From IMG/VR virus record IMGVR_UViG_3300005083_000031: a DNA stretch of 64,000 bases; one strand, 5' to 3'. This document shows, piece after piece, positions 1-64,000 of the stretch (its first letter is position 1; each line of letters begins with the position of its first letter). The notes beneath the pieces were generated by a model that worked only from the letters and a program-made list of their open reading frames with translations, made no database searches and had not been told where the DNA came from. The stretch comes from an uncultured virus (IMG/VR IMGVR_UViG_3300005083_000031). Its lineage: Duplodnaviria; Heunggongvirae; Uroviricota; Caudoviricetes. A program made the translations under genes and the position numbers.

Positions 1-96
1 GGGCAGGAGCCCCCTCCGGGGATGGAGCCCCCGCCGATGGAACCGGCCGTGCCGATGGAGGCGATGGATGCGGACGCCGTTCCAATGGTTCAATGA
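1..96 (+). CDS. 3' end of an upstream CDS (partial), Pro/Met-rich tail
   Basis: Frame 1 reads GQEPPPGMEPPPMEPAVPMEAMDADAVPMVQ-stop with GC3-rich codons. Confidence 0.5.
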   Translation, partial: GQEPPPGMEPPPMEPAVPMEAMDADAVPMVQ

Positions 97-292
97 CGAG
101 GTCAACTGGTGCGAGGGCACGCTCTCGAGCGGCGACCCGAAACCGACGAACCGCGTCTACGCCTTCTTCGAGAGGTGGTGGTTCTGGCCCCTCAGGAGTT
201 TCCACCCGTGGACGGACGTCCCGCCATGCGCGTGTTGCGCGGCGGTGCGGGGTCTGGTATACGGATTCATGCTGGGATGGATATTGACATGA
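68..292 (+). CDS. Small phage protein with CxCC and hydrophobic C-terminus
   Basis: GGAGG upstream; 74 aa; ATGA overlap with next gene. Confidence 0.6.
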   Translation: MRTPFQWFNDEVNWCEGTLSSGDPKPTNRVYAFFERWWFWPLRSFHPWTDVPPCACCAAVRGLVYGFMLGWILT

Positions 293-738
293 CACCACTA
301 TGGCTACCCACCACGGCGACCGTCGAGTCCGAGCGCTTCGGTCTCGCCCCCGGCTACGTCGCCCTGTTCTATGCCGTCGGCTTCGAGCCGTACAGGAACG
401 CCGCGCCCACGGACCAGGTCCGCATGGAGCAGAAGGCGTGCCTGCAGCGGATCATCACGAACTACGAGACGCCGCAGGCGGCGATATGCACGCCCTGTGC
501 GGTGTACCCGCCGCAGAACGAGGTCCCGGACTTCGAGTTCGTGATCGACATCGAGGGGGCGGGGTGCGACTGGAGCGTCTCCATGTGCCGGAACTTCGCC
601 ATCCTCGGCGTGCCGGGGTACTGGCAGTTCGTCCTCAACGACCCGGAGGCGGTCGGGGTCGCCAACATATACATGGACGTCGTGGAGACGGGGGCGATCC
701 CCGTCCAATTGGCGGCCTCGTTCTTCGGAGGTAACTGA
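289..738 (+). CDS. Hypothetical virion-associated protein (MTPLWLPTT...)
   Basis: ATG at 289 overlaps previous stop; natural composition; coupled to 740 gene. Confidence 0.7.
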   Translation: MTPLWLPTTATVESERFGLAPGYVALFYAVGFEPYRNAAPTDQVRMEQKACLQRIITNYETPQAAICTPCAVYPPQNEVPDFEFVIDIEGAGCDWSVSMCRNFAILGVPGYWQFVLNDPEAVGVANIYMDVVETGAIPVQLAASFFGGN

Positions 739-739
739 A

Positions 740-1705
740 ATGTCCTGCGGAACCATCGAATTCCTTGACGCCGCGAAGCTGAACCAGCCGCAGCTCACGC
801 AGCCCCAGTCCACCGGGGGCTCGTTCTCCGGGGGCACCTTCACCGGCATCACGGTGAACGGGTCGACGACCTACGACGCGGCCGCCGTGAACTCCATCGT
901 GCTGGCCCTGAACAGCCAGGCGTCGCCGATAACGCTGAACAACGCGATCCTCGCGGGTCCCGCGATAAACACGGCGGCCATCACGAACTCGACGCTGTCG
1001 AGCCCGACGATCAACGGGGCCATCACGCTGAACCAGGCCGCGGCCGACTCCATCGTCGCCGCCCTGCAGCAGACGACCATCGACGGGGTGACGCTCCACG
1101 ACGCCACGATACAGGGGTGCNNNNNNNNNNNNNNNNNNNNNNNNNNNNNNNNNNNNNNNNNNTTCACGGACGTGACGCTCGTCTCGGGCACCCTCGAGGC
1201 GTGCACCTTCACGAACTCGCTGGCCTTCGACAGTCTCGCCATCCAGTCGCTGCTGAACAATCTCTCGAACAGGACGCTGAACAGCGTCACGCTCCAGAGC
1301 CCCGTGCTGCAGAACGCGACCCTGGAGGGGACGCTGACCATCGCCGACGCGACGTTCACGCAGCTCCTCCAGCGGTTCGACGGGCGCACGATCAGCAATC
1401 TCCATCTCGACGCGCCCGTGCTCGCGAGCCCGCATCTCTCCGGGACCGTGCACTTCGACGATGCCACGTCCCTCGAGAGCCTGCAGACGCAGGTGTTCGA
1501 GAACGTCCCGGCGTCCGTCATCAACTCCTTCACGGCCTCGGTCGACAACACGCCGCCCACGACGGTGCTGGCGACGCCGCCGACGTCCGTGGACTCCAGC
1601 CTGCCCACGACCATTCTCGGGCAGAACCGGAACTACGTCCTCGGCGCCCCGGCCGCGTGGCTGAAGCGCGGGGCGTACGTCATACCACTCTATTCACCCA
1701 ACTGA
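740..1705 (+). CDS. Putative structural protein with Thr/Ser/Asn-rich beta-repeat character (contains N gap)
   Basis: GGAGG RBS; repeated 'TLxSPxLxxxTL' segments. Confidence 0.65.
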   Translation: MSCGTIEFLDAAKLNQPQLTQPQSTGGSFSGGTFTGITVNGSTTYDAAAVNSIVLALNSQASPITLNNAILAGPAINTAAITNSTLSSPTINGAITLNQAAADSIVAALQQTTIDGVTLHDATIQGCXXXXXXXXXXXXXXFTDVTLVSGTLEACTFTNSLAFDSLAIQSLLNNLSNRTLNSVTLQSPVLQNATLEGTLTIADATFTQLLQRFDGRTISNLHLDAPVLASPHLSGTVHFDDATSLESLQTQVFENVPASVINSFTASVDNTPPTTVLATPPTSVDSSLPTTILGQNRNYVLGAPAAWLKRGAYVIPLYSPN

Positions 1706-1715
1706 GGAGCACGTC

Positions 1716-1967
1716 ATGGCAAGGAAGGTGAGCAATGCAGGATCCGGCGATCTTGAACGGGAAGCTCAGGGGTCCGCAGCGGTCGAGGGATCTCCCTCCG
1801 GGGACCAAGCGGTATCCGGGTCTGCAGTCGCAGGATCGGATAATCAAGGGCAGGGAGCCGTTCCCTCTGGAGCGCAGCAAGCCCCGGGCGCCCCGTCCAC
1901 CGGACCGGTTAGGGTAGTCCACGGGTGGGCCAACGGCCGCCCTACGATGGTCGCAAAACGGTACTGA
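1716..1967 (+). CDS. Hypothetical low-complexity protein
   Basis: GAGGAG RBS at 1704. Confidence 0.5.
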   Translation: MARKVSNAGSGDLEREAQGSAAVEGSPSGDQAVSGSAVAGSDNQGQGAVPSGAQQAPGAPSTGPVRVVHGWANGRPTMVAKRY

Positions 1968-1977
1968 GGTGGTTTCA

Positions 1978-2229
1978 ATGGGCATCAGGATAGTGGCTTG
2001 CGGGATGTGCGGCGGAGGCGACTCCGGGCCCGATTCCGTCGAGGAGGCCCTGACCAGGCCCGTCCACGGGAAGACCGTGTGGGGCGAGCCGGCCACCCGG
2101 GAGGCCTTCTTCAAGATGAAGGCCCACGAGATATGGCACAGGCGGCAGTCCGAGGACGCGAGGAAGAGGCGCGAGTTCACGGGCTACGCCGAGATCATGG
2201 ACATGCGATACAAGGGAGGCTCGAAATGA
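1978..2229 (+). CDS. Hypothetical protein (CxxC)
   Basis: GAGGT RBS; ATGA-coupled to next gene. Confidence 0.55.
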   Translation: MGIRIVACGMCGGGDSGPDSVEEALTRPVHGKTVWGEPATREAFFKMKAHEIWHRRQSEDARKRREFTGYAEIMDMRYKGGSK

Positions 2230-2432
2230 GCTGCAGAAGCTGCCAGAACAACGAGGCGAACAGGATGAAGCCGCAGGTCACGGTGAATCGCGGCGCCACG
2301 GCCCAGACCATCAACTTCGCGAAGCCCTCCCGCACGGAGGGGATCGGCGTCGTCCGCCGGGAGCCGCCGCAGGCGGTGCGCCCGAGGGAGCTGATATTCG
2401 GGATGAGGGCCAATGGCCAGTCCCAGAACTGA
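2226..2432 (+). CDS. Hypothetical protein (MSCRSCQ...)
   Basis: GGAGG RBS, ATGA overlap. Confidence 0.55.
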   Translation: MSCRSCQNNEANRMKPQVTVNRGATAQTINFAKPSRTEGIGVVRREPPQAVRPRELIFGMRANGQSQN

Positions 2433-2664
2433 CGACGAGAGGTTCCTCTTCGAGTGGTTCGGGAAGAATCCCGAGCTGCTGAGGAGCGTCCTCGAATGGT
2501 TCGACCGCCGCGTCGACGACGCCGGGAGGCGTCTCGACCTGGCGGCGAGGGCCGCCCTGCTGGACGGGGAGAAGCGTCCGGAGGCCATCCTGCTGTACGG
2601 CGAGGTGGAGGCCCTGAGGAGACTGTCGGCCGAGTTCCGGTCGATGCAACGGAAAGGAGCATGA
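2413..2664 (+). CDS. Small head-module protein of the type usually found just before the scaffold gene
   Basis: 83 aa helical; position; 'LYGEVEALRRL' end. Confidence 0.6.
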   Translation: MASPRTDDERFLFEWFGKNPELLRSVLEWFDRRVDDAGRRLDLAARAALLDGEKRPEAILLYGEVEALRRLSAEFRSMQRKGA

Positions 2665-2666
2665 CG

Positions 2667-3587
2667 ATGGACCCGAACGCATACTGGTCCCAGAGGCCCG
2701 TGCCGCCGACGGCGGCGAACTACCCCAACGCGCAGGGCGTGCCCCGGAACCGGGTGCAGCTCGCGACGCCGGACGGGCAGGTGGTGGAGCCGGAACCCTC
2801 GACGTACCAGGATCCGGCCCCGCAGTACGCGCCGACCCCGGCCCCGGCGCCCCAGCAGGGGTACAACCCCTACGACCAGCTCAACGCCTACAACCAGCAG
2901 TCCCAGGCCGAGATGGCCCGCCTCGCGGCGGAGAGGGACGCGCTGGCCCGCCGGGCGGCGGAGGCGGAGGATCTGGCGAGGAGTCTCTACCAGCAGAATT
3001 CCGAGGCGAGACGGACCGCGTCCGTCGACGAGATCGTCGAGAGCCTCGGCGAGCTTGACACGCTCGGGACGGACGACGCCAAACGTCTGCTCGAGCCCGT
3101 GCTCAAGACGCAGCAGGAGCGCGAGGCGGCGTTGGCGGCCGAACTCGCGAGGCAGCGGCAGGAGCTGGCGCAGACGCAGCAGCGCATGCACAGCGAGCTT
3201 CTGAACGCGGAGATCAGGAAGTACCATCCGGACTTCCTGAGGTACGATTCCGACCCGGCGTTCCAGGCGTTCATGCGCCAGCGGGACGGCCTGTCGTCGG
3301 AGACCCGCGACCAGCGGGCGGCTAGGGAATACGCGGCGGGGAACGCCCAGTACGTCATCGGCGTGCTGAACGAGTTCAAGCGGACTCGCCCCGACGCGAA
3401 CCAGTTAACGTCTGTGAATCCCGCGATGGGGGGTTCCGTGCCGGGAGGCCAGCGTCCGAATCCGGGCGCCGGAGGGCAGCTCGACACCCGCGAGCTGATC
3501 TGGCAGGTCCAGAACGGCACGTTGACCCCCGATCAGTACCGCAAGATCGTGCAGGACTGGCGGGCGCAGCAGCAGAAAGCATCCTAG
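2667..3587 (+). CDS. Capsid scaffolding protein (putative)
   Basis: AAGGAG RBS; Pro/Gln-rich disordered N-term, coiled coil, short C-terminal helix; directly upstream of capsid gene. Confidence 0.7.
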   Translation: MDPNAYWSQRPVPPTAANYPNAQGVPRNRVQLATPDGQVVEPEPSTYQDPAPQYAPTPAPAPQQGYNPYDQLNAYNQQSQAEMARLAAERDALARRAAEAEDLARSLYQQNSEARRTASVDEIVESLGELDTLGTDDAKRLLEPVLKTQQEREAALAAELARQRQELAQTQQRMHSELLNAEIRKYHPDFLRYDSDPAFQAFMRQRDGLSSETRDQRAAREYAAGNAQYVIGVLNEFKRTRPDANQLTSVNPAMGGSVPGGQRPNPGAGGQLDTRELIWQVQNGTLTPDQYRKIVQDWRAQQQKAS

Positions 3588-3599
3588 GAGTAGAAGCAG

Positions 3600-4534
3600 A
3601 TGTTCTACCAATCCGCTTCCGGGTATCCGGGGCTTGAAGCGTCGCCGCTTGCGCGGTTCGTCAACAGCGACGTCATCCTGTCCCGGATCTACGAGGACGA
3701 CTGGCTCCCCCGGATCACCAGCAGCGAGCTGATCGAGCCCATCACGCGGTGCGCCCAGGTCATCCAGCTCATGCGGGCCCCCGAGGTCGGTCCCATGATG
3801 TCCTACCAGGTGAACCAGGAGCTGACCCCCAGCACGGTCAGCACCGACGCCATATGCCTCAGCATATGCAACGCCGGGTACCTCGACATCAAGTTCGACC
3901 GCACGCACATCTACTACGCCTGCGACCGGTGGGGACCCTTCGAGGAGAAGCTCCTCGAGGCCATCTACCAGTCCTACGTGGACTCCCAGCGGACGTACGT
4001 GCTGAACCGCATGATCATGCAGGTCTCCGAGCTGACCAGCGGCNNNNNNNNNNNNNNNNNNNNNNNNNNNNNNNNNNNNNNNNNNNNNNNNNNNNNNNNN
4101 NNNNNNNNNNNNNNNNNNNNNNNNNNNNNNACCGCTGGGTCGAGGGCGAGATGTTCATCATCGTGCCCCCGGCGCTGAACACCTACCTCGCCCAGAGCAA
4201 CTACGCCAACGCCTCGTGGCTCGGCGACGGCTGCTCCGACGGCGGCTGCTCCATGATCGTGAAGGGCATGTGGTCGAAGCCCCTGTTCGGGTTCCGCCCC
4301 ATCGAGACCAACCACACCGTCGCGGTGCAGGACCAGGGTCTCATCTGCTACTACATGATCGCCGGGCACAAGAGCGCCTTCGCCTACGCCTCGAACATCA
4401 TCGAGGCCCGGCTGATCACGCCCGACCGCTTCTTCGGCGTGGAGTACCAGCTTCTCGTCGCGTGGGGCGGCGAGACCATCTACGACACCGCGCTGTGCGT
4501 GTCGTACTGGACCTTCGACCCGATCACCTTCTAA
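3600..4534 (+). CDS. Major capsid protein (HK97 fold), interrupted by assembly gap 4044-4130
   Basis: Two ORF halves flank the N gap; C-terminal 'MIAGHKSAFAYASNI..FFG..L.AWG' resembles podoviral capsid proteins; follows scaffold. Confidence 0.8.
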
Positions 4535-4550
4535 TCGGCGGGAGACCGAA

Positions 4551-5249
4551 ATGGCAAACGTCAATCTGTTCTCCGGCGGGACCGCGGTCTTCAAGCCGCT
4601 GTTCTGCAACGACGACGTCCGGGAGTGGACGCCGCCGGTGAACGGGGTGGAGGTGGACTACACCCCTCCCTACAACAGCCACATGGCGGGGCACTTCGCC
4701 CAGGGCTTCTACACCTTCGGCTTCCCCGTCGTGCCCAACCTCAACAACTACGCCGGGCACCACTGGATGCAGACGGCCCTCAAGAAGGTGTCGGCGGTCA
4801 ACGACCGCATCCGCCTCTTCTGGGTGCCCATGCGCTCCTACGTGACCCACATGCACTTCGAGGTGACGAGGATCGACACGACCCTCTCCACCGTGCAGGT
4901 GCAGGTGTCGGCGGAGCGCTGCACGTGGGACGCGGAGGCCGAGGACTGGGTGTGGGCGGCCAACGCCGCCTTCGACACCGACGTGGCGTCCCTCGGGACC
5001 TTCGGCCTCGGGGCGACCCAGACCGTGATGTCCAAGATGACGGCGCTGCCCTCCAGCTTCACGACCGGGGTGCCCAGCACCTTCGGCCTGAACATCGACC
5101 AGGGCGACGGCTCGTACGGCGTCGTGGTGGTGGGGCTGAAGATCACGGCCGGTTCCTCGGCGCAGCTCAAGGCCCTGTGGAAGGGGGACTTCTGCGCGTA
5201 TCTCTCCGCGAAGGTGGAAGCCTTCGGATGCCCGGTCCAGGCCGGATAA
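4551..5249 (+). CDS. Putative capsid decoration/minor head protein
   Basis: GGGAG RBS; beta-rich 232 aa directly after capsid gene. Confidence 0.55.
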   Translation: MANVNLFSGGTAVFKPLFCNDDVREWTPPVNGVEVDYTPPYNSHMAGHFAQGFYTFGFPVVPNLNNYAGHHWMQTALKKVSAVNDRIRLFWVPMRSYVTHMHFEVTRIDTTLSTVQVQVSAERCTWDAEAEDWVWAANAAFDTDVASLGTFGLGATQTVMSKMTALPSSFTTGVPSTFGLNIDQGDGSYGVVVVGLKITAGSSAQLKALWKGDFCAYLSAKVEAFGCPVQAG

Positions 5250-5260
5250 GGAGTCACGTC

Positions 5261-5503
5261 ATGGCGTTCACCAAGGACACGGGGCCCTTCGGGCTCTCCA
5301 AGAGGCGCGGACCGTCCGGCGGCGGCAAGGTCGATCTCGAGACCGGCCCCCGGATGAAGGGGACCCACAAGCAGGGCGAGAAGCCCTTCCCGGGTCTCCA
5401 GCGGGCGTCCACGAAGGCCACCCACTCCAGCCCCGTCGGCAACGGCCCGTCCGGCGCCAAGGGGAAGATCATGGGGATGCGGTGGTCCTCCAAGGGCAAG
5501 TAA
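5261..5503 (+). CDS. Small basic Gly/Lys-rich protein
   Basis: AAGGAG RBS; MAFTKDTGPFG... Confidence 0.6.
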   Translation: MAFTKDTGPFGLSKRRGPSGGGKVDLETGPRMKGTHKQGEKPFPGLQRASTKATHSSPVGNGPSGAKGKIMGMRWSSKGK

Positions 5504-5528
5504 TCTGTAACGGCAAGGAGCAACGACC

Positions 5529-6029
5529 ATGCCGCTTCCCGACATGCTGCAGCAGCAGCCGCCCACGGGCAGGGACGTGTTCCAGTACGCCCGCGGGGCG
5601 GAACGCGTGGAATACCTTCGGAGCCTGGGGGCTCGCAACGTCGAGCCCCCGCTTCCGAAGACGAACTACCTCAGGCAGGTCGTCCGGGACAGGGACGGCA
5701 ACTTCCGGGGGTACGGCAAGATCGTGGCGTGGACGCCCGGTCTCGCCGCCCAGACGGACATAGCCGTGAACTGCGACGACGACGGCAATCCCATCACGAG
5801 GGAGGAGGCGGGCCAGATCGAGGCCCGGCAGTCCCGGGTCCCGGTGCAGGACCGTCAGCTTCCCCCCGACGACCCCGACATGGTGCTCATGGACGCCCTC
5901 GACGACCTCGCCGAGCCCATGGACGCCATACGCAAGGCCGCCCGGGCCTATGAGATGAACACCACGATGCACGTCACGCCCGACGGCGTGGTGCCTCTCG
6001 GGATGTTCCATGCGGGGGTCCTCCGGTGA
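5529..6029 (+). CDS. Hypothetical protein
   Basis: AAGGAG RBS; 166 aa. Confidence 0.65.
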   Translation: MPLPDMLQQQPPTGRDVFQYARGAERVEYLRSLGARNVEPPLPKTNYLRQVVRDRDGNFRGYGKIVAWTPGLAAQTDIAVNCDDDGNPITREEAGQIEARQSRVPVQDRQLPPDDPDMVLMDALDDLAEPMDAIRKAARAYEMNTTMHVTPDGVVPLGMFHAGVLR

Positions 6030-6769
6030 ACGCATCCGTGATAGTGCAGGACATATCCCGGGACCTCAACGACGTCGGCTACATCCGGTGGCCCGCGGAG
6101 CAGCTCCTCTCGTACCTCCGCGAGGCGTACGTCATGATCGACCTCCAGATGCGGCACCTCGTGGTGGACGACCTGACGGAGCTTCCGATGTACTTCACGG
6201 AGCAGCGGGTGGTCGCCCTCCGCCCGGGGACGGCGTACCAGCAGCTCGACGAGTGCCAGAGGCTGCTGCGCATCCTCTGCGAGTGCGACTGCTCGGGCAG
6301 GCCCCTGTGCCCCATCCGGCGGATGTACGAGGACGAGCGGGAGAACGCGTCGCTGTGGAACGAGTGCTACGGGGGCGAGGGGACCACGGCGGCGGACTAC
6401 GCCATCGACTGGTACGCCATATCGTCGACGATGCGATGCGCCTTCCGCATCCACCCCCCGGTCCCCGAGGGCGTGGAGAAGTGGGTGCTGGCGGAGGTGC
6501 AGACGCCCCCGGCGTCCATCGACACGGTGTCGGACATGCTCGACGAGTACGTCCCCATCGTGAAGCAGTGGATGCTGCACAGGGCGCTGATGCTGGACTG
6601 CGAGAGCAACCAGCTCCTCCCCCAGGTGGCGAAGGTCCATCTCGACACGTTCACGACGCTGCTCAAGCTGCAGTTGTCGGCATACGCGGCCAAGAGGCCG
6701 AGGCAGTACCCCGATGCGGATGTCCTATTCCCCCAGCAGGCAAGTCCCCGCCAGCAGCCTCAGGAATGA
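6026..6769 (+). CDS. Head-tail adaptor-like protein
   Basis: N-terminal 'IRWPAEQLLSYLREA' motif typical of podoviral adaptors; GTGA overlap. Confidence 0.65.
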   Translation: MNASVIVQDISRDLNDVGYIRWPAEQLLSYLREAYVMIDLQMRHLVVDDLTELPMYFTEQRVVALRPGTAYQQLDECQRLLRILCECDCSGRPLCPIRRMYEDERENASLWNECYGGEGTTAADYAIDWYAISSTMRCAFRIHPPVPEGVEKWVLAEVQTPPASIDTVSDMLDEYVPIVKQWMLHRALMLDCESNQLLPQVAKVHLDTFTTLLKLQLSAYAAKRPRQYPDADVLFPQQASPRQQPQE

Positions 6770-7517
6770 CCTGAGGTTCGAGTTCCCGGACGCCGCCCCC
6801 GAGATGCTGGACGCCTTCGTCGCCCAGTCCGCGGTGCAGCTCTGCAGCAAGTGGCCCGTCCTCCGGCGCCGCATCGTCGTGCCCACGGAGCACGGCATGG
6901 CCAACTGCGCCCTCGACGACGCCGACGACGGCACGCGCCTCCAGGACGTGCTGTTCGTGGACCGCATCGACGGGAGCTGGGGCTGCGCGGGAGGCCCCGT
7001 CAACGACAGGGCCATCGTGGGCACGCCCACGTGGAGGCGCAGGAAGGAGTGGGGGAGCGACTACCCGGTCCTGCGCGTCACGCCCCCCTTCAAGCAGGAC
7101 GGCTTCACGCGGTGCTGGTGGGACTCCACCCTCCGGGAGCTTCACATCGGCTCCCCGCATCCTGACGCCAGCTACGCCGTGACGGTCTCCATCACGCCCC
7201 GGCGCGGCGTCCTCGGCTTCCCCGAGGACCTCTACGAGCGGTGGTACGACTGCATCCTGCTTCTCGCCAAGGCCCGGACGGTCATGGTGGCGGGGCAGCA
7301 GTACACCAATCCCGCCGTCGCCCCCGCGTACCTGAAGGAGGTCGAGGAGACGGTGGAGCTGATGGAGAGGGATTTCAGGGACGAGCTTCTCTTCCGCGAG
7401 CAGCGGCAGAAGGACATGATGGACAGTTTCTTCGGGCAGCGGCAGCCCGTCGCGCCCGGAACGGAGAATCCGGATGCAGGTGCAGTTCGACCCGTACAGG
7501 CGGGTCCCGGCCAGTGA
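6714..7517 (+). CDS. Tail/adaptor-associated protein, paralog A
   Basis: Shares 'R.VPAS.[LI]R..LR.EF' N-terminus with next gene. Confidence 0.65.
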   Translation: MRMSYSPSRQVPASSLRNDLRFEFPDAAPEMLDAFVAQSAVQLCSKWPVLRRRIVVPTEHGMANCALDDADDGTRLQDVLFVDRIDGSWGCAGGPVNDRAIVGTPTWRRRKEWGSDYPVLRVTPPFKQDGFTRCWWDSTLRELHIGSPHPDASYAVTVSITPRRGVLGFPEDLYERWYDCILLLAKARTVMVAGQQYTNPAVAPAYLKEVEETVELMERDFRDELLFREQRQKDMMDSFFGQRQPVAPGTENPDAGAVRPVQAGPGQ

Positions 7518-8085
7518 GATCAGGGAGCTTCTCCGCGCCGAGTTCCAGAGCGCGGAGGAGGGGCTCGTCGACATGCTCGTCGTGCAGACGGCGGTGGACA
7601 TGTGCCGCAGGCGCAGGCTCGTCCGGCGCAAGGCCGTCATCGACGTCGAGCATGGCGTGGACCGGCATCTCCTCGAGTCCCCGGACGGCCAGCGGGTGTG
7701 CTCCGTCATGGGCATCCGGCATCTCGACCCCGTGCTCGGGGACGGGAGGCTCATGCCCGGGCAGTACGGCGGCTACGACCCGCAGACCCGCGAGCTGCTC
7801 CTCGACTGCCCCTACCCCTCCGGGAGGTACGAGGTGGAGGTGGCCGTGGAGCCCGCGCTGGACGCCACGGAGATCCCCGCGGAACTTGTCGAGGACTGTC
7901 TCGAGGGGCTGCTGGCGGGCGTGCGGATGCGCCTGCTCATGATGCCCCGGCAGAAATGGACGGACCTCCAGGCGGCCGCCGTCTGGAAGGGCGAGTACGA
8001 GACGCACCTGAACCGGGCGGGCCTGAACTCCCTGCGAGGGAAGCAGTCCGGCGTCATCAGGGCGAGATTCCTGAGGAGCGTGTGA
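7474..8085 (+). CDS. Tail/adaptor-associated protein, paralog B
   Basis: Paralog of 6714-7517; GGAG upstream. Confidence 0.65.
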   Translation: MQVQFDPYRRVPASEIRELLRAEFQSAEEGLVDMLVVQTAVDMCRRRRLVRRKAVIDVEHGVDRHLLESPDGQRVCSVMGIRHLDPVLGDGRLMPGQYGGYDPQTRELLLDCPYPSGRYEVEVAVEPALDATEIPAELVEDCLEGLLAGVRMRLLMMPRQKWTDLQAAAVWKGEYETHLNRAGLNSLRGKQSGVIRARFLRSV

Positions 8086-8086
8086 C

Positions 8087-9574
8087 ATGCCAGGATACAG
8101 GGCCCCGCTGCCTTGCGACGCGATGCCGCTGGAGAGCGCCGCGCCGCCGCTGACCGTGCCGACCAGGACCTGCGACGCCTTCTCGGCGTGCCTCGGCCTC
8201 GGCCGCACCATCGAGTACGACGGCGAGTGCCTCTCGCTGCATACGGGGGAGACCCCCGCGGACGGCCTGTACGATCAGGTCTCCGTGCAGGGGGGCTGCA
8301 TCGTCGGCGTGTCCCACTCCCCGGCCCCCGAGCCGTACCCCTCCGGGACGGCCTTCGAGGTGTGCCTGGGGCTGGGGCGGACGCTCGCGTACGACGGGCA
8401 GGTGCTGTCCCTCCAGTCGCAGACGCCGCCCCCCGACGGGACGTACACGCAGTTCACGATAGTGAACGGCTGCATCACGGAGGTGGGGCAGGCCCCCCTT
8501 CCCGTCTACACGCCCCCGGCGTGCACGCCCAACCCCATACCCTGCGCCGGGGGGAGCGGGGGCGCCGCCGCCACCCCGGAGCCGTCGCCGCTGGCCGGGA
8601 ACCTGTTCACCTATGACGCCTCGCAGAGGCCGCTGGTGCAGTTCAACGCGGTGGAGGGGACGGGCATAGACCTGCAGGGCGACGGCACGGCGAGCAACCC
8701 GATGCGGATCACCTGCACGGTGAGCCCCACGGCGAACGCCTACACCGCCTCCGGGACGCCGGACAAGATCGGCGTCACGGGGTCCGGCACCCAGACGCAG
8801 CCGTATCTCATCAGCCATCTGACCGCCGGGACCGCAGGCACCTACGGCGGCCTCACCGTGGACGCCTACGGGCACGTCACGAGCTACAATGTCCCCTCCG
8901 GCCCCGCCATCTCCAACATCCTCGATTCCGCCGACATCACGGTGACGAGGGTCAACGGCACGGCGCAGCTCTATCTTTCCTCCGCCATCGCCGACGGGTG
9001 GCGCGTCATCGGGGGGATGAACGTCCAGACCACCAAGGGCCGCATCGTGGCGATGACGCAGATCGTGAACGCGCCATCGGGCACGTACCAGTTCGGCGAC
9101 TACCAGGCGACGTTCAACACGCAGGGGCTGATGACGGATCTCGTCTACGCCCAGCAGGTCGCCATCACCCCCCAGACGGTGCGTCTCGGCGACTACGACG
9201 TGACGTACACCGCCAACGGCCTGACCTCCGCCGTGACGTACGTGCCCCCCTCCCCGACGCCGGACACGCCCCCGCAGCAGGGGACGTCCAAGCTCTTCTC
9301 GGCGGGGACCGCCTCGTGCACATGCAATTTCGCGCTTTCCGTCGCCGCCCCTGTGCGCATCTCGGCGAAGTCGGAGAGCTGGCCCTCGCCCATCCAGCTC
9401 ACGGTGAACAGCATCGTCTACGCCTTCGATCTGACCCTGGACAACAGTCTCGAGCTTCTGATACCGGCCGCGTTCCCCGCCAGCACGCAGCATTCGGTGA
9501 CGCTTTCCACGACCGATTCGGCGGGCTTCCCTTCCAAGGTCATCATCGACGTCGTTCCGATTTTCGCGGGATAG
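8087..9574 (+). CDS. Tail fibre/spike-like structural protein with duplicated N-terminal module
   Basis: Repeat 'CLGLGRT..YDG..LSL...DG.Y.Q....GCI' twice; 'GTYGGLTVDAYGHVT' fibre motif. Confidence 0.65.
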   Translation: MPGYRAPLPCDAMPLESAAPPLTVPTRTCDAFSACLGLGRTIEYDGECLSLHTGETPADGLYDQVSVQGGCIVGVSHSPAPEPYPSGTAFEVCLGLGRTLAYDGQVLSLQSQTPPPDGTYTQFTIVNGCITEVGQAPLPVYTPPACTPNPIPCAGGSGGAAATPEPSPLAGNLFTYDASQRPLVQFNAVEGTGIDLQGDGTASNPMRITCTVSPTANAYTASGTPDKIGVTGSGTQTQPYLISHLTAGTAGTYGGLTVDAYGHVTSYNVPSGPAISNILDSADITVTRVNGTAQLYLSSAIADGWRVIGGMNVQTTKGRIVAMTQIVNAPSGTYQFGDYQATFNTQGLMTDLVYAQQVAITPQTVRLGDYDVTYTANGLTSAVTYVPPSPTPDTPPQQGTSKLFSAGTASCTCNFALSVAAPVRISAKSESWPSPIQLTVNSIVYAFDLTLDNSLELLIPAAFPASTQHSVTLSTTDSAGFPSKVIIDVVPIFAG

Positions 9575-9577
9575 CCC

Positions 9578-11239
9578 ATGCGCTGCATCATCGACGAGTT
9601 CTCCGGCATCCGTCCCAAGGCCCCGAGGCATGCGCTTCGTCGGCAGGAGGCCGTCGTCGCCCGGGACGTGGACCTGCGCAACGGGCGTCTGCAGGCGTGG
9701 CGCGAGCGCAAGGACGCCGGGAGCGTGGAGGACGGTGTCAAGTCCTTCTTCCCCTACGGCTGCTGCCTTCTCCAGTGGGACGAGTGCGTGCATGCCGCGA
9801 CGTATCTTCCGGACTACGAGGGGCTCTACGTCTCCGGGCGCACGGCGTACGCCGAGCGGGTGGCGCTCGAGGGATGCGACCCGTACCATTACAGGCTCGG
9901 GGTCCCCGCCCCGACCAAGGCCCCGACGGTCGCCGCCGTGACGGCGTGCGACAGGGACGTGGCGTCCCGGGCGTACTTCTACACCTACGTCAACCGGTTC
10001 GGCGAGGAGTCGGCCCCCTCTCTCGCCACGAACCAGCTCTCCGTCCACGACGGGGCCAGCGTCACGGTGTCCGGCTTCATCCAGCCCGATGCGGCGTGGG
10101 GCGTGGTCGGCTGGAGGCTCTACCGCTCCTGCACGGCGTTTCGCGATCCCAAGGAGCGGCTGCAGGACGTGGCCTCGGACTTCCTGCTCGTGGCGTCCGG
10201 CTCGTTCCCGACGTCCTCCTTCACGGACAGCCGTCCCGACCAGTACGTCGGCCCCGTCTGCGAGACGCGGGACGTGCGCTGCCCTCCCGTGGGGATCCAG
10301 AACATCTGCGAGATACCGACGTGGGGCGTGCTTGCCGGGAGCATCGGGAACAGGGTGCTGTTCAGCGAGAACTACGAGCCGTGGAACTGGCCCGTGATGC
10401 GGGAGTTCACCATGGACGCCAACGTGGTCCATCTCGCGAGCCAGGACGACCGCCTGTTCGTGACGACGGACAAGCGGCCCTACATCTTCGACCTGTCGAA
10501 CCAGAAGCCTTTCGCGGTTCCGCCCGTCGGCGGCCCCGACCTTCCGTTGCCGGACATCGCCGCCCAGCACGTGACGTCCTTCTGCCTCACGCCCCGGGGG
10601 CTGGTCTACTCCACCAAGGAGGGGCTCGTGCTGCTGACGCCGGACGGACGGCACAACATCCTGACGACGCCGTGGTACGGTCCGGCCGAATGGGCGCGGA
10701 TGTCCCCCGAGACCGTCCGTCTCGCATACTGGGAGACCTTTCTTTTCTGTGTGACCGACCAGGTCGGCTTCGTGTTGCATATCGCCGACTGGAACGACGT
10801 CAGGGGCTGGCATCTCGCGGAGATCTCCGACCGCCCGACGGAGATGCGGGTCACGGAGGGCGGCGAGCTTCTGATGCTGGAGGGGGGTCACATCTGGCAG
10901 TGGAACGCCGGGCACGTCCTGCGTCCCTACGTCTGGGAGAGTTCCGACCTCAAGGAGACGGACAGCCAGAAGGAGTACTACGCCCGGGCCAGCTTCCCCA
11001 CGGGTGCCTACTGGAGCCCCGCCAGCCTCAAGGGTCGGGTGCCCGAGGGGTCGGTGGAGGTGACGGTGAAGGCCGTGGGTGCGGGTGTCGGATACACGAG
11101 GAGTCTTACGGGGGAAGAGCCCGTGAGACTTCCGAGGATGGGACGCCACATGGCGTACCGTCTCCGGGTCGAGGGGACCGGCACGGTGGATTTCCTCGAG
11201 ATCGGAACCAGTCACAGAACCGTGAACCAAGGAGCATGA
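9578..11239 (+). CDS. Tail nozzle / DNA stabilisation protein
   Basis: 'RAYFYTYVNRFGEESAPS' motif and beta-propeller-like repeats. Confidence 0.7.
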   Translation: MRCIIDEFSGIRPKAPRHALRRQEAVVARDVDLRNGRLQAWRERKDAGSVEDGVKSFFPYGCCLLQWDECVHAATYLPDYEGLYVSGRTAYAERVALEGCDPYHYRLGVPAPTKAPTVAAVTACDRDVASRAYFYTYVNRFGEESAPSLATNQLSVHDGASVTVSGFIQPDAAWGVVGWRLYRSCTAFRDPKERLQDVASDFLLVASGSFPTSSFTDSRPDQYVGPVCETRDVRCPPVGIQNICEIPTWGVLAGSIGNRVLFSENYEPWNWPVMREFTMDANVVHLASQDDRLFVTTDKRPYIFDLSNQKPFAVPPVGGPDLPLPDIAAQHVTSFCLTPRGLVYSTKEGLVLLTPDGRHNILTTPWYGPAEWARMSPETVRLAYWETFLFCVTDQVGFVLHIADWNDVRGWHLAEISDRPTEMRVTEGGELLMLEGGHIWQWNAGHVLRPYVWESSDLKETDSQKEYYARASFPTGAYWSPASLKGRVPEGSVEVTVKAVGAGVGYTRSLTGEEPVRLPRMGRHMAYRLRVEGTGTVDFLEIGTSHRTVNQGA

Positions 11240-11240
11240 C

Positions 11241-11699
11241 ATGATCACCTGCGAGTACGTACCTGCGCCGAAGGACCTCACCACTGTCGTGGCGTTCGTC
11301 AGCAATGAGCTGGAGCCCCTCTACAGGAAATCGTGGGACGAGACGTGGAGAGGTGTCTATGACGAGCCTTTCGATTTCGATGTCGCCACATTCGGGCGGA
11401 TGTGGGCGTCGCGCATGCTGAAGATCGTCATGGCGAGAGAGAATGGCGTCGCGGTCGGCTTCGTCCTGGGCGCCGTCGCCCGGCCTCTGACCTATGCGAA
11501 GACGTCGTTCGAAGTGCACGACTGGTACGATTCCGGTCGAGAGGATGTCCGGCGGCAGCTCTTCAGCTTCCTGTCCGCCGCGCTTCAGTTCATGGATGTC
11601 GACGAGGTGACCGTTCGGGCGAAGGAGATCGACATTTCATTGGGTGAAGGCTGGGGACCTGCAGGGATCGGACTGTCGTCGAGATTCGTCAGGGGGTAG
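11241..11699 (+). CDS. GNAT-fold-like virion assembly protein (putative)
   Basis: 'IVMARENGVAVGF' beta hairpin; position after nozzle gene. Confidence 0.5.
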   Translation: MITCEYVPAPKDLTTVVAFVSNELEPLYRKSWDETWRGVYDEPFDFDVATFGRMWASRMLKIVMARENGVAVGFVLGAVARPLTYAKTSFEVHDWYDSGREDVRRQLFSFLSAALQFMDVDEVTVRAKEIDISLGEGWGPAGIGLSSRFVRG

Positions 11700-11702
11700 C
11701 GG

Positions 11703-12530
11703 ATGTCCAGCAATGACAAGTGTTGCGAAGACAACTTTCTTGGCGGATTGACGAACGCGGGGAAGGCGGCCGTTGACGCCATTCTCCTGGGACTTTCCTA
11801 TTACAGGGCGTACAACGAGTTCCAGCATATTCTCTCGCTGGCCCAGAAAGAGAAGGAGATTGCGGACAGGTATGCGGCCATGGCCGAGGGATGGTGGCAG
11901 TATTATGACAAGTCCTTTGTGCCCGTGGAGAATCGCGAACTCGCCGAGGCGATGTCGGAGACGATACCCGCCCCCGATTACGAGATGGCCCAGGGTCGCG
12001 CCCGAGTCGCGGCGTGGATAAAAGGCAAGGGCCTGTATCGTGACGCCAGTCGCGGCACGACGCGCTGGTGCACCGGCATCCGGCAGTCGCTGCTGGCGCA
12101 GTTCACGGGAAGGGGGGCGGATGCCGTCGCCATGACGGATCAGCTTGGCTATCGCAACGAGCGGGCGTATATCGAGGTCCGGGATGACGAGCGGTTCCTG
12201 CACAGGATAAACACCGTCAAGCGGGGGCGGGACATGATGGCCGATTCCGTGCAGCTCGGGAAGCTCGCGGTGAACGCCTATGGCAGCCTCTCCGATCAGG
12301 CGTGGAAGGGTCTGGCCGAGGCCGGGTACACGGCGGGGTATCTCATGAACCGCGACCGCAATCCCACCTTCGCCGCAAGGACGGGGACGTCGCGGGGGGT
12401 CACCGAGCCGGAGTACAGGGCATGGACGCAGGATCCGATAGAGCGGTACTTCCCGGGTTCCGAAGGGGCGATGGGTCCGTTCGGGGATGCGGAGGGCACG
12501 CTTCGGGATCTGGGAGTCTACAGGTATTAG
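11703..12530 (+). CDS. Putative internal virion/ejection protein, paralog A
   Basis: Helical, Ala/Gly-rich; shares motifs with next gene. Confidence 0.6.
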   Translation: MSSNDKCCEDNFLGGLTNAGKAAVDAILLGLSYYRAYNEFQHILSLAQKEKEIADRYAAMAEGWWQYYDKSFVPVENRELAEAMSETIPAPDYEMAQGRARVAAWIKGKGLYRDASRGTTRWCTGIRQSLLAQFTGRGADAVAMTDQLGYRNERAYIEVRDDERFLHRINTVKRGRDMMADSVQLGKLAVNAYGSLSDQAWKGLAEAGYTAGYLMNRDRNPTFAARTGTSRGVTEPEYRAWTQDPIERYFPGSEGAMGPFGDAEGTLRDLGVYRY

Positions 12531-12539
12531 GAGAACGTC

Positions 12540-13559
12540 ATGTTTCCAAGCTGCACCTGCAACTGTCTTTCCCAGGATGTCGCCAGCGCCGTCAGGTCGT
12601 CGGGAAGCGACACCAAGTCGTCGATAGACAGTCTGAAGAGCGACGTCAAGACGGCCATCGAGAACTCTCTCGTCAAGGACGAGAAGAGCGTCTCCAACTC
12701 CATCACGAAGGCCAATGAGGAACTCCGGAAGCTCCTGAGCGGTTCGGAGGCGACGAACTGCAACAGCAACACGAAACTTCCCGCCAACGTGCGGTTCTGT
12801 TCCTGGAACGCCCCCGAGTGGGGGGGAGAGTATGAGATTGCGCTGGGCCTTGCGATCGCCCTGTTCTCCGCATGGTGGGAGGGGCAATTGCTGGATGACT
12901 ACCACGAAATCGAGGACGCTCAGTACGAGCTTGCCGACAGGTATGCCACGCTGGCTGAGAACAAGTACTATCGATGGAGGGATGGGGGCTACAAGGCCCT
13001 TGAACTGTCGATCCTGAACGAGACGGACACGACTCCGGTGCGTGTCGCCGATTGCGTGGGTGCACGGAACCGGGCGTCGATCAGTGTGACGACGGCGTAC
13101 AACAACGCGAACGAGGACATGGCATTCAGGGCGCAGGCGTCGCAGATGTGCCTCGACGACGCCCTGATCCAGGCCCTTCAGGTGGACCAGGCCCGGATGC
13201 TGACGGACACCATCAACTTCGCCTACCGCGACGAGGAATGGTTCACCGACTACGCCAACGACAAGCGGTGGAACCGGCGCAGCGACATCCTCAACCTCGG
13301 GCGCAATCTCTCCACCCTGAGCGCCACGTACGGCGAGCTTGCGGGCGAGGCGCTCAAGGGGGCCGGGACGAACAACCAGCGGCTGCAGGGCATGATTCTC
13401 GGGGGGCTGGGGTACATCGGCTCCCGGAACGACACCAGCTACCCGCGCACCATGATGGGGGCCAGCGTGTTCCAGGCGACCAACCCGAAATACAACAGCG
13501 CCGCCACGCTGTCCACTGATGTGGGGCAGGCGTCCAGCCCTCCCGGAGTTGCGGCATGA
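12540..13559 (+). CDS. Putative internal virion/ejection protein, paralog B
   Basis: AGGAG RBS; 'ADRYA' and 'DKRW.R...LNLGR' shared with 11703 gene. Confidence 0.6.
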   Translation: MFPSCTCNCLSQDVASAVRSSGSDTKSSIDSLKSDVKTAIENSLVKDEKSVSNSITKANEELRKLLSGSEATNCNSNTKLPANVRFCSWNAPEWGGEYEIALGLAIALFSAWWEGQLLDDYHEIEDAQYELADRYATLAENKYYRWRDGGYKALELSILNETDTTPVRVADCVGARNRASISVTTAYNNANEDMAFRAQASQMCLDDALIQALQVDQARMLTDTINFAYRDEEWFTDYANDKRWNRRSDILNLGRNLSTLSATYGELAGEALKGAGTNNQRLQGMILGGLGYIGSRNDTSYPRTMMGASVFQATNPKYNSAATLSTDVGQASSPPGVAA

Positions 13560-15505
13560 GCGAGAACGTCTCCGTCGAATGGATGGACGAGCTAGAGTTC
13601 GCCGACAAGGCCCTCGACCCCCTCGGACATCTGGTCTTCCAGCGGTTCAACCGCAGCGTCATGTGGCAGGGCTCCGAGGAGGTCAACGGCATGCCGCTCC
13701 GGGACGTGCTGACCCACTGCTACGACCAGCAGAACGGCATCCTCTCCGTGCAGGACCGCGAGATCGTCGACGCCATGGGGGTGGACGCCTACATCAACAT
13801 CACGGCCACCAAGACCAACCTCGTCCACTCCTTCCTCGGCCAGACGCTGACCAGCGGCCCGTCGCTCCCCTGGACCGTGATGCCCACGCCCCGGCCCGAA
13901 CTGTCCCCCGCCATGAAGATGCGCGTGCTGGACGAGGTCCGGGCCTACTTCTTCGAGCAGGCGATGGATGGCAAGCAGCTCGCCGCCTTCGCCTACGCCG
14001 CCAAGCGCAAGGCGTATGCGGAGGAGGTCCGCGCCGCCGACAAGGCGGCCGCCGCCATGATGGAGCTGATCACCGACCAGTGCGAGGAGGGGGGCTTCTA
14101 CAACGCCCTCACCGGCTTCATCCACGACTTCGCCGTCTACCCCTTCTCCGTGTTCCTCGGGCCCCGGAAGGTGAAGGCGCCCCGCATGGTCTGGGGCAGG
14201 AACAAGCCGAGGCTGGTGGACGAGATGTTCTACACCTTTCGCCACGTCTCCCCGTGGGACTTCCTCTACACGCCGGACAGCCCCGACTGCCAGCGGGGGA
14301 GCGGGGTCTTCGTCCGGGAGTACTGGACGAGGCGCGAGCTTGTCGCCGCCGCCACCATGCCGGGGTACATAAAGAGGAACATTCTCGATGTGCTGGAGAA
14401 GTGCGACACCAACAGCGAGTTCACCCTCCGCTGGCTGACCCGGGACCCCGACAAGCGCAAGCGGGACATCGCCCTGTGGTCCTCCAACGTGGCCCCCATC
14501 GAGGTGCTGACCCACTACGGCCTCTTCTCGGGCCGGGAGCTTGGCGAGTACGGGGTGTCGGGTCTCGACGACCACGAGTTCTACGAGGCCGAGGTGGCCC
14601 TGTGCGGCTACCGGGTCATCAAGGTGGTGGGCCCCGTGAACCCCGCCATCCCCATCCGGCCCGTGTACACGGCCAGCTTCTACAGGACGAGCGCCGACCG
14701 CATCCCCGGCGAGGGCATAGCCCAGCGCCTCCGGGACGTGGAGCGGTGCTACCTCGCCTGCCTGCGCTATCTCATGCAGAACGCCGCCATGTCCTCGGCG
14801 CCCATCACGGAGGTCAACTTCCAGCGGGTGCAGCAGTGGATGAACGAGGAGGACGTGGGCAAGGTGGTGCCCGGGACGATGTACCTGGCGGACGACAGCC
14901 CCGTCGGCAACACCCCGGCGTTCAAGTTCTACTCCGTTCCGAGCAACCTCCCCGCCTACTCCCAGCTCATGGAGATGTTCCTCCAGCTCGCGGACAGGGT
15001 GACGAACCTCCCGGCCCAGCTTCACGGCGAGGCCGTGGGCAGCGGGGCCCTGCGGACCTTCCGGGGGATGGAGAGCCTGCAGGGCAACGCCACCCGCTCC
15101 CTCGAGAGCGCGGTCAAGAACATCTCCGAGGGGGTCTTCGAGCCCCTCGGCGAGCTTCTCTACATGCTGAACATGATGTACAGCCCCGACGCCACGGTGA
15201 AGGGCGACGCCAAGATCGTGAGCCGGGGGGCGGTGGCCCTGCTGAAGAAGCAGCAGGAGAAGACGTCGGCCATGGAGATACTGCAGGTCCTCGGCGCAGC
15301 CGGGCAGCAGTTCGCCGGGGTGGCCAACATGGCCCCGCTGGTGAAGTGGGCCCTGCTCACGATCCTGCCCGCCATGAACGTGCCGGAGCATGTCGTCGAG
15401 GCCATGGAGGGACCGAGCATGGGAGCCATGCCGAATCCCAACCCCAACCCCGGGGCCGGGGCCCCTCCCGCGCCCGCGGAGATGGCGCCCCAGTCGCCGA
15501 TGTGA
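13556..15505 (+). CDS. Portal protein
   Basis: 649 aa; 'VSPWDFLYTPD', 'IPGEGIAQRLRD', 'ADRVTNLP...G..RT..GM..L..NA', Gln/Pro/Met tail as in podoviral portals. Confidence 0.8.
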   Translation: MSENVSVEWMDELEFADKALDPLGHLVFQRFNRSVMWQGSEEVNGMPLRDVLTHCYDQQNGILSVQDREIVDAMGVDAYINITATKTNLVHSFLGQTLTSGPSLPWTVMPTPRPELSPAMKMRVLDEVRAYFFEQAMDGKQLAAFAYAAKRKAYAEEVRAADKAAAAMMELITDQCEEGGFYNALTGFIHDFAVYPFSVFLGPRKVKAPRMVWGRNKPRLVDEMFYTFRHVSPWDFLYTPDSPDCQRGSGVFVREYWTRRELVAAATMPGYIKRNILDVLEKCDTNSEFTLRWLTRDPDKRKRDIALWSSNVAPIEVLTHYGLFSGRELGEYGVSGLDDHEFYEAEVALCGYRVIKVVGPVNPAIPIRPVYTASFYRTSADRIPGEGIAQRLRDVERCYLACLRYLMQNAAMSSAPITEVNFQRVQQWMNEEDVGKVVPGTMYLADDSPVGNTPAFKFYSVPSNLPAYSQLMEMFLQLADRVTNLPAQLHGEAVGSGALRTFRGMESLQGNATRSLESAVKNISEGVFEPLGELLYMLNMMYSPDATVKGDAKIVSRGAVALLKKQQEKTSAMEILQVLGAAGQQFAGVANMAPLVKWALLTILPAMNVPEHVVEAMEGPSMGAMPNPNPNPGAGAPPAPAEMAPQSPM

Positions 15506-15512
15506 GGTCGTC

Positions 15513-15956
15513 ATGGTGCCGCAGTCCAGATGGCCGTCGCTGGCGAGGGACCTCGCCATCCACCGGGTGCCCGGGTCGCCCATTGACCTCGGGGACATAA
15601 AGGGTGTATACGGCGTGGAGGAGGCCGAGCTGGTCGCCCTCGTGAAGCTGCCCGCCTTCGCCGCCATGGTGAGGGCGGAGATGCGCAACGTGGAGGCGGC
15701 GGGTTCGAAAGCCGTGGCCCAGTACAGGGCCAGCACGCTGGCCGCCGCGCTGTCGGAGAAGCTGTACCGGGACGCCACGGAGGGGGAGATGAAGACCGCC
15801 GACGAGCTGAAGTTCCTGGAGCTGCAGATGAAGGCGGCGGGGTACATGGACTCCGGGGAGCGGGGCTCCCCGCAGGTGAGCATCACCAACGTGAACGCGT
15901 ACGCCCCGCCCGTTCCCAGGCTAGCCAATCCCAAGCTACGGCATCTGGAGGCGTGA
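15513..15956 (+). CDS. Hypothetical protein, possibly terminase small subunit
   Basis: GAGG RBS; 147 aa helical with C-terminal 'VSITNVN' strand. Confidence 0.45.
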   Translation: MVPQSRWPSLARDLAIHRVPGSPIDLGDIKGVYGVEEAELVALVKLPAFAAMVRAEMRNVEAAGSKAVAQYRASTLAAALSEKLYRDATEGEMKTADELKFLELQMKAAGYMDSGERGSPQVSITNVNAYAPPVPRLANPKLRHLEA

Positions 15957-15957
15957 C

Positions 15958-16461
15958 ATGTCCTTCGCATTCCCGCAGTGGAACACGGACCTCGCCGGTC
16001 TCGCAGGGCTCGGGCAGACCGTCAACACCCTCGGCTCCTTCCTGCCCGGCTACGTGCAGGGGCGCAACGACGCCGAGAACGCCAACTGGCGGGACCGCTT
16101 CGCCGGGATCGAGCACGCCTTCCAGACGGAGGCCTTCCCCGACCGCGTTCGGGCCTATCGGGCCAATTCGTTCCGGACCGACCTCGCCGCGCAGAACGAC
16201 GTGTTGAATCTCGGGGCGAACGCCACGCTGATGCCGTATCGACTGGACGCCACAATTGACAATTTCAATACGCAGAAGGCGATCAACCCCTATTACGAGC
16301 AGATGCTGAAACACCTGTTCGAGAAGGGGGATTACGGCAACATGGCGAAGGTTCTGGGGGGCATGGGTCTGCAGGCCGAGAATCGCCCCTATCCGGTCGG
16401 CCGGACGGAGGAGCAGGAGACGCTCATGGCCCTGGCGAACCCGGGGAGGTATTACGGATGA
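15958..16461 (+). CDS. Putative internal virion protein
   Basis: GGAGG RBS; position before giant gene. Confidence 0.55.
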   Translation: MSFAFPQWNTDLAGLAGLGQTVNTLGSFLPGYVQGRNDAENANWRDRFAGIEHAFQTEAFPDRVRAYRANSFRTDLAAQNDVLNLGANATLMPYRLDATIDNFNTQKAINPYYEQMLKHLFEKGDYGNMAKVLGGMGLQAENRPYPVGRTEEQETLMALANPGRYYG

Positions 16462-17210
16462 GCCCCGAACAGTACATCCAGCTCCAGCATCTGGGCACCG
16501 TGCCGTCCTACAACGGACTGGCGCAGGGCGGAGGTCCCGTCGTCCTGTCGATCCCCCCGCGCACGCAGTACATGACGGTCGCCGATCTCCCCCGCCCCGT
16601 CTACACGCAGCTCGGGGCGGCGGCGAGAGGCTCTGGCGGCGGCGGCGGCAAGGGCGCCGGGACGGCGCCGGCGAAGAGCAAGGAGGAGAAGGAGAAGGAG
16701 AAGGTGGAGCGGGCGTACAACAGGAAGCCCTACGATGGCAGCGAGGACTACAGGCGCGAGAGTCCGAAGCCGCTCAGGAGGGATTCGACGATGCCTCGCG
16801 GCGCGACGAGGTGGAACAGGTTCGCCGAAGGGGCGGGTGATCCGGTCGGTCTTGCGTACGACTACCTGGGCGCCGGACAGGGTGTCGCCGACTCGCTCAA
16901 GTCGCTGAGCCCGGAGCAGCGGGCGGAGACGATGGAGGGGCTCAAGCTCTTCGGCGAGCTGGCGCTCACGCAGATGTCGGGACTGGGGCTGATTTCGCTG
17001 GCCCGACGCTTCCAGAACATGCTCGCGGGCCTCCGGGTGGGCAAGAAGCTGCTTCCCCCGACCACCTTCCAGCAGCCGACGGGCCTCAATCCACGGCAGT
17101 ACCCGTGGGTGCGGCAGGGGACGCCGGGCTCGATGGTCAACAACTCGGGTCCCGCGCACGCCCCGACGCCGCCCTGGTATCAGAATCTTGTGAGGGGTGC
17201 GACGCCATGA
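16458..17210 (+). CDS. Putative internal virion protein
   Basis: ATGA-coupled at both ends. Confidence 0.55.
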   Translation: MSPEQYIQLQHLGTVPSYNGLAQGGGPVVLSIPPRTQYMTVADLPRPVYTQLGAAARGSGGGGGKGAGTAPAKSKEEKEKEKVERAYNRKPYDGSEDYRRESPKPLRRDSTMPRGATRWNRFAEGAGDPVGLAYDYLGAGQGVADSLKSLSPEQRAETMEGLKLFGELALTQMSGLGLISLARRFQNMLAGLRVGKKLLPPTTFQQPTGLNPRQYPWVRQGTPGSMVNNSGPAHAPTPPWYQNLVRGATP

Positions 17211-20200
17211 CCGGATGGGAGATACCGCAGGTTCCGGCGATCCCGGACCCGTTCAAGTCCGGCGGGGGCGACGACGGCCTCAGCCTGCTCAGGATGGCGC
17301 AGGGGATGCTGGGTCGCCGTGGCGGCGGTGGCGGCGGTGGAGGGGCCATCTTCGACCCCGACATCGGCGACTACGTCAACATCCCCGGCGACACCGCCAG
17401 CGAGCGGCAGGCCAACTTCGAGGCGTGGAAGCAGTGGCAGCTCAACCAGAAGCTGGCGGCGCTCGAGGAGGACCCGGAGGTTGGGGACGCCGTCAAGGCG
17501 CTCCGCAATCCCGAGGGCCTGTCAACGAAGAAGGCGAAGGAGGAGATCGCCAAGCTCCGGGCCGCCATTCCCGCCGCCGCGGCGCGGCACAAGATCTCCC
17601 CCGCCCTCCTCGCGAGGGCCGTGGTCGATCCCATAGAGAAGGCCAACGAGAAGCGGGCCGCGGATGCGTTCTCCCTCGGCACGGAGCTGCACGCCGCCGC
17701 CCTGTCCGCCAAGCAGTCGCTCAAGGGCAGCGTCGACGCCATCCGGGACGCCATGCCGTGGTCCACGGAGGAGGAGCAGTTCCAGCGGTGGCAGCAGCGG
17801 CTGAAGGACGAGGAGGAGGATCGCAAGAGGAACGCCTACCTGCAGGAGCGCACGCTCCGGATCGCGGAGGCGCAGCAGGCGGATCCCGAGGGGATGCACC
17901 AGCTCGACTACTTCCTCGAGAACCCCCTTGGGGAGACGCTCGTCGGCTTCGGCCACGCGGCCCCTCTCATCGGGGGCATGGCCGCCGCCGGGCCCGCCGC
18001 CGGACTTCTCGGCCCGCTTGGAGGGGCCGCCATGCTCGGCGCCAACACGGCGCTGTTCGCGGCGATGGGGGCGCAGGAGGCGCAGCAGGCCGCCTTCGAA
18101 CGAATCAAGCAGTCCAACCCCGGCATGTCCGACGCCGAGGCGTGGGAGCAGGCCAACGAGGCGTCCGGCGCCGGTGCGTTGGGCGGGGCCGTCGCCGGTG
18201 CCGCCCCCTTCGGCATCGCCAGGGGTGTCGGGGCCATGGGCATCCGGGCGCCCCAGCTTCTGGCGCGTGCGCAGATGGCCGCCGGCAAGGGCGCAGGGGC
18301 GGAGGCGCTGAAGAAGGCCACCGCCGACCTCCCGAACATGATGCTGGGCACGGCGAATCGCGTGGCCCCCAAGGCCGAGGCGGCCGTCCTCAAGATCGCC
18401 CGGGAGAGTCTCGGTGCCGAAGTGAAGGCGGCGGGCGGGACCGCCGACGACTATCTGGCGCGGCTCATCACGACGCCCATCCCGAAGGCGGCGCAGACCC
18501 CGGCCATGGCCAGGGCCCAGGCGCTGGCGGAGATGTACAACAAGCGCGGGTTCATCGGCCGCACCGTCGCGCACACGCCGCAGACGCTTGCCGATCTCGA
18601 GGCGATGCACATCGCCAACGAGCTGGGAAGGAACGCGGGCATAGCGCAGGCGACGGGGGAGCCCATGGAGGGCGTCGGTCTGGAGGGGATGCTGACGACG
18701 GCCGCCACTGCCCTGCCCTTCGCCATGATGGGCGGCATCCGGAAGCCGAAGGTCCCCGTCGGGGAGATGGTTCCGAAGCCCAAGACGACGGACACCGGGA
18801 AGGGGGGCACGGACGCCGCGCCTGTCGAGGGCGTCGGCGGCACGGCGCTGCCTCAGGACGTCCTCGATCTCGACCCCTCCGCCCCCGACTACGAGGCGCG
18901 GCTGTACCAGCTCTTCGACAGGGATGCCAGGACGGACGTCGACGTGTCGGAGGACTATCTCGGCGCCTACACGGATTTCAAGAAGCATCTCGAGAAGGTC
19001 GGGGCCGACCTGTCGAAGAAGAAGAGCAAGATGTCGCCCGACCGTTTCATCCAGGAGGCGTTCCGTTTCGGGGAGAACGCGGACCTCGACGTGGAGGACA
19101 ACGTCTGGATGCGCACGCTCCGGGCCGCACGGGAGGTCGTCATGCTGGCGCCCCCCGAGTATCGCGGGGCGGCGGTCCGGGAGACGATGAACATGCTGCG
19201 CTGGCTCGAGACGAAGTCGGGGTACGGCTTCAAGTCCGAGAGGGGTGCGGGGCACTTCTCCATCGCCGACGCGTTCCTGACGTATCTTGCGCATCCCGAG
19301 CGGTTCGAGGAGGTGGATGCCAACGGACGGCGCAACATCCATCTCTTCCAGAAGCGGGGCGGCGCACCCATCGACGCCGCGGCGTGGGTCAAGAGCGGAG
19401 GCGGCGACGCGGGTGCGGGCGTTCGCGAAAAGGTCGAGCGCGTTGGGAAGGCGAACAGCATCGACGAGTACGTCGACTTCATCGACTCGATGGTGGCCTT
19501 CGACGAGCTGTTTTCCAACAAGGACGGCACGCCCATCAGTCCGTTCCTCGCCAGCGGGAAGCCGAACCCGACGTTCAGGAAGCGGTTCGCCGAGTGGCTC
19601 CAGTTGAGCAAGCATTACAAGAAGGGCGACCAGAAGACCCTTGACAGGCTGCTGGCCCGCGTCGCCAACAGGTGGAACAGGAAGTTCGCGGACATGGGGA
19701 CCGAGGGCGAGACGGACCAGACGGGGCAGAAGGGCGGCAAGAAGGGCGGCAAGAAGGGCGGCAAGAAGGGGGCCAAGCCCAAGGTGCAGAACGAGGTGAC
19801 CTTCGATTCGAAGGATCATGCGGGAATAAAGAATGTCAGCTACGACATAAGGAAGGACAAGTTCAAGAAGGGCTCGGTCATCGTTCTGGAGGACGGCACG
19901 CAGTTCGACCTTTCCGGGAAGAAGTTCTTCGAGGGGCTGCAGGAGGCCATGGCCCAGATGAAGGATCCCGCGTATGCGCAGAAGCTCGTCAAGGTCATGT
20001 CCGACAAGCTGGCGGCGGTGATGGAGGCGAACGAGAAGGCGAAAGGCGGCAAGAAAGGCAAGAAAGGCGGGAAAGGCGACGAAGAGGGCAAAGGCGACGA
20101 AGAGGGCAAAGGCGACGAAGAGGGCGAAGGCGAAGGCGAAGGCGAAGGCGAGGGTGAAGGCGACGGCGTCTCGTTGTCGGATGCCTTCAAGAGCTTCGAT

Positions 20201-23200
20201 CTGGACAAGGGGACCTTCGGGGATGGCGTGCGTGTCAGACTGAAGGATGGGGTTGTCGTCAACATTAAAAACACGAGGGAACTTTTCAACAACCCCCAGT
20301 ACGATGCCCTTACCAAGGAGGAGAAGACGGCCCTGTCCTATGAATACGGGGAGGCGATCTCCGAGGCACGCGCCCCGAGAGCCGAGAGGTTCATAAAGGC
20401 CCCGGACCCCTCGAAGCCTTGGCAGCAGTTTGTGGCGAATCGTCTTGTCCCTCTATACAAGGGAGCCAGGCTCATCACCATAGGATGGCCGGCAGGCCGC
20501 GCCGTCGTTCTCGTTGATGCGTACGGTTTCAAGATACCGTTCTATCTTTCGACAGGCGACGGAAAGAAGCTGGATGTCCCGCACGGCAAGTGGTTTCCGT
20601 TCTTCGGTTACGGCGGGCCCGGTTTCGGCAGGGGGTGGTTCAACAAGACCCATGGCAAGGACATGAACGCCTTCTACGGGATACCCGAACTTGGGGAGAT
20701 CGCGGAGGCGCTCAACGAGATGATCGGGGACATCCGTCCAGTCAAGGAGCGCGGGCGAGGAGCCAATCAGAACGATCTCATCAACCTGGACATGGTCAAG
20801 GATCCGGAAGGCAATCTGTCCGGTAACATTCCCGAGAGCGATCATCTGGACGTCATGGATCTGATCAACTCGAGTTTCGAGGAGGTCGTGACGTCGGTGA
20901 TGTTCGACGTCGAGCGACAGTCCGATCGCGTGAAGGCGAACATAAAGCGCGTGGCCGAACATTTCAACGCCATGCGTAATGCTCCTCCGACAGTTACCTC
21001 CCAATCCCGCAATCCCGATGCGGCGAGCTTCCAGGGACGGCTGGATTCCTTGGGGTTGCTGCGTACAGGCACGTGGGTCAAGAACAGCCTGGGAGATGAT
21101 ATAGTTGACATTGGCGGCATGACATTGGATCAGGCGGCGAGTGCAATCGACAAAACCTTTTTAGATAGGTTCTATGACGGCGCCATAAACTTATGGAACA
21201 CCACACCCAGAGAGAACGGTACAATCAAATGGGATCTGAACACCGTGGAAAATTTATATAACGAATTTATTTCCAAGATTCCATGGAATCCGTTTGATAC
21301 TAGAGAGAACGCCATAAATACTTTCAAAGAGTTTGTTGGAACGGACGCGGGTGGCGAAGTTCGATTTGGCAATCTTGGCGCAGGTGGTAGGTACCTATTC
21401 GAAGATGTCCAGATTGATGCTCTAATGAATTTGTTTGAGAGCATGCAGGGCACCATTCCGATGTCTACCTATCAAATGGTGAAATGGCTTAGTCCAAGAT
21501 TTGAACCGATAGAAGGCGAAACTCGCGCAGAACAGAATTTTCTGTATCTACGTTTTGACCCTTCATATTCACTACGTCCTGGGTCATATATACATGAAGT
21601 GACCCATATGCTAGCCAAGAATACTCCAGTTATCAAGGATCCGAATGAGCGGGCGAAACACAGGAACCCCATGTGGGAACTGTACGATGCCCTGTTTGGT
21701 GGATCGGGCTGGGAGCCAATGCTTTCCGATCCTAATTCTTATGGTTATAGGTATTTAGACGATGTTGTGAGCATTCACAAGGCATTAACCCGTTTTGTCA
21801 AAACCAGTATGTCACCTGACCCTAACAATGCAGGCGATGTATTTTTATTTAATAATCACTCTCTTTCCTTCTATCAGTATCTGCATAGAGCCACTGAGGT
21901 AGTTGCACGTGTTGCGGACATGTATTTCAATAGAATGATTGGCAGGGAAGCTATACTTAATGAGTCGCCCGAGTCAAGTAAGGCAATGATTGAATTTCAT
22001 GAACCGTATTACAAACTACTGGAACCCATTTTTGACAAATTGTGCAAGCGGGGGGCGTACGCCCCAAGAATCACTAACCCGAATCTGACAACGTCAGGTT
22101 CACTGGAGGACTCCGGAAATGGCGCTAGACGCGGCGGAAATACAGCATCGGCTGAAGAGGGGGTACACCATGGAGGATATCGAGAGGATGAACCGTCTTT
22201 CGGAGGAGAGGCGGGCGGCGTTGGAGAGGGAGCTGCGCAGCCGTCCGTTCGTGCCGGTGCCGCCGGATATGGAGGTGATATCGGGCAAGCCTTGGGACGG
22301 GCCGACCTATCCGGGGGAGGAGCGGGATTAGACACCCTCGTCATCGACAAGTCGATAACCCTCGACGCCCTCAGGACGTTCACGGATAAGCTGGGGATCA
22401 AGCTGGAGCCGCCCAAGCCCGAGCCCGAGCCCGAACCCGGGGCGGAGGAGGCGGAGTTCGAGACCGAGGACCGCAGGCCCTCGAAGCTCAACCTGCCCGG
22501 CCACGTCGAGTCCGTCCGGGAGTCCACCGACGTCCGCCCGAGGACCGATGAGGAGGTCAGGAAGGCGCGGGAGGGCATCGCCGCCGCGCAGGGCAAGGCG
22601 CCCACCGACGAGGACGGGGCCCTCTTCGAACCCCACAAGATCGACCCCGACAACCTGTTCCACGGCGAGGGCATCGAGCTTCCCGCCGGGATCGGCAAGG
22701 CCGTCGAGGTGGAGTGGGTGCCCGTTCTCGACGACGAGGGCGAGCCGGCTCACGACAAGCGCGGGAACCCCATCCTCAGGGAGCGCCTCGTACGGGGGCC
22801 CATGCCCCTGTGGCAGGGGCGCACCATCCCCAACTTCGTCCTCCTCTGGCACGCCTCCCACGGCAACAAGGACGCCCTGCGGGAACTCGCCGGAACCTAC
22901 CAGATGCTGGCCCACAGCCCCGTGGCGCGTCGGGAGGCGTATCTCATCGGCCAGCTCATGGCCCCCGCCTACTACGTCCTCGACCCCGGCACCTTCGGCG
23001 ACGTCCTGAAAAAGGCTCTCAAGGACATAAACGTCAGGACGAAGCACAGGGACTTCCGTCGCATCTTCGAGGCCACGTACGCGCAGATGATGGAGAAGCT
23101 CGTGTCCTCCGAGAACGTCACGTACCTCCACCGCATGAACGTCATCGAGGACAACATCGACATCATCAGGGCGATGGAGGACTCGGACGACATCGCCGAG

Positions 23201-26200
23201 ATCGCCGGACGCCAGATCGCCGAGCTCAAGGCCGGGATCATCCTGGCCTACCAGAGGGCCCGGACGCAGGGGCTGACGAAGGCGATGAAGGAGAGCGAAC
23301 TCCCGGTCCTGAAAGGGACGTCGGAATCGGAGCGGCAGGACCTGATCGAGCTGGGCCGGTGGATGTCCCGCATCGACTGGACCCGCCGCGAGATCAATGA
23401 CATGGTCGAGCGCGGCACCGTCGGGTGGCACCTCGATTCCAGCGACCCGATGTCCCCCCACTACATCTCCGCCGCGATGCGGAGGAAGGCCCTCCTGAAG
23501 CTGGCGGACGAGGCCGCGGGCGTGCAGGCGCCGAAAGGCGGCTCGGCATCCCGGAAAAGAGGCGTCATCGACATGGTGGTCGCCTCCGTCGGCGAGGAGG
23601 GCGAGCAGCTCTTCGACGGCGGCGTCTCCGACGACGGCTCGCGCTTCGAGATCCGGCGCATGGTGGACCCGAACACGGTCATCTTCACGGAGACCGATCC
23701 CGACACCGGGGAGATCGGCGGCTGGGACGAGCCCATCTGGAAATTCGTCCAGGGCGGCGAGGAGTCCGAGGCGATGACGCTGGAGGATGCGTTCGCCTCC
23801 ACCGACCCGCACGGCGACCTCGCGAAGCACACCTTCGCCGTGTTCCAGCAGATCGTCGATCCCCGCGACGAGCAGGGCCGTCCCGTCCATTCGGACGTAT
23901 TCATCTCCGATTACGTCCCCAAGGAGGCGGCGGACACGCCCGCCGGACGCCAGTGGACGAAGGAGCTGGAGGCGCAACTGGTGAAGGATCGGGACAATTC
24001 GGCCCGGTTCGCGAAGGCGACCGAGCGTCGGTACAAGCTCTACAAGCAGAAGGAGGAGTCCTACGAGAAGGTCGCCGCCGAGTACTTCCCCGTGCAGGAG
24101 AGATGGAACGACTTCCAGTTGATGGATCGCATCGAGAGGGAGTTCGGCGGTCTCGCGGGTCTGCGGAAGGAATACGAGGACGCCGTCGCGGAATTCAATG
24201 CGCTTGACGACGCGAAGGTCAGGAACGAGCGGCGGGCGCTGGTGAAGCAGTACGCGGAACTCGTCTCGATGAGAGAGGGCGACGAGCTGGTCGCGAACAG
24301 GAAGGGGGCGGAGTCCGAGGATGCGCAGGCCCTCCGCCAGCGCATCCGCGAGCTGGATCCGAGAGCCGCCGCCGAGAAGGTCCTGCTGGCGAACGATAGG
24401 GTGCAGGTGGCGCTCGATATCGTGAAGCAGCTCAGGAAGACCGTCGGCGACAGGAAGTACGACGACGTCAGGGAGGAGTGGAAACGGCGGTACGACAACG
24501 CCTACGACGCCAAGTGGAACGCGCAGGCGGAGCTGGTGAAGGCGCAGGCGGGCTACGAGATGATGCGCGACCTGCTGTTCCAGCAGAGTTCCAGATACGC
24601 CAGCCGTCTCGAGATGCGCGACATGATGACCGGAAAGGCCCGGCTGAAGGGGTCCGACGGATGGCTGTTCCCGCCCACGATCCCCGGCGAGCAGCTCGTG
24701 TGGGTTGACACCGTCGGGATGATCTTCAACGAGAAGACCGGGAAGAAGGAACCGACCTACGAGTTCAACCACAACTACTGGGGCGGAAGGCCCCTTCCCT
24801 CCGACGGGCATCTCGTCATCACGTCGTCCAAGATCGACGGCCGCATCCCCAGCCAGTTCAGCAAGGTGTGGAGCGTGTGGGACCGCACCACCGGCAGGTA
24901 CCTGTACAGCGAGGCCGCCGGAGGCACCGACATGACGATGCGGCAGGCCATCAACCTGGCGCGTGAGATCTACGAGGACGGCATCAATCTGATGTACATG
25001 ACGGGGCAGTTGGTGAAGTCCGACTGGGCCGGGGTGGACGCCTCGCAGGTCTACGACGTGTGGACGCCCGTGGAGGATGGCTTCCACACCGACATGGATT
25101 CCAAGGAGGCGGCGTCGAACGACGCCCTGCGGAAGGCGCGGTACCGGAGGCAGAAGGAGGGGACGAGGGACTATCCGGAGGGCCAGGAGCCTGTCGAGAA
25201 CCTGCGCTGGCACACCGACACGGACTACCGGGAGCTGCAGGGGCGGATCGTCCTCGCCGACTTCTATCAGCGCCATCCCGAGCTCGACCCGAAAAGCGAG
25301 CTGTTCGACCCGGCGATCAGGCTGACGCGGGAGGAAGTGAAGAAGCTGCAGGTCCAGGATCACGTCGACTATCTCACCATGTGGGACACCCGCCACAGCC
25401 TTCTCGCCGCGCTGGGCGCCATGCGCACGCGAGGGGCCGGNNGCCGGGGCGGCGTCCCGATGACGTTCATCCGCCTCCTTCCCGGCATCGGGGACGGCCT
25501 GACGCCCGAGCAGATGCGCGACGCGAAGCTCATCTCCATATCGGCGCCGGACACGGCGCGGCAGAAGCTGACGGGGGCGAAGGGGGTCGTCCTGGACAGG
25601 TCGAAGTCGAAGGCGAAGGAGTACGAGCCCACCGACGTGTGGCAGCAGCGATGGAAGGTCACCCATGGCGACAAGGTGGTGCTGGAGAACGTGACCGTCG
25701 CCGAGGCGCTGGATTACATAAGGGACTATCTGATGCCCGGCAGGACCACGGAGGAGAGGGAGGCCAACCTTCGCAGGAGCTTCGTCACGAACATGAGCGG
25801 GAACCTCATCGGCGGGCCCCGCGTCGCCCAGGCGTACGCCATCAGGGAGGGTGACATCGAGGCGGCGTTCAAGGCCGCGTCGGAGCATGCGGCCAACCCG
25901 AGCCCCGACGTGAAGGAGAAGGTCATCAACTATCTGACGAAGGTGCTGAACGGCGACACGGGGACGGTGCTGGCGTACAAGTTCCGGATGTGGGCCGCGA
26001 ACGCGGGCCTTCCCGCGGATCAGCGCCTGCCGTTCTGGGACGACTATCAGGCGACTCTCGGGAAGGCGAACTCGCAGGAGAAACTCCAGGCGTTCAACTA
26101 CCTGTCCAGGGCGCTGAAGGACAACAGGAACGTCGAGGTGCAGAAGGAACTCATGTCGCAGCTCCAGACCTTGCTGATCAACGGACCGACGGCCCGACGC

Positions 26201-29200
26201 GCCGATCTCGGCTTCCTTGACGAGAAGAATATCTATCGCTCGACCGTGAACCCGGTGTCCGCCGACACCCTTGATAACATACGCCGGTTCGCCAAGCTCG
26301 CCGGAAAGTGGGGCGACCCCACTCCCTACCGGAGAATGGCCAAATTCTACGAGAAGAGGATGGAGCGGGAGGAGGAGGCCGAAAGGATCGCGGAGATCCG
26401 CGAAAGGGAGAGGAAGGCCGCGGAGGAGATGCGCAGGGAGGAGCGCATGCGGGACATCATCAGGAGAGAGAGGGAGGCGAAGCTGACGGAGGAGGCCGCG
26501 AAGGAGGAGAGGGAGAATCAGAGGAAGGAGCTGGAGAGGCAGCATCAGGAGATCCGGAAGATGCAGCGGAAGCCGCAGCCCTTCGGCACGGCGACGCGGT
26601 ACTTCAGGCCGACGGGCGACGACAGGCTGGCCATCGTCTCCGACGGCATGGTCGTGAAGAACGGGCTCGTGTACGCGGCGGACGGCACGACGCTGCTCGG
26701 GGAGCGGCACACCTTCGACCCGAGAGTGTACTTCACGCTCAATCCGGATAACCCCGAGGCGTTCCAGCTCACGCCCGACCATGTCATCAACTGGAAGACC
26801 CAGATGGTGTACGAGAGGGATTCCGTCGGCAAGGGGATGGAGGTCGGGTTCATCACCGACGACCTCGCCACCGTCGACGAGACGGTCAAGAGATACATCC
26901 AGGCCGCCCTCGCCGAGCAGGCACCCCCTGCCCAGGACGTGTCCAGCAACGACATGCCGCCCGATCTGACCTCGGCCGACTGGGCGCCGAGGGCGGGTCT
27001 CGACGCCGCGGAGCAAACTGACATCAGGGATGGCGCCGATCCCGTCGCCGCCGCCCGCCCCGCGAGAACCGTCCCGGACTGGAAAACGGAGGCCATGGAC
27101 ATGGCGAGAATGAAGGAGCCGGAGCGGCAGGCCGCCGTCGCCGACATCGCGAAGTACGCATCGGGTTCCACCTACGAGCAGGACAAGGGCGTGCTCGCGA
27201 AGGCGTCCTACTGGCTCGCCGAGAAGTTCGTGGACTACACCGCCCCGGTCAAGGCGCTCTTCAACGGCGTCACGAACCCCATGGAGGGCGGCCGTCTGAC
27301 TCAGACTTTCGAACTGATGCAGTCCCGGACGAACGGCATGAGGGTCAAGTTCCTCACCGACATCGTGCAGCCCCTCGACGATCTTCTGACGAAGCAGGCG
27401 AAGGCGCTGGGCGTCGGCGTGGACGAGTGGAAGGAGACCGTTGCCGACTACGGCAACGCACGCCACGCCCTCGTCGAGGGCAACGCCCGTCTCGTCGAGC
27501 AGTTGAAGGAGGACCTCAGGCAGGCCCTCGCGGACGACAACACGAAACGCGCCTCGCAGATCAACAGGAAGCTCAAGCTCGTGAAGGAGCACCTCGAGGA
27601 CGAGGTCAACCTGAACAAGGCGGGGAAGGCGCTCGCCCCCATGGCCATGGGCTACACCAACGCCCAGGCGCGGACGCGCATGCGGGAGCTGGAGGGCCGG
27701 TACGGCGTCGACGTCCTGAACGAGGGGGCCGACGCCTACGTCCAGGCGTTCAGGAGCATCCTCATGGAGCGCGTCCGGGCCGGTCTCATGACCGAGGAGG
27801 AACTCGCCAGGTTCCCGAACTTCAAGTACTACCTCCCCGCCATCACCAAGGCCGAGGACCTGGCGTCCGCCATGAACGACGCCCACGTCTACAGCCCCGG
27901 CGGCTACTTCACTCGCCACGGCTCCTACCAGCGGCCTGACAGCCAGTGGAACAACCTCCAGCGCTACCTCGTCAAGGTGGCCACCGAGATCGGATCCGGC
28001 GAGTTCCTCGACACGCTGTTCGCCCTGCACCAGGCCGGGGTCCTTCCCGAGGACGCCATCATGTCGCACAGCTACGGCGCCCTCATGGCGATGCGGGCCG
28101 GACACAACTCCGGACTCTCCCTCATCATGCGCGAGATGGCCAACAAGGGCTTCAGGTACCGCGGCACCAAGATCGACGAGAAGACGGGCGAGGAGAAGCC
28201 GCACCTCTACTGGATCGGGTTCAACCCCCTGTGGAAGGACGACGTCCTCGGCATCGACGGAGGGAAGCTCACCGACGCCATCCTGCCCATCGCCAAGGGC
28301 GACCCCGGCCTGAAGGGGCTGGGCAAGGTGACGTCCAAGTTCGGCCAGCTCTTCACCCGCTTCATCCCCTTCTTCGCCGTGGTCAACAGCCACCGCGACG
28401 GGCTGGAACGGGCGGCCAACATGGCGTCGAGGAAGTACCTGAAGGAGGACGGCACCCTCATCGAGGGCTCCTCCCTGCTCCCCTCCTTCTTCGCGGAGAC
28501 GGCGGGGCTGACGGTGCCCGGCAGGATGTCGGACTTCCTCGCCGGACGCGTGGACCCGAACTCGGAGATGGGAAGGCTCTGGACCGAGTTCCGGAACAAC
28601 GGCCTCTTCCAGGACATGACCCCCGGCACGTCGCTGCTGGCCCAGCGGCTGAACCCGAAGGAGCTCAAGCCGAGGGAGCGCAAGGGGCTCGCCGGTTTCT
28701 GGCAGGCCGTCGACGTGCTGGACGGCGCCCGCAAGAAGATCGTCTACGGGGTCCTCGACCAGTGGAACCTGAAGTGGAACACCACCCCCGCCTTCGCCCA
28801 GTACATAGCGATGCGCAAGGCCGGGATGAGCGAGCGCAACGCCGCCCACGCCACGCTGGAGCTGATGAACCTGTACCAGAAGGGGACCCTCAACAACCTG
28901 CTCTCCGCCGTGTTCCCGTACGTCCGCCCCGTCGTGCAGTCGGGGGTCAACATCCTCCGGAGCGTCGGGCTCGGCGGCAAGGTGCAGAACCAGGGGCGCC
29001 TGAAGCAGGGGCTCAAGGGGACGGCGGTCATGCTGTCGGCGATGGTGGCCATGCAGGCCCTCATCCAGATGCAGCGCGAGGCCCTCGGGCAGAACGCCGA
29101 CGGGACGTGGGAGTACGACCGCCTCACGCCCAGCCAGAAGTCCCGCTACATCCACATCAGCAGGGACATCCAGATACCCACCACCTTCGGACCGGCATCC

Positions 29201-30094
29201 TTCGGCATCATGGCCGCCGTCGTCAACGACGCCATGGACCGGGGGCTGCTGAGCGGACAGGACGCCGCCATGGAGATGGTCGCCACCCTCGGCAAGGCCA
29301 TGTTCCCCGACCAGCGCCCCGAGTTCGCCGTCACGAAGGACCCCTTCGCATGGTTCCTCCGGGCCCTCCTTCCCCAATGGATGGCGCCCGTCGCCGAGGT
29401 GGCCACCAATCGCGACTACCAGGGCAACGTCATCAGCTACGCGAAGGGCGACGGCAGCACCGCCAAGGCGTATCAGGGCTCCTTCTCGACGCCCAAGATA
29501 TTCCACGACATGTCGCAGGGCCTTCTGGAATGGACGGGCACGGACACGGCCCCCGAACAGCTCAAGCACGGCTTCTTCCAGCTCGCCGCCGGGCCGCTCT
29601 CCTGGCTGCGGGACGTCGTCCGCATGCAGCAGCCCTACAAGGGCATCGTCGCCTACGACGACGCCAAGATAAATCCGTGGCTCAGGGCCCTGGGGGCCGG
29701 GATGATCCTGACGCCCCGCTACACCGGCAGCTACGGGGCGTTCAACCAGGCGTACGAATCCGTCAAGAGCCGGATCCGCGAGGCGGGGATCAAGATGACC
29801 GACCCGAAGAACGTCGGCAACCCCCTCAAGGCGAGGCAGTTCTGGACGAACCAGTTGGCCGCCGCGGGATTCGACAACGACGACATACAGACCTTCCTCG
29901 TCGGCCACGACACCGAGACCGCCGTCCGCAGGATGACCAACGACTTCGCCAAGCAGTGGGGCGACATCTACCGCCGGTCCGAAAGCACCCAGGATCTGGA
30001 GGCGCCGCTTCGGGAGCTTGAGGAGAAGCAGGCGGAGCTCTACGAGGACGCGGTCAGGAACATGCCATACTGGCAGAGGTTGAACGCGGCATGA
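17207..30094 (+). CDS. Giant (~4295 aa) internal virion / large polyvalent protein with zincin HExxH module and LPD38-like C-terminus
   Basis: Single open frame; ATGA-coupled start; hydrophobic Gly/Ala N-terminal segments; HEVTH at 21593-21607; C-terminal 'P..EVATNRDYQG..I...TP' pattern. Confidence 0.85.
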   Translation: MTGWEIPQVPAIPDPFKSGGGDDGLSLLRMAQGMLGRRGGGGGGGGAIFDPDIGDYVNIPGDTASERQANFEAWKQWQLNQKLAALEEDPEVGDAVKALRNPEGLSTKKAKEEIAKLRAAIPAAAARHKISPALLARAVVDPIEKANEKRAADAFSLGTELHAAALSAKQSLKGSVDAIRDAMPWSTEEEQFQRWQQRLKDEEEDRKRNAYLQERTLRIAEAQQADPEGMHQLDYFLENPLGETLVGFGHAAPLIGGMAAAGPAAGLLGPLGGAAMLGANTALFAAMGAQEAQQAAFERIKQSNPGMSDAEAWEQANEASGAGALGGAVAGAAPFGIARGVGAMGIRAPQLLARAQMAAGKGAGAEALKKATADLPNMMLGTANRVAPKAEAAVLKIARESLGAEVKAAGGTADDYLARLITTPIPKAAQTPAMARAQALAEMYNKRGFIGRTVAHTPQTLADLEAMHIANELGRNAGIAQATGEPMEGVGLEGMLTTAATALPFAMMGGIRKPKVPVGEMVPKPKTTDTGKGGTDAAPVEGVGGTALPQDVLDLDPSAPDYEARLYQLFDRDARTDVDVSEDYLGAYTDFKKHLEKVGADLSKKKSKMSPDRFIQEAFRFGENADLDVEDNVWMRTLRAAREVVMLAPPEYRGAAVRETMNMLRWLETKSGYGFKSERGAGHFSIADAFLTYLAHPERFEEVDANGRRNIHLFQKRGGAPIDAAAWVKSGGGDAGAGVREKVERVGKANSIDEYVDFIDSMVAFDELFSNKDGTPISPFLASGKPNPTFRKRFAEWLQLSKHYKKGDQKTLDRLLARVANRWNRKFADMGTEGETDQTGQKGGKKGGKKGGKKGAKPKVQNEVTFDSKDHAGIKNVSYDIRKDKFKKGSVIVLEDGTQFDLSGKKFFEGLQEAMAQMKDPAYAQKLVKVMSDKLAAVMEANEKAKGGKKGKKGGKGDEEGKGDEEGKGDEEGEGEGEGEGEGEGDGVSLSDAFKSFDLDKGTFGDGVRVRLKDGVVVNIKNTRELFNNPQYDALTKEEKTALSYEYGEAISEARAPRAERFIKAPDPSKPWQQFVANRLVPLYKGARLITIGWPAGRAVVLVDAYGFKIPFYLSTGDGKKLDVPHGKWFPFFGYGGPGFGRGWFNKTHGKDMNAFYGIPELGEIAEALNEMIGDIRPVKERGRGANQNDLINLDMVKDPEGNLSGNIPESDHLDVMDLINSSFEEVVTSVMFDVERQSDRVKANIKRVAEHFNAMRNAPPTVTSQSRNPDAASFQGRLDSLGLLRTGTWVKNSLGDDIVDIGGMTLDQAASAIDKTFLDRFYDGAINLWNTTPRENGTIKWDLNTVENLYNEFISKIPWNPFDTRENAINTFKEFVGTDAGGEVRFGNLGAGGRYLFEDVQIDALMNLFESMQGTIPMSTYQMVKWLSPRFEPIEGETRAEQNFLYLRFDPSYSLRPGSYIHEVTHMLAKNTPVIKDPNERAKHRNPMWELYDALFGGSGWEPMLSDPNSYGYRYLDDVVSIHKALTRFVKTSMSPDPNNAGDVFLFNNHSLSFYQYLHRATEVVARVADMYFNRMIGREAILNESPESSKAMIEFHEPYYKLLEPIFDKLCKRGAYAPRITNPNLTTSGSLEDSGNGARRGGNTASAEEGVHHGGYREDEPSFGGEAGGVGEGAAQPSVRAGAAGYGGDIGQALGRADLSGGGAGLDTLVIDKSITLDALRTFTDKLGIKLEPPKPEPEPEPGAEEAEFETEDRRPSKLNLPGHVESVRESTDVRPRTDEEVRKAREGIAAAQGKAPTDEDGALFEPHKIDPDNLFHGEGIELPAGIGKAVEVEWVPVLDDEGEPAHDKRGNPILRERLVRGPMPLWQGRTIPNFVLLWHASHGNKDALRELAGTYQMLAHSPVARREAYLIGQLMAPAYYVLDPGTFGDVLKKALKDINVRTKHRDFRRIFEATYAQMMEKLVSSENVTYLHRMNVIEDNIDIIRAMEDSDDIAEIAGRQIAELKAGIILAYQRARTQGLTKAMKESELPVLKGTSESERQDLIELGRWMSRIDWTRREINDMVERGTVGWHLDSSDPMSPHYISAAMRRKALLKLADEAAGVQAPKGGSASRKRGVIDMVVASVGEEGEQLFDGGVSDDGSRFEIRRMVDPNTVIFTETDPDTGEIGGWDEPIWKFVQGGEESEAMTLEDAFASTDPHGDLAKHTFAVFQQIVDPRDEQGRPVHSDVFISDYVPKEAADTPAGRQWTKELEAQLVKDRDNSARFAKATERRYKLYKQKEESYEKVAAEYFPVQERWNDFQLMDRIEREFGGLAGLRKEYEDAVAEFNALDDAKVRNERRALVKQYAELVSMREGDELVANRKGAESEDAQALRQRIRELDPRAAAEKVLLANDRVQVALDIVKQLRKTVGDRKYDDVREEWKRRYDNAYDAKWNAQAELVKAQAGYEMMRDLLFQQSSRYASRLEMRDMMTGKARLKGSDGWLFPPTIPGEQLVWVDTVGMIFNEKTGKKEPTYEFNHNYWGGRPLPSDGHLVITSSKIDGRIPSQFSKVWSVWDRTTGRYLYSEAAGGTDMTMRQAINLAREIYEDGINLMYMTGQLVKSDWAGVDASQVYDVWTPVEDGFHTDMDSKEAASNDALRKARYRRQKEGTRDYPEGQEPVENLRWHTDTDYRELQGRIVLADFYQRHPELDPKSELFDPAIRLTREEVKKLQVQDHVDYLTMWDTRHSLLAALGAMRTRGAXXRGGVPMTFIRLLPGIGDGLTPEQMRDAKLISISAPDTARQKLTGAKGVVLDRSKSKAKEYEPTDVWQQRWKVTHGDKVVLENVTVAEALDYIRDYLMPGRTTEEREANLRRSFVTNMSGNLIGGPRVAQAYAIREGDIEAAFKAASEHAANPSPDVKEKVINYLTKVLNGDTGTVLAYKFRMWAANAGLPADQRLPFWDDYQATLGKANSQEKLQAFNYLSRALKDNRNVEVQKELMSQLQTLLINGPTARRADLGFLDEKNIYRSTVNPVSADTLDNIRRFAKLAGKWGDPTPYRRMAKFYEKRMEREEEAERIAEIRERERKAAEEMRREERMRDIIRREREAKLTEEAAKEERENQRKELERQHQEIRKMQRKPQPFGTATRYFRPTGDDRLAIVSDGMVVKNGLVYAADGTTLLGERHTFDPRVYFTLNPDNPEAFQLTPDHVINWKTQMVYERDSVGKGMEVGFITDDLATVDETVKRYIQAALAEQAPPAQDVSSNDMPPDLTSADWAPRAGLDAAEQTDIRDGADPVAAARPARTVPDWKTEAMDMARMKEPERQAAVADIAKYASGSTYEQDKGVLAKASYWLAEKFVDYTAPVKALFNGVTNPMEGGRLTQTFELMQSRTNGMRVKFLTDIVQPLDDLLTKQAKALGVGVDEWKETVADYGNARHALVEGNARLVEQLKEDLRQALADDNTKRASQINRKLKLVKEHLEDEVNLNKAGKALAPMAMGYTNAQARTRMRELEGRYGVDVLNEGADAYVQAFRSILMERVRAGLMTEEELARFPNFKYYLPAITKAEDLASAMNDAHVYSPGGYFTRHGSYQRPDSQWNNLQRYLVKVATEIGSGEFLDTLFALHQAGVLPEDAIMSHSYGALMAMRAGHNSGLSLIMREMANKGFRYRGTKIDEKTGEEKPHLYWIGFNPLWKDDVLGIDGGKLTDAILPIAKGDPGLKGLGKVTSKFGQLFTRFIPFFAVVNSHRDGLERAANMASRKYLKEDGTLIEGSSLLPSFFAETAGLTVPGRMSDFLAGRVDPNSEMGRLWTEFRNNGLFQDMTPGTSLLAQRLNPKELKPRERKGLAGFWQAVDVLDGARKKIVYGVLDQWNLKWNTTPAFAQYIAMRKAGMSERNAAHATLELMNLYQKGTLNNLLSAVFPYVRPVVQSGVNILRSVGLGGKVQNQGRLKQGLKGTAVMLSAMVAMQALIQMQREALGQNADGTWEYDRLTPSQKSRYIHISRDIQIPTTFGPASFGIMAAVVNDAMDRGLLSGQDAAMEMVATLGKAMFPDQRPEFAVTKDPFAWFLRALLPQWMAPVAEVATNRDYQGNVISYAKGDGSTAKAYQGSFSTPKIFHDMSQGLLEWTGTDTAPEQLKHGFFQLAAGPLSWLRDVVRMQQPYKGIVAYDDAKINPWLRALGAGMILTPRYTGSYGAFNQAYESVKSRIREAGIKMTDPKNVGNPLKARQFWTNQLAAAGFDNDDIQTFLVGHDTETAVRRMTNDFAKQWGDIYRRSESTQDLEAPLRELEEKQAELYEDAVRNMPYWQRLNAA
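19727..19775 (+). repeat. 12-bp coding tandem repeat (KGGK)n
   Basis: aagggcggcaag repeated about three times. Confidence 0.8.
20041..20165 (+). repeat. Coding low-complexity repeats (GKGDEE)3 and (GE)n
   Basis: Direct reading of sequence. Confidence 0.8.
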
Positions 30095-30570
30095 TTGTAC
30101 GAATAGCCCATGACACGGCGTCCATAGCCTTCCGCGTCAGGGGGGCCCCCGACTGGCGGCACCTCGGTCTCCAGATAGTCCCGGCCCGCCGACACTGCAG
30201 GGAATGGGGCAGCCCGTGGTTCCTCCACGGCTGCTGGCCCAAGCCCTGGAAGAAAACGGACGTGGACATCGCCCACCCCACGCGGCTCGACAGCATCCCG
30301 TCCCTCGTCTACGAGTGCTTCGGCATAGACGACGAGGGGCGCTACGTGTTCCGCACGGACACGCGGCTTCTCCAGATACCGTCGGGACGGTACACCGGGC
30401 TCCTCGTCCGGCGTGCGCCGAGCGACGTGCCTCCCGACGCGCTCCCCCTCGATCCGCCCGGGCACCCCTGCTTCGAGGTGCTGGCGGAGTTCGACGTCGA
30501 CCTCTTCGCTCAGGCCGCCGTCATAACACAGGTGGCCTCCGACTCCGTCGAGGCGCCCTGCGAGGTGTGA
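30091..30570 (+). CDS. Hypothetical tail-associated protein
   Basis: ATGA-coupled to giant gene. Confidence 0.6.
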   Translation: MIVRIAHDTASIAFRVRGAPDWRHLGLQIVPARRHCREWGSPWFLHGCWPKPWKKTDVDIAHPTRLDSIPSLVYECFGIDDEGRYVFRTDTRLLQIPSGRYTGLLVRRAPSDVPPDALPLDPPGHPCFEVLAEFDVDLFAQAAVITQVASDSVEAPCEV

Positions 30571-30571
30571 G

Positions 30572-31693
30572 ATGCTGCCATACCCACCCTTCTATCCCGG
30601 ACCCACGGGCTGCGGCTGCGGCCCCGGGTTCGAGTACTTCTTCATACCGAGGGACGGACAGGACAACCAGGTCCTCGTCTACGACCACAACGAGCGGGGG
30701 CACCTGCGCTGGGGCGACTACGCCGTGGGCCCCGCCGGGCCGCAGGGCCCTCCCGGGGCGGACTCCACCGTCCCCGGACCCGCCACCGAGATGCGGGTCG
30801 GCACATACAACGGCGAGCAGTACATCCAGTACCGCCCCGTGGGGACGTCCACATGGACCAACATCATCAACGTCGCATCCCTGATCGGGCCGCAAGGCAC
30901 CGTGGGACCGCAGGGGCCAGTCGGCCCCACAGGTCCGGAAGGGAGGCGCGTGTACCTGCGCGTCTACTACGTCGCCCAGAACGAAGGCTACATCCAGTGG
31001 CAGCGCGAGGGTGACGCGGGATGGCAGAACCTCATCCCCCTGACCGAGCTCAAGGGGCCCCAGGGGGATCAGGGCCCGGCGGGAGTGCCGGGCCCGACCG
31101 GCCCGACGGGACCCGCGGGGCCCGCGGGGGCGGACGGCACTCCCGTCGAGCTCCGGGCCACGACGTCGTACATCCAGTGGCGGCTCGAGGGCTCGGACGC
31201 GTGGACGAACCTCGTGTCCCTGACGTCCATCACCGGGCCCCGGGGGCCGCAGGGCGTGCAGGGTCCGGCGGGCTCGCCGGGCGCGGCGGGGGCCAGCGTG
31301 GACCTGCGGGTCTACGGCGAGTACATCCAGTGGAAGCGCAGCGACACCAGCACGTGGAACAATCTCATACCGCTCTCCGCGCTGGAGGGGCCGATGGGTC
31401 CGAGCGGCCCGGGCGTTGCCTCGGGAGGGCTCGTCGGCCAATTCCTGGTGAAGAGCGGATCGGCCGACTACGCCACGTCGTGGCAGACGGTCATCCCCGG
31501 GAGCGGCATACAGAGCGTCGTGGCGGGGACGAACATCCACGTGGACGACTCGGACCAGATGAACCCCGTCGTGTCCTGCACGGCGCAGGGGCTGCCGCCG
31601 ACCACGGGGCTGGATACCGGCAAGGTCTACGGGTTGCGGACGCAGTACGTCGGCGGCCAGTGGACGTACGTCTGGGATGAGGTGGTGGGATGA
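30572..31693 (+). CDS. Collagen-like fibre protein
   Basis: GXY tracts alternating with four 'YIQ[WY]...W.N[LI]' modules. Confidence 0.8.
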   Translation: MLPYPPFYPGPTGCGCGPGFEYFFIPRDGQDNQVLVYDHNERGHLRWGDYAVGPAGPQGPPGADSTVPGPATEMRVGTYNGEQYIQYRPVGTSTWTNIINVASLIGPQGTVGPQGPVGPTGPEGRRVYLRVYYVAQNEGYIQWQREGDAGWQNLIPLTELKGPQGDQGPAGVPGPTGPTGPAGPAGADGTPVELRATTSYIQWRLEGSDAWTNLVSLTSITGPRGPQGVQGPAGSPGAAGASVDLRVYGEYIQWKRSDTSTWNNLIPLSALEGPMGPSGPGVASGGLVGQFLVKSGSADYATSWQTVIPGSGIQSVVAGTNIHVDDSDQMNPVVSCTAQGLPPTTGLDTGKVYGLRTQYVGGQWTYVWDEVVG

Positions 31694-32301
31694 TCACGGT
31701 GAACTTCAGGGCGAGGCTCGAGCAGCCGCTCGAGACCGGCGCCACCGCCTTCGTGCTGCCGGAAGGGAAGCTGGATGAGCTGTTGACGGAGATTCCCGGG
31801 GAAGGGGACTACACGTACCTCACGGTCAGTGACGACCGCTACGTCGAGGTCGTGAAGGCCATGCACCATCTCGGGTTCGTCGTTCTGGAGAGGGGTGTCG
31901 GCGGGACCACCGCGAGACGCTTCGGCTACGGCTCCTGCGTCCAGGCCCTGTTCGGGCCGGAGATCGCGCTGGCTGTGAAGGATCTGATCTGCACCTACGA
32001 CTGCACGCAGTTCTGCGGCGAACCGTGCCCGTGCACGGCGGTCACGGTCGGAGGGCAGGCCATCCCCGAGGGGAGGGTGGGGTACCCCTGGCAGGGCACC
32101 GTCGTGTTCAACGGCACGCCGCCCGTCGTGTGCGGCGTGTCCGGGATTCCGAGCTGGATGACGGCGGCGCAGGTCGGCAACGCCGTCGTGATGCAGGGCG
32201 TGCCGAACGCCGCCGGGTCGTGGGTGGTGAGCGCCGCCGCGACCAACTGCAACGGCGCCCAGATAGCCCCGTTCGCCGTCACGGTGACGGTCACCGCATA
32301 G
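31690..32301 (+). CDS. Structural protein with C-terminal Ig-like domain
   Basis: 'LERGVGGTTA..F..G' and 'GIPSWMT....G.P...G' motifs. Confidence 0.65.
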   Translation: MITVNFRARLEQPLETGATAFVLPEGKLDELLTEIPGEGDYTYLTVSDDRYVEVVKAMHHLGFVVLERGVGGTTARRFGYGSCVQALFGPEIALAVKDLICTYDCTQFCGEPCPCTAVTVGGQAIPEGRVGYPWQGTVVFNGTPPVVCGVSGIPSWMTAAQVGNAVVMQGVPNAAGSWVVSAAATNCNGAQIAPFAVTVTVTA

Positions 32302-32325
32302 TTCCCGGCGCTCTCCCGTCCGGGT

Positions 32326-32643
32326 TCACCAGCCCCCCGCAGGTCCTCGTTGCTCCTTCCTGCGGGGGGCTATCGTGTCGCGCCGTATCTCGCGGGCGCG
32401 TCTTCCGGCGTCGCTGATGCGGCACCTGCACTCGGTGCAGGTTTTGTAGGGAGGGACCGGGTCCCGCCTTCCGCAGCAGGAGCACAGCCCCAGATCGATG
32501 GCCCTCGCCATCCTCGCCCTGTTGCGGAGCCGCTCCCGGAGGAGGCACCACTCGCAGAGGGTGACGCCCTTGAGCGCCTTCCCCCCGCACCGGGTGCAGA
32601 GCCCGGCCCGCCTCCGCTCGCGGTAGAGCGGCCCGTCCGCCAA
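32326..32643 (-). CDS. Basic double zinc-finger protein
   Basis: AGGAG then TTG; GLCTRCG...CEWC and GLCSCCG...CTEC. Confidence 0.65.
   Translation of the reverse strand: MADGPLYRERRRAGLCTRCGGKALKGVTLCEWCLLRERLRNRARMARAIDLGLCSCCGRRDPVPPYKTCTECRCRISDAGRRAREIRRDTIAPRRKEQRGPAGGW
32333..32369. terminator. Hairpin at convergence of late (+) and early (-) blocks
   Basis: cccccgcagg...cctgcggggg inverted repeat; no clear U-tract. Confidence 0.4.
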
Positions 32644-32645
32644 GG

Positions 32646-33053
32646 CTACATCTCCTGCGGCGGCACAGGGGCGCTCTTCGCGGCGGCCTGCTCGGCCATC
32701 TCCCTGTGCGCCATCTCCTGCACCCCCGCCTTGCGCCCCATCTCCAGCATCGTCTGGGTGAAGCGCCAGAGGCGGTTCCAGGTGTGGTGATGGTCGCCGT
32801 GGTTCTGCCCGGTGAGCAGGGCGGCCGCCACCTCGAAGGCGCGGCGGTTCGTCTCGGCGTCGTCGAGGACCGCCATGCGGTCCGTGACGACGTAGACGTT
32901 GGCGATGCCGCTCTTCGGCCCCTTCACGTAGACGGGCTCCGTATTGTCCTCGCGGCAGTCGTCCGTCTGCACGAAGCAGCGGTACTGGGTGAGGCCGAAG
33001 GCCTCGGTCCACTGGGCCAGGAACCTCTCGAATCTCTGGGTCTGGGATTCCAT
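32646..33053 (-). CDS. Hypothetical protein (MESQTQRF...)
   Basis: GGAG RBS; TGATG coupling. Confidence 0.6.
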   Translation of the reverse strand: MESQTQRFERFLAQWTEAFGLTQYRCFVQTDDCREDNTEPVYVKGPKSGIANVYVVTDRMAVLDDAETNRRAFEVAAALLTGQNHGDHHHTWNRLWRFTQTMLEMGRKAGVQEMAHREMAEQAAAKSAPVPPQEM

Positions 33054-33322
33054 CACTTCGTCTCCCTCGTGCCGAGGGGGGCGTCCCCCTCGGGCCAGTA
33101 GCAGAGCAGCATGGCGAAGCACGCCGCCCCGGTCTCCGCCGTCCACGACACCATCCTCGACCGCCTGCAGACGGGGGGATTGCACATCCCCTCCCGACGG
33201 TGGCAGTACATGTGCATGGAGTTGTTGACGGCTATGTCCTCGGCCTCCTTGCGGTTCCCGGAATGGGAGCCGCGGCCGATGATCTGCCACTCCTCGTTGT
33301 CTATGCTCATGACTCCGGGCAT
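33053..33322 (-). CDS. Hypothetical Cys-containing protein (MPGVMSID...)
   Basis: AAGGAG RBS preceded by CAACC leader. Confidence 0.55.
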   Translation of the reverse strand: MPGVMSIDNEEWQIIGRGSHSGNRKEAEDIAVNNSMHMYCHRREGMCNPPVCRRSRMVSWTAETGAACFAMLLCYWPEGDAPLGTRETK

Positions 33323-33536
33323 TGTCGCTCCTTGGGTTGAGGGTTCGGCGGGGCCCCCCGAAGAAGGGGCCCCGCCGGGGCGGGACGACCCCACCTGGGG
33401 CCACCTCATGTCTCGTCCGGCGTCCGCGTCAGATGGAAGGAGGAGCCACCCACCGGACGCCATTGCGCCGTTGCGCTCTCCAATCCCGGAGGAAACCCCA
33501 TGGAGGCCCCCGGGCGGCTACACGGACGCGGTAGCG

Positions 33537-33809
33537 TTATCTGCCGTCGTCCATCGGCTCCGACGCGGAGGCGATGGCCTCCTCCAGCACGTCGAAGAGG
33601 GAGGTCGGGCTGACCTCGGGCACCTCCCTGAGGTACGTCCCGACCTGCGGGTACCTCGTCGCGGCGACGTTGATGACTCCGTTGCAGAACCCGCAGAACT
33701 CCCCGATGGCGGCGAGGTCCTCGATGGCGGCCTTGCGCCTGTCGTCGTCGACGGCCAGCGTCTGGTCGACCGTCTCCTGGAGCCTGTCGAAATGATCCCT
33801 TGCGGTCAT
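33537..33809 (-). CDS. Hypothetical protein
   Basis: GGAGG RBS. Confidence 0.6.
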   Translation of the reverse strand: MTARDHFDRLQETVDQTLAVDDDRRKAAIEDLAAIGEFCGFCNGVINVAATRYPQVGTYLREVPEVSPTSLFDVLEEAIASASEPMDDGR

Positions 33810-33818
33810 GTCCCCCTC

Positions 33819-34148
33819 CTATGTGGTGGGCGTGGTGTTGGTGGCGATGGTCTCGAGCAGCTCGATCATGGTGGCCATGCGGTCGTCCATGTTGATGAGC
33901 TTCTCCTCGATCTCGATCTGCTTGGCGATGATGTCGTCGAGGTTGCCGTTGGTCGTGTTCATCTTGGGGATGATGTCGTCGTAGATGTACGTCCTGATGT
34001 CGGTCAGGAGCGACGTCGTCGACTGCTCGGCGACGGTCCCCAGGCTGGCGTGGCACTGGTTTCCGGTCGCGTCCCACCATTCGCACGCGACCGTGCGGCA
34101 GTGGCCGTAGTTGATGTTCAGCGGGCACTGGATGCTGGATCCTGGCAT
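33819..34148 (-). CDS. Hypothetical protein, Cys motif plus coiled coil
   Basis: CP...C...C.WW....C pattern. Confidence 0.6.
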   Translation of the reverse strand: MPGSSIQCPLNINYGHCRTVACEWWDATGNQCHASLGTVAEQSTTSLLTDIRTYIYDDIIPKMNTTNGNLDDIIAKQIEIEEKLINMDDRMATMIELLETIATNTTPTT

Positions 34149-34149
34149 A

Positions 34150-34308
34150 TCACTTCTTCCTGCCTTTCGCCTTGCGGCGGGTCTGCGAGTAGGCCACGGC
34201 CACCCGCTGTTTCTGGTCCGGGAACTCCTTCCTCATGTTCGGGTCGGACATGAAGCGGCTGATGAAGTCCCGCTTTCTTTCCTTCCCTTCGGGCTTTGGC
34301 ACGGGCAT
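34150..34308 (-). CDS. 52-aa basic phage protein not in the ORF track
   Basis: Manual translation MPVPKPEGKERKRDFISRFMSDPNMRKEFPDQKQRVAVAYSQTRRKAKGRKK; GGAG RBS. Confidence 0.7.
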   Translation of the reverse strand: MPVPKPEGKERKRDFISRFMSDPNMRKEFPDQKQRVAVAYSQTRRKAKGRKK

Positions 34309-34365
34309 GGGCCTTCTCCAGTTCGTCGTAGAACGACTTGTAGAATTGTTCGAGGGACATTCCGC

Positions 34366-34839
34366 TCACAGTTTCACCAACCTCCCTTCCAGCTTCGCCA
34401 ACTTCAGCACCATGCTGTCCAGCCTCGAATAGGACACCAGCACGGACGGGGCGTTGGCGACGTTCCCCCTGGTGCCGTCCTCCCTGTGGAAGGCGATGCG
34501 TCCCTTGAAGAAGAACAGGGAGTCGGCCCTGTTCCAGATGAACTCGTGGAACCCCTGCGTCTCCGTCCGGGCGAAGATGAGAGCCAGTCCCGACCTGTGC
34601 TCCGACATCCTCTCCATCCACTTGAACGTCTCCCTTCCATAGGGAGGGTTCAGCCAGACCCTTCCCTCCCACGGCTGCGCGAGACCGTCGTCCTCCACCG
34701 TGAAGTGCCGCCTCGCCATGTCCCATGGCCTGTCGACCGGGGCGCAGGGGTCGAGGTCGAAGCGGCCCAGCGCGTGGATGAGTTCCGGCGGCGTGAGCCA
34801 GACGTCGTTGTCCTTCAACCGGAGGTTGAAGTCCTTCAC
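34366..34839 (-). CDS. dam: Phage DNA N6-adenine methyltransferase
   Basis: W.TP, FDLDPCA, DGL...W, VWLNPPY motifs. Confidence 0.9.
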   Translation of the reverse strand: MKDFNLRLKDNDVWLTPPELIHALGRFDLDPCAPVDRPWDMARRHFTVEDDGLAQPWEGRVWLNPPYGRETFKWMERMSEHRSGLALIFARTETQGFHEFIWNRADSLFFFKGRIAFHREDGTRGNVANAPSVLVSYSRLDSMVLKLAKLEGRLVKL

Positions 34840-34852
34840 CGTTCCACCCAGC

Positions 34853-34993
34853 TCATGGCATCCACCTCGACACCCACGACAGGAGCAGGATGAAGACGAG
34901 GATCGCCAGCCCGATGCCCGAGAAGATGCTGAACACGCTGAACCCCAGCCACCAGATCTTCTCGAGCGTGTCGAAGAACATCAGGTCATCCAT
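34853..34993 (-). CDS. Small membrane protein
   Basis: MDDLMFF... long hydrophobic stretch; RBS. Confidence 0.5.
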   Translation of the reverse strand: MDDLMFFDTLEKIWWLGFSVFSIFSGIGLAILVFILLLSWVSRWMP

Positions 34994-35180
34994 CGTCCCT
35001 CTCCTCCCTCTCCTCGCCCCGGCCGACGGAGATGATGTCGGCGGAGGCGTGGAACTCGAGGACGTGCCCGCACAGGTCGCACCACACGCGCCTGTGCCCG
35101 TCGCCCATCGGGATGAAGTCGACGCTGCCGCACACGGGGCAGCGCAGCCTCCTGTTGGTCCTCGTGATCTTGATGCGCAT
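34986..35180 (-). CDS. Zinc-ribbon protein
   Basis: CPVC...CDLC. Confidence 0.6.
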   Translation of the reverse strand: MRIKITRTNRRLRCPVCGSVDFIPMGDGHRRVWCDLCGHVLEFHASADIISVGRGEEREERDDG

Positions 35181-35181
35181 G

Positions 35182-35367
35182 CTACCCCCGTGATGTCCTG
35201 AGGTTGTCGATGAGTTCCCGGATGTTGACGGGAAGGGCCTCGGCCGGGGCGTCCCTGAGCATCCCCTCGAGAACCCTCGCCACGTCCCACGCCGAGACGG
35301 TGACGATGACCATCCTGCCGCCGTCCTTGCGGTCGACGGTCTGCGAGAACGTCCGTATGTCCGTCAT
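35182..35367 (-). CDS. Hypothetical protein
   Basis: Coupled small ORF with RBS. Confidence 0.55.
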   Translation of the reverse strand: MTDIRTFSQTVDRKDGGRMVIVTVSAWDVARVLEGMLRDAPAEALPVNIRELIDNLRTSRG

Positions 35368-35570
35368 GTGCGGTTCTCCCTCCAGCTCGCGTTGCTGGGC
35401 GTGTACATCCTCGGCGCGGTCGTGCCGGTCGGGGTGTACTGGTTCTCGTACAGGTCGACGTTGCCCCTGATTTTCCTCCAGCAGCTAGGGCAGCGGTAGT
35501 CGTACTGCATCCTGCCGCAGTCGTGGCAAGGTCTCTTGCCGTCGACCTTCCCCGGTCTCGTGTACTTCAT
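35364..35570 (-). CDS. Zinc-finger protein
   Basis: CHDC...CPSC; GGAGG RBS. Confidence 0.6.
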   Translation of the reverse strand: MKYTRPGKVDGKRPCHDCGRMQYDYRCPSCWRKIRGNVDLYENQYTPTGTTAPRMYTPSNASWRENRT

Positions 35571-35717
35571 GGTCCTCCCCTTCGGGTTGTCCCTGCCCCG
35601 GTATCCGGTAGCAGGGGACGTGTCGGATTGTCCGCTCCCACGAGGAGCGGATGGCCCTCATGTCCCTGGCGTCCCACGCCTCCGCGTAGGAGAGCGCGGC
35701 CGCGAGAACGAGCGTCA

Positions 35718-36002
35718 TCACAGCGGCGGCTCCTCCTTCCATTTCGATTTCGCCCAGTGCTCGCACGTCTTGTCGAGTGCCGTCTTGAATCCGAACAGGT
35801 CGCACACCCCGTCCTGCGGACCGGGTATGTAGTGGGCGCAGAACCCGCACGCCTGCGTCTTCCCGTATCCGGCGAGATTGCGGAGCCCCAGCAGCAGACG
35901 CTCGATGTACGCCACCGTCTTGTCGATGACGTCCCTGTCGGCCTGCTCGGGAAGCAGGTCCCTGATCCTGTTGAGATCCGAATGCAGCGGGCAGTTTCTC
36001 AC
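35718..36002 (-). CDS. Hypothetical Cys-containing protein
   Basis: GTG start overlapping primase stop; CGFC..C..C. Confidence 0.5.
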   Translation of the reverse strand: MRNCPLHSDLNRIRDLLPEQADRDVIDKTVAYIERLLLGLRNLAGYGKTQACGFCAHYIPGPQDGVCDLFGFKTALDKTCEHWAKSKWKEEPPL

Positions 36003-38905
36003 AGCAGCTCCTCCTCCCCGACCTTGGCCGGGAACATCCTGTTGAAGTCCCTCTCCACGATGGCAAGCTCCTCGGGCTCGAGCTGGACCTTCCAGCAGGG
36101 GACCGGCATGGCCGCCAGCCAGCGGACGCCGTGGGCGAGGGACTTCCTCACCTTGTCCATCACGCGCTGCCTGCGCATGGCGTCCGCCACGTCCTTCACC
36201 GATATGCGGTTGGCGTAGCACCACTTCCTGAAGGCCGACTGGGAGATGTACGTGACGCCCGTGTCCATCTCGACGCGGACGTGTATCCTGTCCGCCGGGG
36301 CGGCCACGACGTAGTCGTCGGGGGCCTCGCGGTCCAGCGACCCGCGGTCCCCCTCCTCCCTCTCGGCGCTCGCCACCGACAGCGTGTAGCGGAGGTTGTC
36401 GGCGAGGAAGTTGTTGAGCACGGCCTCGTCCTCCTGACGGTAGGCGGCCACGCTCTCCCTGTTCTCATCCCTGAACTCCCCGAGGACCCACGCCTCGAGG
36501 GCGTCCATGTCGTAGTCCACCAGCCCCAGCTCCCGGGCGATGCGCCCGGCCTCCAGCGTGAAGAAGCAGCCGTAGGCCCAGAACCGCTCCCGGCTCTTCC
36601 AGCCGGTCCTCAGCTCCCATCTCCTCGCCCTGTCCTCGAGGCCCGCCACCCTCTCGGGATGGGCCAGCAGGTGCTCGACGAACACCCGCCCGGCGTGGCC
36701 CCAGTTGTTCTCGATGTCGGAGAGGCAGCGCTGGATGTACCGCCGCACCTCGGGCCTGTCCTCGTACCGCTCGAAGGTGCAGCGGGTCTCGAGGATGCGC
36801 CAGAGGGGGCCGTCGTCGGTCAGCCCCTCCGCCGCCACCAGCTCGTGGTACGACTGGTTGGAGGCGCACAGGATGGTGGTCTCCCACGACCCGGAGTCCT
36901 GGACCCCGGTGCCGTGCTGGGTCAGCCTGTCCTTCTCCACGCCGTTGACGGCGTTCATCACGAACGCCTTCATCTCGGCGCGGTCCTTGGTTATGAGGTC
37001 GTCGGTGAAGGCGGGAAGGTTCCTGAGGTATCCGAGGATGCGGCCCATCGCAACGGCGCTGGTGGTGCCGGTGAACTTGTAGCGCTGGGGGTTGCCCCAC
37101 ACCGAGGCCGCCGTCTTGATGACCTGGCTCTTGCCGAACCCGCCGTGGCCGTAGAGGTTGACGAGCATGTTCTTGGCGGTCCCGGTCCCGCCGTGCATGA
37201 GGGGGGCGGCGAAGCTGGCGCACACGCAGAACATCCCGAGGGGCTGCCTGAGGGTGGCGTACATCTGCGCCCCCCGCTTCCACAGGTCCATGGTCCCCGC
37301 CGTCCCGAAGTACTCCCTGCGCCGCTGCTCCAGCGTGCCGCCGAGGTACGCCTTGTGGGTGGCGTCCCCCGCCAGCATGTCGCCGTCCAGCAGGAACCCC
37401 TCGCGGACCCCGTCGTCCGAGGCCCAGCGGTTCCAGCCGAAGTGACGGCAGATGGGAAGCTCCAGCGCCTTCCGGTTGCGCTCCACCTTGGCGATGTACG
37501 CGTTGAAGAACTCGGCCATCTTCTTCTCGTCCTTCATCTTGGGAAGAAGCATCCTGTTGTTGAGGAGGAAGGAGTGGAACGAGGAGGGCGTCCTCGTGGA
37601 CTCGCCCCCGAACTCCACCCTGTCGACGTGCCCGGTCTCGTGGAACACGTCGAAGACGTACACCCGGGTGGCCGCGCCGTTCGCCACCTCCCACGCCACG
37701 TGCACCAGCAGCGGACGGTAGGGGGCGATGAGCCGCCGCTGCCACTCCCCGCCCAGCGGGGTCTCGACGTACTCCATCACGGCCACGCCATCACCGGACA
37801 GATCGAACTCGGGAGACAGGTCAGGCACATGGTGGGGACCCTCGGCTCTCGGAGCCCCAGCCCCCTCGGGGCCGGATGGACCACGGTCCTTCGGGACCAT
37901 GCGCAGGGGGGTGACCCTATCCACGCACCCGCCGCACCCCTCCGACCACGCGTGCCGCATGGTGGAGCACCGGATCGGGCATGGATTGGTGGCGGCCCAC
38001 TGCGCCACAAACGCGTCATCGCCGCACCACCTCTCGGGGGCGAGCATCGACAGTCGACGGGCAAGCTCCTCGCCCGGGCCGGCGCAGTACTTGATGACCG
38101 ACAGCGCCGCGTACCACCCCGGGTACGGGGCGTGCCCCATCGCCCGGAGAGCCGGGCAGCCCCTGACCACGTCGAGACAGTTCGGCCTCTCCTCGACCTC
38201 CGCCTCCGGGTCGTCCGGCAGGTCATCGGGGACCGCCATGAATGGGGACGAGGGCTTGGATGAGACCGTCGCGTTCAAGGTGAGCCCGGAACTCCGGAGC
38301 CCAGTCAGGAACGACACGACCTCCCTCGCCGCAACAACCGCCCCCGTGTCCCGTATGACACGCACAGGCCGGGGCGACTCCCCAACCTTCAGATTCACCG
38401 TGCCCGGTATCCGCAGCACACGATTCGCACTGGTGGTCACCGCATGGTCCACCTGCACATCGAAGCGGTCCAGAGCCGCCTCGAACCATCTCGCCATCAG
38501 TACCCATTGTTCCCTCCCGAGTTCCGTGTCCAGAGGCCAGTAGCAGTGGAGCCCCCACCCGGAGGACACCACGATCGCGGGCTGGAGGGGGAACCGGGCG
38601 AGGGCCTTGGCCCCCTCCGCCGCGTTCGCGTACGGCTTCCCCTCGCCGCAGTCGATGTCGCAGAACAGCGACCGCAGGCATCTCACATTCCCAAGCGTCC
38701 TGAAGACCCTCTTGCCATTCTCGTAATGCCATCCCTCCCTGTAGGCGGCCATCGCCACGTACACATCGTTCCTGTTCTGCATGCGCATGACGGCGTTCGC
38801 GATATCGTCGATGGTGTTGTGCATCCATTGTCGCTTGCCGCCCTCCTTGCGCCAGACGCCATACAACCCCTGCGCGGGAAGGACTCTCTGAAGAAAATGC
38901 AGCAT
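35999..38905 (-). CDS. Primase-helicase: N-terminal prim-pol/RepB-like primase plus DUF927/SF3-like ATPase
   Basis: DID, SSGWGLHCYW, RVLRIPGT motifs; Walker A GHGGFGKS; 'ASVWGNP'. Confidence 0.85.
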   Translation of the reverse strand: MLHFLQRVLPAQGLYGVWRKEGGKRQWMHNTIDDIANAVMRMQNRNDVYVAMAAYREGWHYENGKRVFRTLGNVRCLRSLFCDIDCGEGKPYANAAEGAKALARFPLQPAIVVSSGWGLHCYWPLDTELGREQWVLMARWFEAALDRFDVQVDHAVTTSANRVLRIPGTVNLKVGESPRPVRVIRDTGAVVAAREVVSFLTGLRSSGLTLNATVSSKPSSPFMAVPDDLPDDPEAEVEERPNCLDVVRGCPALRAMGHAPYPGWYAALSVIKYCAGPGEELARRLSMLAPERWCGDDAFVAQWAATNPCPIRCSTMRHAWSEGCGGCVDRVTPLRMVPKDRGPSGPEGAGAPRAEGPHHVPDLSPEFDLSGDGVAVMEYVETPLGGEWQRRLIAPYRPLLVHVAWEVANGAATRVYVFDVFHETGHVDRVEFGGESTRTPSSFHSFLLNNRMLLPKMKDEKKMAEFFNAYIAKVERNRKALELPICRHFGWNRWASDDGVREGFLLDGDMLAGDATHKAYLGGTLEQRRREYFGTAGTMDLWKRGAQMYATLRQPLGMFCVCASFAAPLMHGGTGTAKNMLVNLYGHGGFGKSQVIKTAASVWGNPQRYKFTGTTSAVAMGRILGYLRNLPAFTDDLITKDRAEMKAFVMNAVNGVEKDRLTQHGTGVQDSGSWETTILCASNQSYHELVAAEGLTDDGPLWRILETRCTFERYEDRPEVRRYIQRCLSDIENNWGHAGRVFVEHLLAHPERVAGLEDRARRWELRTGWKSRERFWAYGCFFTLEAGRIARELGLVDYDMDALEAWVLGEFRDENRESVAAYRQEDEAVLNNFLADNLRYTLSVASAEREEGDRGSLDREAPDDYVVAAPADRIHVRVEMDTGVTYISQSAFRKWCYANRISVKDVADAMRRQRVMDKVRKSLAHGVRWLAAMPVPCWKVQLEPEELAIVERDFNRMFPAKVGEEELL

Positions 38906-39029
38906 CGACTCTCCTTCGCGGGGTGACGACCCGCACCGTGCCCCGTCCCTCCGCCGCCGAGGAGAGGCGGCGACGGAGGGGGCGGGACAACCCTGTCACT
39001 AGGCGCCGTCCGGATTTCGACGGCTTGGT

Positions 39030-40070
39030 CTAAAGCTCGGCGAGGGCGGAGAGCAGGTCGTCCACCTCCGTGGTGGCGGTGGCCTCCGACTGCTTCGCCA
39101 TGACCGCCACGTTGTCGCCGAGGTCGATGGTGGCCACCTCGCCGGGCCCGAGGTCGGGCGTCATGGCCTCCGCCTCGAGAGCCGACTGGGCGCGGAAGAG
39201 GATGTCGTCATCGGCCGTCACGGTCCCGATGGAGCCGGTGAAGACGGCTCGTTCGGGCGAGGCCGGAGCGGGGGCGGCGACCGGGGCGTGTTCGGGCTCC
39301 GCCCCCCACTCCAGCTTCACCTTGACCTCGGCCATGCGGATGACGTCGGGGCGCCCGCGCATGGCGAGGAGCTTGGAGATGACGTCCGGCGGGAAGAACT
39401 GGATGTCCAGCGTCCCCTTGTGGCAGACGGGCTGGAAGCAGACGCAGGGCACGTCCGCCGCCGCGTCGGGGATGACCTTGATGAGGCACATGATGGGGGA
39501 CAGGCGCCGCCCCGCCGGGGAGATCTGGTCGAAGCGCTGCTTCAGGCCGTTCCACTTGTAGATCCCCTGCTGGGCGTTGTCCTTGCCGTAGAGGCTGGCC
39601 CCCGTGATGTCGAAGACGAAGGGGTTGTCGAAGTCGAGGTAGCCCCGGCCGTTCACGTCGAAGCGGTAGAGGATGCAGACGGTGCGCTGGTTGAGCTGGT
39701 ACCAGTTGGCGTTCACGTCCTTGCGCTTGCCCCGCTGGGACTCGGGGAGCGAGGCCGGGAAGCCGTGGTCCTTGAACCACACGAGGTCGGGGGCGCCGGG
39801 CTCCTGACCCACGCTGTACTGCTTGGCGTACCATTCGCAGAACAGCTTCGTCCACTTGACCGGGACGATGTAGCACTTGTCCGGGGGGATGATCTCCTCG
39901 GAGCCGCCGCGCTTCAGGATGAACATGCCGTTCTTGTACTTGAGCATGGCGAAGCTGGGGGAGAAGCTGGCGTCGAGCGCCTCCATGTCCTCGGCCATGA
40001 GGGCGAGAAGGGAGTCGTCGAGCTGGGCGACGATGTCGTTGCCGGTGATCACTGCTGGTGCCTGTGACAT
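39030..40070 (-). CDS. Putative ssDNA-binding/annealing protein
   Basis: Replication module position; acidic C-terminal tail. Confidence 0.5.
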   Translation of the reverse strand: MSQAPAVITGNDIVAQLDDSLLALMAEDMEALDASFSPSFAMLKYKNGMFILKRGGSEEIIPPDKCYIVPVKWTKLFCEWYAKQYSVGQEPGAPDLVWFKDHGFPASLPESQRGKRKDVNANWYQLNQRTVCILYRFDVNGRGYLDFDNPFVFDITGASLYGKDNAQQGIYKWNGLKQRFDQISPAGRRLSPIMCLIKVIPDAAADVPCVCFQPVCHKGTLDIQFFPPDVISKLLAMRGRPDVIRMAEVKVKLEWGAEPEHAPVAAPAPASPERAVFTGSIGTVTADDDILFRAQSALEAEAMTPDLGPGEVATIDLGDNVAVMAKQSEATATTEVDDLLSALAEL

Positions 40071-40082
40071 TGCGTGTCCTCC

Positions 40083-40544
40083 TTAGGACTGCAGGTAGAC
40101 GAGATTGGGCGTGGCCACCACGGTCAGGCCCAGGTCGGGGCGCTCGGAGGCGCCGTCGATTCCGAAGATGTCCTTCAGCTTGCCCTCGTGGGCGCGCTGC
40201 TGGTAGATGAGGCCGTCCACGAGGGGGCGGCCCTCCTTGAGCGCCTTCGCCATCTCCCTGAGGCACGTCTTGGCGAAGACGTTGGCGTCGGTGATGCGGA
40301 ACTGGTTCTTGGAACGGACGACGAGCTGGCCGCCGTCGGCGAGGCGGCAGGACTTCAGCCCCTCGGCCGCCATCATGCGGAGGAGCTGCTCCTTCAACTG
40401 GGTCTCGAGCCCGTTCTTGAGAAGCTCGGCCTCCGCCTCCAGCCCCCGCCGCCTGTCGAGGACCTGATGGTAGTGCTCGGACACCTGGGCTATGGTCCTG
40501 GGGGCCTCGGGCGTGCCGAGGTCGCTTGGGTCGGGGATGAACAA
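40083..40544 (-). CDS. Hypothetical replication-module protein
   Basis: AAGGAG plus TTG start; coiled coil then 'GLKSCRLADG'. Confidence 0.6.
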   Translation of the reverse strand: MFIPDPSDLGTPEAPRTIAQVSEHYHQVLDRRRGLEAEAELLKNGLETQLKEQLLRMMAAEGLKSCRLADGGQLVVRSKNQFRITDANVFAKTCLREMAKALKEGRPLVDGLIYQQRAHEGKLKDIFGIDGASERPDLGLTVVATPNLVYLQS

Positions 40545-40546
40545 GG

Positions 40547-42127
40547 TCAACTCCTTTTGATGAGGGTTTCGAAAAGCTCGTTGACTATGGCGCTCTGCCG
40601 CTTCCCGGCGGCGAGCCCGGCGAAGTGCTTCCGCTCGGCGGGGGAGACGCCGAGGTTGATGATGGCTATGGACTCCGCCTTCTGCTTGGCGGAGGAGAGG
40701 CGCTCCAGCGCCTGCTCGTATATGAATCCGCCCTGCGCCGGGGGTCCGTAGAACACCAGCGTGTCGGCGGCCGCCAGTTCCACCCCGAACGCCGTGGTCG
40801 TGGGGTGGCAGACGAGGACCCGGACCTCCGGGTCGTCCCGGAAGGAGCGGAACACCGCCGCCCGCTTCTCCCCGGTGACCCTGCCGTCCACGACCACGCT
40901 CCCCTCGATGATGGAGGCGAGCCTGTCGATGACGGCGGTGTATCCCGCCATGACCACGACCTTGCTGGAGGACTCCTCGATGATCTCGAGGAGCGCCGTC
41001 TCCCTCGGCTTGCAGTCCACCTCGAACACGGTGCCGTCGGGCCTGACGCCCACGCCCTGCGCCGCCTGCATCATGCGATGGTACAGGGCCCCGGCGCTGG
41101 CCGCCTCGATGACCTCGTCCCTGACGAGGGCGATGGCCTCCCTCTCGAGGTCCCTGAACACCCGCCGCTGCTCGGGCGTGGGGTCGGCCCACATGTCCCG
41201 GTGCACCACTGGCGGGAGGTCGAGGATGTCGGCCTTGGCGTAGCGGATGGCGGGCTGCAGCGTGCGGTTTATTATCTCCGCCGCCTCGTGGCGGACGGCG
41301 ACCTGCCACACCTGCGGCCCGTACTGGTAGTAGACCATGCCCATCCACGCCCCCTTCGTGTGGCAGGGGAGCAGGGCGGGGTTTATGGTGGAGGCCATGC
41401 CCCAGACCATCTCGGGGTTGGCGCCCGGCGACCCGGTCACGCCCACGACCCTGTCGCACGCCTTGCACAGGGTCTTCATGGCCTTGGTCCTCGCCGCCCC
41501 GACGTTCCCGGCGTGGGTCACCTCGTCGATGACGACCATGCCGACCCGCCGGGTCTCGACCAGCCGCATGAAGGCGTGGCCGGACAGCCTGACGCTGTCG
41601 TAGTTGGTGAGGAACCAGTCGGCGTCCTCGAGGAGGGCCGCCTCGCGCCTGGGGCCGTGCGCCACCACGACGTGGGCGTCGGGGAGCGTGGCCCTGATGG
41701 TGTCGGCCCACACGCTCCACAGGGTGGAGACCGTGGTCACGACGAGGATGCCGCCCGTCATGCGGCGCCGCCGCTGGAGCCAGTCCCCCGCCAGCACGAT
41801 GGCCCCGGTCTTCCCCGTCCTCGGGTCGGACAGGACGTAGCTGCGGGGGTGGACGGTGATGAACGCCGCCGTCAGGAGCTGGTGCTCCATGGGCTGGTAC
41901 CTGCCCTCGACGAGCGGGTGGGTGTCGAACATGAAGGGGGCGGCCCCGAGACCCCCGAGCCCCATGTTGTGCAGGATGCGGCAGGAGTCCTCGTGGAAGG
42001 GCAGGACCCTGAAGCCGCCCATCAGGGGGAAGGGGGTCATCAGTCCGTGGAGGGTGTCGTGCGCCTCCTCCACGAGGATCAGCTCCCGCTCGGGCACGGC
42101 GACGACGTGCTCGCCGACGCGTGTCAT
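40547..42127 (-). CDS. SNF2-family helicase
   Basis: PRTGKT, TNYD, IDEVT, TGSP, DGRV...R, GVEL, QALER motifs. Confidence 0.9.
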   Translation of the reverse strand: MTRVGEHVVAVPERELILVEEAHDTLHGLMTPFPLMGGFRVLPFHEDSCRILHNMGLGGLGAAPFMFDTHPLVEGRYQPMEHQLLTAAFITVHPRSYVLSDPRTGKTGAIVLAGDWLQRRRRMTGGILVVTTVSTLWSVWADTIRATLPDAHVVVAHGPRREAALLEDADWFLTNYDSVRLSGHAFMRLVETRRVGMVVIDEVTHAGNVGAARTKAMKTLCKACDRVVGVTGSPGANPEMVWGMASTINPALLPCHTKGAWMGMVYYQYGPQVWQVAVRHEAAEIINRTLQPAIRYAKADILDLPPVVHRDMWADPTPEQRRVFRDLEREAIALVRDEVIEAASAGALYHRMMQAAQGVGVRPDGTVFEVDCKPRETALLEIIEESSSKVVVMAGYTAVIDRLASIIEGSVVVDGRVTGEKRAAVFRSFRDDPEVRVLVCHPTTTAFGVELAAADTLVFYGPPAQGGFIYEQALERLSSAKQKAESIAIINLGVSPAERKHFAGLAAGKRQSAIVNELFETLIKRS

Positions 42128-42372
42128 GCGGGGCCCTCCGTGGCGATGTACTGCTGGACCCTGTTCAGCTCGCCCCCGAAGAGGTCGAGCAGGAGCTTCA
42201 TGCGGGACTCCGAGTTCCTCGCCACCTCGTCCCTGTACTGGGGCTTGGCGGCGCACTCGTAGCAGATCTCCCGCATGTTGTCCCTGTAGGGGCGGCAGTC
42301 CACGGTGTGTCCGCAGACGCTGCATTCCCTCAGTCGTTCCATGTCAGGCCTCCGGATCGACGGGTATTCCAT
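42124..42372 (-). CDS. Zinc-binding hypothetical protein
   Basis: CSVC...CYEC. Confidence 0.55.
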   Translation of the reverse strand: MEYPSIRRPDMERLRECSVCGHTVDCRPYRDNMREICYECAAKPQYRDEVARNSESRMKLLLDLFGGELNRVQQYIATEGPA

Positions 42373-42664
42373 TCTTCATGGCGTCGAGCTCGTCCTCGAG
42401 ACGGCTCCACGACTCGTCGTTGTGCCCGACGACGAGGGCCCGGCCGCCGTGCAGGATTATGTGGCTCATCTCCCGGAGCTGCCAGCTCGTGGGCCTGCCG
42501 CCGGGCGCCTTGGTCTCGATGGCCATGAACTGGCCACGGTAGAGGACGAGGAAGTCGGGCACGCCCCGGCGTCCGTACGCGTTGCCGGACGGCATCGTCC
42601 ACCACGCGCCCCGGTCCGTGAGGATGGCCTTCACCCTCTGCTTTATCCTGCCTTCCGGTGTCAT
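42344..42664 (-). CDS. VRR-NUC domain nuclease (Holliday junction resolvase-like)
   Basis: MTPEG, GVPD, IETKAPG...T..Q. Confidence 0.9.
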   Translation of the reverse strand: MTPEGRIKQRVKAILTDRGAWWTMPSGNAYGRRGVPDFLVLYRGQFMAIETKAPGGRPTSWQLREMSHIILHGGRALVVGHNDESWSRLEDELDAMKNGIPVDPEA

Positions 42665-43023
42665 GCGTCCTCCTCGGGCAGCGCCTCGATCTCCTCGGGG
42701 GTCATGCGGATGACCTTCGAGCAGGTGGAGACCGGGATGCCGGTCATCTCCGACACCTTGCGGGCGCCGTTGCCGTCCCTGACGTAGGCGAGGATCTGGA
42801 GGGCACGCTCCCTCGTCATCCTCGTCCGCCTCGGCTTCGCCTTGGGCTTCGACGCCTCGCTCAACTGGTCGAGCATCCTGACGACGATGTCGTCCAGTCC
42901 CTCGACGGATGCCGAGAGACCCTCCACCGTGTCCCTGATGTCGGCCATGTCCTGCTCGTGCTTCTTCAGCACGGCGAGGATCTTGCCAAGGATCTCCCTC
43001 GTTTTCAAGTCGCACTGTGACAT
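42661..43023 (-). CDS. Coiled-coil plus C-terminal HTH protein
   Basis: 'ARKVSEMTGIPVSTCSK' HTH. Confidence 0.65.
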   Translation of the reverse strand: MSQCDLKTREILGKILAVLKKHEQDMADIRDTVEGLSASVEGLDDIVVRMLDQLSEASKPKAKPRRTRMTRERALQILAYVRDGNGARKVSEMTGIPVSTCSKVIRMTPEEIEALPEEDA

Positions 43024-43037
43024 GTCGCTCTCCCGTC

Positions 43038-43733
43038 TCAGCCGGCGTGTTCGCACCGGGTTAGGTCGCACCAGTGGCAGAACTTGTTTTTCGTCGCTGG
43101 CCATTCGTTGTCCTCGAACGCCGTCTCGATGTCGTTGACGACACGGACGACGTCGTCGAGAGGGTCGTCGGGCGTCCATTCCCCCGAATGCGTGTCGCCC
43201 TCGTCGATGTAGAAGTACATCCACGTGATCCTCGGGATGCGGGGGAACATCCTGGAGAGGATGAAGCACTGCATGCGCTGCTGGAACGCGTCCGTGTCCC
43301 ACACCTTCCCGGTCTTCCAGTCGATGAGCCCTCTCGCGCCCGTCGAGGGGTCGGTCACCATGACGTCCGCCTTGCACCGTGCGAACACCGACTTGTCCCA
43401 CCAGCCCCGGCGCATGCCGGAGCGGTCGACGGCCAGCTCCGCCTCCGTGGCCAGCTCCCACCCCCGCTTCTCGTGGAGGTCGAGGAGAAGCCTCATCTTG
43501 CCGTTCACGAAATCCTCGTCCACCCGGTGCCCCTTCGCGCTCTCGGGCCACTCGGACACGGGGAGCCGGGGCTCCCCGCACTTGAGCCACTCCTCGCAGA
43601 GGGTGTGGATGAGGGTGCCTCTCGCCTTCTCCGGGCTGTCCTTCCACTTCAGCTCCTTGGTCACGTACTGGGCGTGGAACTTCAAGGGGCACTGGCGGAA
43701 GGTTCCCGCATTGGATGGTGACAGTGGAATCAT
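43038..43733 (-). CDS. PD-(D/E)xK exonuclease, Cas4/RecB-like
   Basis: SPS...QCP, RG..IH, KAD, IDWKTG, C-terminal CxxC...C. Confidence 0.9.
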   Translation of the reverse strand: MIPLSPSNAGTFRQCPLKFHAQYVTKELKWKDSPEKARGTLIHTLCEEWLKCGEPRLPVSEWPESAKGHRVDEDFVNGKMRLLLDLHEKRGWELATEAELAVDRSGMRRGWWDKSVFARCKADVMVTDPSTGARGLIDWKTGKVWDTDAFQQRMQCFILSRMFPRIPRITWMYFYIDEGDTHSGEWTPDDPLDDVVRVVNDIETAFEDNEWPATKNKFCHWCDLTRCEHAG

Positions 43734-43780
43734 TGTTGCTCCTTTGCCCCATGTCGAATCGATGCCGGAATGGGACGCGA

Positions 43781-43815
43781 AAAGGAGGCCGCCCCCCTTC
43801 GGGAGCGGCCTCTCC
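43781..43815 (-). terminator. Intrinsic terminator downstream of integrase
   Basis: GC stem gaggccgc...gcggcctc followed by TTTT on minus strand. Confidence 0.55.
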
Positions 43816-43848
43816 GTAGGCGAAAAAAATTCTTCGCCGCCGTGGAAA

Positions 43849-45261
43849 CTAGTCCGTTTCGGGACACCCCCCGTCGAGGTCGGGGTGCGACGCCGCCATG
43901 GCGTACCTGGAATCCATGTTGCGCCTGGTCACCCAGTGCCTGAACTTCACCTCGTCGGCGAGGCCGGGGAAGCCGTCGGGCACCCGCCCCTCGCCCCGGG
44001 CCCAGCGTGCCAGCGTGCTGCGGGCGATGCCGCTGATCCTCGCCGCCTCCCTGACCGACAGGTCGGGCACGGGCCTCGGCTCCGCCTTCCCCCCGACGAT
44101 GCGCTCGTACACGGGGGGCCTGTCGCGCTCCCGCATGGCGTCGCACATGTCGGCCCACGCCTGCATCAGGCCGATGCGCTCGGCGAGGTAGCAGCTCCGG
44201 GCGTAGACGCCCCGCACACCGGGGATGGTGTGGGCCAGCGCCGCCTCGATGTAGTCGGGGGGATACCCCGCCTCGTGCAGGAGGGTGGAGGCGCTGGCCC
44301 GGAAGCCGTGCGGGTCGTGGTCCTCCACGCCCATGGCGCGGAGCGCCCTTCGCCCCGTGTCCCTGTTCATGAAGCCCCCTCCCTTCCCGGGGAACAGGCG
44401 CCCCGTCCTCGCCGTGAAGGGGCGCAGCTCCTCCAGCAGGGCCACGGCCTGCCGGGAGAGGGGGACGACGTGCTCCCTCTCCGTCTTCATCCTCTCGGCG
44501 GGGATGCGCCACACGGGGCGTTCGCCGTGCAGGTCGAACTCCCACCACAGGGCCTTCGCCAGTTCGGACGGGCGGCACATGAGAAGGGGGAGGAGGCGCA
44601 GGTACTGCCTCGTCAGCGGGGCGCAGTCCCCCTCCTCTATGATGCGGAGCAGTTCGCCGAAGGTCTTGGGGTCCGTCCGGGCGGCGCGGTTCTCCGTCCT
44701 GTGGCGGGGAAGGGAGCGGGTCATCCCGGCAAGGGGGTTGAACGGGGCGAGTCCCTCGCTCACGGCCCTCTCGAGCACGCGGGTGGCCAGCTCCACCGTC
44801 TGCCGCTGCACGTAGGGCGTCATCCCCCTGATGCAGTCGAGGACGGACTCCCTCGTGATGGCGGAGACGTCGGTGTTGAACAGGGGGCGGAGCCTGCCGG
44901 ACTGCAGGTCGTAGCTCCGCATCGTTCCGGGGGTGCAGGTGCGGGCGGTGTCCTCCCGCCATCGGGTGACGGCCTCGCCGAAGGAGCGTCCGTCCCTCGC
45001 CCTGCGCCCCCTCGGGTCGAGCCCGCCCTTCAGTCCCTTGCGCATGCGGGCGTGCATCAGTCTCGCCTCGTCGAGGGAGATCTCGGGATACTCCCCCAAC
45101 GTACATGTGAATGTTCCGCCGCCAAAGGAGTAGGCGTAGCGGAACACCAGCTCCCTCCCGTTGAGATCGACGTACAGGCCGTGCCCGTCGAACACCTTGA
45201 GACGCCCGTTCCACGGGACTCCCGGCCGCATCGTCCTGAGATCGCAGTCTTGCAGTCGCAT
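43849..45261 (-). CDS. int: P4-family tyrosine integrase with C-terminal HTH extension
   Basis: Arm-binding 'DGHGLY...LGEYPEISLDEAR'; catalytic R(PSE), K, HGFR, LAH, Y. Confidence 0.92.
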   Translation of the reverse strand: MRLQDCDLRTMRPGVPWNGRLKVFDGHGLYVDLNGRELVFRYAYSFGGGTFTCTLGEYPEISLDEARLMHARMRKGLKGGLDPRGRRARDGRSFGEAVTRWREDTARTCTPGTMRSYDLQSGRLRPLFNTDVSAITRESVLDCIRGMTPYVQRQTVELATRVLERAVSEGLAPFNPLAGMTRSLPRHRTENRAARTDPKTFGELLRIIEEGDCAPLTRQYLRLLPLLMCRPSELAKALWWEFDLHGERPVWRIPAERMKTEREHVVPLSRQAVALLEELRPFTARTGRLFPGKGGGFMNRDTGRRALRAMGVEDHDPHGFRASASTLLHEAGYPPDYIEAALAHTIPGVRGVYARSCYLAERIGLMQAWADMCDAMRERDRPPVYERIVGGKAEPRPVPDLSVREAARISGIARSTLARWARGEGRVPDGFPGLADEVKFRHWVTRRNMDSRYAMAASHPDLDGGCPETD

Positions 45262-45286
45262 GTTCCCTCCTTCAGGGGTTGCGAGT

Positions 45287-45488
45287 CTCTACCAAAAACA
45301 CTACCAAAATTAGCCATAGGCTTATCGAAGGAATGCGCCTTTGCGAGGCACCCTCGATTCGCCTATCGGCCAATGGGGCGGTTCGGAGAGAGTCGGCACA
45401 TCCCCTTCTTGTGCCGCACGCTCTCACGAACTGCGCTCCACTGGCCGACATCCGAAGACACAGTCTTCGGGCTCTACCAAAACTACAC
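45287..45488. other. Candidate attP with arm-type repeats
   Basis: C(T/A)CTACCAAAA at 45287, 45299 and 45472 in the non-coding gap upstream of int. Confidence 0.55.
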
Positions 45489-45499
45489 CTAGTATGCCG

Positions 45500-47497
45500 T
45501 CAGCATACCGTGTAGTCCTCCCCGATCTCGCCCTCGGCGGAGACCGGGAACCCCTCCGCCCACGGCGGCACCGTCGACATGATCCTGACCATCGTCGCCA
45601 GCGCGTCCTCCGCCTCCGCCTCGGGCACCACGCAGAACCAGCAGTCGTGCACGTTCCCGGCAAGCTGCAGCCCCGCCTCCCGCATCCGGCACGCCTGCCA
45701 CATCAGCACGTGCATCGACAGACCCTGTATCACGTTCTCGCACACCTTCCCGCCGTACAGTCTCGTCTCCACCTTGCGCCCCCTCGAGTACGCGTCGTAC
45801 CAGAACTCCCCGTCCACGAACCGCAGCCCCGGGTACAGCGTCTTCCACCCGCAGGGGAACCTCAGCCCCGGCACCGGCCACCCCTCGCCGGGGATGCGGA
45901 TGCGCCCCGCCTTCACCAGCTCCCCGGAGGGCCCGCCGAAGGACGTCACCCCGCACCTCGGCTGCACCAGCCTGCGCAGCACGCTCTCGCACAGCCTCCA
46001 GAAGTCCACGATCCTCGCGTTCATCATCCTGTACTTGCGATGCACCTTCAGCGCCTCGGCGTCGTGCGCCGTCCTGTCCTCCCCGAACCTCACCTTCTCC
46101 TTCACCCACAGGGTGTCGGCGAACTTGGTCGCGCCCACCCCGTACCCCGCCGAGAGGATGGCGGTCTTCGCCGCCTGCCTCGCCTTGTACATGGCCTCGT
46201 CGTGGGCCTTCGCCCCCGCCCGTATCTCCTGCCACGTTTTCCCCGGCGTGAAGGTGGCGGCGAGGATGGCGTAGGGATCCTGTCCCTCCCTGAACTGGGA
46301 GACGAGGTCGTCCTGCCCCGCCACCCACGCCAGCATCCTCGCCTCTATCTGCGCCGAGTCGCACGCCACTATCTTATATCCAATGGGCGCCCTTATGCAC
46401 CTGCGCAGGCGCACGTTGCCGCTGCGCTTGCCGAGGTTCTGGAAGTTGAGGCGGTCGCCCCTGCCCCTGTCGCCCGACCCGGCGGCGTACCGTCCGGTCC
46501 TCGCCCCGAACACGGCGAGGCCCACGGGCACGGGGCGGCCGTCCGCCCCCACCTCCAGCAGCCTGTCGCACCGGGTGCGCTCGATGCTGCTGGCCTCGCC
46601 GACCCTCGCCTCCGCCAGCATGCGCACCACCTCGTCCTCGTGCTCCAGCAGCTCCTGGAATCCCGGGTCCGTCTTGGCGAAGGCGTAGTCCTCCTTCCCC
46701 GTGGTCGGGCTCGTCTTCATGGGCGGCTCGACGCCCAGCCTGCGAAGCATCTCGGCGAACCTCGCCTTGCTCCTGAGCGCCTTCCTGAAGGCCTCCCTGT
46801 CGGAGAAGCCGTGCTCCGCCATGGTCTCCGCCATCCTCCGCCCGGACTCCTCCTTCAGGAACCGGGCGTACTCCCGCAGCCCCGGCATGTCGAGGACCAG
46901 CCTCGGCCGCGTGTACATGCGGGTCGTGATGTCCGTGAAGAGGAAGGCGTCCCTCGTCACGTACGGCTTCAATTCGTTGAAGATCCTCGCCGTCATCTCC
47001 ACGTCGTTGGCGCAGTACTTCCTGAAGTCGCGCCACTCCTGCTCCGTGAAGTCCTCCTTCCTCCGCTTGCCGCTGGACACCACGGTGCCCGTCCCCTTGG
47101 TCATGCCGAAGCGCTGGCCCAGCGCCTTCAGGCTGGTGGGCCCGAGCTGCCCGAGCCCCGCCCACTGGGCCATCGCCCACGTGTCGATGTACAGGCGGGG
47201 CACCCGGCCCAGCCTCTCCGCCAGCACGAACCCGTCGAACATGACGTTGTGGCAGAGCAGATTGTCCCTCGACAGGGGAGGGAGGGGAAGGGGATCGGAC
47301 ACCCCCGGGTTGGCGTCCCACACCTCGATCGGGCCGTGGCCGATCGTGCGACCGGCGCCCCCCACCCCGTCCACCGTGCACATCCCGGCGCACAGCAGAC
47401 GGAAGCGGGGGTCGCGAACGTACGAGATCACGCCCATGTCGGACAGCGTGTACTCGTCCTTGTCCCAGTAGGTCTCGAAGTCCATGCAGTATGTCAT
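45500..47497 (-). CDS. polA: Family A DNA polymerase with 3'-5' exonuclease
   Basis: DFET, HN..FD, DSAQIEAR (motif A), R...K...L..GYG (motif B), VHD (motif C). Confidence 0.93.
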   Translation of the reverse strand: MTYCMDFETYWDKDEYTLSDMGVISYVRDPRFRLLCAGMCTVDGVGGAGRTIGHGPIEVWDANPGVSDPLPLPPLSRDNLLCHNVMFDGFVLAERLGRVPRLYIDTWAMAQWAGLGQLGPTSLKALGQRFGMTKGTGTVVSSGKRRKEDFTEQEWRDFRKYCANDVEMTARIFNELKPYVTRDAFLFTDITTRMYTRPRLVLDMPGLREYARFLKEESGRRMAETMAEHGFSDREAFRKALRSKARFAEMLRRLGVEPPMKTSPTTGKEDYAFAKTDPGFQELLEHEDEVVRMLAEARVGEASSIERTRCDRLLEVGADGRPVPVGLAVFGARTGRYAAGSGDRGRGDRLNFQNLGKRSGNVRLRRCIRAPIGYKIVACDSAQIEARMLAWVAGQDDLVSQFREGQDPYAILAATFTPGKTWQEIRAGAKAHDEAMYKARQAAKTAILSAGYGVGATKFADTLWVKEKVRFGEDRTAHDAEALKVHRKYRMMNARIVDFWRLCESVLRRLVQPRCGVTSFGGPSGELVKAGRIRIPGEGWPVPGLRFPCGWKTLYPGLRFVDGEFWYDAYSRGRKVETRLYGGKVCENVIQGLSMHVLMWQACRMREAGLQLAGNVHDCWFCVVPEAEAEDALATMVRIMSTVPPWAEGFPVSAEGEIGEDYTVC

Positions 47498-47579
47498 TCG
47501 TCGCTCCTTGTGTGGGGGGCGGCGGCATGCCGCCCCCCCCTTACCAATTCTATTCCTCGTCCTCGTCGCCGTCCACCTC

Positions 47580-47864
47580 CTATCGGCTCGGGGCCATGTC
47601 GTGCACGACCCCCTCGACGGCCTCGGCCACGAGGCACGCCTCGCAGTCGGGGTGGACCCCGTGCTCCGGCGAGCACGCCCCGTACCCGGGGTTGTACCTG
47701 CACTTCCTCGTGTCGGGGTCGTACCCGCCGCAGATCTCCGGGAAGTCGGACTCGTGGGGGCGCCTGTAGTTGGCGGCCAGCCACCACACCACCTTCCGCA
47801 GATCCCCGGCGGACATCCCCTCCACCACCATCCTCGCCGCCCATGCCGTGTTGATGTCAGTCAT
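47580..47864 (-). CDS. Cys-rich hypothetical protein
   Basis: GGAGG RBS; ends 'PDCEAC', similar to 'PDCAAC' in 48279-48554. Confidence 0.6.
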   Translation of the reverse strand: MTDINTAWAARMVVEGMSAGDLRKVVWWLAANYRRPHESDFPEICGGYDPDTRKCRYNPGYGACSPEHGVHPDCEACLVAEAVEGVVHDMAPSR

Positions 47865-48003
47865 CGCAAGCCTCCCTGTTGAAGTCCGGATCCGTCATCT
47901 CGTCCCGGTCGTACATCCACCCCGGGCAGTCCCCGTCGTCCTCGTCCCCGTCCTCGTGGTCCCACTCGGGCGGGTACTGGAGCTTCCAGTCGTCGTAGGT
48001 CAT
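47857..48003 (-). CDS. Small acidic protein (MTYDDWKLQYPPEW...)
   Basis: ATGA coupling; GGAGG RBS. Confidence 0.55.
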   Translation of the reverse strand: MTYDDWKLQYPPEWDHEDGDEDDGDCPGWMYDRDEMTDPDFNREACDD

Positions 48004-48269
48004 GAGGAGCCTCCCTGCCTGATCACGGCGTCGCCGATCTCGTTCCACACGAGCGCCATCTCCTCGTCGTCGAGGCGCACCTCGTCCATGTGCATCTCGA
48101 GAACGAACCCGTCCTGGGTCGTGATGGCGTACACGTCGTGCACGATCTCGGTCCCCGCCTCGTTGAAGATGTAGAAGGTGTACTCCACGCCCTTGAGGGG
48201 ACGCTCGATGACGTTCGCCACCTTGCAACCCTCGGGCAGCCACTGCCTCACGATTTCCCGTCCGTCCAT
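48000..48269 (-). CDS. Hypothetical protein
   Basis: GGAGG RBS. Confidence 0.6.
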   Translation of the reverse strand: MDGREIVRQWLPEGCKVANVIERPLKGVEYTFYIFNEAGTEIVHDVYAITTQDGFVLEMHMDEVRLDDEEMALVWNEIGDAVIRQGGSS

Positions 48270-48278
48270 GCGAACCTC

Positions 48279-48554
48279 CTACATGTTTCCGCAGACCACG
48301 CAGGCCGCGCAGTCCGGGTAGCCGTTGACGTGGTGCAGCACGCACCTCGGGGTGTCGAAGTCGGCGCACCGGGTGCCGAGGTAGTCGTCGGCGAACTGCT
48401 GCGCCACCCTCCAGAGCAGCGCGATCAGGTCGTAGGTGCCGCTGCGCTCGACCACCATGTTCTGGACCTCCTCGCTGTTGGGCCTGCGCCCCCGCCCGAC
48501 GAGGTAGCCGTCCTCGTCGAGGCGGAGCGTGTCGTTGTCGATGATCTCAGGCAT
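48279..48554 (-). CDS. MPE-array member 9 (MPEIIDND..., 91 aa)
   Basis: GGAGGAGG plus ATGCCTGAG; Cys-rich C-terminus. Confidence 0.75.
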   Translation of the reverse strand: MPEIIDNDTLRLDEDGYLVGRGRRPNSEEVQNMVVERSGTYDLIALLWRVAQQFADDYLGTRCADFDTPRCVLHHVNGYPDCAACVVCGNM

Positions 48555-48759
48555 GGGATTCCTCCTCCAGTCGGTTGATGAAGGCCTCGTTGTTGACGCA
48601 CGGCGTGTCCGGGACGGAGCACCTCCGCTCCACCAGGGCCCATCGCCCGTGCGGCATGCGCAGCTCCCGCATGTGCTCGCAGAGCAGCGTGATCGTGCTG
48701 CTCCTGCACCGGGGCATCGCATCCACATCCAGCTCCACGGTCCTGAAGATCTCAGGCAT
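48547..48759 (-). CDS. MPE-array member 8 (MPEIFRTV..., 70 aa)
   Basis: ATGCCTGAG junction; 4 Cys incl. Cx6C. Confidence 0.75.
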   Translation of the reverse strand: MPEIFRTVELDVDAMPRCRSSTITLLCEHMRELRMPHGRWALVERRCSVPDTPCVNNEAFINRLEEESHA

Positions 48760-48979
48760 GGGCGTCCCCCCTCCTGACGATCTCGTACTGCTCGGAGCAC
48801 TGCGCCTCCGGGTCGCCGCAGAGAACGCACCCCCCGCTGATGAGGTAGGAGGTGCAGGCGAAGGCGGAGGGCCTGTCCCTGCACCCCAGCCTGTTCTCCG
48901 CATGGAGATGGCGGCGGGCCCGGAGCATGACGCCCTCCAGCATCGAACGCTCGGAGCGCCTCTCGAATATCTCAGGCAT
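48752..48979 (-). CDS. MPE-array member 7 (MPEIFERR..., 75 aa)
   Basis: ATGCCTGAG junction; ENRLGC...Cx6CxxQ. Confidence 0.75.
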   Translation of the reverse strand: MPEIFERRSERSMLEGVMLRARRHLHAENRLGCRDRPSAFACTSYLISGGCVLCGDPEAQCSEQYEIVRRGDAHA

Positions 48980-49187
48980 GGTCCCCCCTCCCCCGGCCGA
49001 CCCGCTGGAGCGGGCACCGGATCTCGTAGTCGGCGCAGTGCCACACCTGACCCATCCTCTCCACGATGCCCCGACACCGGGGCGTCGACGCCACCATCCC
49101 GCACATGAGGCGGTCCTCCTTCCAGAGTCCGTGCCTCCGTTCGGGGTCGTTCAGCACGTGCTCGTCGGTCTCGATGATCTCAGGCAT
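48972..49187 (-). CDS. MPE-array member 6 (MPEIIETD..., 71 aa)
   Basis: ATGCCTGAG junction; EDRLMC...Cx6CxxQ. Confidence 0.75.
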   Translation of the reverse strand: MPEIIETDEHVLNDPERRHGLWKEDRLMCGMVASTPRCRGIVERMGQVWHCADYEIRCPLQRVGRGRGDHA

Positions 49188-49413
49188 AGAATCCCTCCCT
49201 CTGCTCCTCGCAGCGCTCGGTGTGTCGCTGGCACATCGCCGCCAGCTCGCGGTCCGGCCCCATCCGGTACACCCTGTAGTCGCACCGGATGCAGGCGTCG
49301 CAGGCGCACAGCAGGCGGTGCCGGCCCCAGAGATGGCGACGCCACGTGGCGTCGTCGAGGCGGGCGTCCGCCCCGGCCTCCCTCTCCTCCATGATCACGA
49401 ACGTCTGGGGCAT
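49180..49413 (-). CDS. MPE-array member 5 (MPQTFVIM..., 77 aa)
   Basis: TGATG junction; RLLC...Cx6CxxQ. Confidence 0.7.
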   Translation of the reverse strand: MPQTFVIMEEREAGADARLDDATWRRHLWGRHRLLCACDACIRCDYRVYRMGPDRELAAMCQRHTERCEEQREGFYA

Positions 49414-49646
49414 CAGTACATCTCCTCCATCCTTCCCCGCCTCAGGACCAGCAGGGTGTGGAAGTCCGCCTGGTGGGGGCAGTGCTCGTCGATCCGCGAG
49501 CACACGGGGATGACGTACCCCTCCGGGTGCCAGTCCTCGCACTCCTCGTGCCGCCCCAGCAGGGAGCACACGAGATTGCGGGCCTCGTAGAGCCGCACCC
49601 GCTCCTCCCTGTCCTCCATGTCCGCGATCTTGAACATCTCAGGCAT
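49413..49646 (-). CDS. MPE-array member 4 (MPEMFKIA..., 77 aa)
   Basis: ATGCCTGAG junction; NLVC...Cx6CxxQ. Confidence 0.75.
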   Translation of the reverse strand: MPEMFKIADMEDREERVRLYEARNLVCSLLGRHEECEDWHPEGYVIPVCSRIDEHCPHQADFHTLLVLRRGRMEEMY

Positions 49647-49911
49647 TTCCGTCCCTCCTCTCGAGGATGAGAATCCTCGTCATGAGTTCCTGCACCACCT
49701 CGAACAGCGGCCGCCCGAACTCGGTCGGCGCGTACCTCAGCGCCAGGTTGAAGTTGTCGTTGAAGTCCTCCCGGGTGACCATGTCCCGCCGCACCGCCGA
49801 CACGGCGTCGTCCACGGACTGCACGCTCGCCATCGTCGAGCACCAGTACTGCCCGTGGTTCGCGACGATGGCGTGGCCCCTGTCGGCGGGGTCGTCGAAC
49901 AGCTCAGGCAT
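49639..49911 (-). CDS. MPE-array member 3 (MPELFDDP..., 90 aa; only one Cys)
   Basis: ATGCCTGAG junction. Confidence 0.7.
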   Translation of the reverse strand: MPELFDDPADRGHAIVANHGQYWCSTMASVQSVDDAVSAVRRDMVTREDFNDNFNLALRYAPTEFGRPLFEVVQELMTRILILERRDGNA

Positions 49912-50131
49912 CCCCCGCCTCCAGCGGACGGTGGTGCTCGCACGCCGTGTAGTACAGCGTGCACCGGATCTGTCCGTCCGGGAACTCCCGCCGCCACGAC
50001 ATCCCGCCCACCGTGGCGCAGGCGGAGCCGGGGAAGGCGCACCCCATGCGGTCCTCCGAGACGAGGCGCTCCCGCTCCCGGGTCCGGTGGTGGCTCACGG
50101 CCGCCTCGTCGGCTCTGAATATCTCAGGCAT
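49904..50131 (-). CDS. MPE-array member 2 (MPEIFRAD..., 75 aa)
   Basis: ATGCCTGAG junction; EDRMGC...Cx6C. Confidence 0.75.
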   Translation of the reverse strand: MPEIFRADEAAVSHHRTRERERLVSEDRMGCAFPGSACATVGGMSWRREFPDGQIRCTLYYTACEHHRPLEAGDA

Positions 50132-50342
50132 CCTGAATCCTCCTCATCTGCACAAGGTTCCAGTCAACGTCGGGGTCGATGCGCATCTGGCCGCACCGGC
50201 GGTCCGCGACGTGGCACCGATGGCCCGCCGAGCACCTCAGGAAGCCGGTCTCCCTGAGGGCGAGCCTCATCTCGTGGATCCCGAGGAGCGTCTGGTCCTT
50301 CAGGGACACCTCGCTCTCGTCCACCTCGAACATCTCTGGCAT
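50124..50342 (-). CDS. MPE-array member 1 (MPEMFEVD..., 72 aa)
   Basis: GGGAGAG RBS; ATGCCAGAG start; Cx5Cx6C. Confidence 0.75.
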   Translation of the reverse strand: MPEMFEVDESEVSLKDQTLLGIHEMRLALRETGFLRCSAGHRCHVADRRCGQMRIDPDVDWNLVQMRRIQDA

Positions 50343-50391
50343 GTCTCTCCCCTGTTGCGAGGGGGGCTCGCGCCCCCCTCGGCTGACGTCG

Positions 50392-50766
50392 CTATCCCGG
50401 GTACGGGACGTGGCACATGCGGCCCTCGGGGTCGAGGGCGCACACCGGCTCGGCGAAGGGGGACGACAGCCAGTTGTCCTGGATGCGTCCCGCCTGGCAC
50501 TTCGAGCACACCTCGTCGCCCGGCTGGGCCGCCACGTTCCTCTGCCACCAGTCGTAGTACTCCCACCCGCCCTTCGGGCGGGGCTCGTCGGGGAAGCGCA
50601 CCCACGCCTCCTCCTTGAGCCTCCACTCCTCCTTCACCCTCTCGTACTCCCTGATCATCTCCTCCCTCTTCCGGTTGCGGGCCTCGATCTCCTCGGGGGT
50701 GGGGATGTCCACCTCGACCTCGATCATGACGCCATCAATCCTCTCGACCATCTGCCTCGTGAGCAT
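50392..50766 (-). CDS. Hypothetical protein with Cys-containing C-terminus (MLTRQMV...)
   Basis: AAGGGGG RBS with CAACC leader. Confidence 0.6.
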   Translation of the reverse strand: MLTRQMVERIDGVMIEVEVDIPTPEEIEARNRKREEMIREYERVKEEWRLKEEAWVRFPDEPRPKGGWEYYDWWQRNVAAQPGDEVCSKCQAGRIQDNWLSSPFAEPVCALDPEGRMCHVPYPG

Positions 50767-51025
50767 GGGTTCCCCCTTGCGGTTGAATGGTCTCGAACGC
50801 GTACCATCCGTGCATCCACTTCTGCAGGTACGCGTCCACCGAGACGGCCATCGTCTGCAGCATGCGATGGCCGTCGTCCTCCCTTCCCTCTCCGAACGCC
50901 GTCCACGAGTCCCGGAGGAGGCGGCGCAGCGTGGCGTAGAGTTCCCGCCTCGCCGCCGCCCCCTCCCTGCGTCTCGCCGCCCGGCGCTCGATGCGTCTCG
51001 CGACCTCATCGTCCCGCGGCATCAT
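50735..51025 (-). CDS. Hypothetical protein
   Basis: GGAGG RBS; coupled. Confidence 0.55.
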   Translation of the reverse strand: MMPRDDEVARRIERRAARRREGAAARRELYATLRRLLRDSWTAFGEGREDDGHRMLQTMAVSVDAYLQKWMHGWYAFETIQPQGGTHAHEADGRED

Positions 51026-51341
51026 CCCTCCTGTCCCAGCGGTTCCCGGCCTTGACGCCCCGCCAGGCGATGTACAGCTCCTTGTCCATGAGGCCCGCCC
51101 TCTCCGTCTCCTCCATCACCTCTCGCATGATGTCGGCGATGTAGTGGCAGCGGGCGGCCCAGCGCCTGTGGGGCGCCGGGTCGCAGGCCTCGGGGGAGAG
51201 GGCCGCCACGAGGGCCACCTGGGCCAGCCCGCTGCGCACGGCGTCCTCCTCCCCCACCACGACCGCATGGTAGCGGCCGACGTCCTCGTTCTCCATCCTC
51301 TCCCTGTAGGTGAGGTTGATGTTGATCACCCATTCCTTCAT
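51006..51341 (-). CDS. Hypothetical protein (MKEWVININL...)
   Basis: ATGA-coupled to amidoligase stop. Confidence 0.55.
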   Translation of the reverse strand: MKEWVININLTYRERMENEDVGRYHAVVVGEEDAVRSGLAQVALVAALSPEACDPAPHRRWAARCHYIADIMREVMEETERAGLMDKELYIAWRGVKAGNRWDRRDDAAGR

Positions 51342-53173
51342 ACGGCCATCGCCTCCTCCCCCACGGCGTGAAGGGACATGGTCGGGCCGCCCCACAGGAT
51401 GCGCCCTCCCTCGAAGGAGCGGGCGCTGACGCCCCTCCCCCGGCCGAACTCGTAGAGCCTGTCGTCGCGCAGCGGCACCGACGTCACGCCCTCGTCGTCG
51501 CCCGTGAGCTGGAGGACGCGCAGGCTGTCGCCGTCCATCCACATGGCGGACCACACCTCACCCGACCAGCGCATGCCCCGTCCCTCGCCCGGCGCCTCGA
51601 GGGAGCGGGACGTGATGGTGTCCAGGCGTCCGTCCTCGGTGGCGCGAATGGCGTTGGGCACCCATTCGAGCATGTCGGTGCGGCACATCCCGACCAGCCA
51701 CTCGGCGGTCACCGTCACCCCGCCGAAGGTGAACGTGCGGGTGAAAGCGTCCCGTCCCCGCTCGAAGAGGGTGGGCGTCATGTCCCTGCCGCCCGACGGC
51801 ATGACTATGACGTACCCGTCCCTGATGACCGTCGCCACGCTCCCCACGGGGAAGCGGGTGCGCATCGCCGGGGGCTCGGGGATGCGGGTCTCCTCGCGGC
51901 GCCCGGGGCTGTCGAAGTCGTGCGACACCAGCAGCCCGGTGGCGAGCCACGTGGCGAACTCGGGATATCGGCTGTCGTTCATGGCGTATTCCCTGAATGC
52001 GTTCCACTCGTCCTCGTCCCCCTTGTAGAGGACGGGGTTGTCGCGGGTGAACTGGTGCGTGGCGTGCACGCCCTCGATCATCCGATAGAACTGGTCGATG
52101 CCGTCGGGGGCCACGCATCCCCTGACCTCGACGGTCTTGCCGCCGTTGCCCGTGGCCCAGTTGACCAACTGGTAGCGGTCGTTGCGGCGCATGGCCTCGC
52201 GGATGAGGGCGCGCATCCCGCCGTAGCCCCACGCCACCTTGGCGTAGCCCCCGCTGTAGCGGCGGCACAGGTTGCACAGCCTCCTGTTCCAGAAGTGCTC
52301 GCTCCAGAAGGAGTGGAAGGACTCCTTGTGGGCCTCCCCCATCATGGACGAGCTCAGGTGGATGTGCATGCTCGTCCCGCTGGACTGGGACGCCTCGATG
52401 ATGTCGAGGAACGCCTCCAGCTCCTCCCGGGACTGCTTCCAGTACCTGAGCGTCAGCGGATGGGAGACCCATTCCGCCCCGTTGCGGAGGGAGCCGTCGC
52501 TCTTGGCGTAGAACACGCCCCTCATCATGCCGGACTCCCCGGCGGTGCGGAGGATGCGGGTCAGGCCCGAGGAGTACTCCCTCTCGATCTCCACCCCGAG
52601 GTAGAGGTGGGGCGAGGGCTCGTCGTCAAGCCTGCGGCAGTCCGCCTTGGGCTTGAACGAGTAGCTATGGAGCATGCCCTCGGCCTCGACGTCGCCCGCC
52701 CGGGCGTCCTCGTCCCCGTCCCCGACCCAGTCCGAGACGCGGATGTCGTCGCGGAGGGCGCCGGCGTCCTCGGCGCAGCTCTGGCTGCAGTACAGGCGGT
52801 CGTCCGACCCCCTGTACTGGTCCTCGTCGTCCTCGTGGAAGGAGTCGCCGCACGAGGGGCACGTCTCGTAGTGGTAGTCGTAGCACCTCTGGCAGACGGT
52901 CTCGTCGGTGCGCTCGATCCACGTCGTCTCCGACCGGAGGACGCTGTTGTGGCAGTTGTCGCACACCGTGACGTCCTCGGCGCATCCCTCGCAGAGGAGC
53001 AGGACGCCGCCCCTGCGGTTGGTCCAGCGGTGCATGCGGGCGGGGCCGGGGATCTCCCCGCACGCCATGCACATGCCCTCCGGGGCGTTCCTGTACATGG
53101 CGTCGAGGGCCTCGGGTCCCAGCTCCCAGAGGGCCTCCAGATCGTGACGCTCGGGCATGGTGAAACCGTTCAT
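51338..53173 (-). CDS. Amidoligase (glutamine synthetase-fold COOH-NH2 ligase) with N-terminal zinc-ribbon repeats
   Basis: YLGVEIE, KSDGSL, GAEWVSHP, MHIH, DRY..VN, TVEVR motifs; multiple CxxC. Confidence 0.85.
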   Translation of the reverse strand: MNGFTMPERHDLEALWELGPEALDAMYRNAPEGMCMACGEIPGPARMHRWTNRRGGVLLLCEGCAEDVTVCDNCHNSVLRSETTWIERTDETVCQRCYDYHYETCPSCGDSFHEDDEDQYRGSDDRLYCSQSCAEDAGALRDDIRVSDWVGDGDEDARAGDVEAEGMLHSYSFKPKADCRRLDDEPSPHLYLGVEIEREYSSGLTRILRTAGESGMMRGVFYAKSDGSLRNGAEWVSHPLTLRYWKQSREELEAFLDIIEASQSSGTSMHIHLSSSMMGEAHKESFHSFWSEHFWNRRLCNLCRRYSGGYAKVAWGYGGMRALIREAMRRNDRYQLVNWATGNGGKTVEVRGCVAPDGIDQFYRMIEGVHATHQFTRDNPVLYKGDEDEWNAFREYAMNDSRYPEFATWLATGLLVSHDFDSPGRREETRIPEPPAMRTRFPVGSVATVIRDGYVIVMPSGGRDMTPTLFERGRDAFTRTFTFGGVTVTAEWLVGMCRTDMLEWVPNAIRATEDGRLDTITSRSLEAPGEGRGMRWSGEVWSAMWMDGDSLRVLQLTGDDEGVTSVPLRDDRLYEFGRGRGVSARSFEGGRILWGGPTMSLHAVGEEAMAV

Positions 53174-53209
53174 GCTGTTCTCCTTTGTGGTTGGTGGTTC
53201 GTTCGTGAG

Positions 53210-54073
53210 CTATCCTGCGATCAGGGCCCTGGTGAACTCGGCGTCCTTCCGTTTCTCCTCCCTCTCCTTCTCCGTGGCGGGGACGCGGAGGAAGTAGTCG
53301 TCGAGGACCCAGCAGAACTCGAGGTCCCCGTCGCACGGATGCTTGACCTTCGGGTCGGCGTACTCGCAGCGGTCGCGCCAGTAGCACACCCTCGGCTCCT
53401 CGGGGATGTGGATGTCGTTCCATTCGGAGCAGACCGGGGTCAGGTAGCTGTTGTGGTTGTAGTTCCACACCTTCCCCTTCCCCTTGTAGGTCGGGGTGCA
53501 GGTGCTCCTCCAACTGGTGTTCGAGAACCTGAGCCCCGAGTCGGTGTCGAGGTGCCAGCCGTCGCCCCACCACGCGAGCTGGCGGCGGGGCCACGACCAG
53601 ACGATGATCCTCTGGCTGTGCATCATGGCCGACAGTCCCGGCAGCGACTCCTTGCAGAAGTCGATGTGGCGATGCGGCGCGAGCTGCATGCAGAGCTGAG
53701 CCGTGTCGCTCAGCCCGTCACGCTCGTGGTACTCGACCATGACCCCGTTGTGGACGAGGACCTGGTCGGCGATGTAGTCCAGCGCCCGAAGGTCGTGGAC
53801 ATTGTCGGACAGCGGGAACGGATGGGTCATCCTGATGCTGTGACCCGACGTGCTGACCCTGAAGTGGTACAGGGCGATGTCGTTGTCCCTGACGATGTCG
53901 CGGTTCACGTCGAGCATGCCGTGGAGGTCGAGGGCCTTCTGGACGTGAATGCCCCCGCCGTCGGGGTCGGGGTACGCGATGCCCCCGCCGTCGGGGTTCG
54001 CGTCCCACATGCGACGGATCTCGTCGTCCGTCGGCTTCCTAGACTTTCCATACTTCACGCAGATTACGCACAT
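53210..54073 (-). CDS. Class II (Ntn) glutamine amidotransferase
   Basis: N-terminal MC, NPDG.G, HFR.ST.G, HPF, HNG, SDT motifs. Confidence 0.9.
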   Translation of the reverse strand: MCVICVKYGKSRKPTDDEIRRMWDANPDGGGIAYPDPDGGGIHVQKALDLHGMLDVNRDIVRDNDIALYHFRVSTSGHSIRMTHPFPLSDNVHDLRALDYIADQVLVHNGVMVEYHERDGLSDTAQLCMQLAPHRHIDFCKESLPGLSAMMHSQRIIVWSWPRRQLAWWGDGWHLDTDSGLRFSNTSWRSTCTPTYKGKGKVWNYNHNSYLTPVCSEWNDIHIPEEPRVCYWRDRCEYADPKVKHPCDGDLEFCWVLDDYFLRVPATEKEREEKRKDAEFTRALIAG

Positions 54074-54184
54074 GGTGACTCCTTGGGGTTGAGGTTGGGT
54101 TGGGGATGAAAGGGAGGGCCCCCTAGTCCGAGAAGAACCAGAGGGCCAGGATGACGGCCGAGAGGATGCAGGCCCATGCGGCGC

Positions 54185-54430
54185 TCATCCGCACGCCTCC
54201 TGCCTGAAATGCACGTTGGGCCCCCGCAGGCAGCACGTCTCGACGTCGAGGTGCGTGGGGATGCGGGGGTCGTCGGTGCGGGGGACGAAGCAGTCGTGCT
54301 CGTCCCCCGCGCACACGGAGTACTCGTCGCCGTCCCCGTCGGTGACGACGAGCCTCAGCTCGCACTCGTACGGCGTGGACCCCTTGCCGTCGCCGCACGA
54401 ATGGCGAAAGAACACTCGCGAATCGATCAT
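54185..54430 (-). CDS. Hypothetical protein (MIDSRVFF...)
   Basis: GGAGG RBS. Confidence 0.55.
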   Translation of the reverse strand: MIDSRVFFRHSCGDGKGSTPYECELRLVVTDGDGDEYSVCAGDEHDCFVPRTDDPRIPTHLDVETCCLRGPNVHFRQEACG

Positions 54431-54441
54431 GTCGCATCCTC

Positions 54442-54711
54442 CTAGTTGAGGTTCATGAGGTCGGCCATGTAGCGGTCCTCGTACACGTCGAGCAGGGCGT
54501 ACGCCCTCTCGGCCTGCACGTAGTCGCGCAGGCTCTCCTTCATCAGCGGCGGGTTGGGGATGACGTACCCGCTGCGTCCGTTCCACTCCCCGATGGGCTG
54601 GTGGCTCAGCTCGTCGAAGGCGTCGAAGCAGCCCTTGACGCCCGAGGCCAGGATGTAGCCGCCGTTGTTGTGGGCCGACGAGACCCACTGGTTGAAACTC
54701 TTGGTCTTCAT
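54442..54711 (-). CDS. Hypothetical protein (MKTKSFNQW...)
   Basis: GGGAG RBS. Confidence 0.6.
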   Translation of the reverse strand: MKTKSFNQWVSSAHNNGGYILASGVKGCFDAFDELSHQPIGEWNGRSGYVIPNPPLMKESLRDYVQAERAYALLDVYEDRYMADLMNLN

Positions 54712-54886
54712 GGTAAACTCCCTTCCGCACAGTTCGAGGGGCGAACGGCGCATGTGCGCCGTCCTTCCCGGGAGAATGTGCGATGTGTGTCGCGTCCGAT
54801 TGGGGAATTGGACGGAGGGCCCGGCGTCGGACGTTCGCCGGGCCCTCGTGCGTCCAGACCACCCGCACTCCTTGTCGTGGTTGGGG

Positions 54887-55189
54887 TTAGAGGGGCCACT
54901 CGTTCCTGACCAGCTCGTCGATGGTCTTCATGGCCTCCTCGGACAGCTCGGAGGGGAGCGGCTCCCCGTCGAGCAGGACCTGGAAGATGCGGCTCCTGCC
55001 GTCCATTCTCCCGAACACCTTCAACGACTCCTTCTCGTAGAGGACGTCGAAGTAGAGGGGCGTGTCGCGGTTCCCGCAGTCGACGCGGATCTCCGCATCG
55101 ACCAGCTCCGTGACGTGCACCCCGAGATCCTCGAGGTCGGCCGTCCTGAGGCGGTTGACGGCCGCCTTCATTCTCGTCTCCCTGTCCAT
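54887..55189 (-). CDS. Hypothetical early protein
   Basis: CAACCTCAACC leader plus AAGGAG. Confidence 0.65.
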   Translation of the reverse strand: MDRETRMKAAVNRLRTADLEDLGVHVTELVDAEIRVDCGNRDTPLYFDVLYEKESLKVFGRMDGRSRIFQVLLDGEPLPSELSEEAMKTIDELVRNEWPL

Positions 55190-55320
55190 GGGGAACTCCT
55201 TCGGTTGAGGTTGATGAAAATCAGAAGTTGATGAACGGACTCTCGAACATGCCGAGCGAGAGCGCGTGCAAGGCGCCCACGCCGAGAGTGAAGACGAGGC
55301 AGGCGAAGGTGATCATGCCG

Positions 55321-55722
55321 TCACCCCCTGCCCGTCTCGGGGTCGTAGCCGGGATTCCAGGAGATGGAGCGCCTGTGCTCCGACTCCCAGCGCTGCGCCT
55401 TGCGCTCCCTCGCCACCCGCTCGTAGCTGTCGAGCCACGCCGAGTGACGGGACATGTCCAGGACGAGGATCTCCACCCTGTGCGCCATGCGCATCGTGTG
55501 GAAGCTCCAGTCGTCTCCCTGGACCTGCACGAGGGCCATGGGGATGCCGTCGCGTTCGGCCACGGTCCTCCGGACCCAGTGGATCCAGTGCCGCATCGCC
55601 AGAAGGCGGCGGCTCCGGGCCCAGTTGGGGAAGTCGTCGCCGCACCTTCTCTCGATGTCGTTCTCCCACGCCGCGAACTCGAACCTGTCGAGCCGCACGG
55701 GCCTTTCCAATGTCTCGGGCAT
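55321..55722 (-). CDS. Hypothetical early protein (MPETLERP...)
   Basis: GGGAGG RBS; Trp-rich. Confidence 0.6.
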   Translation of the reverse strand: MPETLERPVRLDRFEFAAWENDIERRCGDDFPNWARSRRLLAMRHWIHWVRRTVAERDGIPMALVQVQGDDWSFHTMRMAHRVEILVLDMSRHSAWLDSYERVARERKAQRWESEHRRSISWNPGYDPETGRG

Positions 55723-55775
55723 GATCGCCCTCCCTGTCGAGGTTGATGGAATCGCATGTGACACCAAAAGATGAA

Positions 55776-55795
55776 GGCCGCCCCGAAGGGCGGCC
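55776..55795 (-). terminator. Hairpin with TTCG loop followed by TTCATCTTTT
   Basis: ggccgccc-cgaa-gggcggcc. Confidence 0.6.
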
Positions 55796-55822
55796 CCCAT
55801 GTGAAGGTGCGCATGCGGGGGA

Positions 55823-56161
55823 CTAGATGAACTCGATGTCCCCCATCCGCCTGCGGAGCATCTTCAGGAAGTCCACCCGGGACTCCATGGAGATGTTGCG
55901 GATCCAGGCGTACCCGGAGTGCTTCACCCCGAGCCTGGTCCCGTCGCCGTCCCGCTCCGACAGGAGCAGGGGTCGCCACCGGTGCATGCCCGTGAGCGGG
56001 CAGGTGGCGAACTCGACGGCCAGCGTCAGCCTCTCGCCGCCCGCCTCGGCGTCGGCGATGCGAAGCCCGAGCCGGACGTCCCTTCCCTCCGCCCCCGAGT
56101 CGCCGACGATCCCGACGAACTCGATGACCTCGGGATCGTTGGGGTTGACATTGAAAGACAT
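55823..56161 (-). CDS. Hypothetical early protein
   Basis: GAGGAGG RBS with CAACC leader. Confidence 0.65.
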   Translation of the reverse strand: MSFNVNPNDPEVIEFVGIVGDSGAEGRDVRLGLRIADAEAGGERLTLAVEFATCPLTGMHRWRPLLLSERDGDGTRLGVKHSGYAWIRNISMESRVDFLKMLRRRMGDIEFI

Positions 56162-56225
56162 GCGTCCTCCTCTACGGTTTGAGGTTGCGTCTGAAGGTTG
56201 ACCCTACACCCGCCGGCATGACGCC

Positions 56226-56468
56226 CTATGCGTCGATGCCGAGCTCCGCCAGCTTGTCCTGGACCTCCATCGAATCGATGGAGGCGAACATGTAGGCGGT
56301 GGAATACGGGAAGCACCCCAACAGGTGGTACTCCCCCGACCTCTTGAGCCACATGCACAGATGGCCTCGCCCGCGACGACGGGTGATCAGCTCGTCGCCA
56401 CGGCGAAGGCCGCCGTTCTCCCCGTCGTCGCGAATGCGGGCGGCGACGGCGTACTTGTTGAAGGACAT
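56226..56468 (-). CDS. Hypothetical early protein (MSFNKYAV...)
   Basis: GGAGG RBS with CAACC leader. Confidence 0.6.
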   Translation of the reverse strand: MSFNKYAVAARIRDDGENGGLRRGDELITRRRGRGHLCMWLKRSGEYHLLGCFPYSTAYMFASIDSMEVQDKLAELGIDA

Positions 56469-56523
56469 GGGAAACCTCCATGGTTGAAGGTGGACAAAAC
56501 AAAAAAGGCCGATGACACCAATG

Positions 56524-56553
56524 AAAGGGGGGAGCCTTGCGGCTCCCCCCTTT
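56524..56553 (-). terminator. Hairpin with GCAA loop, terminator-like
   Basis: aaaggggggagcc-ttgc-ggctcccccc-ttt. Confidence 0.65.
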
Positions 56554-56569
56554 GGTGATGGCATCCGCC

Positions 56570-56860
56570 TTAGAGGCCGACGTCCGCCAGGCCCTTGCGG
56601 GCCATGCGGTCCTTCGCCAGGACGGTGAGGATCGCATCGGCGAGCCTCGGCCACGGCGGGTCGCCCCGCCCGCAGACGTGGTACGTCTGCAGGTAGGCGT
56701 CCCGCTCGTTCTCATCGAGCGGGAACGCGCGCGCCCGCGCCTTGAACTCGGCCGCCGCCGCCCTGTCGGCGGGGGCGTTGGCAAGCTCCCGCTCGATGCG
56801 CCGCCCGAGCGAGACGGACCGGTTCAATTCGACCATCCCGAGACGTTCGCTTTCCTTCAT
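56570..56860 (-). CDS. Hypothetical early protein
   Basis: AAGGAG RBS with CAACC leader. Confidence 0.65.
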   Translation of the reverse strand: MKESERLGMVELNRSVSLGRRIERELANAPADRAAAAEFKARARAFPLDENERDAYLQTYHVCGRGDPPWPRLADAILTVLAKDRMARKGLADVGL

Positions 56861-56951
56861 ATCGAACTCCTTGGGTTGAAGGTTGAATGGATGAGGGCAC
56901 CTGACGCCAGTCGACGGGGCCGCCCCCGAAGGGGCGACCCCATGCCGGCGC

Positions 56952-57164
56952 CTACGCCCAGAGGTACTCGGGCGAGGCGTACGCCTCGCCCAACGTAACG
57001 ACGACCCACGACGGCGCCCACTTCAGGGCGTTGGCGTCCGTGGGACGCCCCAGCTCGGGGTCGCAGTCCCACGCATCCTCCATCGCCGACAGGAAGAGGG
57101 CGTGGAGGCGGCCCGAGGCACGGACGGCGGAAAGGCCGCCGTCGAGGGTGATGTTCGTGTTCAT
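56952..57164 (-). CDS. First gene of leftward early operon, hypothetical
   Basis: AAGGAG RBS. Confidence 0.55.
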   Translation of the reverse strand: MNTNITLDGGLSAVRASGRLHALFLSAMEDAWDCDPELGRPTDANALKWAPSWVVVTLGEAYASPEYLWA

Positions 57165-57985
57165 TAGTTTTCTCCTTGGTTATGGAACATTATGCACACG
57201 TCCCACTAGCCACGTGGCTAATGGGACAGTGGGCAGTTGGTATATTAGAACGCACTGTGGAACGTGCGTACTAATGTCGGGAAGGGGAGGGGGGCAAATG
57301 TGGGTGTCCTAATGGCCAACTCTCAAAAATGTGACTGTAGGACGTTCTACAAAACATTAGTTTTTGGTAGAGAACGCCCTGCGAGGCAGGCGGGTGGCTG
57401 CCGTGTGGGAGTTGGCTAATGGTGGGACAGTGAATCGGCCATGGTGGCCGATGGGAAGTGGGACGATGGTGGAAGGGGGAAAAAGCGAAAAGAAATACCC
57501 CGATATTTTTCGCACATTCGTCACGTGTCGAATGTGGGCGCATATGGGGTATATTTTTTTTTTTTTTCTCATTTCACTCAGAAGTAAGTTATAAAGCGTT
57601 ATACAATAACAAAAACACCCCCCCGCCCCCTTCCCGAACCCGCCCGTCCGTAGGGCGAATCCCCCGCTGGCCACTGGCCAACTCTCGCGAACCTTGCTTG
57701 TATTCTCTAGACTTTCCTCAAACCCGCCAGTACGTAGGGCGGGAGCCTGTTACACTATAAAATTTTTTACATCCCTTGTCATGTGTGTGGAACGTTTGCC
57801 GGCGTGCCATGCGTCATATGGCTTGTCCGTAGCAGTCCCTTGCGTTTTGGGCCCAGTCCCTTGCGGTAACTAGGAAAACCAATTGACAAAAAGAAAAAAT
57901 GAATTTTTTCTTTTTGGCAATTGCCTTTCCCCTCCCCCTCCCCCACCCCCCTCCTCTCGGGGGGTGGGGGCCACCTCGGTTGGGG
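57165..57985. promoter_or_regulatory. AT-rich non-coding control region (promoters/origin/terminus candidate)
   Basis: Sharp drop in GC, poly-T/poly-A runs, palindromes, TTGACA at 57883. Confidence 0.6.
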
Positions 57986-58318
57986 TTAGCTCAGCTTGCG
58001 CTGGGCGGCGATGTTGAGGAGGCGAGCGGCATACTCGCGCACCTCGTCTGCGTTCATGCGCTTGCGGGTAGGCGCCTTGGCCTTGGCGGGCTTGCGGGAG
58101 GCGAGCTCCTTCTTGAGAGCCCGCATGCGCATGCGGTTTGCGTACGCCGTGACGGCGATGTCATCGATGCGCGTCTCCGCCTCGGCGATCTCGGCGTTGA
58201 GCTCCTCCTCGGACATGTCCGACATCGTGAGGCGCATCTCCGCCACGATGTCGTTGTCGTTGTCGGTCCTGACTTGCCGCAACGCCTTCTTTTCGGCGTC
58301 CGTCATCTTGCTGGCCAT
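57986..58318 (-). CDS. Small basic coiled-coil protein
   Basis: AAGGAAG RBS; 110 aa. Confidence 0.6.
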   Translation of the reverse strand: MASKMTDAEKKALRQVRTDNDNDIVAEMRLTMSDMSEEELNAEIAEAETRIDDIAVTAYANRMRMRALKKELASRKPAKAKAPTRKRMNADEVREYAARLLNIAAQRKLS

Positions 58319-58491
58319 GGTTCACTTCCTTGGGAAAAGATTTCGGGTAGGCTTGCGGTCAGCCTGTCTGGCCGCCTTCCTGCCCATGGGAGGAACTCGG
58401 GGGGCGGGGCCTTTGGACGGCGCCGGGCAAGGGCCGGCAAACATACTTAGGTACCCGTACACGCCTTCGCCGAAGTCGGCGGGTGTAGCGC

Positions 58492-58520
58492 TTGACTTCC
58501 CGGACTTCCCGCGATACACG
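58492..58520 (+). promoter_or_regulatory. Candidate sigma70-type promoter for the rightward operon
   Basis: TTGACT-N17-TACACG, followed by GGAGG and ATG at 58540. Confidence 0.4.
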
Positions 58521-58539
58521 CGTGTCATCGGAGGTGGAC

Positions 58540-59505
58540 ATGGCAGAAGGTCTTGACGCGATTGCGGAAGCGCTCGAGGTGGCGCGGTACACGGCGGCGG
58601 CGAATGCGCAGATCGCCCGTGACAAGGCGGCCTACGAGGCGGCGCTGCGGGAGAGCTACAATCCCGGCGCGGGTCCCTCCGCGGCGACGTGGGGGCAGCC
58701 GGATCCGTCGCACCGGCCCGAGTACGGGCCGCAGCGGGCGGAGGGGCGGCGCCCCTCGGCGCCGCAGAACAAGGTCATCGCGGCCCGGACGGCGTCGGGC
58801 CCCTCGCGGAAGGCGTCGGGCCCCTCGCGGAAGGCGAAGCCTACACCCCCCAATTCCGGCCCTCAGCGGCCGGAGCGTCCGTTGGATCAAGAGACGTCCG
58901 GCACGTATCCTCCCGAGACGCGCGTCGGAGGCGTCATCCTGCGTCAGAAGTTCAAGCCTTCCGCCCCGGCGGCGGATGTCGACACGGCCCCCTTGCGGGC
59001 GATGGGTCCCCCTCCCCCGTTCCCGGCGCGGGTGCAGGCCCCTGTGCCGAATGGCCCCCCGCTCCCTCCGGGGGCGCAGGACGAGCTTCCGGGGCAGTCG
59101 GCCATGGCCGCGGCCCTGGAGCGGGAGCGTGCGCGTCGTGCGCTGCAGGCCGCCATGGCGGCCCATGGCCAGTCGGAGCTTGACCGGGGCGGTTTCACGG
59201 GGCTTCCCCCGGAGGTGCCGGACGTCTATGACGAGGCGCTGGCGGCTGCGGGGCAGGCGTCCGGTGTCCCTCAGTTCAGAGATCCGATAGCCGACGCTTT
59301 CCGCACGCTTCTTGGCGCACTGGCCCTGGGTGGCCTGTCCCCGGCACCGCAGTTGGACCAACGGTGGCCCGTCTCCCCCGAGCCGGGGCCATGGGCGGGG
59401 CGCGTGACGGGGGGCGCCGCCTCCCTTCCCCCTCCGGTCCACGATCCGGGGCCATGGGCGGGGCGCGTGACGGGGGGCCGCTCCGGTCCTCGTGATGGCA
59501 GGTGA
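58540..59505 (+). CDS. Pro/Ala-rich disordered hypothetical protein
   Basis: GGAGG RBS; internal repeats ASGPSRK x2 and PGPWAGRVTGG x2. Confidence 0.55.
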   Translation: MAEGLDAIAEALEVARYTAAANAQIARDKAAYEAALRESYNPGAGPSAATWGQPDPSHRPEYGPQRAEGRRPSAPQNKVIAARTASGPSRKASGPSRKAKPTPPNSGPQRPERPLDQETSGTYPPETRVGGVILRQKFKPSAPAADVDTAPLRAMGPPPPFPARVQAPVPNGPPLPPGAQDELPGQSAMAAALERERARRALQAAMAAHGQSELDRGGFTGLPPEVPDVYDEALAAAGQASGVPQFRDPIADAFRTLLGALALGGLSPAPQLDQRWPVSPEPGPWAGRVTGGAASLPPPVHDPGPWAGRVTGGRSGPRDGR

Positions 59506-59510
59506 CGCCG

Positions 59511-60071
59511 ATGTCGGTCCCCTATCGCACGATCCCCCGCAAGGTCTGGGCCTCCGCCGCGCTGATCGCGCTTCTGGGCGCGGGGGCGGCGACCATGTCG
59601 GTGACGGACATAGCGGACTTCGAGGGGTACGTCCCGGAGGTGTACGCGGACCCGGTGGGGATTCCCACGAAGTGTTTCGGGGACACCACCGATCTGGACC
59701 CCGGGAGGGTCTACACGTTCGACGAGTGCGTGCGGTCGCTGAACGATCACGCGGTGGAATTGATGAAGCCCGTGATGAAATGCGTCCCCTCCCTTTCCTC
59801 GCAGCCGGACGGGGTGAAGGCGGCGGTGGCGAGCATGGTCTACAACATCGGCAACGGCGCCTTCTGCAGATCCTCCGTTGCGGCGAAGTTCAACGCCGGG
59901 GACTGGGAGGGCGGGTGCAGGCGCATCGCCGAGATATACACGACGGCGAAGGGGAAGGTCCTGAAGGGTCTTGTCAATCGCCGCAACCGGGAGAGCGCGA
60001 CATGCCTGTCGGGTCTGGCGTCTGGTGGTGGATCTGGTGCGTGCTCTCTGGCCTCGCCTTCTACGCGCTAG
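59511..60071 (+). CDS. SAR endolysin (GH24 lysozyme)
   Basis: E-x8-D-x5-T triad (FEG..VYADPVGIPT), YNIG, GL..RR..E; N-terminal Ala/Gly-rich hydrophobic helix. Confidence 0.9.
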   Translation: MSVPYRTIPRKVWASAALIALLGAGAATMSVTDIADFEGYVPEVYADPVGIPTKCFGDTTDLDPGRVYTFDECVRSLNDHAVELMKPVMKCVPSLSSQPDGVKAAVASMVYNIGNGAFCRSSVAAKFNAGDWEGGCRRIAEIYTTAKGKVLKGLVNRRNRESATCLSGLASGGGSGACSLASPSTR

Positions 60072-60087
60072 GGAGGATGGTGGCGTC

Positions 60088-60381
60088 ATGATGACGTATC
60101 TGAAGGCGGTGTTCACCACCCTGTCCGTGCTGATGGCTCTTCTCGTCATCTTCATGGGGTGGGCGCTGCGCGATTTCGCCGTCTACGGGCCGCTCAGCCA
60201 GGAGCATTATGCGGCGCTTGGCGCAGGTCCCGGCGCGGCCCCCGTCTCCCGGGGCCGGGAGTGGGAGGGTGCGCTTGACGTCCTTCAGGACGTCGAGAGG
60301 CGCGACCTCTGGCTTCGGCGGATCGACCGCGTCGGTCGTCTCGACCGGATCGAGCGGACGGTGAGGGAGCTGGTGCACTGA
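60088..60381 (+). CDS. Membrane-anchored protein, possibly lysis related
   Basis: N-terminal TM helix; follows endolysin. Confidence 0.5.
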   Translation: MMTYLKAVFTTLSVLMALLVIFMGWALRDFAVYGPLSQEHYAALGAGPGAAPVSRGREWEGALDVLQDVERRDLWLRRIDRVGRLDRIERTVRELVH

Positions 60382-60680
60382 TGTTCACGGCGATATCCAC
60401 GTTTCTCAAGGGGATCCTCCCCTCGGTCTTCGGGGCTCTCGGGACTTCCGACAAGGTGCGGGAGATCGAGGCGCAGGCGCATCTGGAGGAGGCGAAGGCG
60501 CTGAAGAAGAGGATAAGCCCCCGCTATCTGATGCAGTACTGTCTGGTCCTCCTGTTGACGCTGGGTGGTCTCGGGTGGATACTGCACTGGCTGATGCCGA
60601 CGGTCTTCACGGGGGCGCCCATGAAGGATGAGATAATTTCCCTCGCAAGGGTGGTTTCCGAAATCATAGGGAGCTGGTGA
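60381..60680 (+). CDS. Putative holin-like membrane protein
   Basis: Amphipathic N-term, charged helix, one TM helix; TGATG coupling. Confidence 0.45.
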   Translation: MFTAISTFLKGILPSVFGALGTSDKVREIEAQAHLEEAKALKKRISPRYLMQYCLVLLLTLGGLGWILHWLMPTVFTGAPMKDEIISLARVVSEIIGSW

Positions 60681-61423
60681 TGGCGACGGACGCATTCGGA
60701 TACATGCCGGGGCCGCAGGAGAACTGGTTCGCGAACGAGCCGAACTACTTCGCGAACGACCCGGGCTACGGTCAGCAGAACTGGTTCGCGAACGACCCGG
60801 GCTACGGTCAGCAGAACTGGTTCGCGAACGGGCCCGAGCAGAACTACTTCACGAACGGCCCCGCCCAGCAGCCCGACTGGGATTCCTACTACCGGAGCCA
60901 GGGGTTCCAGCCCATCGGGGCGTCATGGCCGCCGCAGGGTGAGGAGGGGGTCGAGAAGGGGACCGGGGACTACGGCATCCTCCGCCCCAACCGCGCCAGC
61001 CGCCGCATGCAGCGCGGGGCCCCGCCGATAACCCTCGACGAGTACAACGCCCGGGGGAGCATATTCGACGACCCGAACCGGAACATCTTCTCGAATCCCG
61101 GTCTCTACCAGCCTCCGCGGCAGCCGGAGCCCAACCGGCTCCTTCCCGGGATGGGGCTCGGGGGTCCTCTCGGCACCGTTCTCGGGCGGCTGTGGGGTGG
61201 CGGGCAGGCGCCAACATACGGCATGCCCGAGCCGCCGTACATGATGTCGCCGCATCCTCTCGGGCCGCGGCACCAGTTGCCCGAGTGGGCCGCCCCGGAC
61301 GTTCCGGGCCCGTTCCCGGGGCCCGAGTACTACCGTCCGGACGAGACCTTCCCGGACATGCGTCGCCCCTATGACATCTACGGCAACCCCTCCCCCTACC
61401 GTTCCATCCCGGACAGGCTGTGA
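60677..61423 (+). CDS. Pro/Gly/Gln/Tyr-rich low-complexity protein with N[WY]F[AT]N repeats
   Basis: GGGAG RBS; five repeats at 60722-60860. Confidence 0.55.
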   Translation: MMATDAFGYMPGPQENWFANEPNYFANDPGYGQQNWFANDPGYGQQNWFANGPEQNYFTNGPAQQPDWDSYYRSQGFQPIGASWPPQGEEGVEKGTGDYGILRPNRASRRMQRGAPPITLDEYNARGSIFDDPNRNIFSNPGLYQPPRQPEPNRLLPGMGLGGPLGTVLGRLWGGGQAPTYGMPEPPYMMSPHPLGPRHQLPEWAAPDVPGPFPGPEYYRPDETFPDMRRPYDIYGNPSPYRSIPDRL

Positions 61424-61436
61424 CGGGTGCCGACGT

Positions 61437-61877
61437 GTGCGGATATGGGAGCGGCCTGCGAGGCCCCCTTCGACCCTCGGGGAGTGGGTGGCTCTGATGG
61501 ACGAGTTGCGGACGCAGCTTGGCGAGCACAAGGGTCTTCTGTCGTCGCTGGAGAAGCGGCTGGAGCAGTTCATGGAAGAGGTCAGGGACGACATCCGGGA
61601 GACCCGCGTCAAGGTGGAGGGCATGGAGGTCATGATGGCCCGCATGCAGACGTCCCTTGACGAGCACGTGAAGCACGACGCGGAGAAGTACCATCTGCTC
61701 GAGGAGCTTGCGTCGTCCCACGAGCAGTTGAAGCGGGAGCATGACGAGGGGCTGGCCCGGAACGCGGGGCGCGTTGAGGTGGCTCGGTGGGGCGGGGCCG
61801 CCATCGCGAAGCTGGCCGCGGCGGTCGCGGCTTGCGCGGGCGGGGTGCTGTATCTCTTCGAGAGGTTCGTGAAGTGA
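61437..61877 (+). CDS. Coiled-coil protein with C-terminal TM helix (start uncertain)
   Basis: Heptad pattern then hydrophobic tail; GTGA overlap with next gene. Confidence 0.55.
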   Translation: MRIWERPARPPSTLGEWVALMDELRTQLGEHKGLLSSLEKRLEQFMEEVRDDIRETRVKVEGMEVMMARMQTSLDEHVKHDAEKYHLLEELASSHEQLKREHDEGLARNAGRVEVARWGGAAIAKLAAAVAACAGGVLYLFERFVK

Positions 61878-62347
61878 GCGATTTCATACGGCTGGCGCAG
61901 GGGGATCCCTCCTGGTACGACGAGTACCGGTCGCACCTCCGCGATCCGTGGAACCCGATCCGTCGCCTTCCCGGCGGGCAGGAGCGGCGGTTCACGGACT
62001 GGATCCAGTCGCTGCCGTGGTTCGCGGACATGGCGGAGAGCAGCGGGTTCAACCGGGATCCCGGCATCTTCGGGCCCGGTCTCGCGCAGCACCTGACCCG
62101 TCCCGAGGAGTCGCTGTACGACTACAGGCGGGCGTGGCTGGACGGCCAGGGGCCGGGGGCCGAGCGCAACGCGAGCGACGGGTTCCAGCACTGGAACTCG
62201 GTGGCGTCGGACGGGACGTTCCTGAAGGCCCCGTGGCATCCGACGACGTGGATGGAGTTCTATTCGAGAGCGTACCCGGGGGAGGATCCCGGGCGGTGGC
62301 GGACCCCCGAGGAGGCCCGCGACATGCGACCCCGTTTCGCATTCTAG
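61874..62347 (+). CDS. Hypothetical Trp-rich protein
   Basis: GAGG RBS; 'YDYR.AW...HW.S...G.FLK...HPT.W' pattern. Confidence 0.6.
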   Translation: MSDFIRLAQGDPSWYDEYRSHLRDPWNPIRRLPGGQERRFTDWIQSLPWFADMAESSGFNRDPGIFGPGLAQHLTRPEESLYDYRRAWLDGQGPGAERNASDGFQHWNSVASDGTFLKAPWHPTTWMEFYSRAYPGEDPGRWRTPEEARDMRPRFAF

Positions 62348-62356
62348 GAGGCCGAC

Positions 62357-64000
62357 ATGGCGCTTGTGGACAGCGTTCTGATACACGACGCGGCGAACAG
62401 CCGCTTCCGCACGATGACGGTGACGGAGCGGATACCGTCCGCCCTTCTCGACCTGCCGGTGGTGGTGGACGACTCCTCGACGGGTCTCGACACCACGTGG
62501 TCCAGCCGGAAGATCAGCGACACGTTCCCGACGACGCTGACGGTGCAGGCGATGATCGAGGAGTCCCACGGCTCGATGATGGCCTTCAGGGGCTATGTCG
62601 GGGTGGACCAGGGCAAGCTCCCCGCGGTGGTCGCGGACGGGGACTGGTGGTACGACTCGGCGGACGTCCTGCCCTCGGGCGGGGTGTTCATGGCGAAGCG
62701 GCGGGTCTCCGGGACGTGGATGGGGCCGTACAGCTACCAGGCGCAGACGCTGGACATGTGGCTGTACACGGCGCCCGACCCCAACGTGACGGTGTACTAC
62801 GTCGGCGGGGAGTGGCTCTACACGGACACGACGGTGGATCTCTCGCCCTATCGCACGGGGGCGCAGCAGGACGCCCACGACATGTCGACGTACATGGGGC
62901 TCCCGCAGAACGACTCCGTGGTGCGGGTCGCGCAGAACCGCCAGTGGGTCCCCTTCCCGGCCTCGGCGGTCCTTGACGACGCCCAGGTGACGGTGTCGAG
63001 GGGCTGGAGCAGCGACAGAATATCATCCTATGTCGGCGAGCGGGCCGACGCCGCCTCGACGGCTGCCGTGTCCGCCGCCGTCGCGTACACCGACGGCGTG
63101 GCCTCCGGGTTCGCCACGACGGGGTACGTCCAGCAGGAGGCGTCCGCCGCCTCGGCGGGGGCCGTGTCCTTCGCCAGCGGCTACACCCTCGCCGCCTTCG
63201 ACGCCGCGACGGCCTACGTCCAGCAGGAGTCCGCCGCCGCGTCCGCCGCCGCCTACGAGGCCGCGACGGCCTACGTGGGTGGGCAGGGCTTCGCCACGCA
63301 GACGTGGGTCGGATCGCAGGGGTACGCCACGCAGACGTGGGTCTCGAACCAGACGTACGCCACGCAGGCGTACGCGCAGTCGCAGGCCGATTCGGCCGCC
63401 GGGGCCGCCGTGGCGCAGGCCGACAGCAACATCTCCACGGTCTCCGGGGTGCTGCAGGCGCAGCTCGCGGCCAAGGTGACCGACGTCGCCGTCGCGGGCT
63501 CCTACGTCCGGGCCGCGGGCTCCTGGGTCTCGGCAACGGGGGGCGGGGGCTCCGCCAACGTCAGCGGCACCGTCGGCTACGTCGGCGTGTTCGGGTCGGG
63601 CGGCTCCGCCTANNNNNNNNNNNNNNNNNNNNNNNNNNNNNNNNNNNNNNNNNNNNNNNNNNNNNNNNNNNNNNNNNNNNNNNNNNNNNNNNNNGGGGAC
63701 CCAGAGCGCCACTTTCACGACGTGGGCCTCCGGCGGCCAGTCCTTTGGAGGCACGGTTCTCACGACCCAGAGCAACGTCGAGATCTCCGCCCCGTACACG
63801 CTCGATCTGATGGGGGACCATAGCGCCTACCTCCGGACGGGGAGCGGTTCCGGCGCCTGGGACGTCATGGTCCAGATGGGCGGCGGCGTCATGGAGATCT
63901 CCGCGGCGAGCGGCGTCACCATTCACAACGTCGACCAGCCCTTCCTTTCCGGCGACGTCGCCAACAAGCTCTATGTCGACAACGCCGTGGCCGGGGTCTC
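62357..64000 (+). CDS. Tail fibre protein (partial; N gap; runs off window)
   Basis: AGGAGG RBS; WSS.[KR]I motifs, ATQTWV repeats; frame after gap ends 'DVANKLYVDNAVAG'. Confidence 0.7.

Follow-up and report, generated by a model that had tools for sequence, protein, structure and literature searches.

Gene pairs coupled by termination and reinitiation of translation are known at overlaps of -1, -4 and -8 nt (PMC6728339, PMC10666635). The array of nine small genes described here, found in a phage contig from the IMG/VR collection (IMGVR_UViG_3300005083_000031; the 64,000 nucleotides that were analysed are referred to as the window), resembles the pairs described there in that its genes are co-directional, the stop of one gene falls within the start region of the next, the Shine-Dalgarno sequence lies in the upstream coding sequence, and a distance of -8 is within the predictive range. 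It is unlike them in repeating one identical 8-nt overlap together with seven conserved bases seven times running, and in using for this the -8 class, which is rarer and reportedly less efficient.

Three other systems, as far as the cited accounts describe them, share part of this arrangement. In T4, the T-even internal proteins with a capsid targeting sequence counter host restriction (PMC3012670). Like the array products, they are very diverse small proteins with a short N-terminal sequence alone in common; for them virion association, protease processing and anti-restriction are known, whereas the shared part of the array products is five residues, of which most are fixed or limited by the overlap, and their genes belong to a replication operon. 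Another is the SAS (start-associated sequence) of Cluster K mycobacteriophages, a short asymmetric repeat found at translation starts of different gene families and only in the non-structural arm (PMC3203893). However, an SAS measures 13 bp and stands 3-7 bp before the start codon, and its copies are scattered along the arm; in the array, the repeat opens with the ATG itself, codes in two reading frames and is confined to consecutive junctions. The SAS consensus GGGATAGGAGCCC, allowing up to two mismatches, occurs twice in the window (3.0 expected) and not at all in the array. Finally, the PeSL cassettes of T4-type phages are conserved short units that bound small, non-essential, fast-changing genes, which recombination between the units reshuffles (PMC2839356). 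Those are intergenic promoter-plus-terminator units; the array leaves no room between its genes, and inside it neither a promoter-like nor a terminator-like site was found.

Layout and coding potential of the array

The nine genes lie head to tail on the minus strand (Table 1) in the early/replication arm of a novel phage contig with 67% GC, which also carries an integrase; they belong to the replication operon; the virion genes are on the other strand. All of the small ORFs listed in an initial annotation made from the sequence are present in an ORF check, with the N-termini it had given. GC3 is 0.89-0.98 in each of the nine frames against a GC content of about 0.67 for the window, which is a strong coding signal. 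A scan of positions 47400-54500 gave no terminator-like site and one promoter-like site, the latter outside the array. The hairpin upstream of m1 folds with -25.4 kcal/mol (z -1.9), a value that 8 of 200 shuffled sequences reach equally well.

Table 1. Coordinates of the array genes, their start islands and flanking features (minus-strand genes start at the higher number).
Feature	Coordinates	Strand	Length (aa)	N-terminus	15-nt start island	Remarks
Hairpin	50357..50383	-				GC-rich; stem of ~10 bp, loop of 4 nt, U tract absent; lies after the preceding gene's stop and before the m1 ribosome site
m1	50124..50342	-	72	MPEMF	50328-50342	First gene of array; Pro codon CCA; no upstream overlap; Cys 37, 43, 50, including C-x6-C
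m2	49904..50131	-	75	MPEIF	50117-50131	Core family; Cys 31/38/57/64
m3	49639..49911	-	90	MPELF	49897-49911	One Cys; only junction-coded ends in common with the others
m4	49413..49646	-	77	MPEMF	49632-49646	Core family; Cys 27/36/49/56 (x8, x12, x6, as in m6)
m5	49180..49413	-	77	MPQTF	49399-49413	Core family; start ATGCCCCAG; 1-nt overlap TGATG with m4; most diverged island
m6	48972..49187	-	71	MPEII	49173-49187	Hub of core family; Cys 29/38/51/58
m7	48752..48979	-	75	MPEIF	48965-48979	Core family; Cys 33/42/51/54/61
m8	48547..48759	-	70	MPEIF	48745-48759	Possible very diverged member, by Cys spacing only; Cys 18/27/47/54 (x8, x19, x6)
m9	48279..48554	-	91	MPEII	48540-48554	Last gene of array; junction-type N-terminus; body related to the 47580-47864 gene, not to the core
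m9-like gene	47580-47864	-	94	MTDINT		Cys-rich; starts in an 8-nt overlap, ATGACTGA

The junction between the genes

At seven of the eight internal junctions the upstream gene ends in the 8-nt start/stop overlap ATGCCTGA, its TGA stop being bases 6-8 of the downstream gene; the remaining one, m4/m5, is a -1 overlap. The initial annotation, which had called the genes coupled, was correct in this. The window holds nine 8-nt overlaps in total, including these seven, and the usual overlap outside the array is the 4-nt ATGA (21 candidates listed). Before each ATG, at a distance of 5-9 nt and within the last codons of the previous gene, stands a GGAGG-type ribosome site in the form of a purine run. 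Two features of coupled pairs, a stop/start distance between -8 and about +10 nt and a downstream ribosome-binding site within the upstream coding sequence, are found here. An overlap of -8 nt is described as the third commonest among co-directional genes and as within the range deemed predictive of termination-reinitiation, with re-initiation less efficient than at shorter overlaps (PMC10666635). Efficiency of coupling therefore does not explain why this overlap is used seven times.

Conservation runs past the overlap into a 15-nt island that begins at each start, with the consensus ATGCCTGAGAT[ACG]TTC. Identity among the nine starts is 0.854 over positions 0..+15 and falls to 0.352 upstream (-30..-1) and to 0.393 and 0.344 downstream (+15..+45 and +45..+75), against an in-phase background of 0.332 (sd 0.087). 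With up to one mismatch, ATGCCTGAGAT occurs eight times in the window, each time at an array start, where 0.75 would be expected and the maximum in 100 shuffles was 3. Counted as a junction repeat of 17 nt, there are nine copies with spacings of 205, 220, 208, 226, 233, 265, 220 and 211. The start regions are weakly structured (mean -11.0 vs -16.2 kcal/mol, sd 5.1) and resemble the remaining starts of this phage. Two ideas were rejected: a conserved RNA structure at the junction, since the aligned flanks lack conservation, and programmed +1 frameshifting as a means of joining the nine ORFs into one; the latter we dismissed by reasoning, each gene having its own ribosome site and ATG and re-pairing from GCC to CCU being unfavourable.

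Paralogy of the protein bodies

A C-x6-C motif is present in seven of the nine, exactly those that had been named, where within-protein shuffles predict 1.39 (P for at least seven of nine is ~2.5e-5); the members that had been listed with an R[LM]xC motif, or with xxQ following the last Cys, do have them. Six proteins have at least four cysteines arranged as C-x6-8-C ... C-x6-C; m1 has three Cys, m3 one and m9 a different pattern.

Profiles were then compared in a leave-one-out design, with the first six and last eight residues trimmed and 2000 shuffles per member. The number of shuffles that reached the real score was 0 for m2, 47 for m4, 7 for m5, 0 for m6 and 1 for m7, as opposed to 980 for m1, 366 for m3 and 1311 for m8. 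By leave-one-out and hhalign, the bodies of m1, m3, m8 and m9 have no profile similarity to the core, with hhalign probabilities of 0.2% for m1, 0.4% for m3 and 0.3% for m8. Among 78 pairwise Smith-Waterman tests, the six best (0-6 of 1000 shuffles) were m5-m6 (0), m2-m6 (3), m2-m7 (5), m6-m7, m4-m6 (6) and m9 with the 47580-47864 gene (6), and m5 and m6 also match in BLASTP (E 2e-5). At the level of sequence these comparisons demonstrate paralogy beyond the junction for m2, m4, m5, m6 and m7. Spacing of the cysteines suggests m1 and m8 as two further members, and m3 is judged to be unrelated to the core. The body of m9 (residues 26-87) has its relative outside the array, in a gene two positions downstream that has no MPE start (BLASTP E 1e-4; phmmer E 0.006 among 116 ORFs); the alignment begins only at m9 residue 26. 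The proposal of a serially expanded paralog family thus holds for five members, with the Cys spacing suggesting m1 and m8, but not for all nine: since four of the bodies are without relation to the core, one expanded family does not cover the whole array.

Structure and family searches

The AF2 model of m6 is moderately confident (pLDDT 73.5, pTM 0.59) and predicts a helix at residues 9-23 followed by four short strands, with residues 1-4 unstructured, while that of m8 (pLDDT 52.5) is too low in confidence to judge a common fold. Fold searches with the m6 model gave no match in the PDB with Foldseek (E <= 0.001), in the wide VIA-align search (Z >= 2) or in BFVD (E <= 0.001), and the family profile found none among PDB sequences at E up to 10. 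Nothing significant was obtained for any of the nine proteins in Pfam, PHROGs and NCBIfam. For specific metal-binding folds, the Whib profile of WhiB-like Fe-S proteins gave no Pfam match at E up to 1 in any of the nine (the sole row was the unrelated F-112, E 0.29), a classical pair of CxxC knuckles is absent, the Cys pairs being x6-x8 apart, and neither a zinc ribbon nor a treble clef was matched by sequence or fold in Pfam, PHROGs, NCBIfam, PDB or BFVD. The cysteine-rich protein of the core would probably hold one structural zinc.

Searched against 5.8 billion clustered proteins, the family profile returned 7 of 208 candidates, all from this contig, and against 1.84 billion representatives it gave eight matches at E <= 0.001, seven of them to the array itself. 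The eighth, P0008, is an internally repetitive sequence of 150 aa (E 5e-4) and was regarded as spurious. In the ESM Atlas the best scores for m6 and m3 (0.76 and 0.87) were below a meaningful level. This is an orphan Cys-rich protein family, without a relative among the 1.84 billion representative proteins.

Arrays of the same build in related phages

An orthologous array was not found by pattern, profile and contig searches. Megablast of positions 47000-52000 against 50,697 phage records gave no match. A DNA pattern with two junctions hit 4 loci in IMG/VR, 11 in genome_contigs and 47 in metagenome_contigs, all of them intragenic or low-GC repeats unrelated to the array. The pattern with a single junction hits at least 114 loci in IMG/VR, with one copy of the 11-mer each among the matches listed except for L038, which has two; it is uninformative as a detector of arrays. 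Our literature search on tandem small paralogs with coupling in phages found no paper on such arrays.

Relatives were also sought through the family A polymerase: none were obtained with the polymerase alone, and 80 loci with an alignment. Of these loci, 38 hold at least 4 kb upstream, and in five of the 38 at least three small paralogs lie upstream of PolA. Arrays of the same build are present in L159, L183, L184, L124 and L162, all contigs of PolA-related phages. Like the array, these are genes of about 70-80 aa arranged head to tail upstream of the family A polymerase and on the same strand, with overlapping stops and starts and a short shared N-terminus over divergent bodies. L159 has 11 consecutive genes of 70-79 aa that all begin with MK[IV], a period of 209-240 nt, ATGA overlaps at 7 of 10 junctions and a start-island identity of 0.66 compared to 0.28 in the flanks. 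Unlike the array, L159 is not Cys-rich, L183 and L184 are rich in Gly, Tyr and Asp, and the 4-nt overlap is used. Homology was not detected: hhalign gave a probability of 0.04% against L159 and 0.6% between the core and the Cys-rich paralog pair of L124, and the best HMM match over 15,633 ORF segments had an E of 0.28. The initial annotation did not recognise a described system, which stands for the protein family, without a match in any library searched, but not for the architecture, which recurs in related phages.

The shared N-terminus

The common start of the nine proteins had been read as a constant tag. The shared start is real, but a part of it is explained without a tag function, since ATGCCTGA serves at once as start for a gene and as stop for the gene before it. 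This overlap fixes Met1, the third base (T) of the Pro codon and the acidic residue 3. Only m1 (CCA) and m5 (CCC, together with CAG) depart from CCT, and these same two are the only starts without an overlapping TGA. In good part, the apparent tag would be a by-product of dual coding at the junction. Yet the overlap accounts for only 8 of the 15 conserved bases. Codons 4-5 show mostly conservative protein changes (I/M/L, once T; F/I), with residue 4 hydrophobic in eight and residue 5 in all nine members, and in m1 and m5, which lack the overlap, Pro2 is retained through synonymous codons. Such a pattern fits selection on the peptide itself. The hydrophobicity of residues 4-5 is kept by some further constraint beyond the overlap.

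Such a constraint could come from an address: Pro-Glu-hydrophobic-hydrophobic, left after removal of Met, might direct the proteins into the capsid for co-injection, in the manner of the T4 capsid targeting sequence, or be recognised by a modifying enzyme. The conserved residues 4-5 and Pro2 would fit, as would the position of residues 1-4 outside the predicted m6 fold, and the operon of the array offers candidate enzymes. One kb upstream lies the gene of a 611-aa protein, for which a single homologue was found, bearing PF12224 (Amidoligase_2), and for a 287-aa product of the operon there is a faint indication of GATase_6 (E 0.05). However, the 611-aa protein itself has no Pfam match, the overlap fixes or limits three of the five residues, a stretch of five is short as known targeting signals go, and the genes sit in the replication operon opposite the virion genes, with no prohead protease or cleavage motif found among the proteins scanned. 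The L159 array also has a short shared start, and since this is partly fixed by its ATGA overlap, it argues for a junction effect. We consider a functional address rather improbable, and put still less weight on its strictest form, in which a true label would commit otherwise unrelated small proteins to one handling step (virion loading for co-injection, or modification by the amidoligase-like and amidotransferase-like pair upstream) and the overlap would have evolved around the tag. That the nine products are RiPP precursors, with a constant leader and a variable Cys-rich core matured by the neighbouring ligase-like enzyme, is scarcely credible. Tandem small Cys-rich ORFs with a shared start do share the operon with an amidoligase-like gene, but conservation covers 5 residues (15 nt) and not a leader of 15 or more, the products have 70-91 aa with m6 predicted as a domain of helix plus strands, the setting is a phage replication operon, and no maturase, protease or exporter was recognised among the 25-26 neighbouring proteins scanned.

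The conserved DNA itself invites two other readings. The junction may above all be a recombination linker, with direct repeats through which unequal crossing-over, or exchange with co-infecting relatives, adds, deletes, reorders and imports cassettes, so that the array would be an assembled collection. Unrelated bodies (m3, m9) bear the same junction, m9 looks as expected of a chimera in aligning with its paralog outside the array, which lacks the MPE start, only from residue 26, and unequal exchange could act on the nine direct repeats, which are spaced 205-265 bp; exchange at conserved boundary cassettes is documented for the PeSLs in the hyperplastic regions of T4-type phages (PMC2839356). 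We still regard this as unlikely. The identical stretch is just 11-15 nt, very short for homologous recombination, and on either side identity has dropped to background within 15 nt. Signs of recent conversion tracts are absent, the five true-paralog bodies are explained by simple duplication, and, no related array having been found, no gain, loss or reordering is seen. Alternatively, the 15-nt island could be a cis-acting operator on mRNA or DNA through which a phage or host factor switches translation of all nine genes together, which would resemble the action of the T4 RegA repressor. The island is sharply bounded, present in 8-9 copies limited to one operon segment, and reaches 7 nt beyond what the overlap needs, and the 13-bp SAS repeats of Cluster K, at gene starts of unrelated families, have a proposed role in translation initiation (PMC3203893). 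But variation is seen at the wobble base of codon 4 and at first bases whose changes alter the amino acid conservatively, a pattern of the protein level and not of the nucleotide level, the SAS consensus is absent from the array and no candidate binding protein was found, which leaves an operator very unlikely.

A probable coupled set of accessory proteins

We favour, with a probability of roughly 0.6, the reading that the array encodes small accessory proteins, probably zinc-binding, from genes that were expanded in tandem and are coupled in translation. On this view, the early/replication operon of a novel integrase-bearing phage contains nine small genes as a polycistronic block, which would have arisen mostly through old tandem duplication of one cysteine-rich gene of ~72 aa with the layout of a helix followed by C-x6-8-C, x11-19 and C-x6-C. 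Five demonstrable paralogs, two members with the Cys spacing only, the unrelated m3 and m9, whose body is akin to a downstream gene, would make up the block, and one junction cassette (GGAGG, 5-9 nt, ATGCCTGA) would join them. Because bases 6-8 of the next gene form the TGA, a ribosome that terminates there would be released 5 nt past the next AUG, beside a Shine-Dalgarno site, and could re-initiate there; it is from this anatomy of the junction that we infer termination-reinitiation coupling. On the downstream protein the overlap imposes Met1, the last base of its Pro codon and an acidic third residue; the upstream protein thereby ends in ...[D/H/N/Y]-Ala, and its R/G/E-rich penultimate residues are imposed by the ribosome site.

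In chained genes, then, a fixed start/stop overlap and a ribosome site write part of both protein ends, and shared termini in gene arrays are not to be read as functional tags before the overlap has been checked. Together with L159, L183 and L184, the array shows that, within one loose phage group, chains of coupled ~70-aa genes are a recurrent feature of the region upstream of the polymerase, with sequences that differ each time. The most likely role of the array proteins would be that of small binders whose targets are host or defence components. Phages are known to adapt their counter-defence genes through tandem amplification and later divergence, and T4 is described as gaining counter-defence through segmental amplification of a small gene (PMC9391042). 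Small genes amplified within a lineage in this way are promising places to look for binders used in host takeover or counter-defence, and for such a screen the array supplies nine ready-made variants.

Nine chained genes and their dual-coding junction

The array comprises nine minus-strand genes (m1 to m9 in order of transcription, 50342-48279) whose starts, lengths (70-91 aa), N-termini and Cys heptads all agree with those given in the initial annotation. GC3 is 0.89-0.98 in each of the nine frames, and these are therefore the coding frames. The junction, a 15-nt start island coding for MPE[IML][FI], is present in nine copies that lie 205-265 bp apart. The motif ATGCCTGAGAT, with up to one mismatch allowed, occurs eight times in the window and only at array starts (0.75 occurrences expected), while C-x6-C is found in seven of the nine proteins (1.39 expected from within-protein shuffles). 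The nine genes are real and tightly chained, the junction is dual-coding, and the paralogy is partial.

At seven of the eight internal junctions (minus strand), the upstream frame reads ...NAT GCC TGA and the downstream frame ATG CCT GAG, and therefore ATGCCTGA both starts a gene and stops its predecessor. In the downstream protein, Met1 is dictated by this overlap, as are the T ending the Pro codon and the GA that opens codon 3, which leaves Glu or Asp there. For the upstream protein, it sets the C-terminus to [D/H/N/Y]-Ala, and the residues just before are rich in R, G and E because a GGAGG ribosome site lies 5-9 nt upstream. CCT is abandoned only at the two starts that have no need of an overlapping TGA: the Pro codon is CCA in m1, the first gene, and CCC in m5, which begins at a TGATG joint and has Gln in place of Glu. 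In the rest of the window ATGA is the usual overlap (21 candidates), and just two 8-nt overlaps occur outside the array. The minus-strand genes at 47580-47864 and 35182-35367 both start MTDI (ATGACTGACATC, ATGACGGACATA) at stop/start overlaps, a beginning that resembles M-P-E-I. N-termini across the phage seem to be shaped by overlaps.

The nine starts form a sharply bounded island, with a mean pairwise DNA identity of 0.854 at positions 0 to +15 as compared to 0.352, 0.393 and 0.344 for the 30-nt stretches next to it and an in-phase background of 0.332. The stop/start overlap accounts for eight of the 15 conserved bases, and not for the other seven (the third base of codon 3 and codons 4 and 5). 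Most changes in codons 4 and 5 preserve residue type (I, M or L and once T; F or I), and Pro2 is retained through synonymous change in m1 and m5. Judged from these sequences, constraint may be acting on the N-terminal peptide. Structure is weak around the nine starts, where GC dips at +9 to +14, but other starts of the phage show this too. Three rival readings each have a particular observation in their favour: that the junction is a recombination linker by which cassettes were assembled is unlikely, that the peptide is a true address tag is slightly less probable again, and that the island serves as a translational operator is very improbable.

Relationships among the protein bodies

The initial annotation had taken all nine proteins for one paralog family. 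This holds for a core of five (m2, m4, m5, m6 and m7), but the bodies of m1, m3, m8 and m9 miss the core profile. The bodies were tested after trimming the 6 N-terminal and 8 C-terminal residues, which are encoded by the junction. With leave-one-out profiles built within the core and 2000 composition-preserving shuffles, the real score was reached by 0 shuffles for m2, 47 for m4, 7 for m5, 0 for m6 and 1 for m7. Against the five-member core profile, the corresponding numbers were 980 for m1, 366 for m3, 1311 for m8 and 260 for m9, with hhalign probabilities of 0.2%, 0.4%, 0.3% and 0.1%, respectively. In 78 pairwise Smith-Waterman tests of the nine members plus four genes nearby, the top six pairs were m5-m6, m2-m6, m2-m7, m6-m7, m4-m6 and m9 with the neighbouring 94-aa gene g47864 (0-6 of 1000 shuffles), and all remaining pairs stood at 18 of 1000 or above.

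The C-x6-C pair persists in m1 and m8, with m8 also matching m4 and m6 in its complete C-x8-C ... C-x6-C arrangement, and m1 and m8 may be very diverged family members. The protein m3 has a single Cys and otherwise shares nothing with the other members. Residues 26-87 of m9, its body, align with g47864 (47580-47864; BLASTP E 1e-4), a gene which starts MTDINT with another 8-nt overlap, ATGACTGA. By the body-similarity tests, the Cys layouts and the m9-g47864 match, the array is a family of five, probably seven, members together with two passengers sharing only the junction.

An AF2 model of m6 from a seven-row family alignment was moderately confident (pLDDT 73.5, pTM 0.59) and has a helix at residues 9-23, four short strands bearing the Cys residues, and residues 1-4 unstructured; that of m8 was poor (pLDDT 52.5). 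No Foldseek or VIA-align match to the m6 model was found in the PDB and no match in BFVD. The nine proteins had no match in any family library searched, nor the family any among PDB sequences. Searched with the family profile, 1.84 billion representative proteins yielded only members from the same contig and one spurious repeat protein, and a word-indexed search of 5.8 billion clusters returned only self. At available search sensitivity, the family is an orphan.

Genomic setting

The phage contig has a GC content of 67%, with virion genes on the plus strand at 1-32 kb and early and replication genes on the minus strand at 33-58 kb. The 4329-aa ORF of the virion block had no PHROG match; inside it, the bin 20001-22000 has a GC of 0.517 against about 0.66 around it. 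The integrase is placed within the replication operon, with the polymerase on one side and the exonuclease on the other. The phages that encode its nearest relatives (about 33% identity) infect Proteobacteria. The polymerase shares no more than 31% identity with Pseudomonas KPP25-like and Rhizobium phage polymerases and 40-43% with those of many uncultured contigs, many of these 60-70 kb long. Since the nearest integrase and polymerase relatives sit in phages of Proteobacteria, a high-GC proteobacterium is a possible host. No tRNA genes were found, and a set of 50,697 phage records contained no close relative.

The polymerase gene lies 0.8 kb downstream of the array and is transcribed in the same direction. 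On the other side, upstream of the array, is the gene for a 611-aa protein. Residues 170-430 of the latter match a 405-aa protein (E 5e-9), the sole homologue found, which carries PF12224 Amidoligase_2. The amidoligase-like protein and its neighbour with the weak GATase_6 hint make a pairing of the sort given by Pfam for amidoligase neighbourhoods. For the hairpin ahead of m1, possible roles are processing, stabilisation and U-less termination; inside the array, no promoter-like or terminator-like sites were found.

Features of the window and of the compared loci
Sequence	Feature	Position	Strand	Description
Window	SU10-like portal/adaptor	within 1-32 kb	+	virion gene block
Window	Internal virion protein	within 1-32 kb	+	virion gene block
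Window	Collagen-like fibres	within 1-32 kb	+	virion gene block
Window	4329-aa single ORF	17105-30094	+	virion gene block; LPD38 ('large polyvalent protein') domain at C-terminus, E 2.7e-13
Window	DUF927 primase-helicase	within 33-58 kb	-	early/replication
Window	Helicase	within 33-58 kb	-	early/replication
Window	PD-(D/E)XK exonuclease	within 33-58 kb	-	early/replication
Window	P4-type tyrosine integrase	43849-45261	-	Arm-DNA-bind_3 + Phage_integrase
Window	Family A polymerase	45500-47497	-	early/replication
Window	GC-rich hairpin	50357-50383	-	-25.4 kcal/mol, no U tract; between preceding gene and m1 ribosome site
Window	611-aa protein	51338-53173	-	Cys-rich zinc-ribbon-like repeats at N-terminus; upstream, in operon shared with array
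Window	287-aa protein	53210-54073	-	weak GATase_6 hint, E 0.05; adjoins 611-aa gene; upstream, in operon shared with array
L124	Cys-rich paralog pair	2689-2931, 4543-4812	+	80-84 aa, 38% identical, several C-x6-C spacings
L159	Array	765-3191	+	11 consecutive genes, 70-79 aa, period 209-240 nt, all start MK[IV]
L183	Chain of small proteins	1-1208	+	N-terminus MSVTVNVF.VC.GRF...; upstream of polymerase relative
L184	Chain of small proteins	4444-8283	+	N-terminus MKLILWPLFSSGYL...; upstream of polymerase relative
L250	Two tandem 62-aa ORFs	3840-4260	+	near-identical starts MPEME[ST]GSPD; 62% GC metagenome contig, double-junction pattern match

Arrays of similar build in related loci

The comparison drew on 80 IMG/VR loci, each surrounding a relative of the polymerase (33-44% identity). 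The family profile found nothing among their 15,633 ORF segments (best E 0.28). In several of these loci, the polymerase is nevertheless preceded on its own strand by an array built in the same way. Among the 38 with at least 4 kb upstream, seven have at least two small paralogs there and five at least three, counts from a crude filter (BLASTP E < 1e-4) that are a lower bound because divergence keeps even the window's own array from passing it. The L159 array, whose polymerase (36% identity to that of the window) lies 3 kb downstream, has ATGA overlaps at seven of ten junctions, three subgroups homologous by BLASTP, and start islands with an identity of 0.66 as compared to 0.28 in the flanks; its proteins often end ...EPI. 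Its family has no detectable relation to that of the window (hhalign probability 0.04%), and the same is true of the L124 pair (0.6%), found upstream of the polymerase closest to the window's in IMG/VR. In the L183 and L184 chains, a conserved N-terminus of 15-18 residues is followed by variable Gly/Tyr/Asp-rich low-complexity tails.

Proposed mechanism

The first description did not recognise the array as a described system. For the Cys-rich family and the junction this stands, as no paper on either was found in open-access text; the architecture, however, is not new in kind, with coupled overlaps, tandem small phage paralogs and start-associated repeats all already described. The whole array would be carried on one transcript, and termination-reinitiation would hand translation from each gene to the next. 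In one study, overlaps of -8 fall inside the range predictive of termination-reinitiation, though at lower efficiency, and short overlaps are over-represented for subunits of complexes (PMC10666635). In T4, a small counter-defence gene was shown by experiment to be amplified through recombination (PMC9391042). The Cys scaffold of the family would bind zinc, and the array products would be small binders acting on host or defence components.
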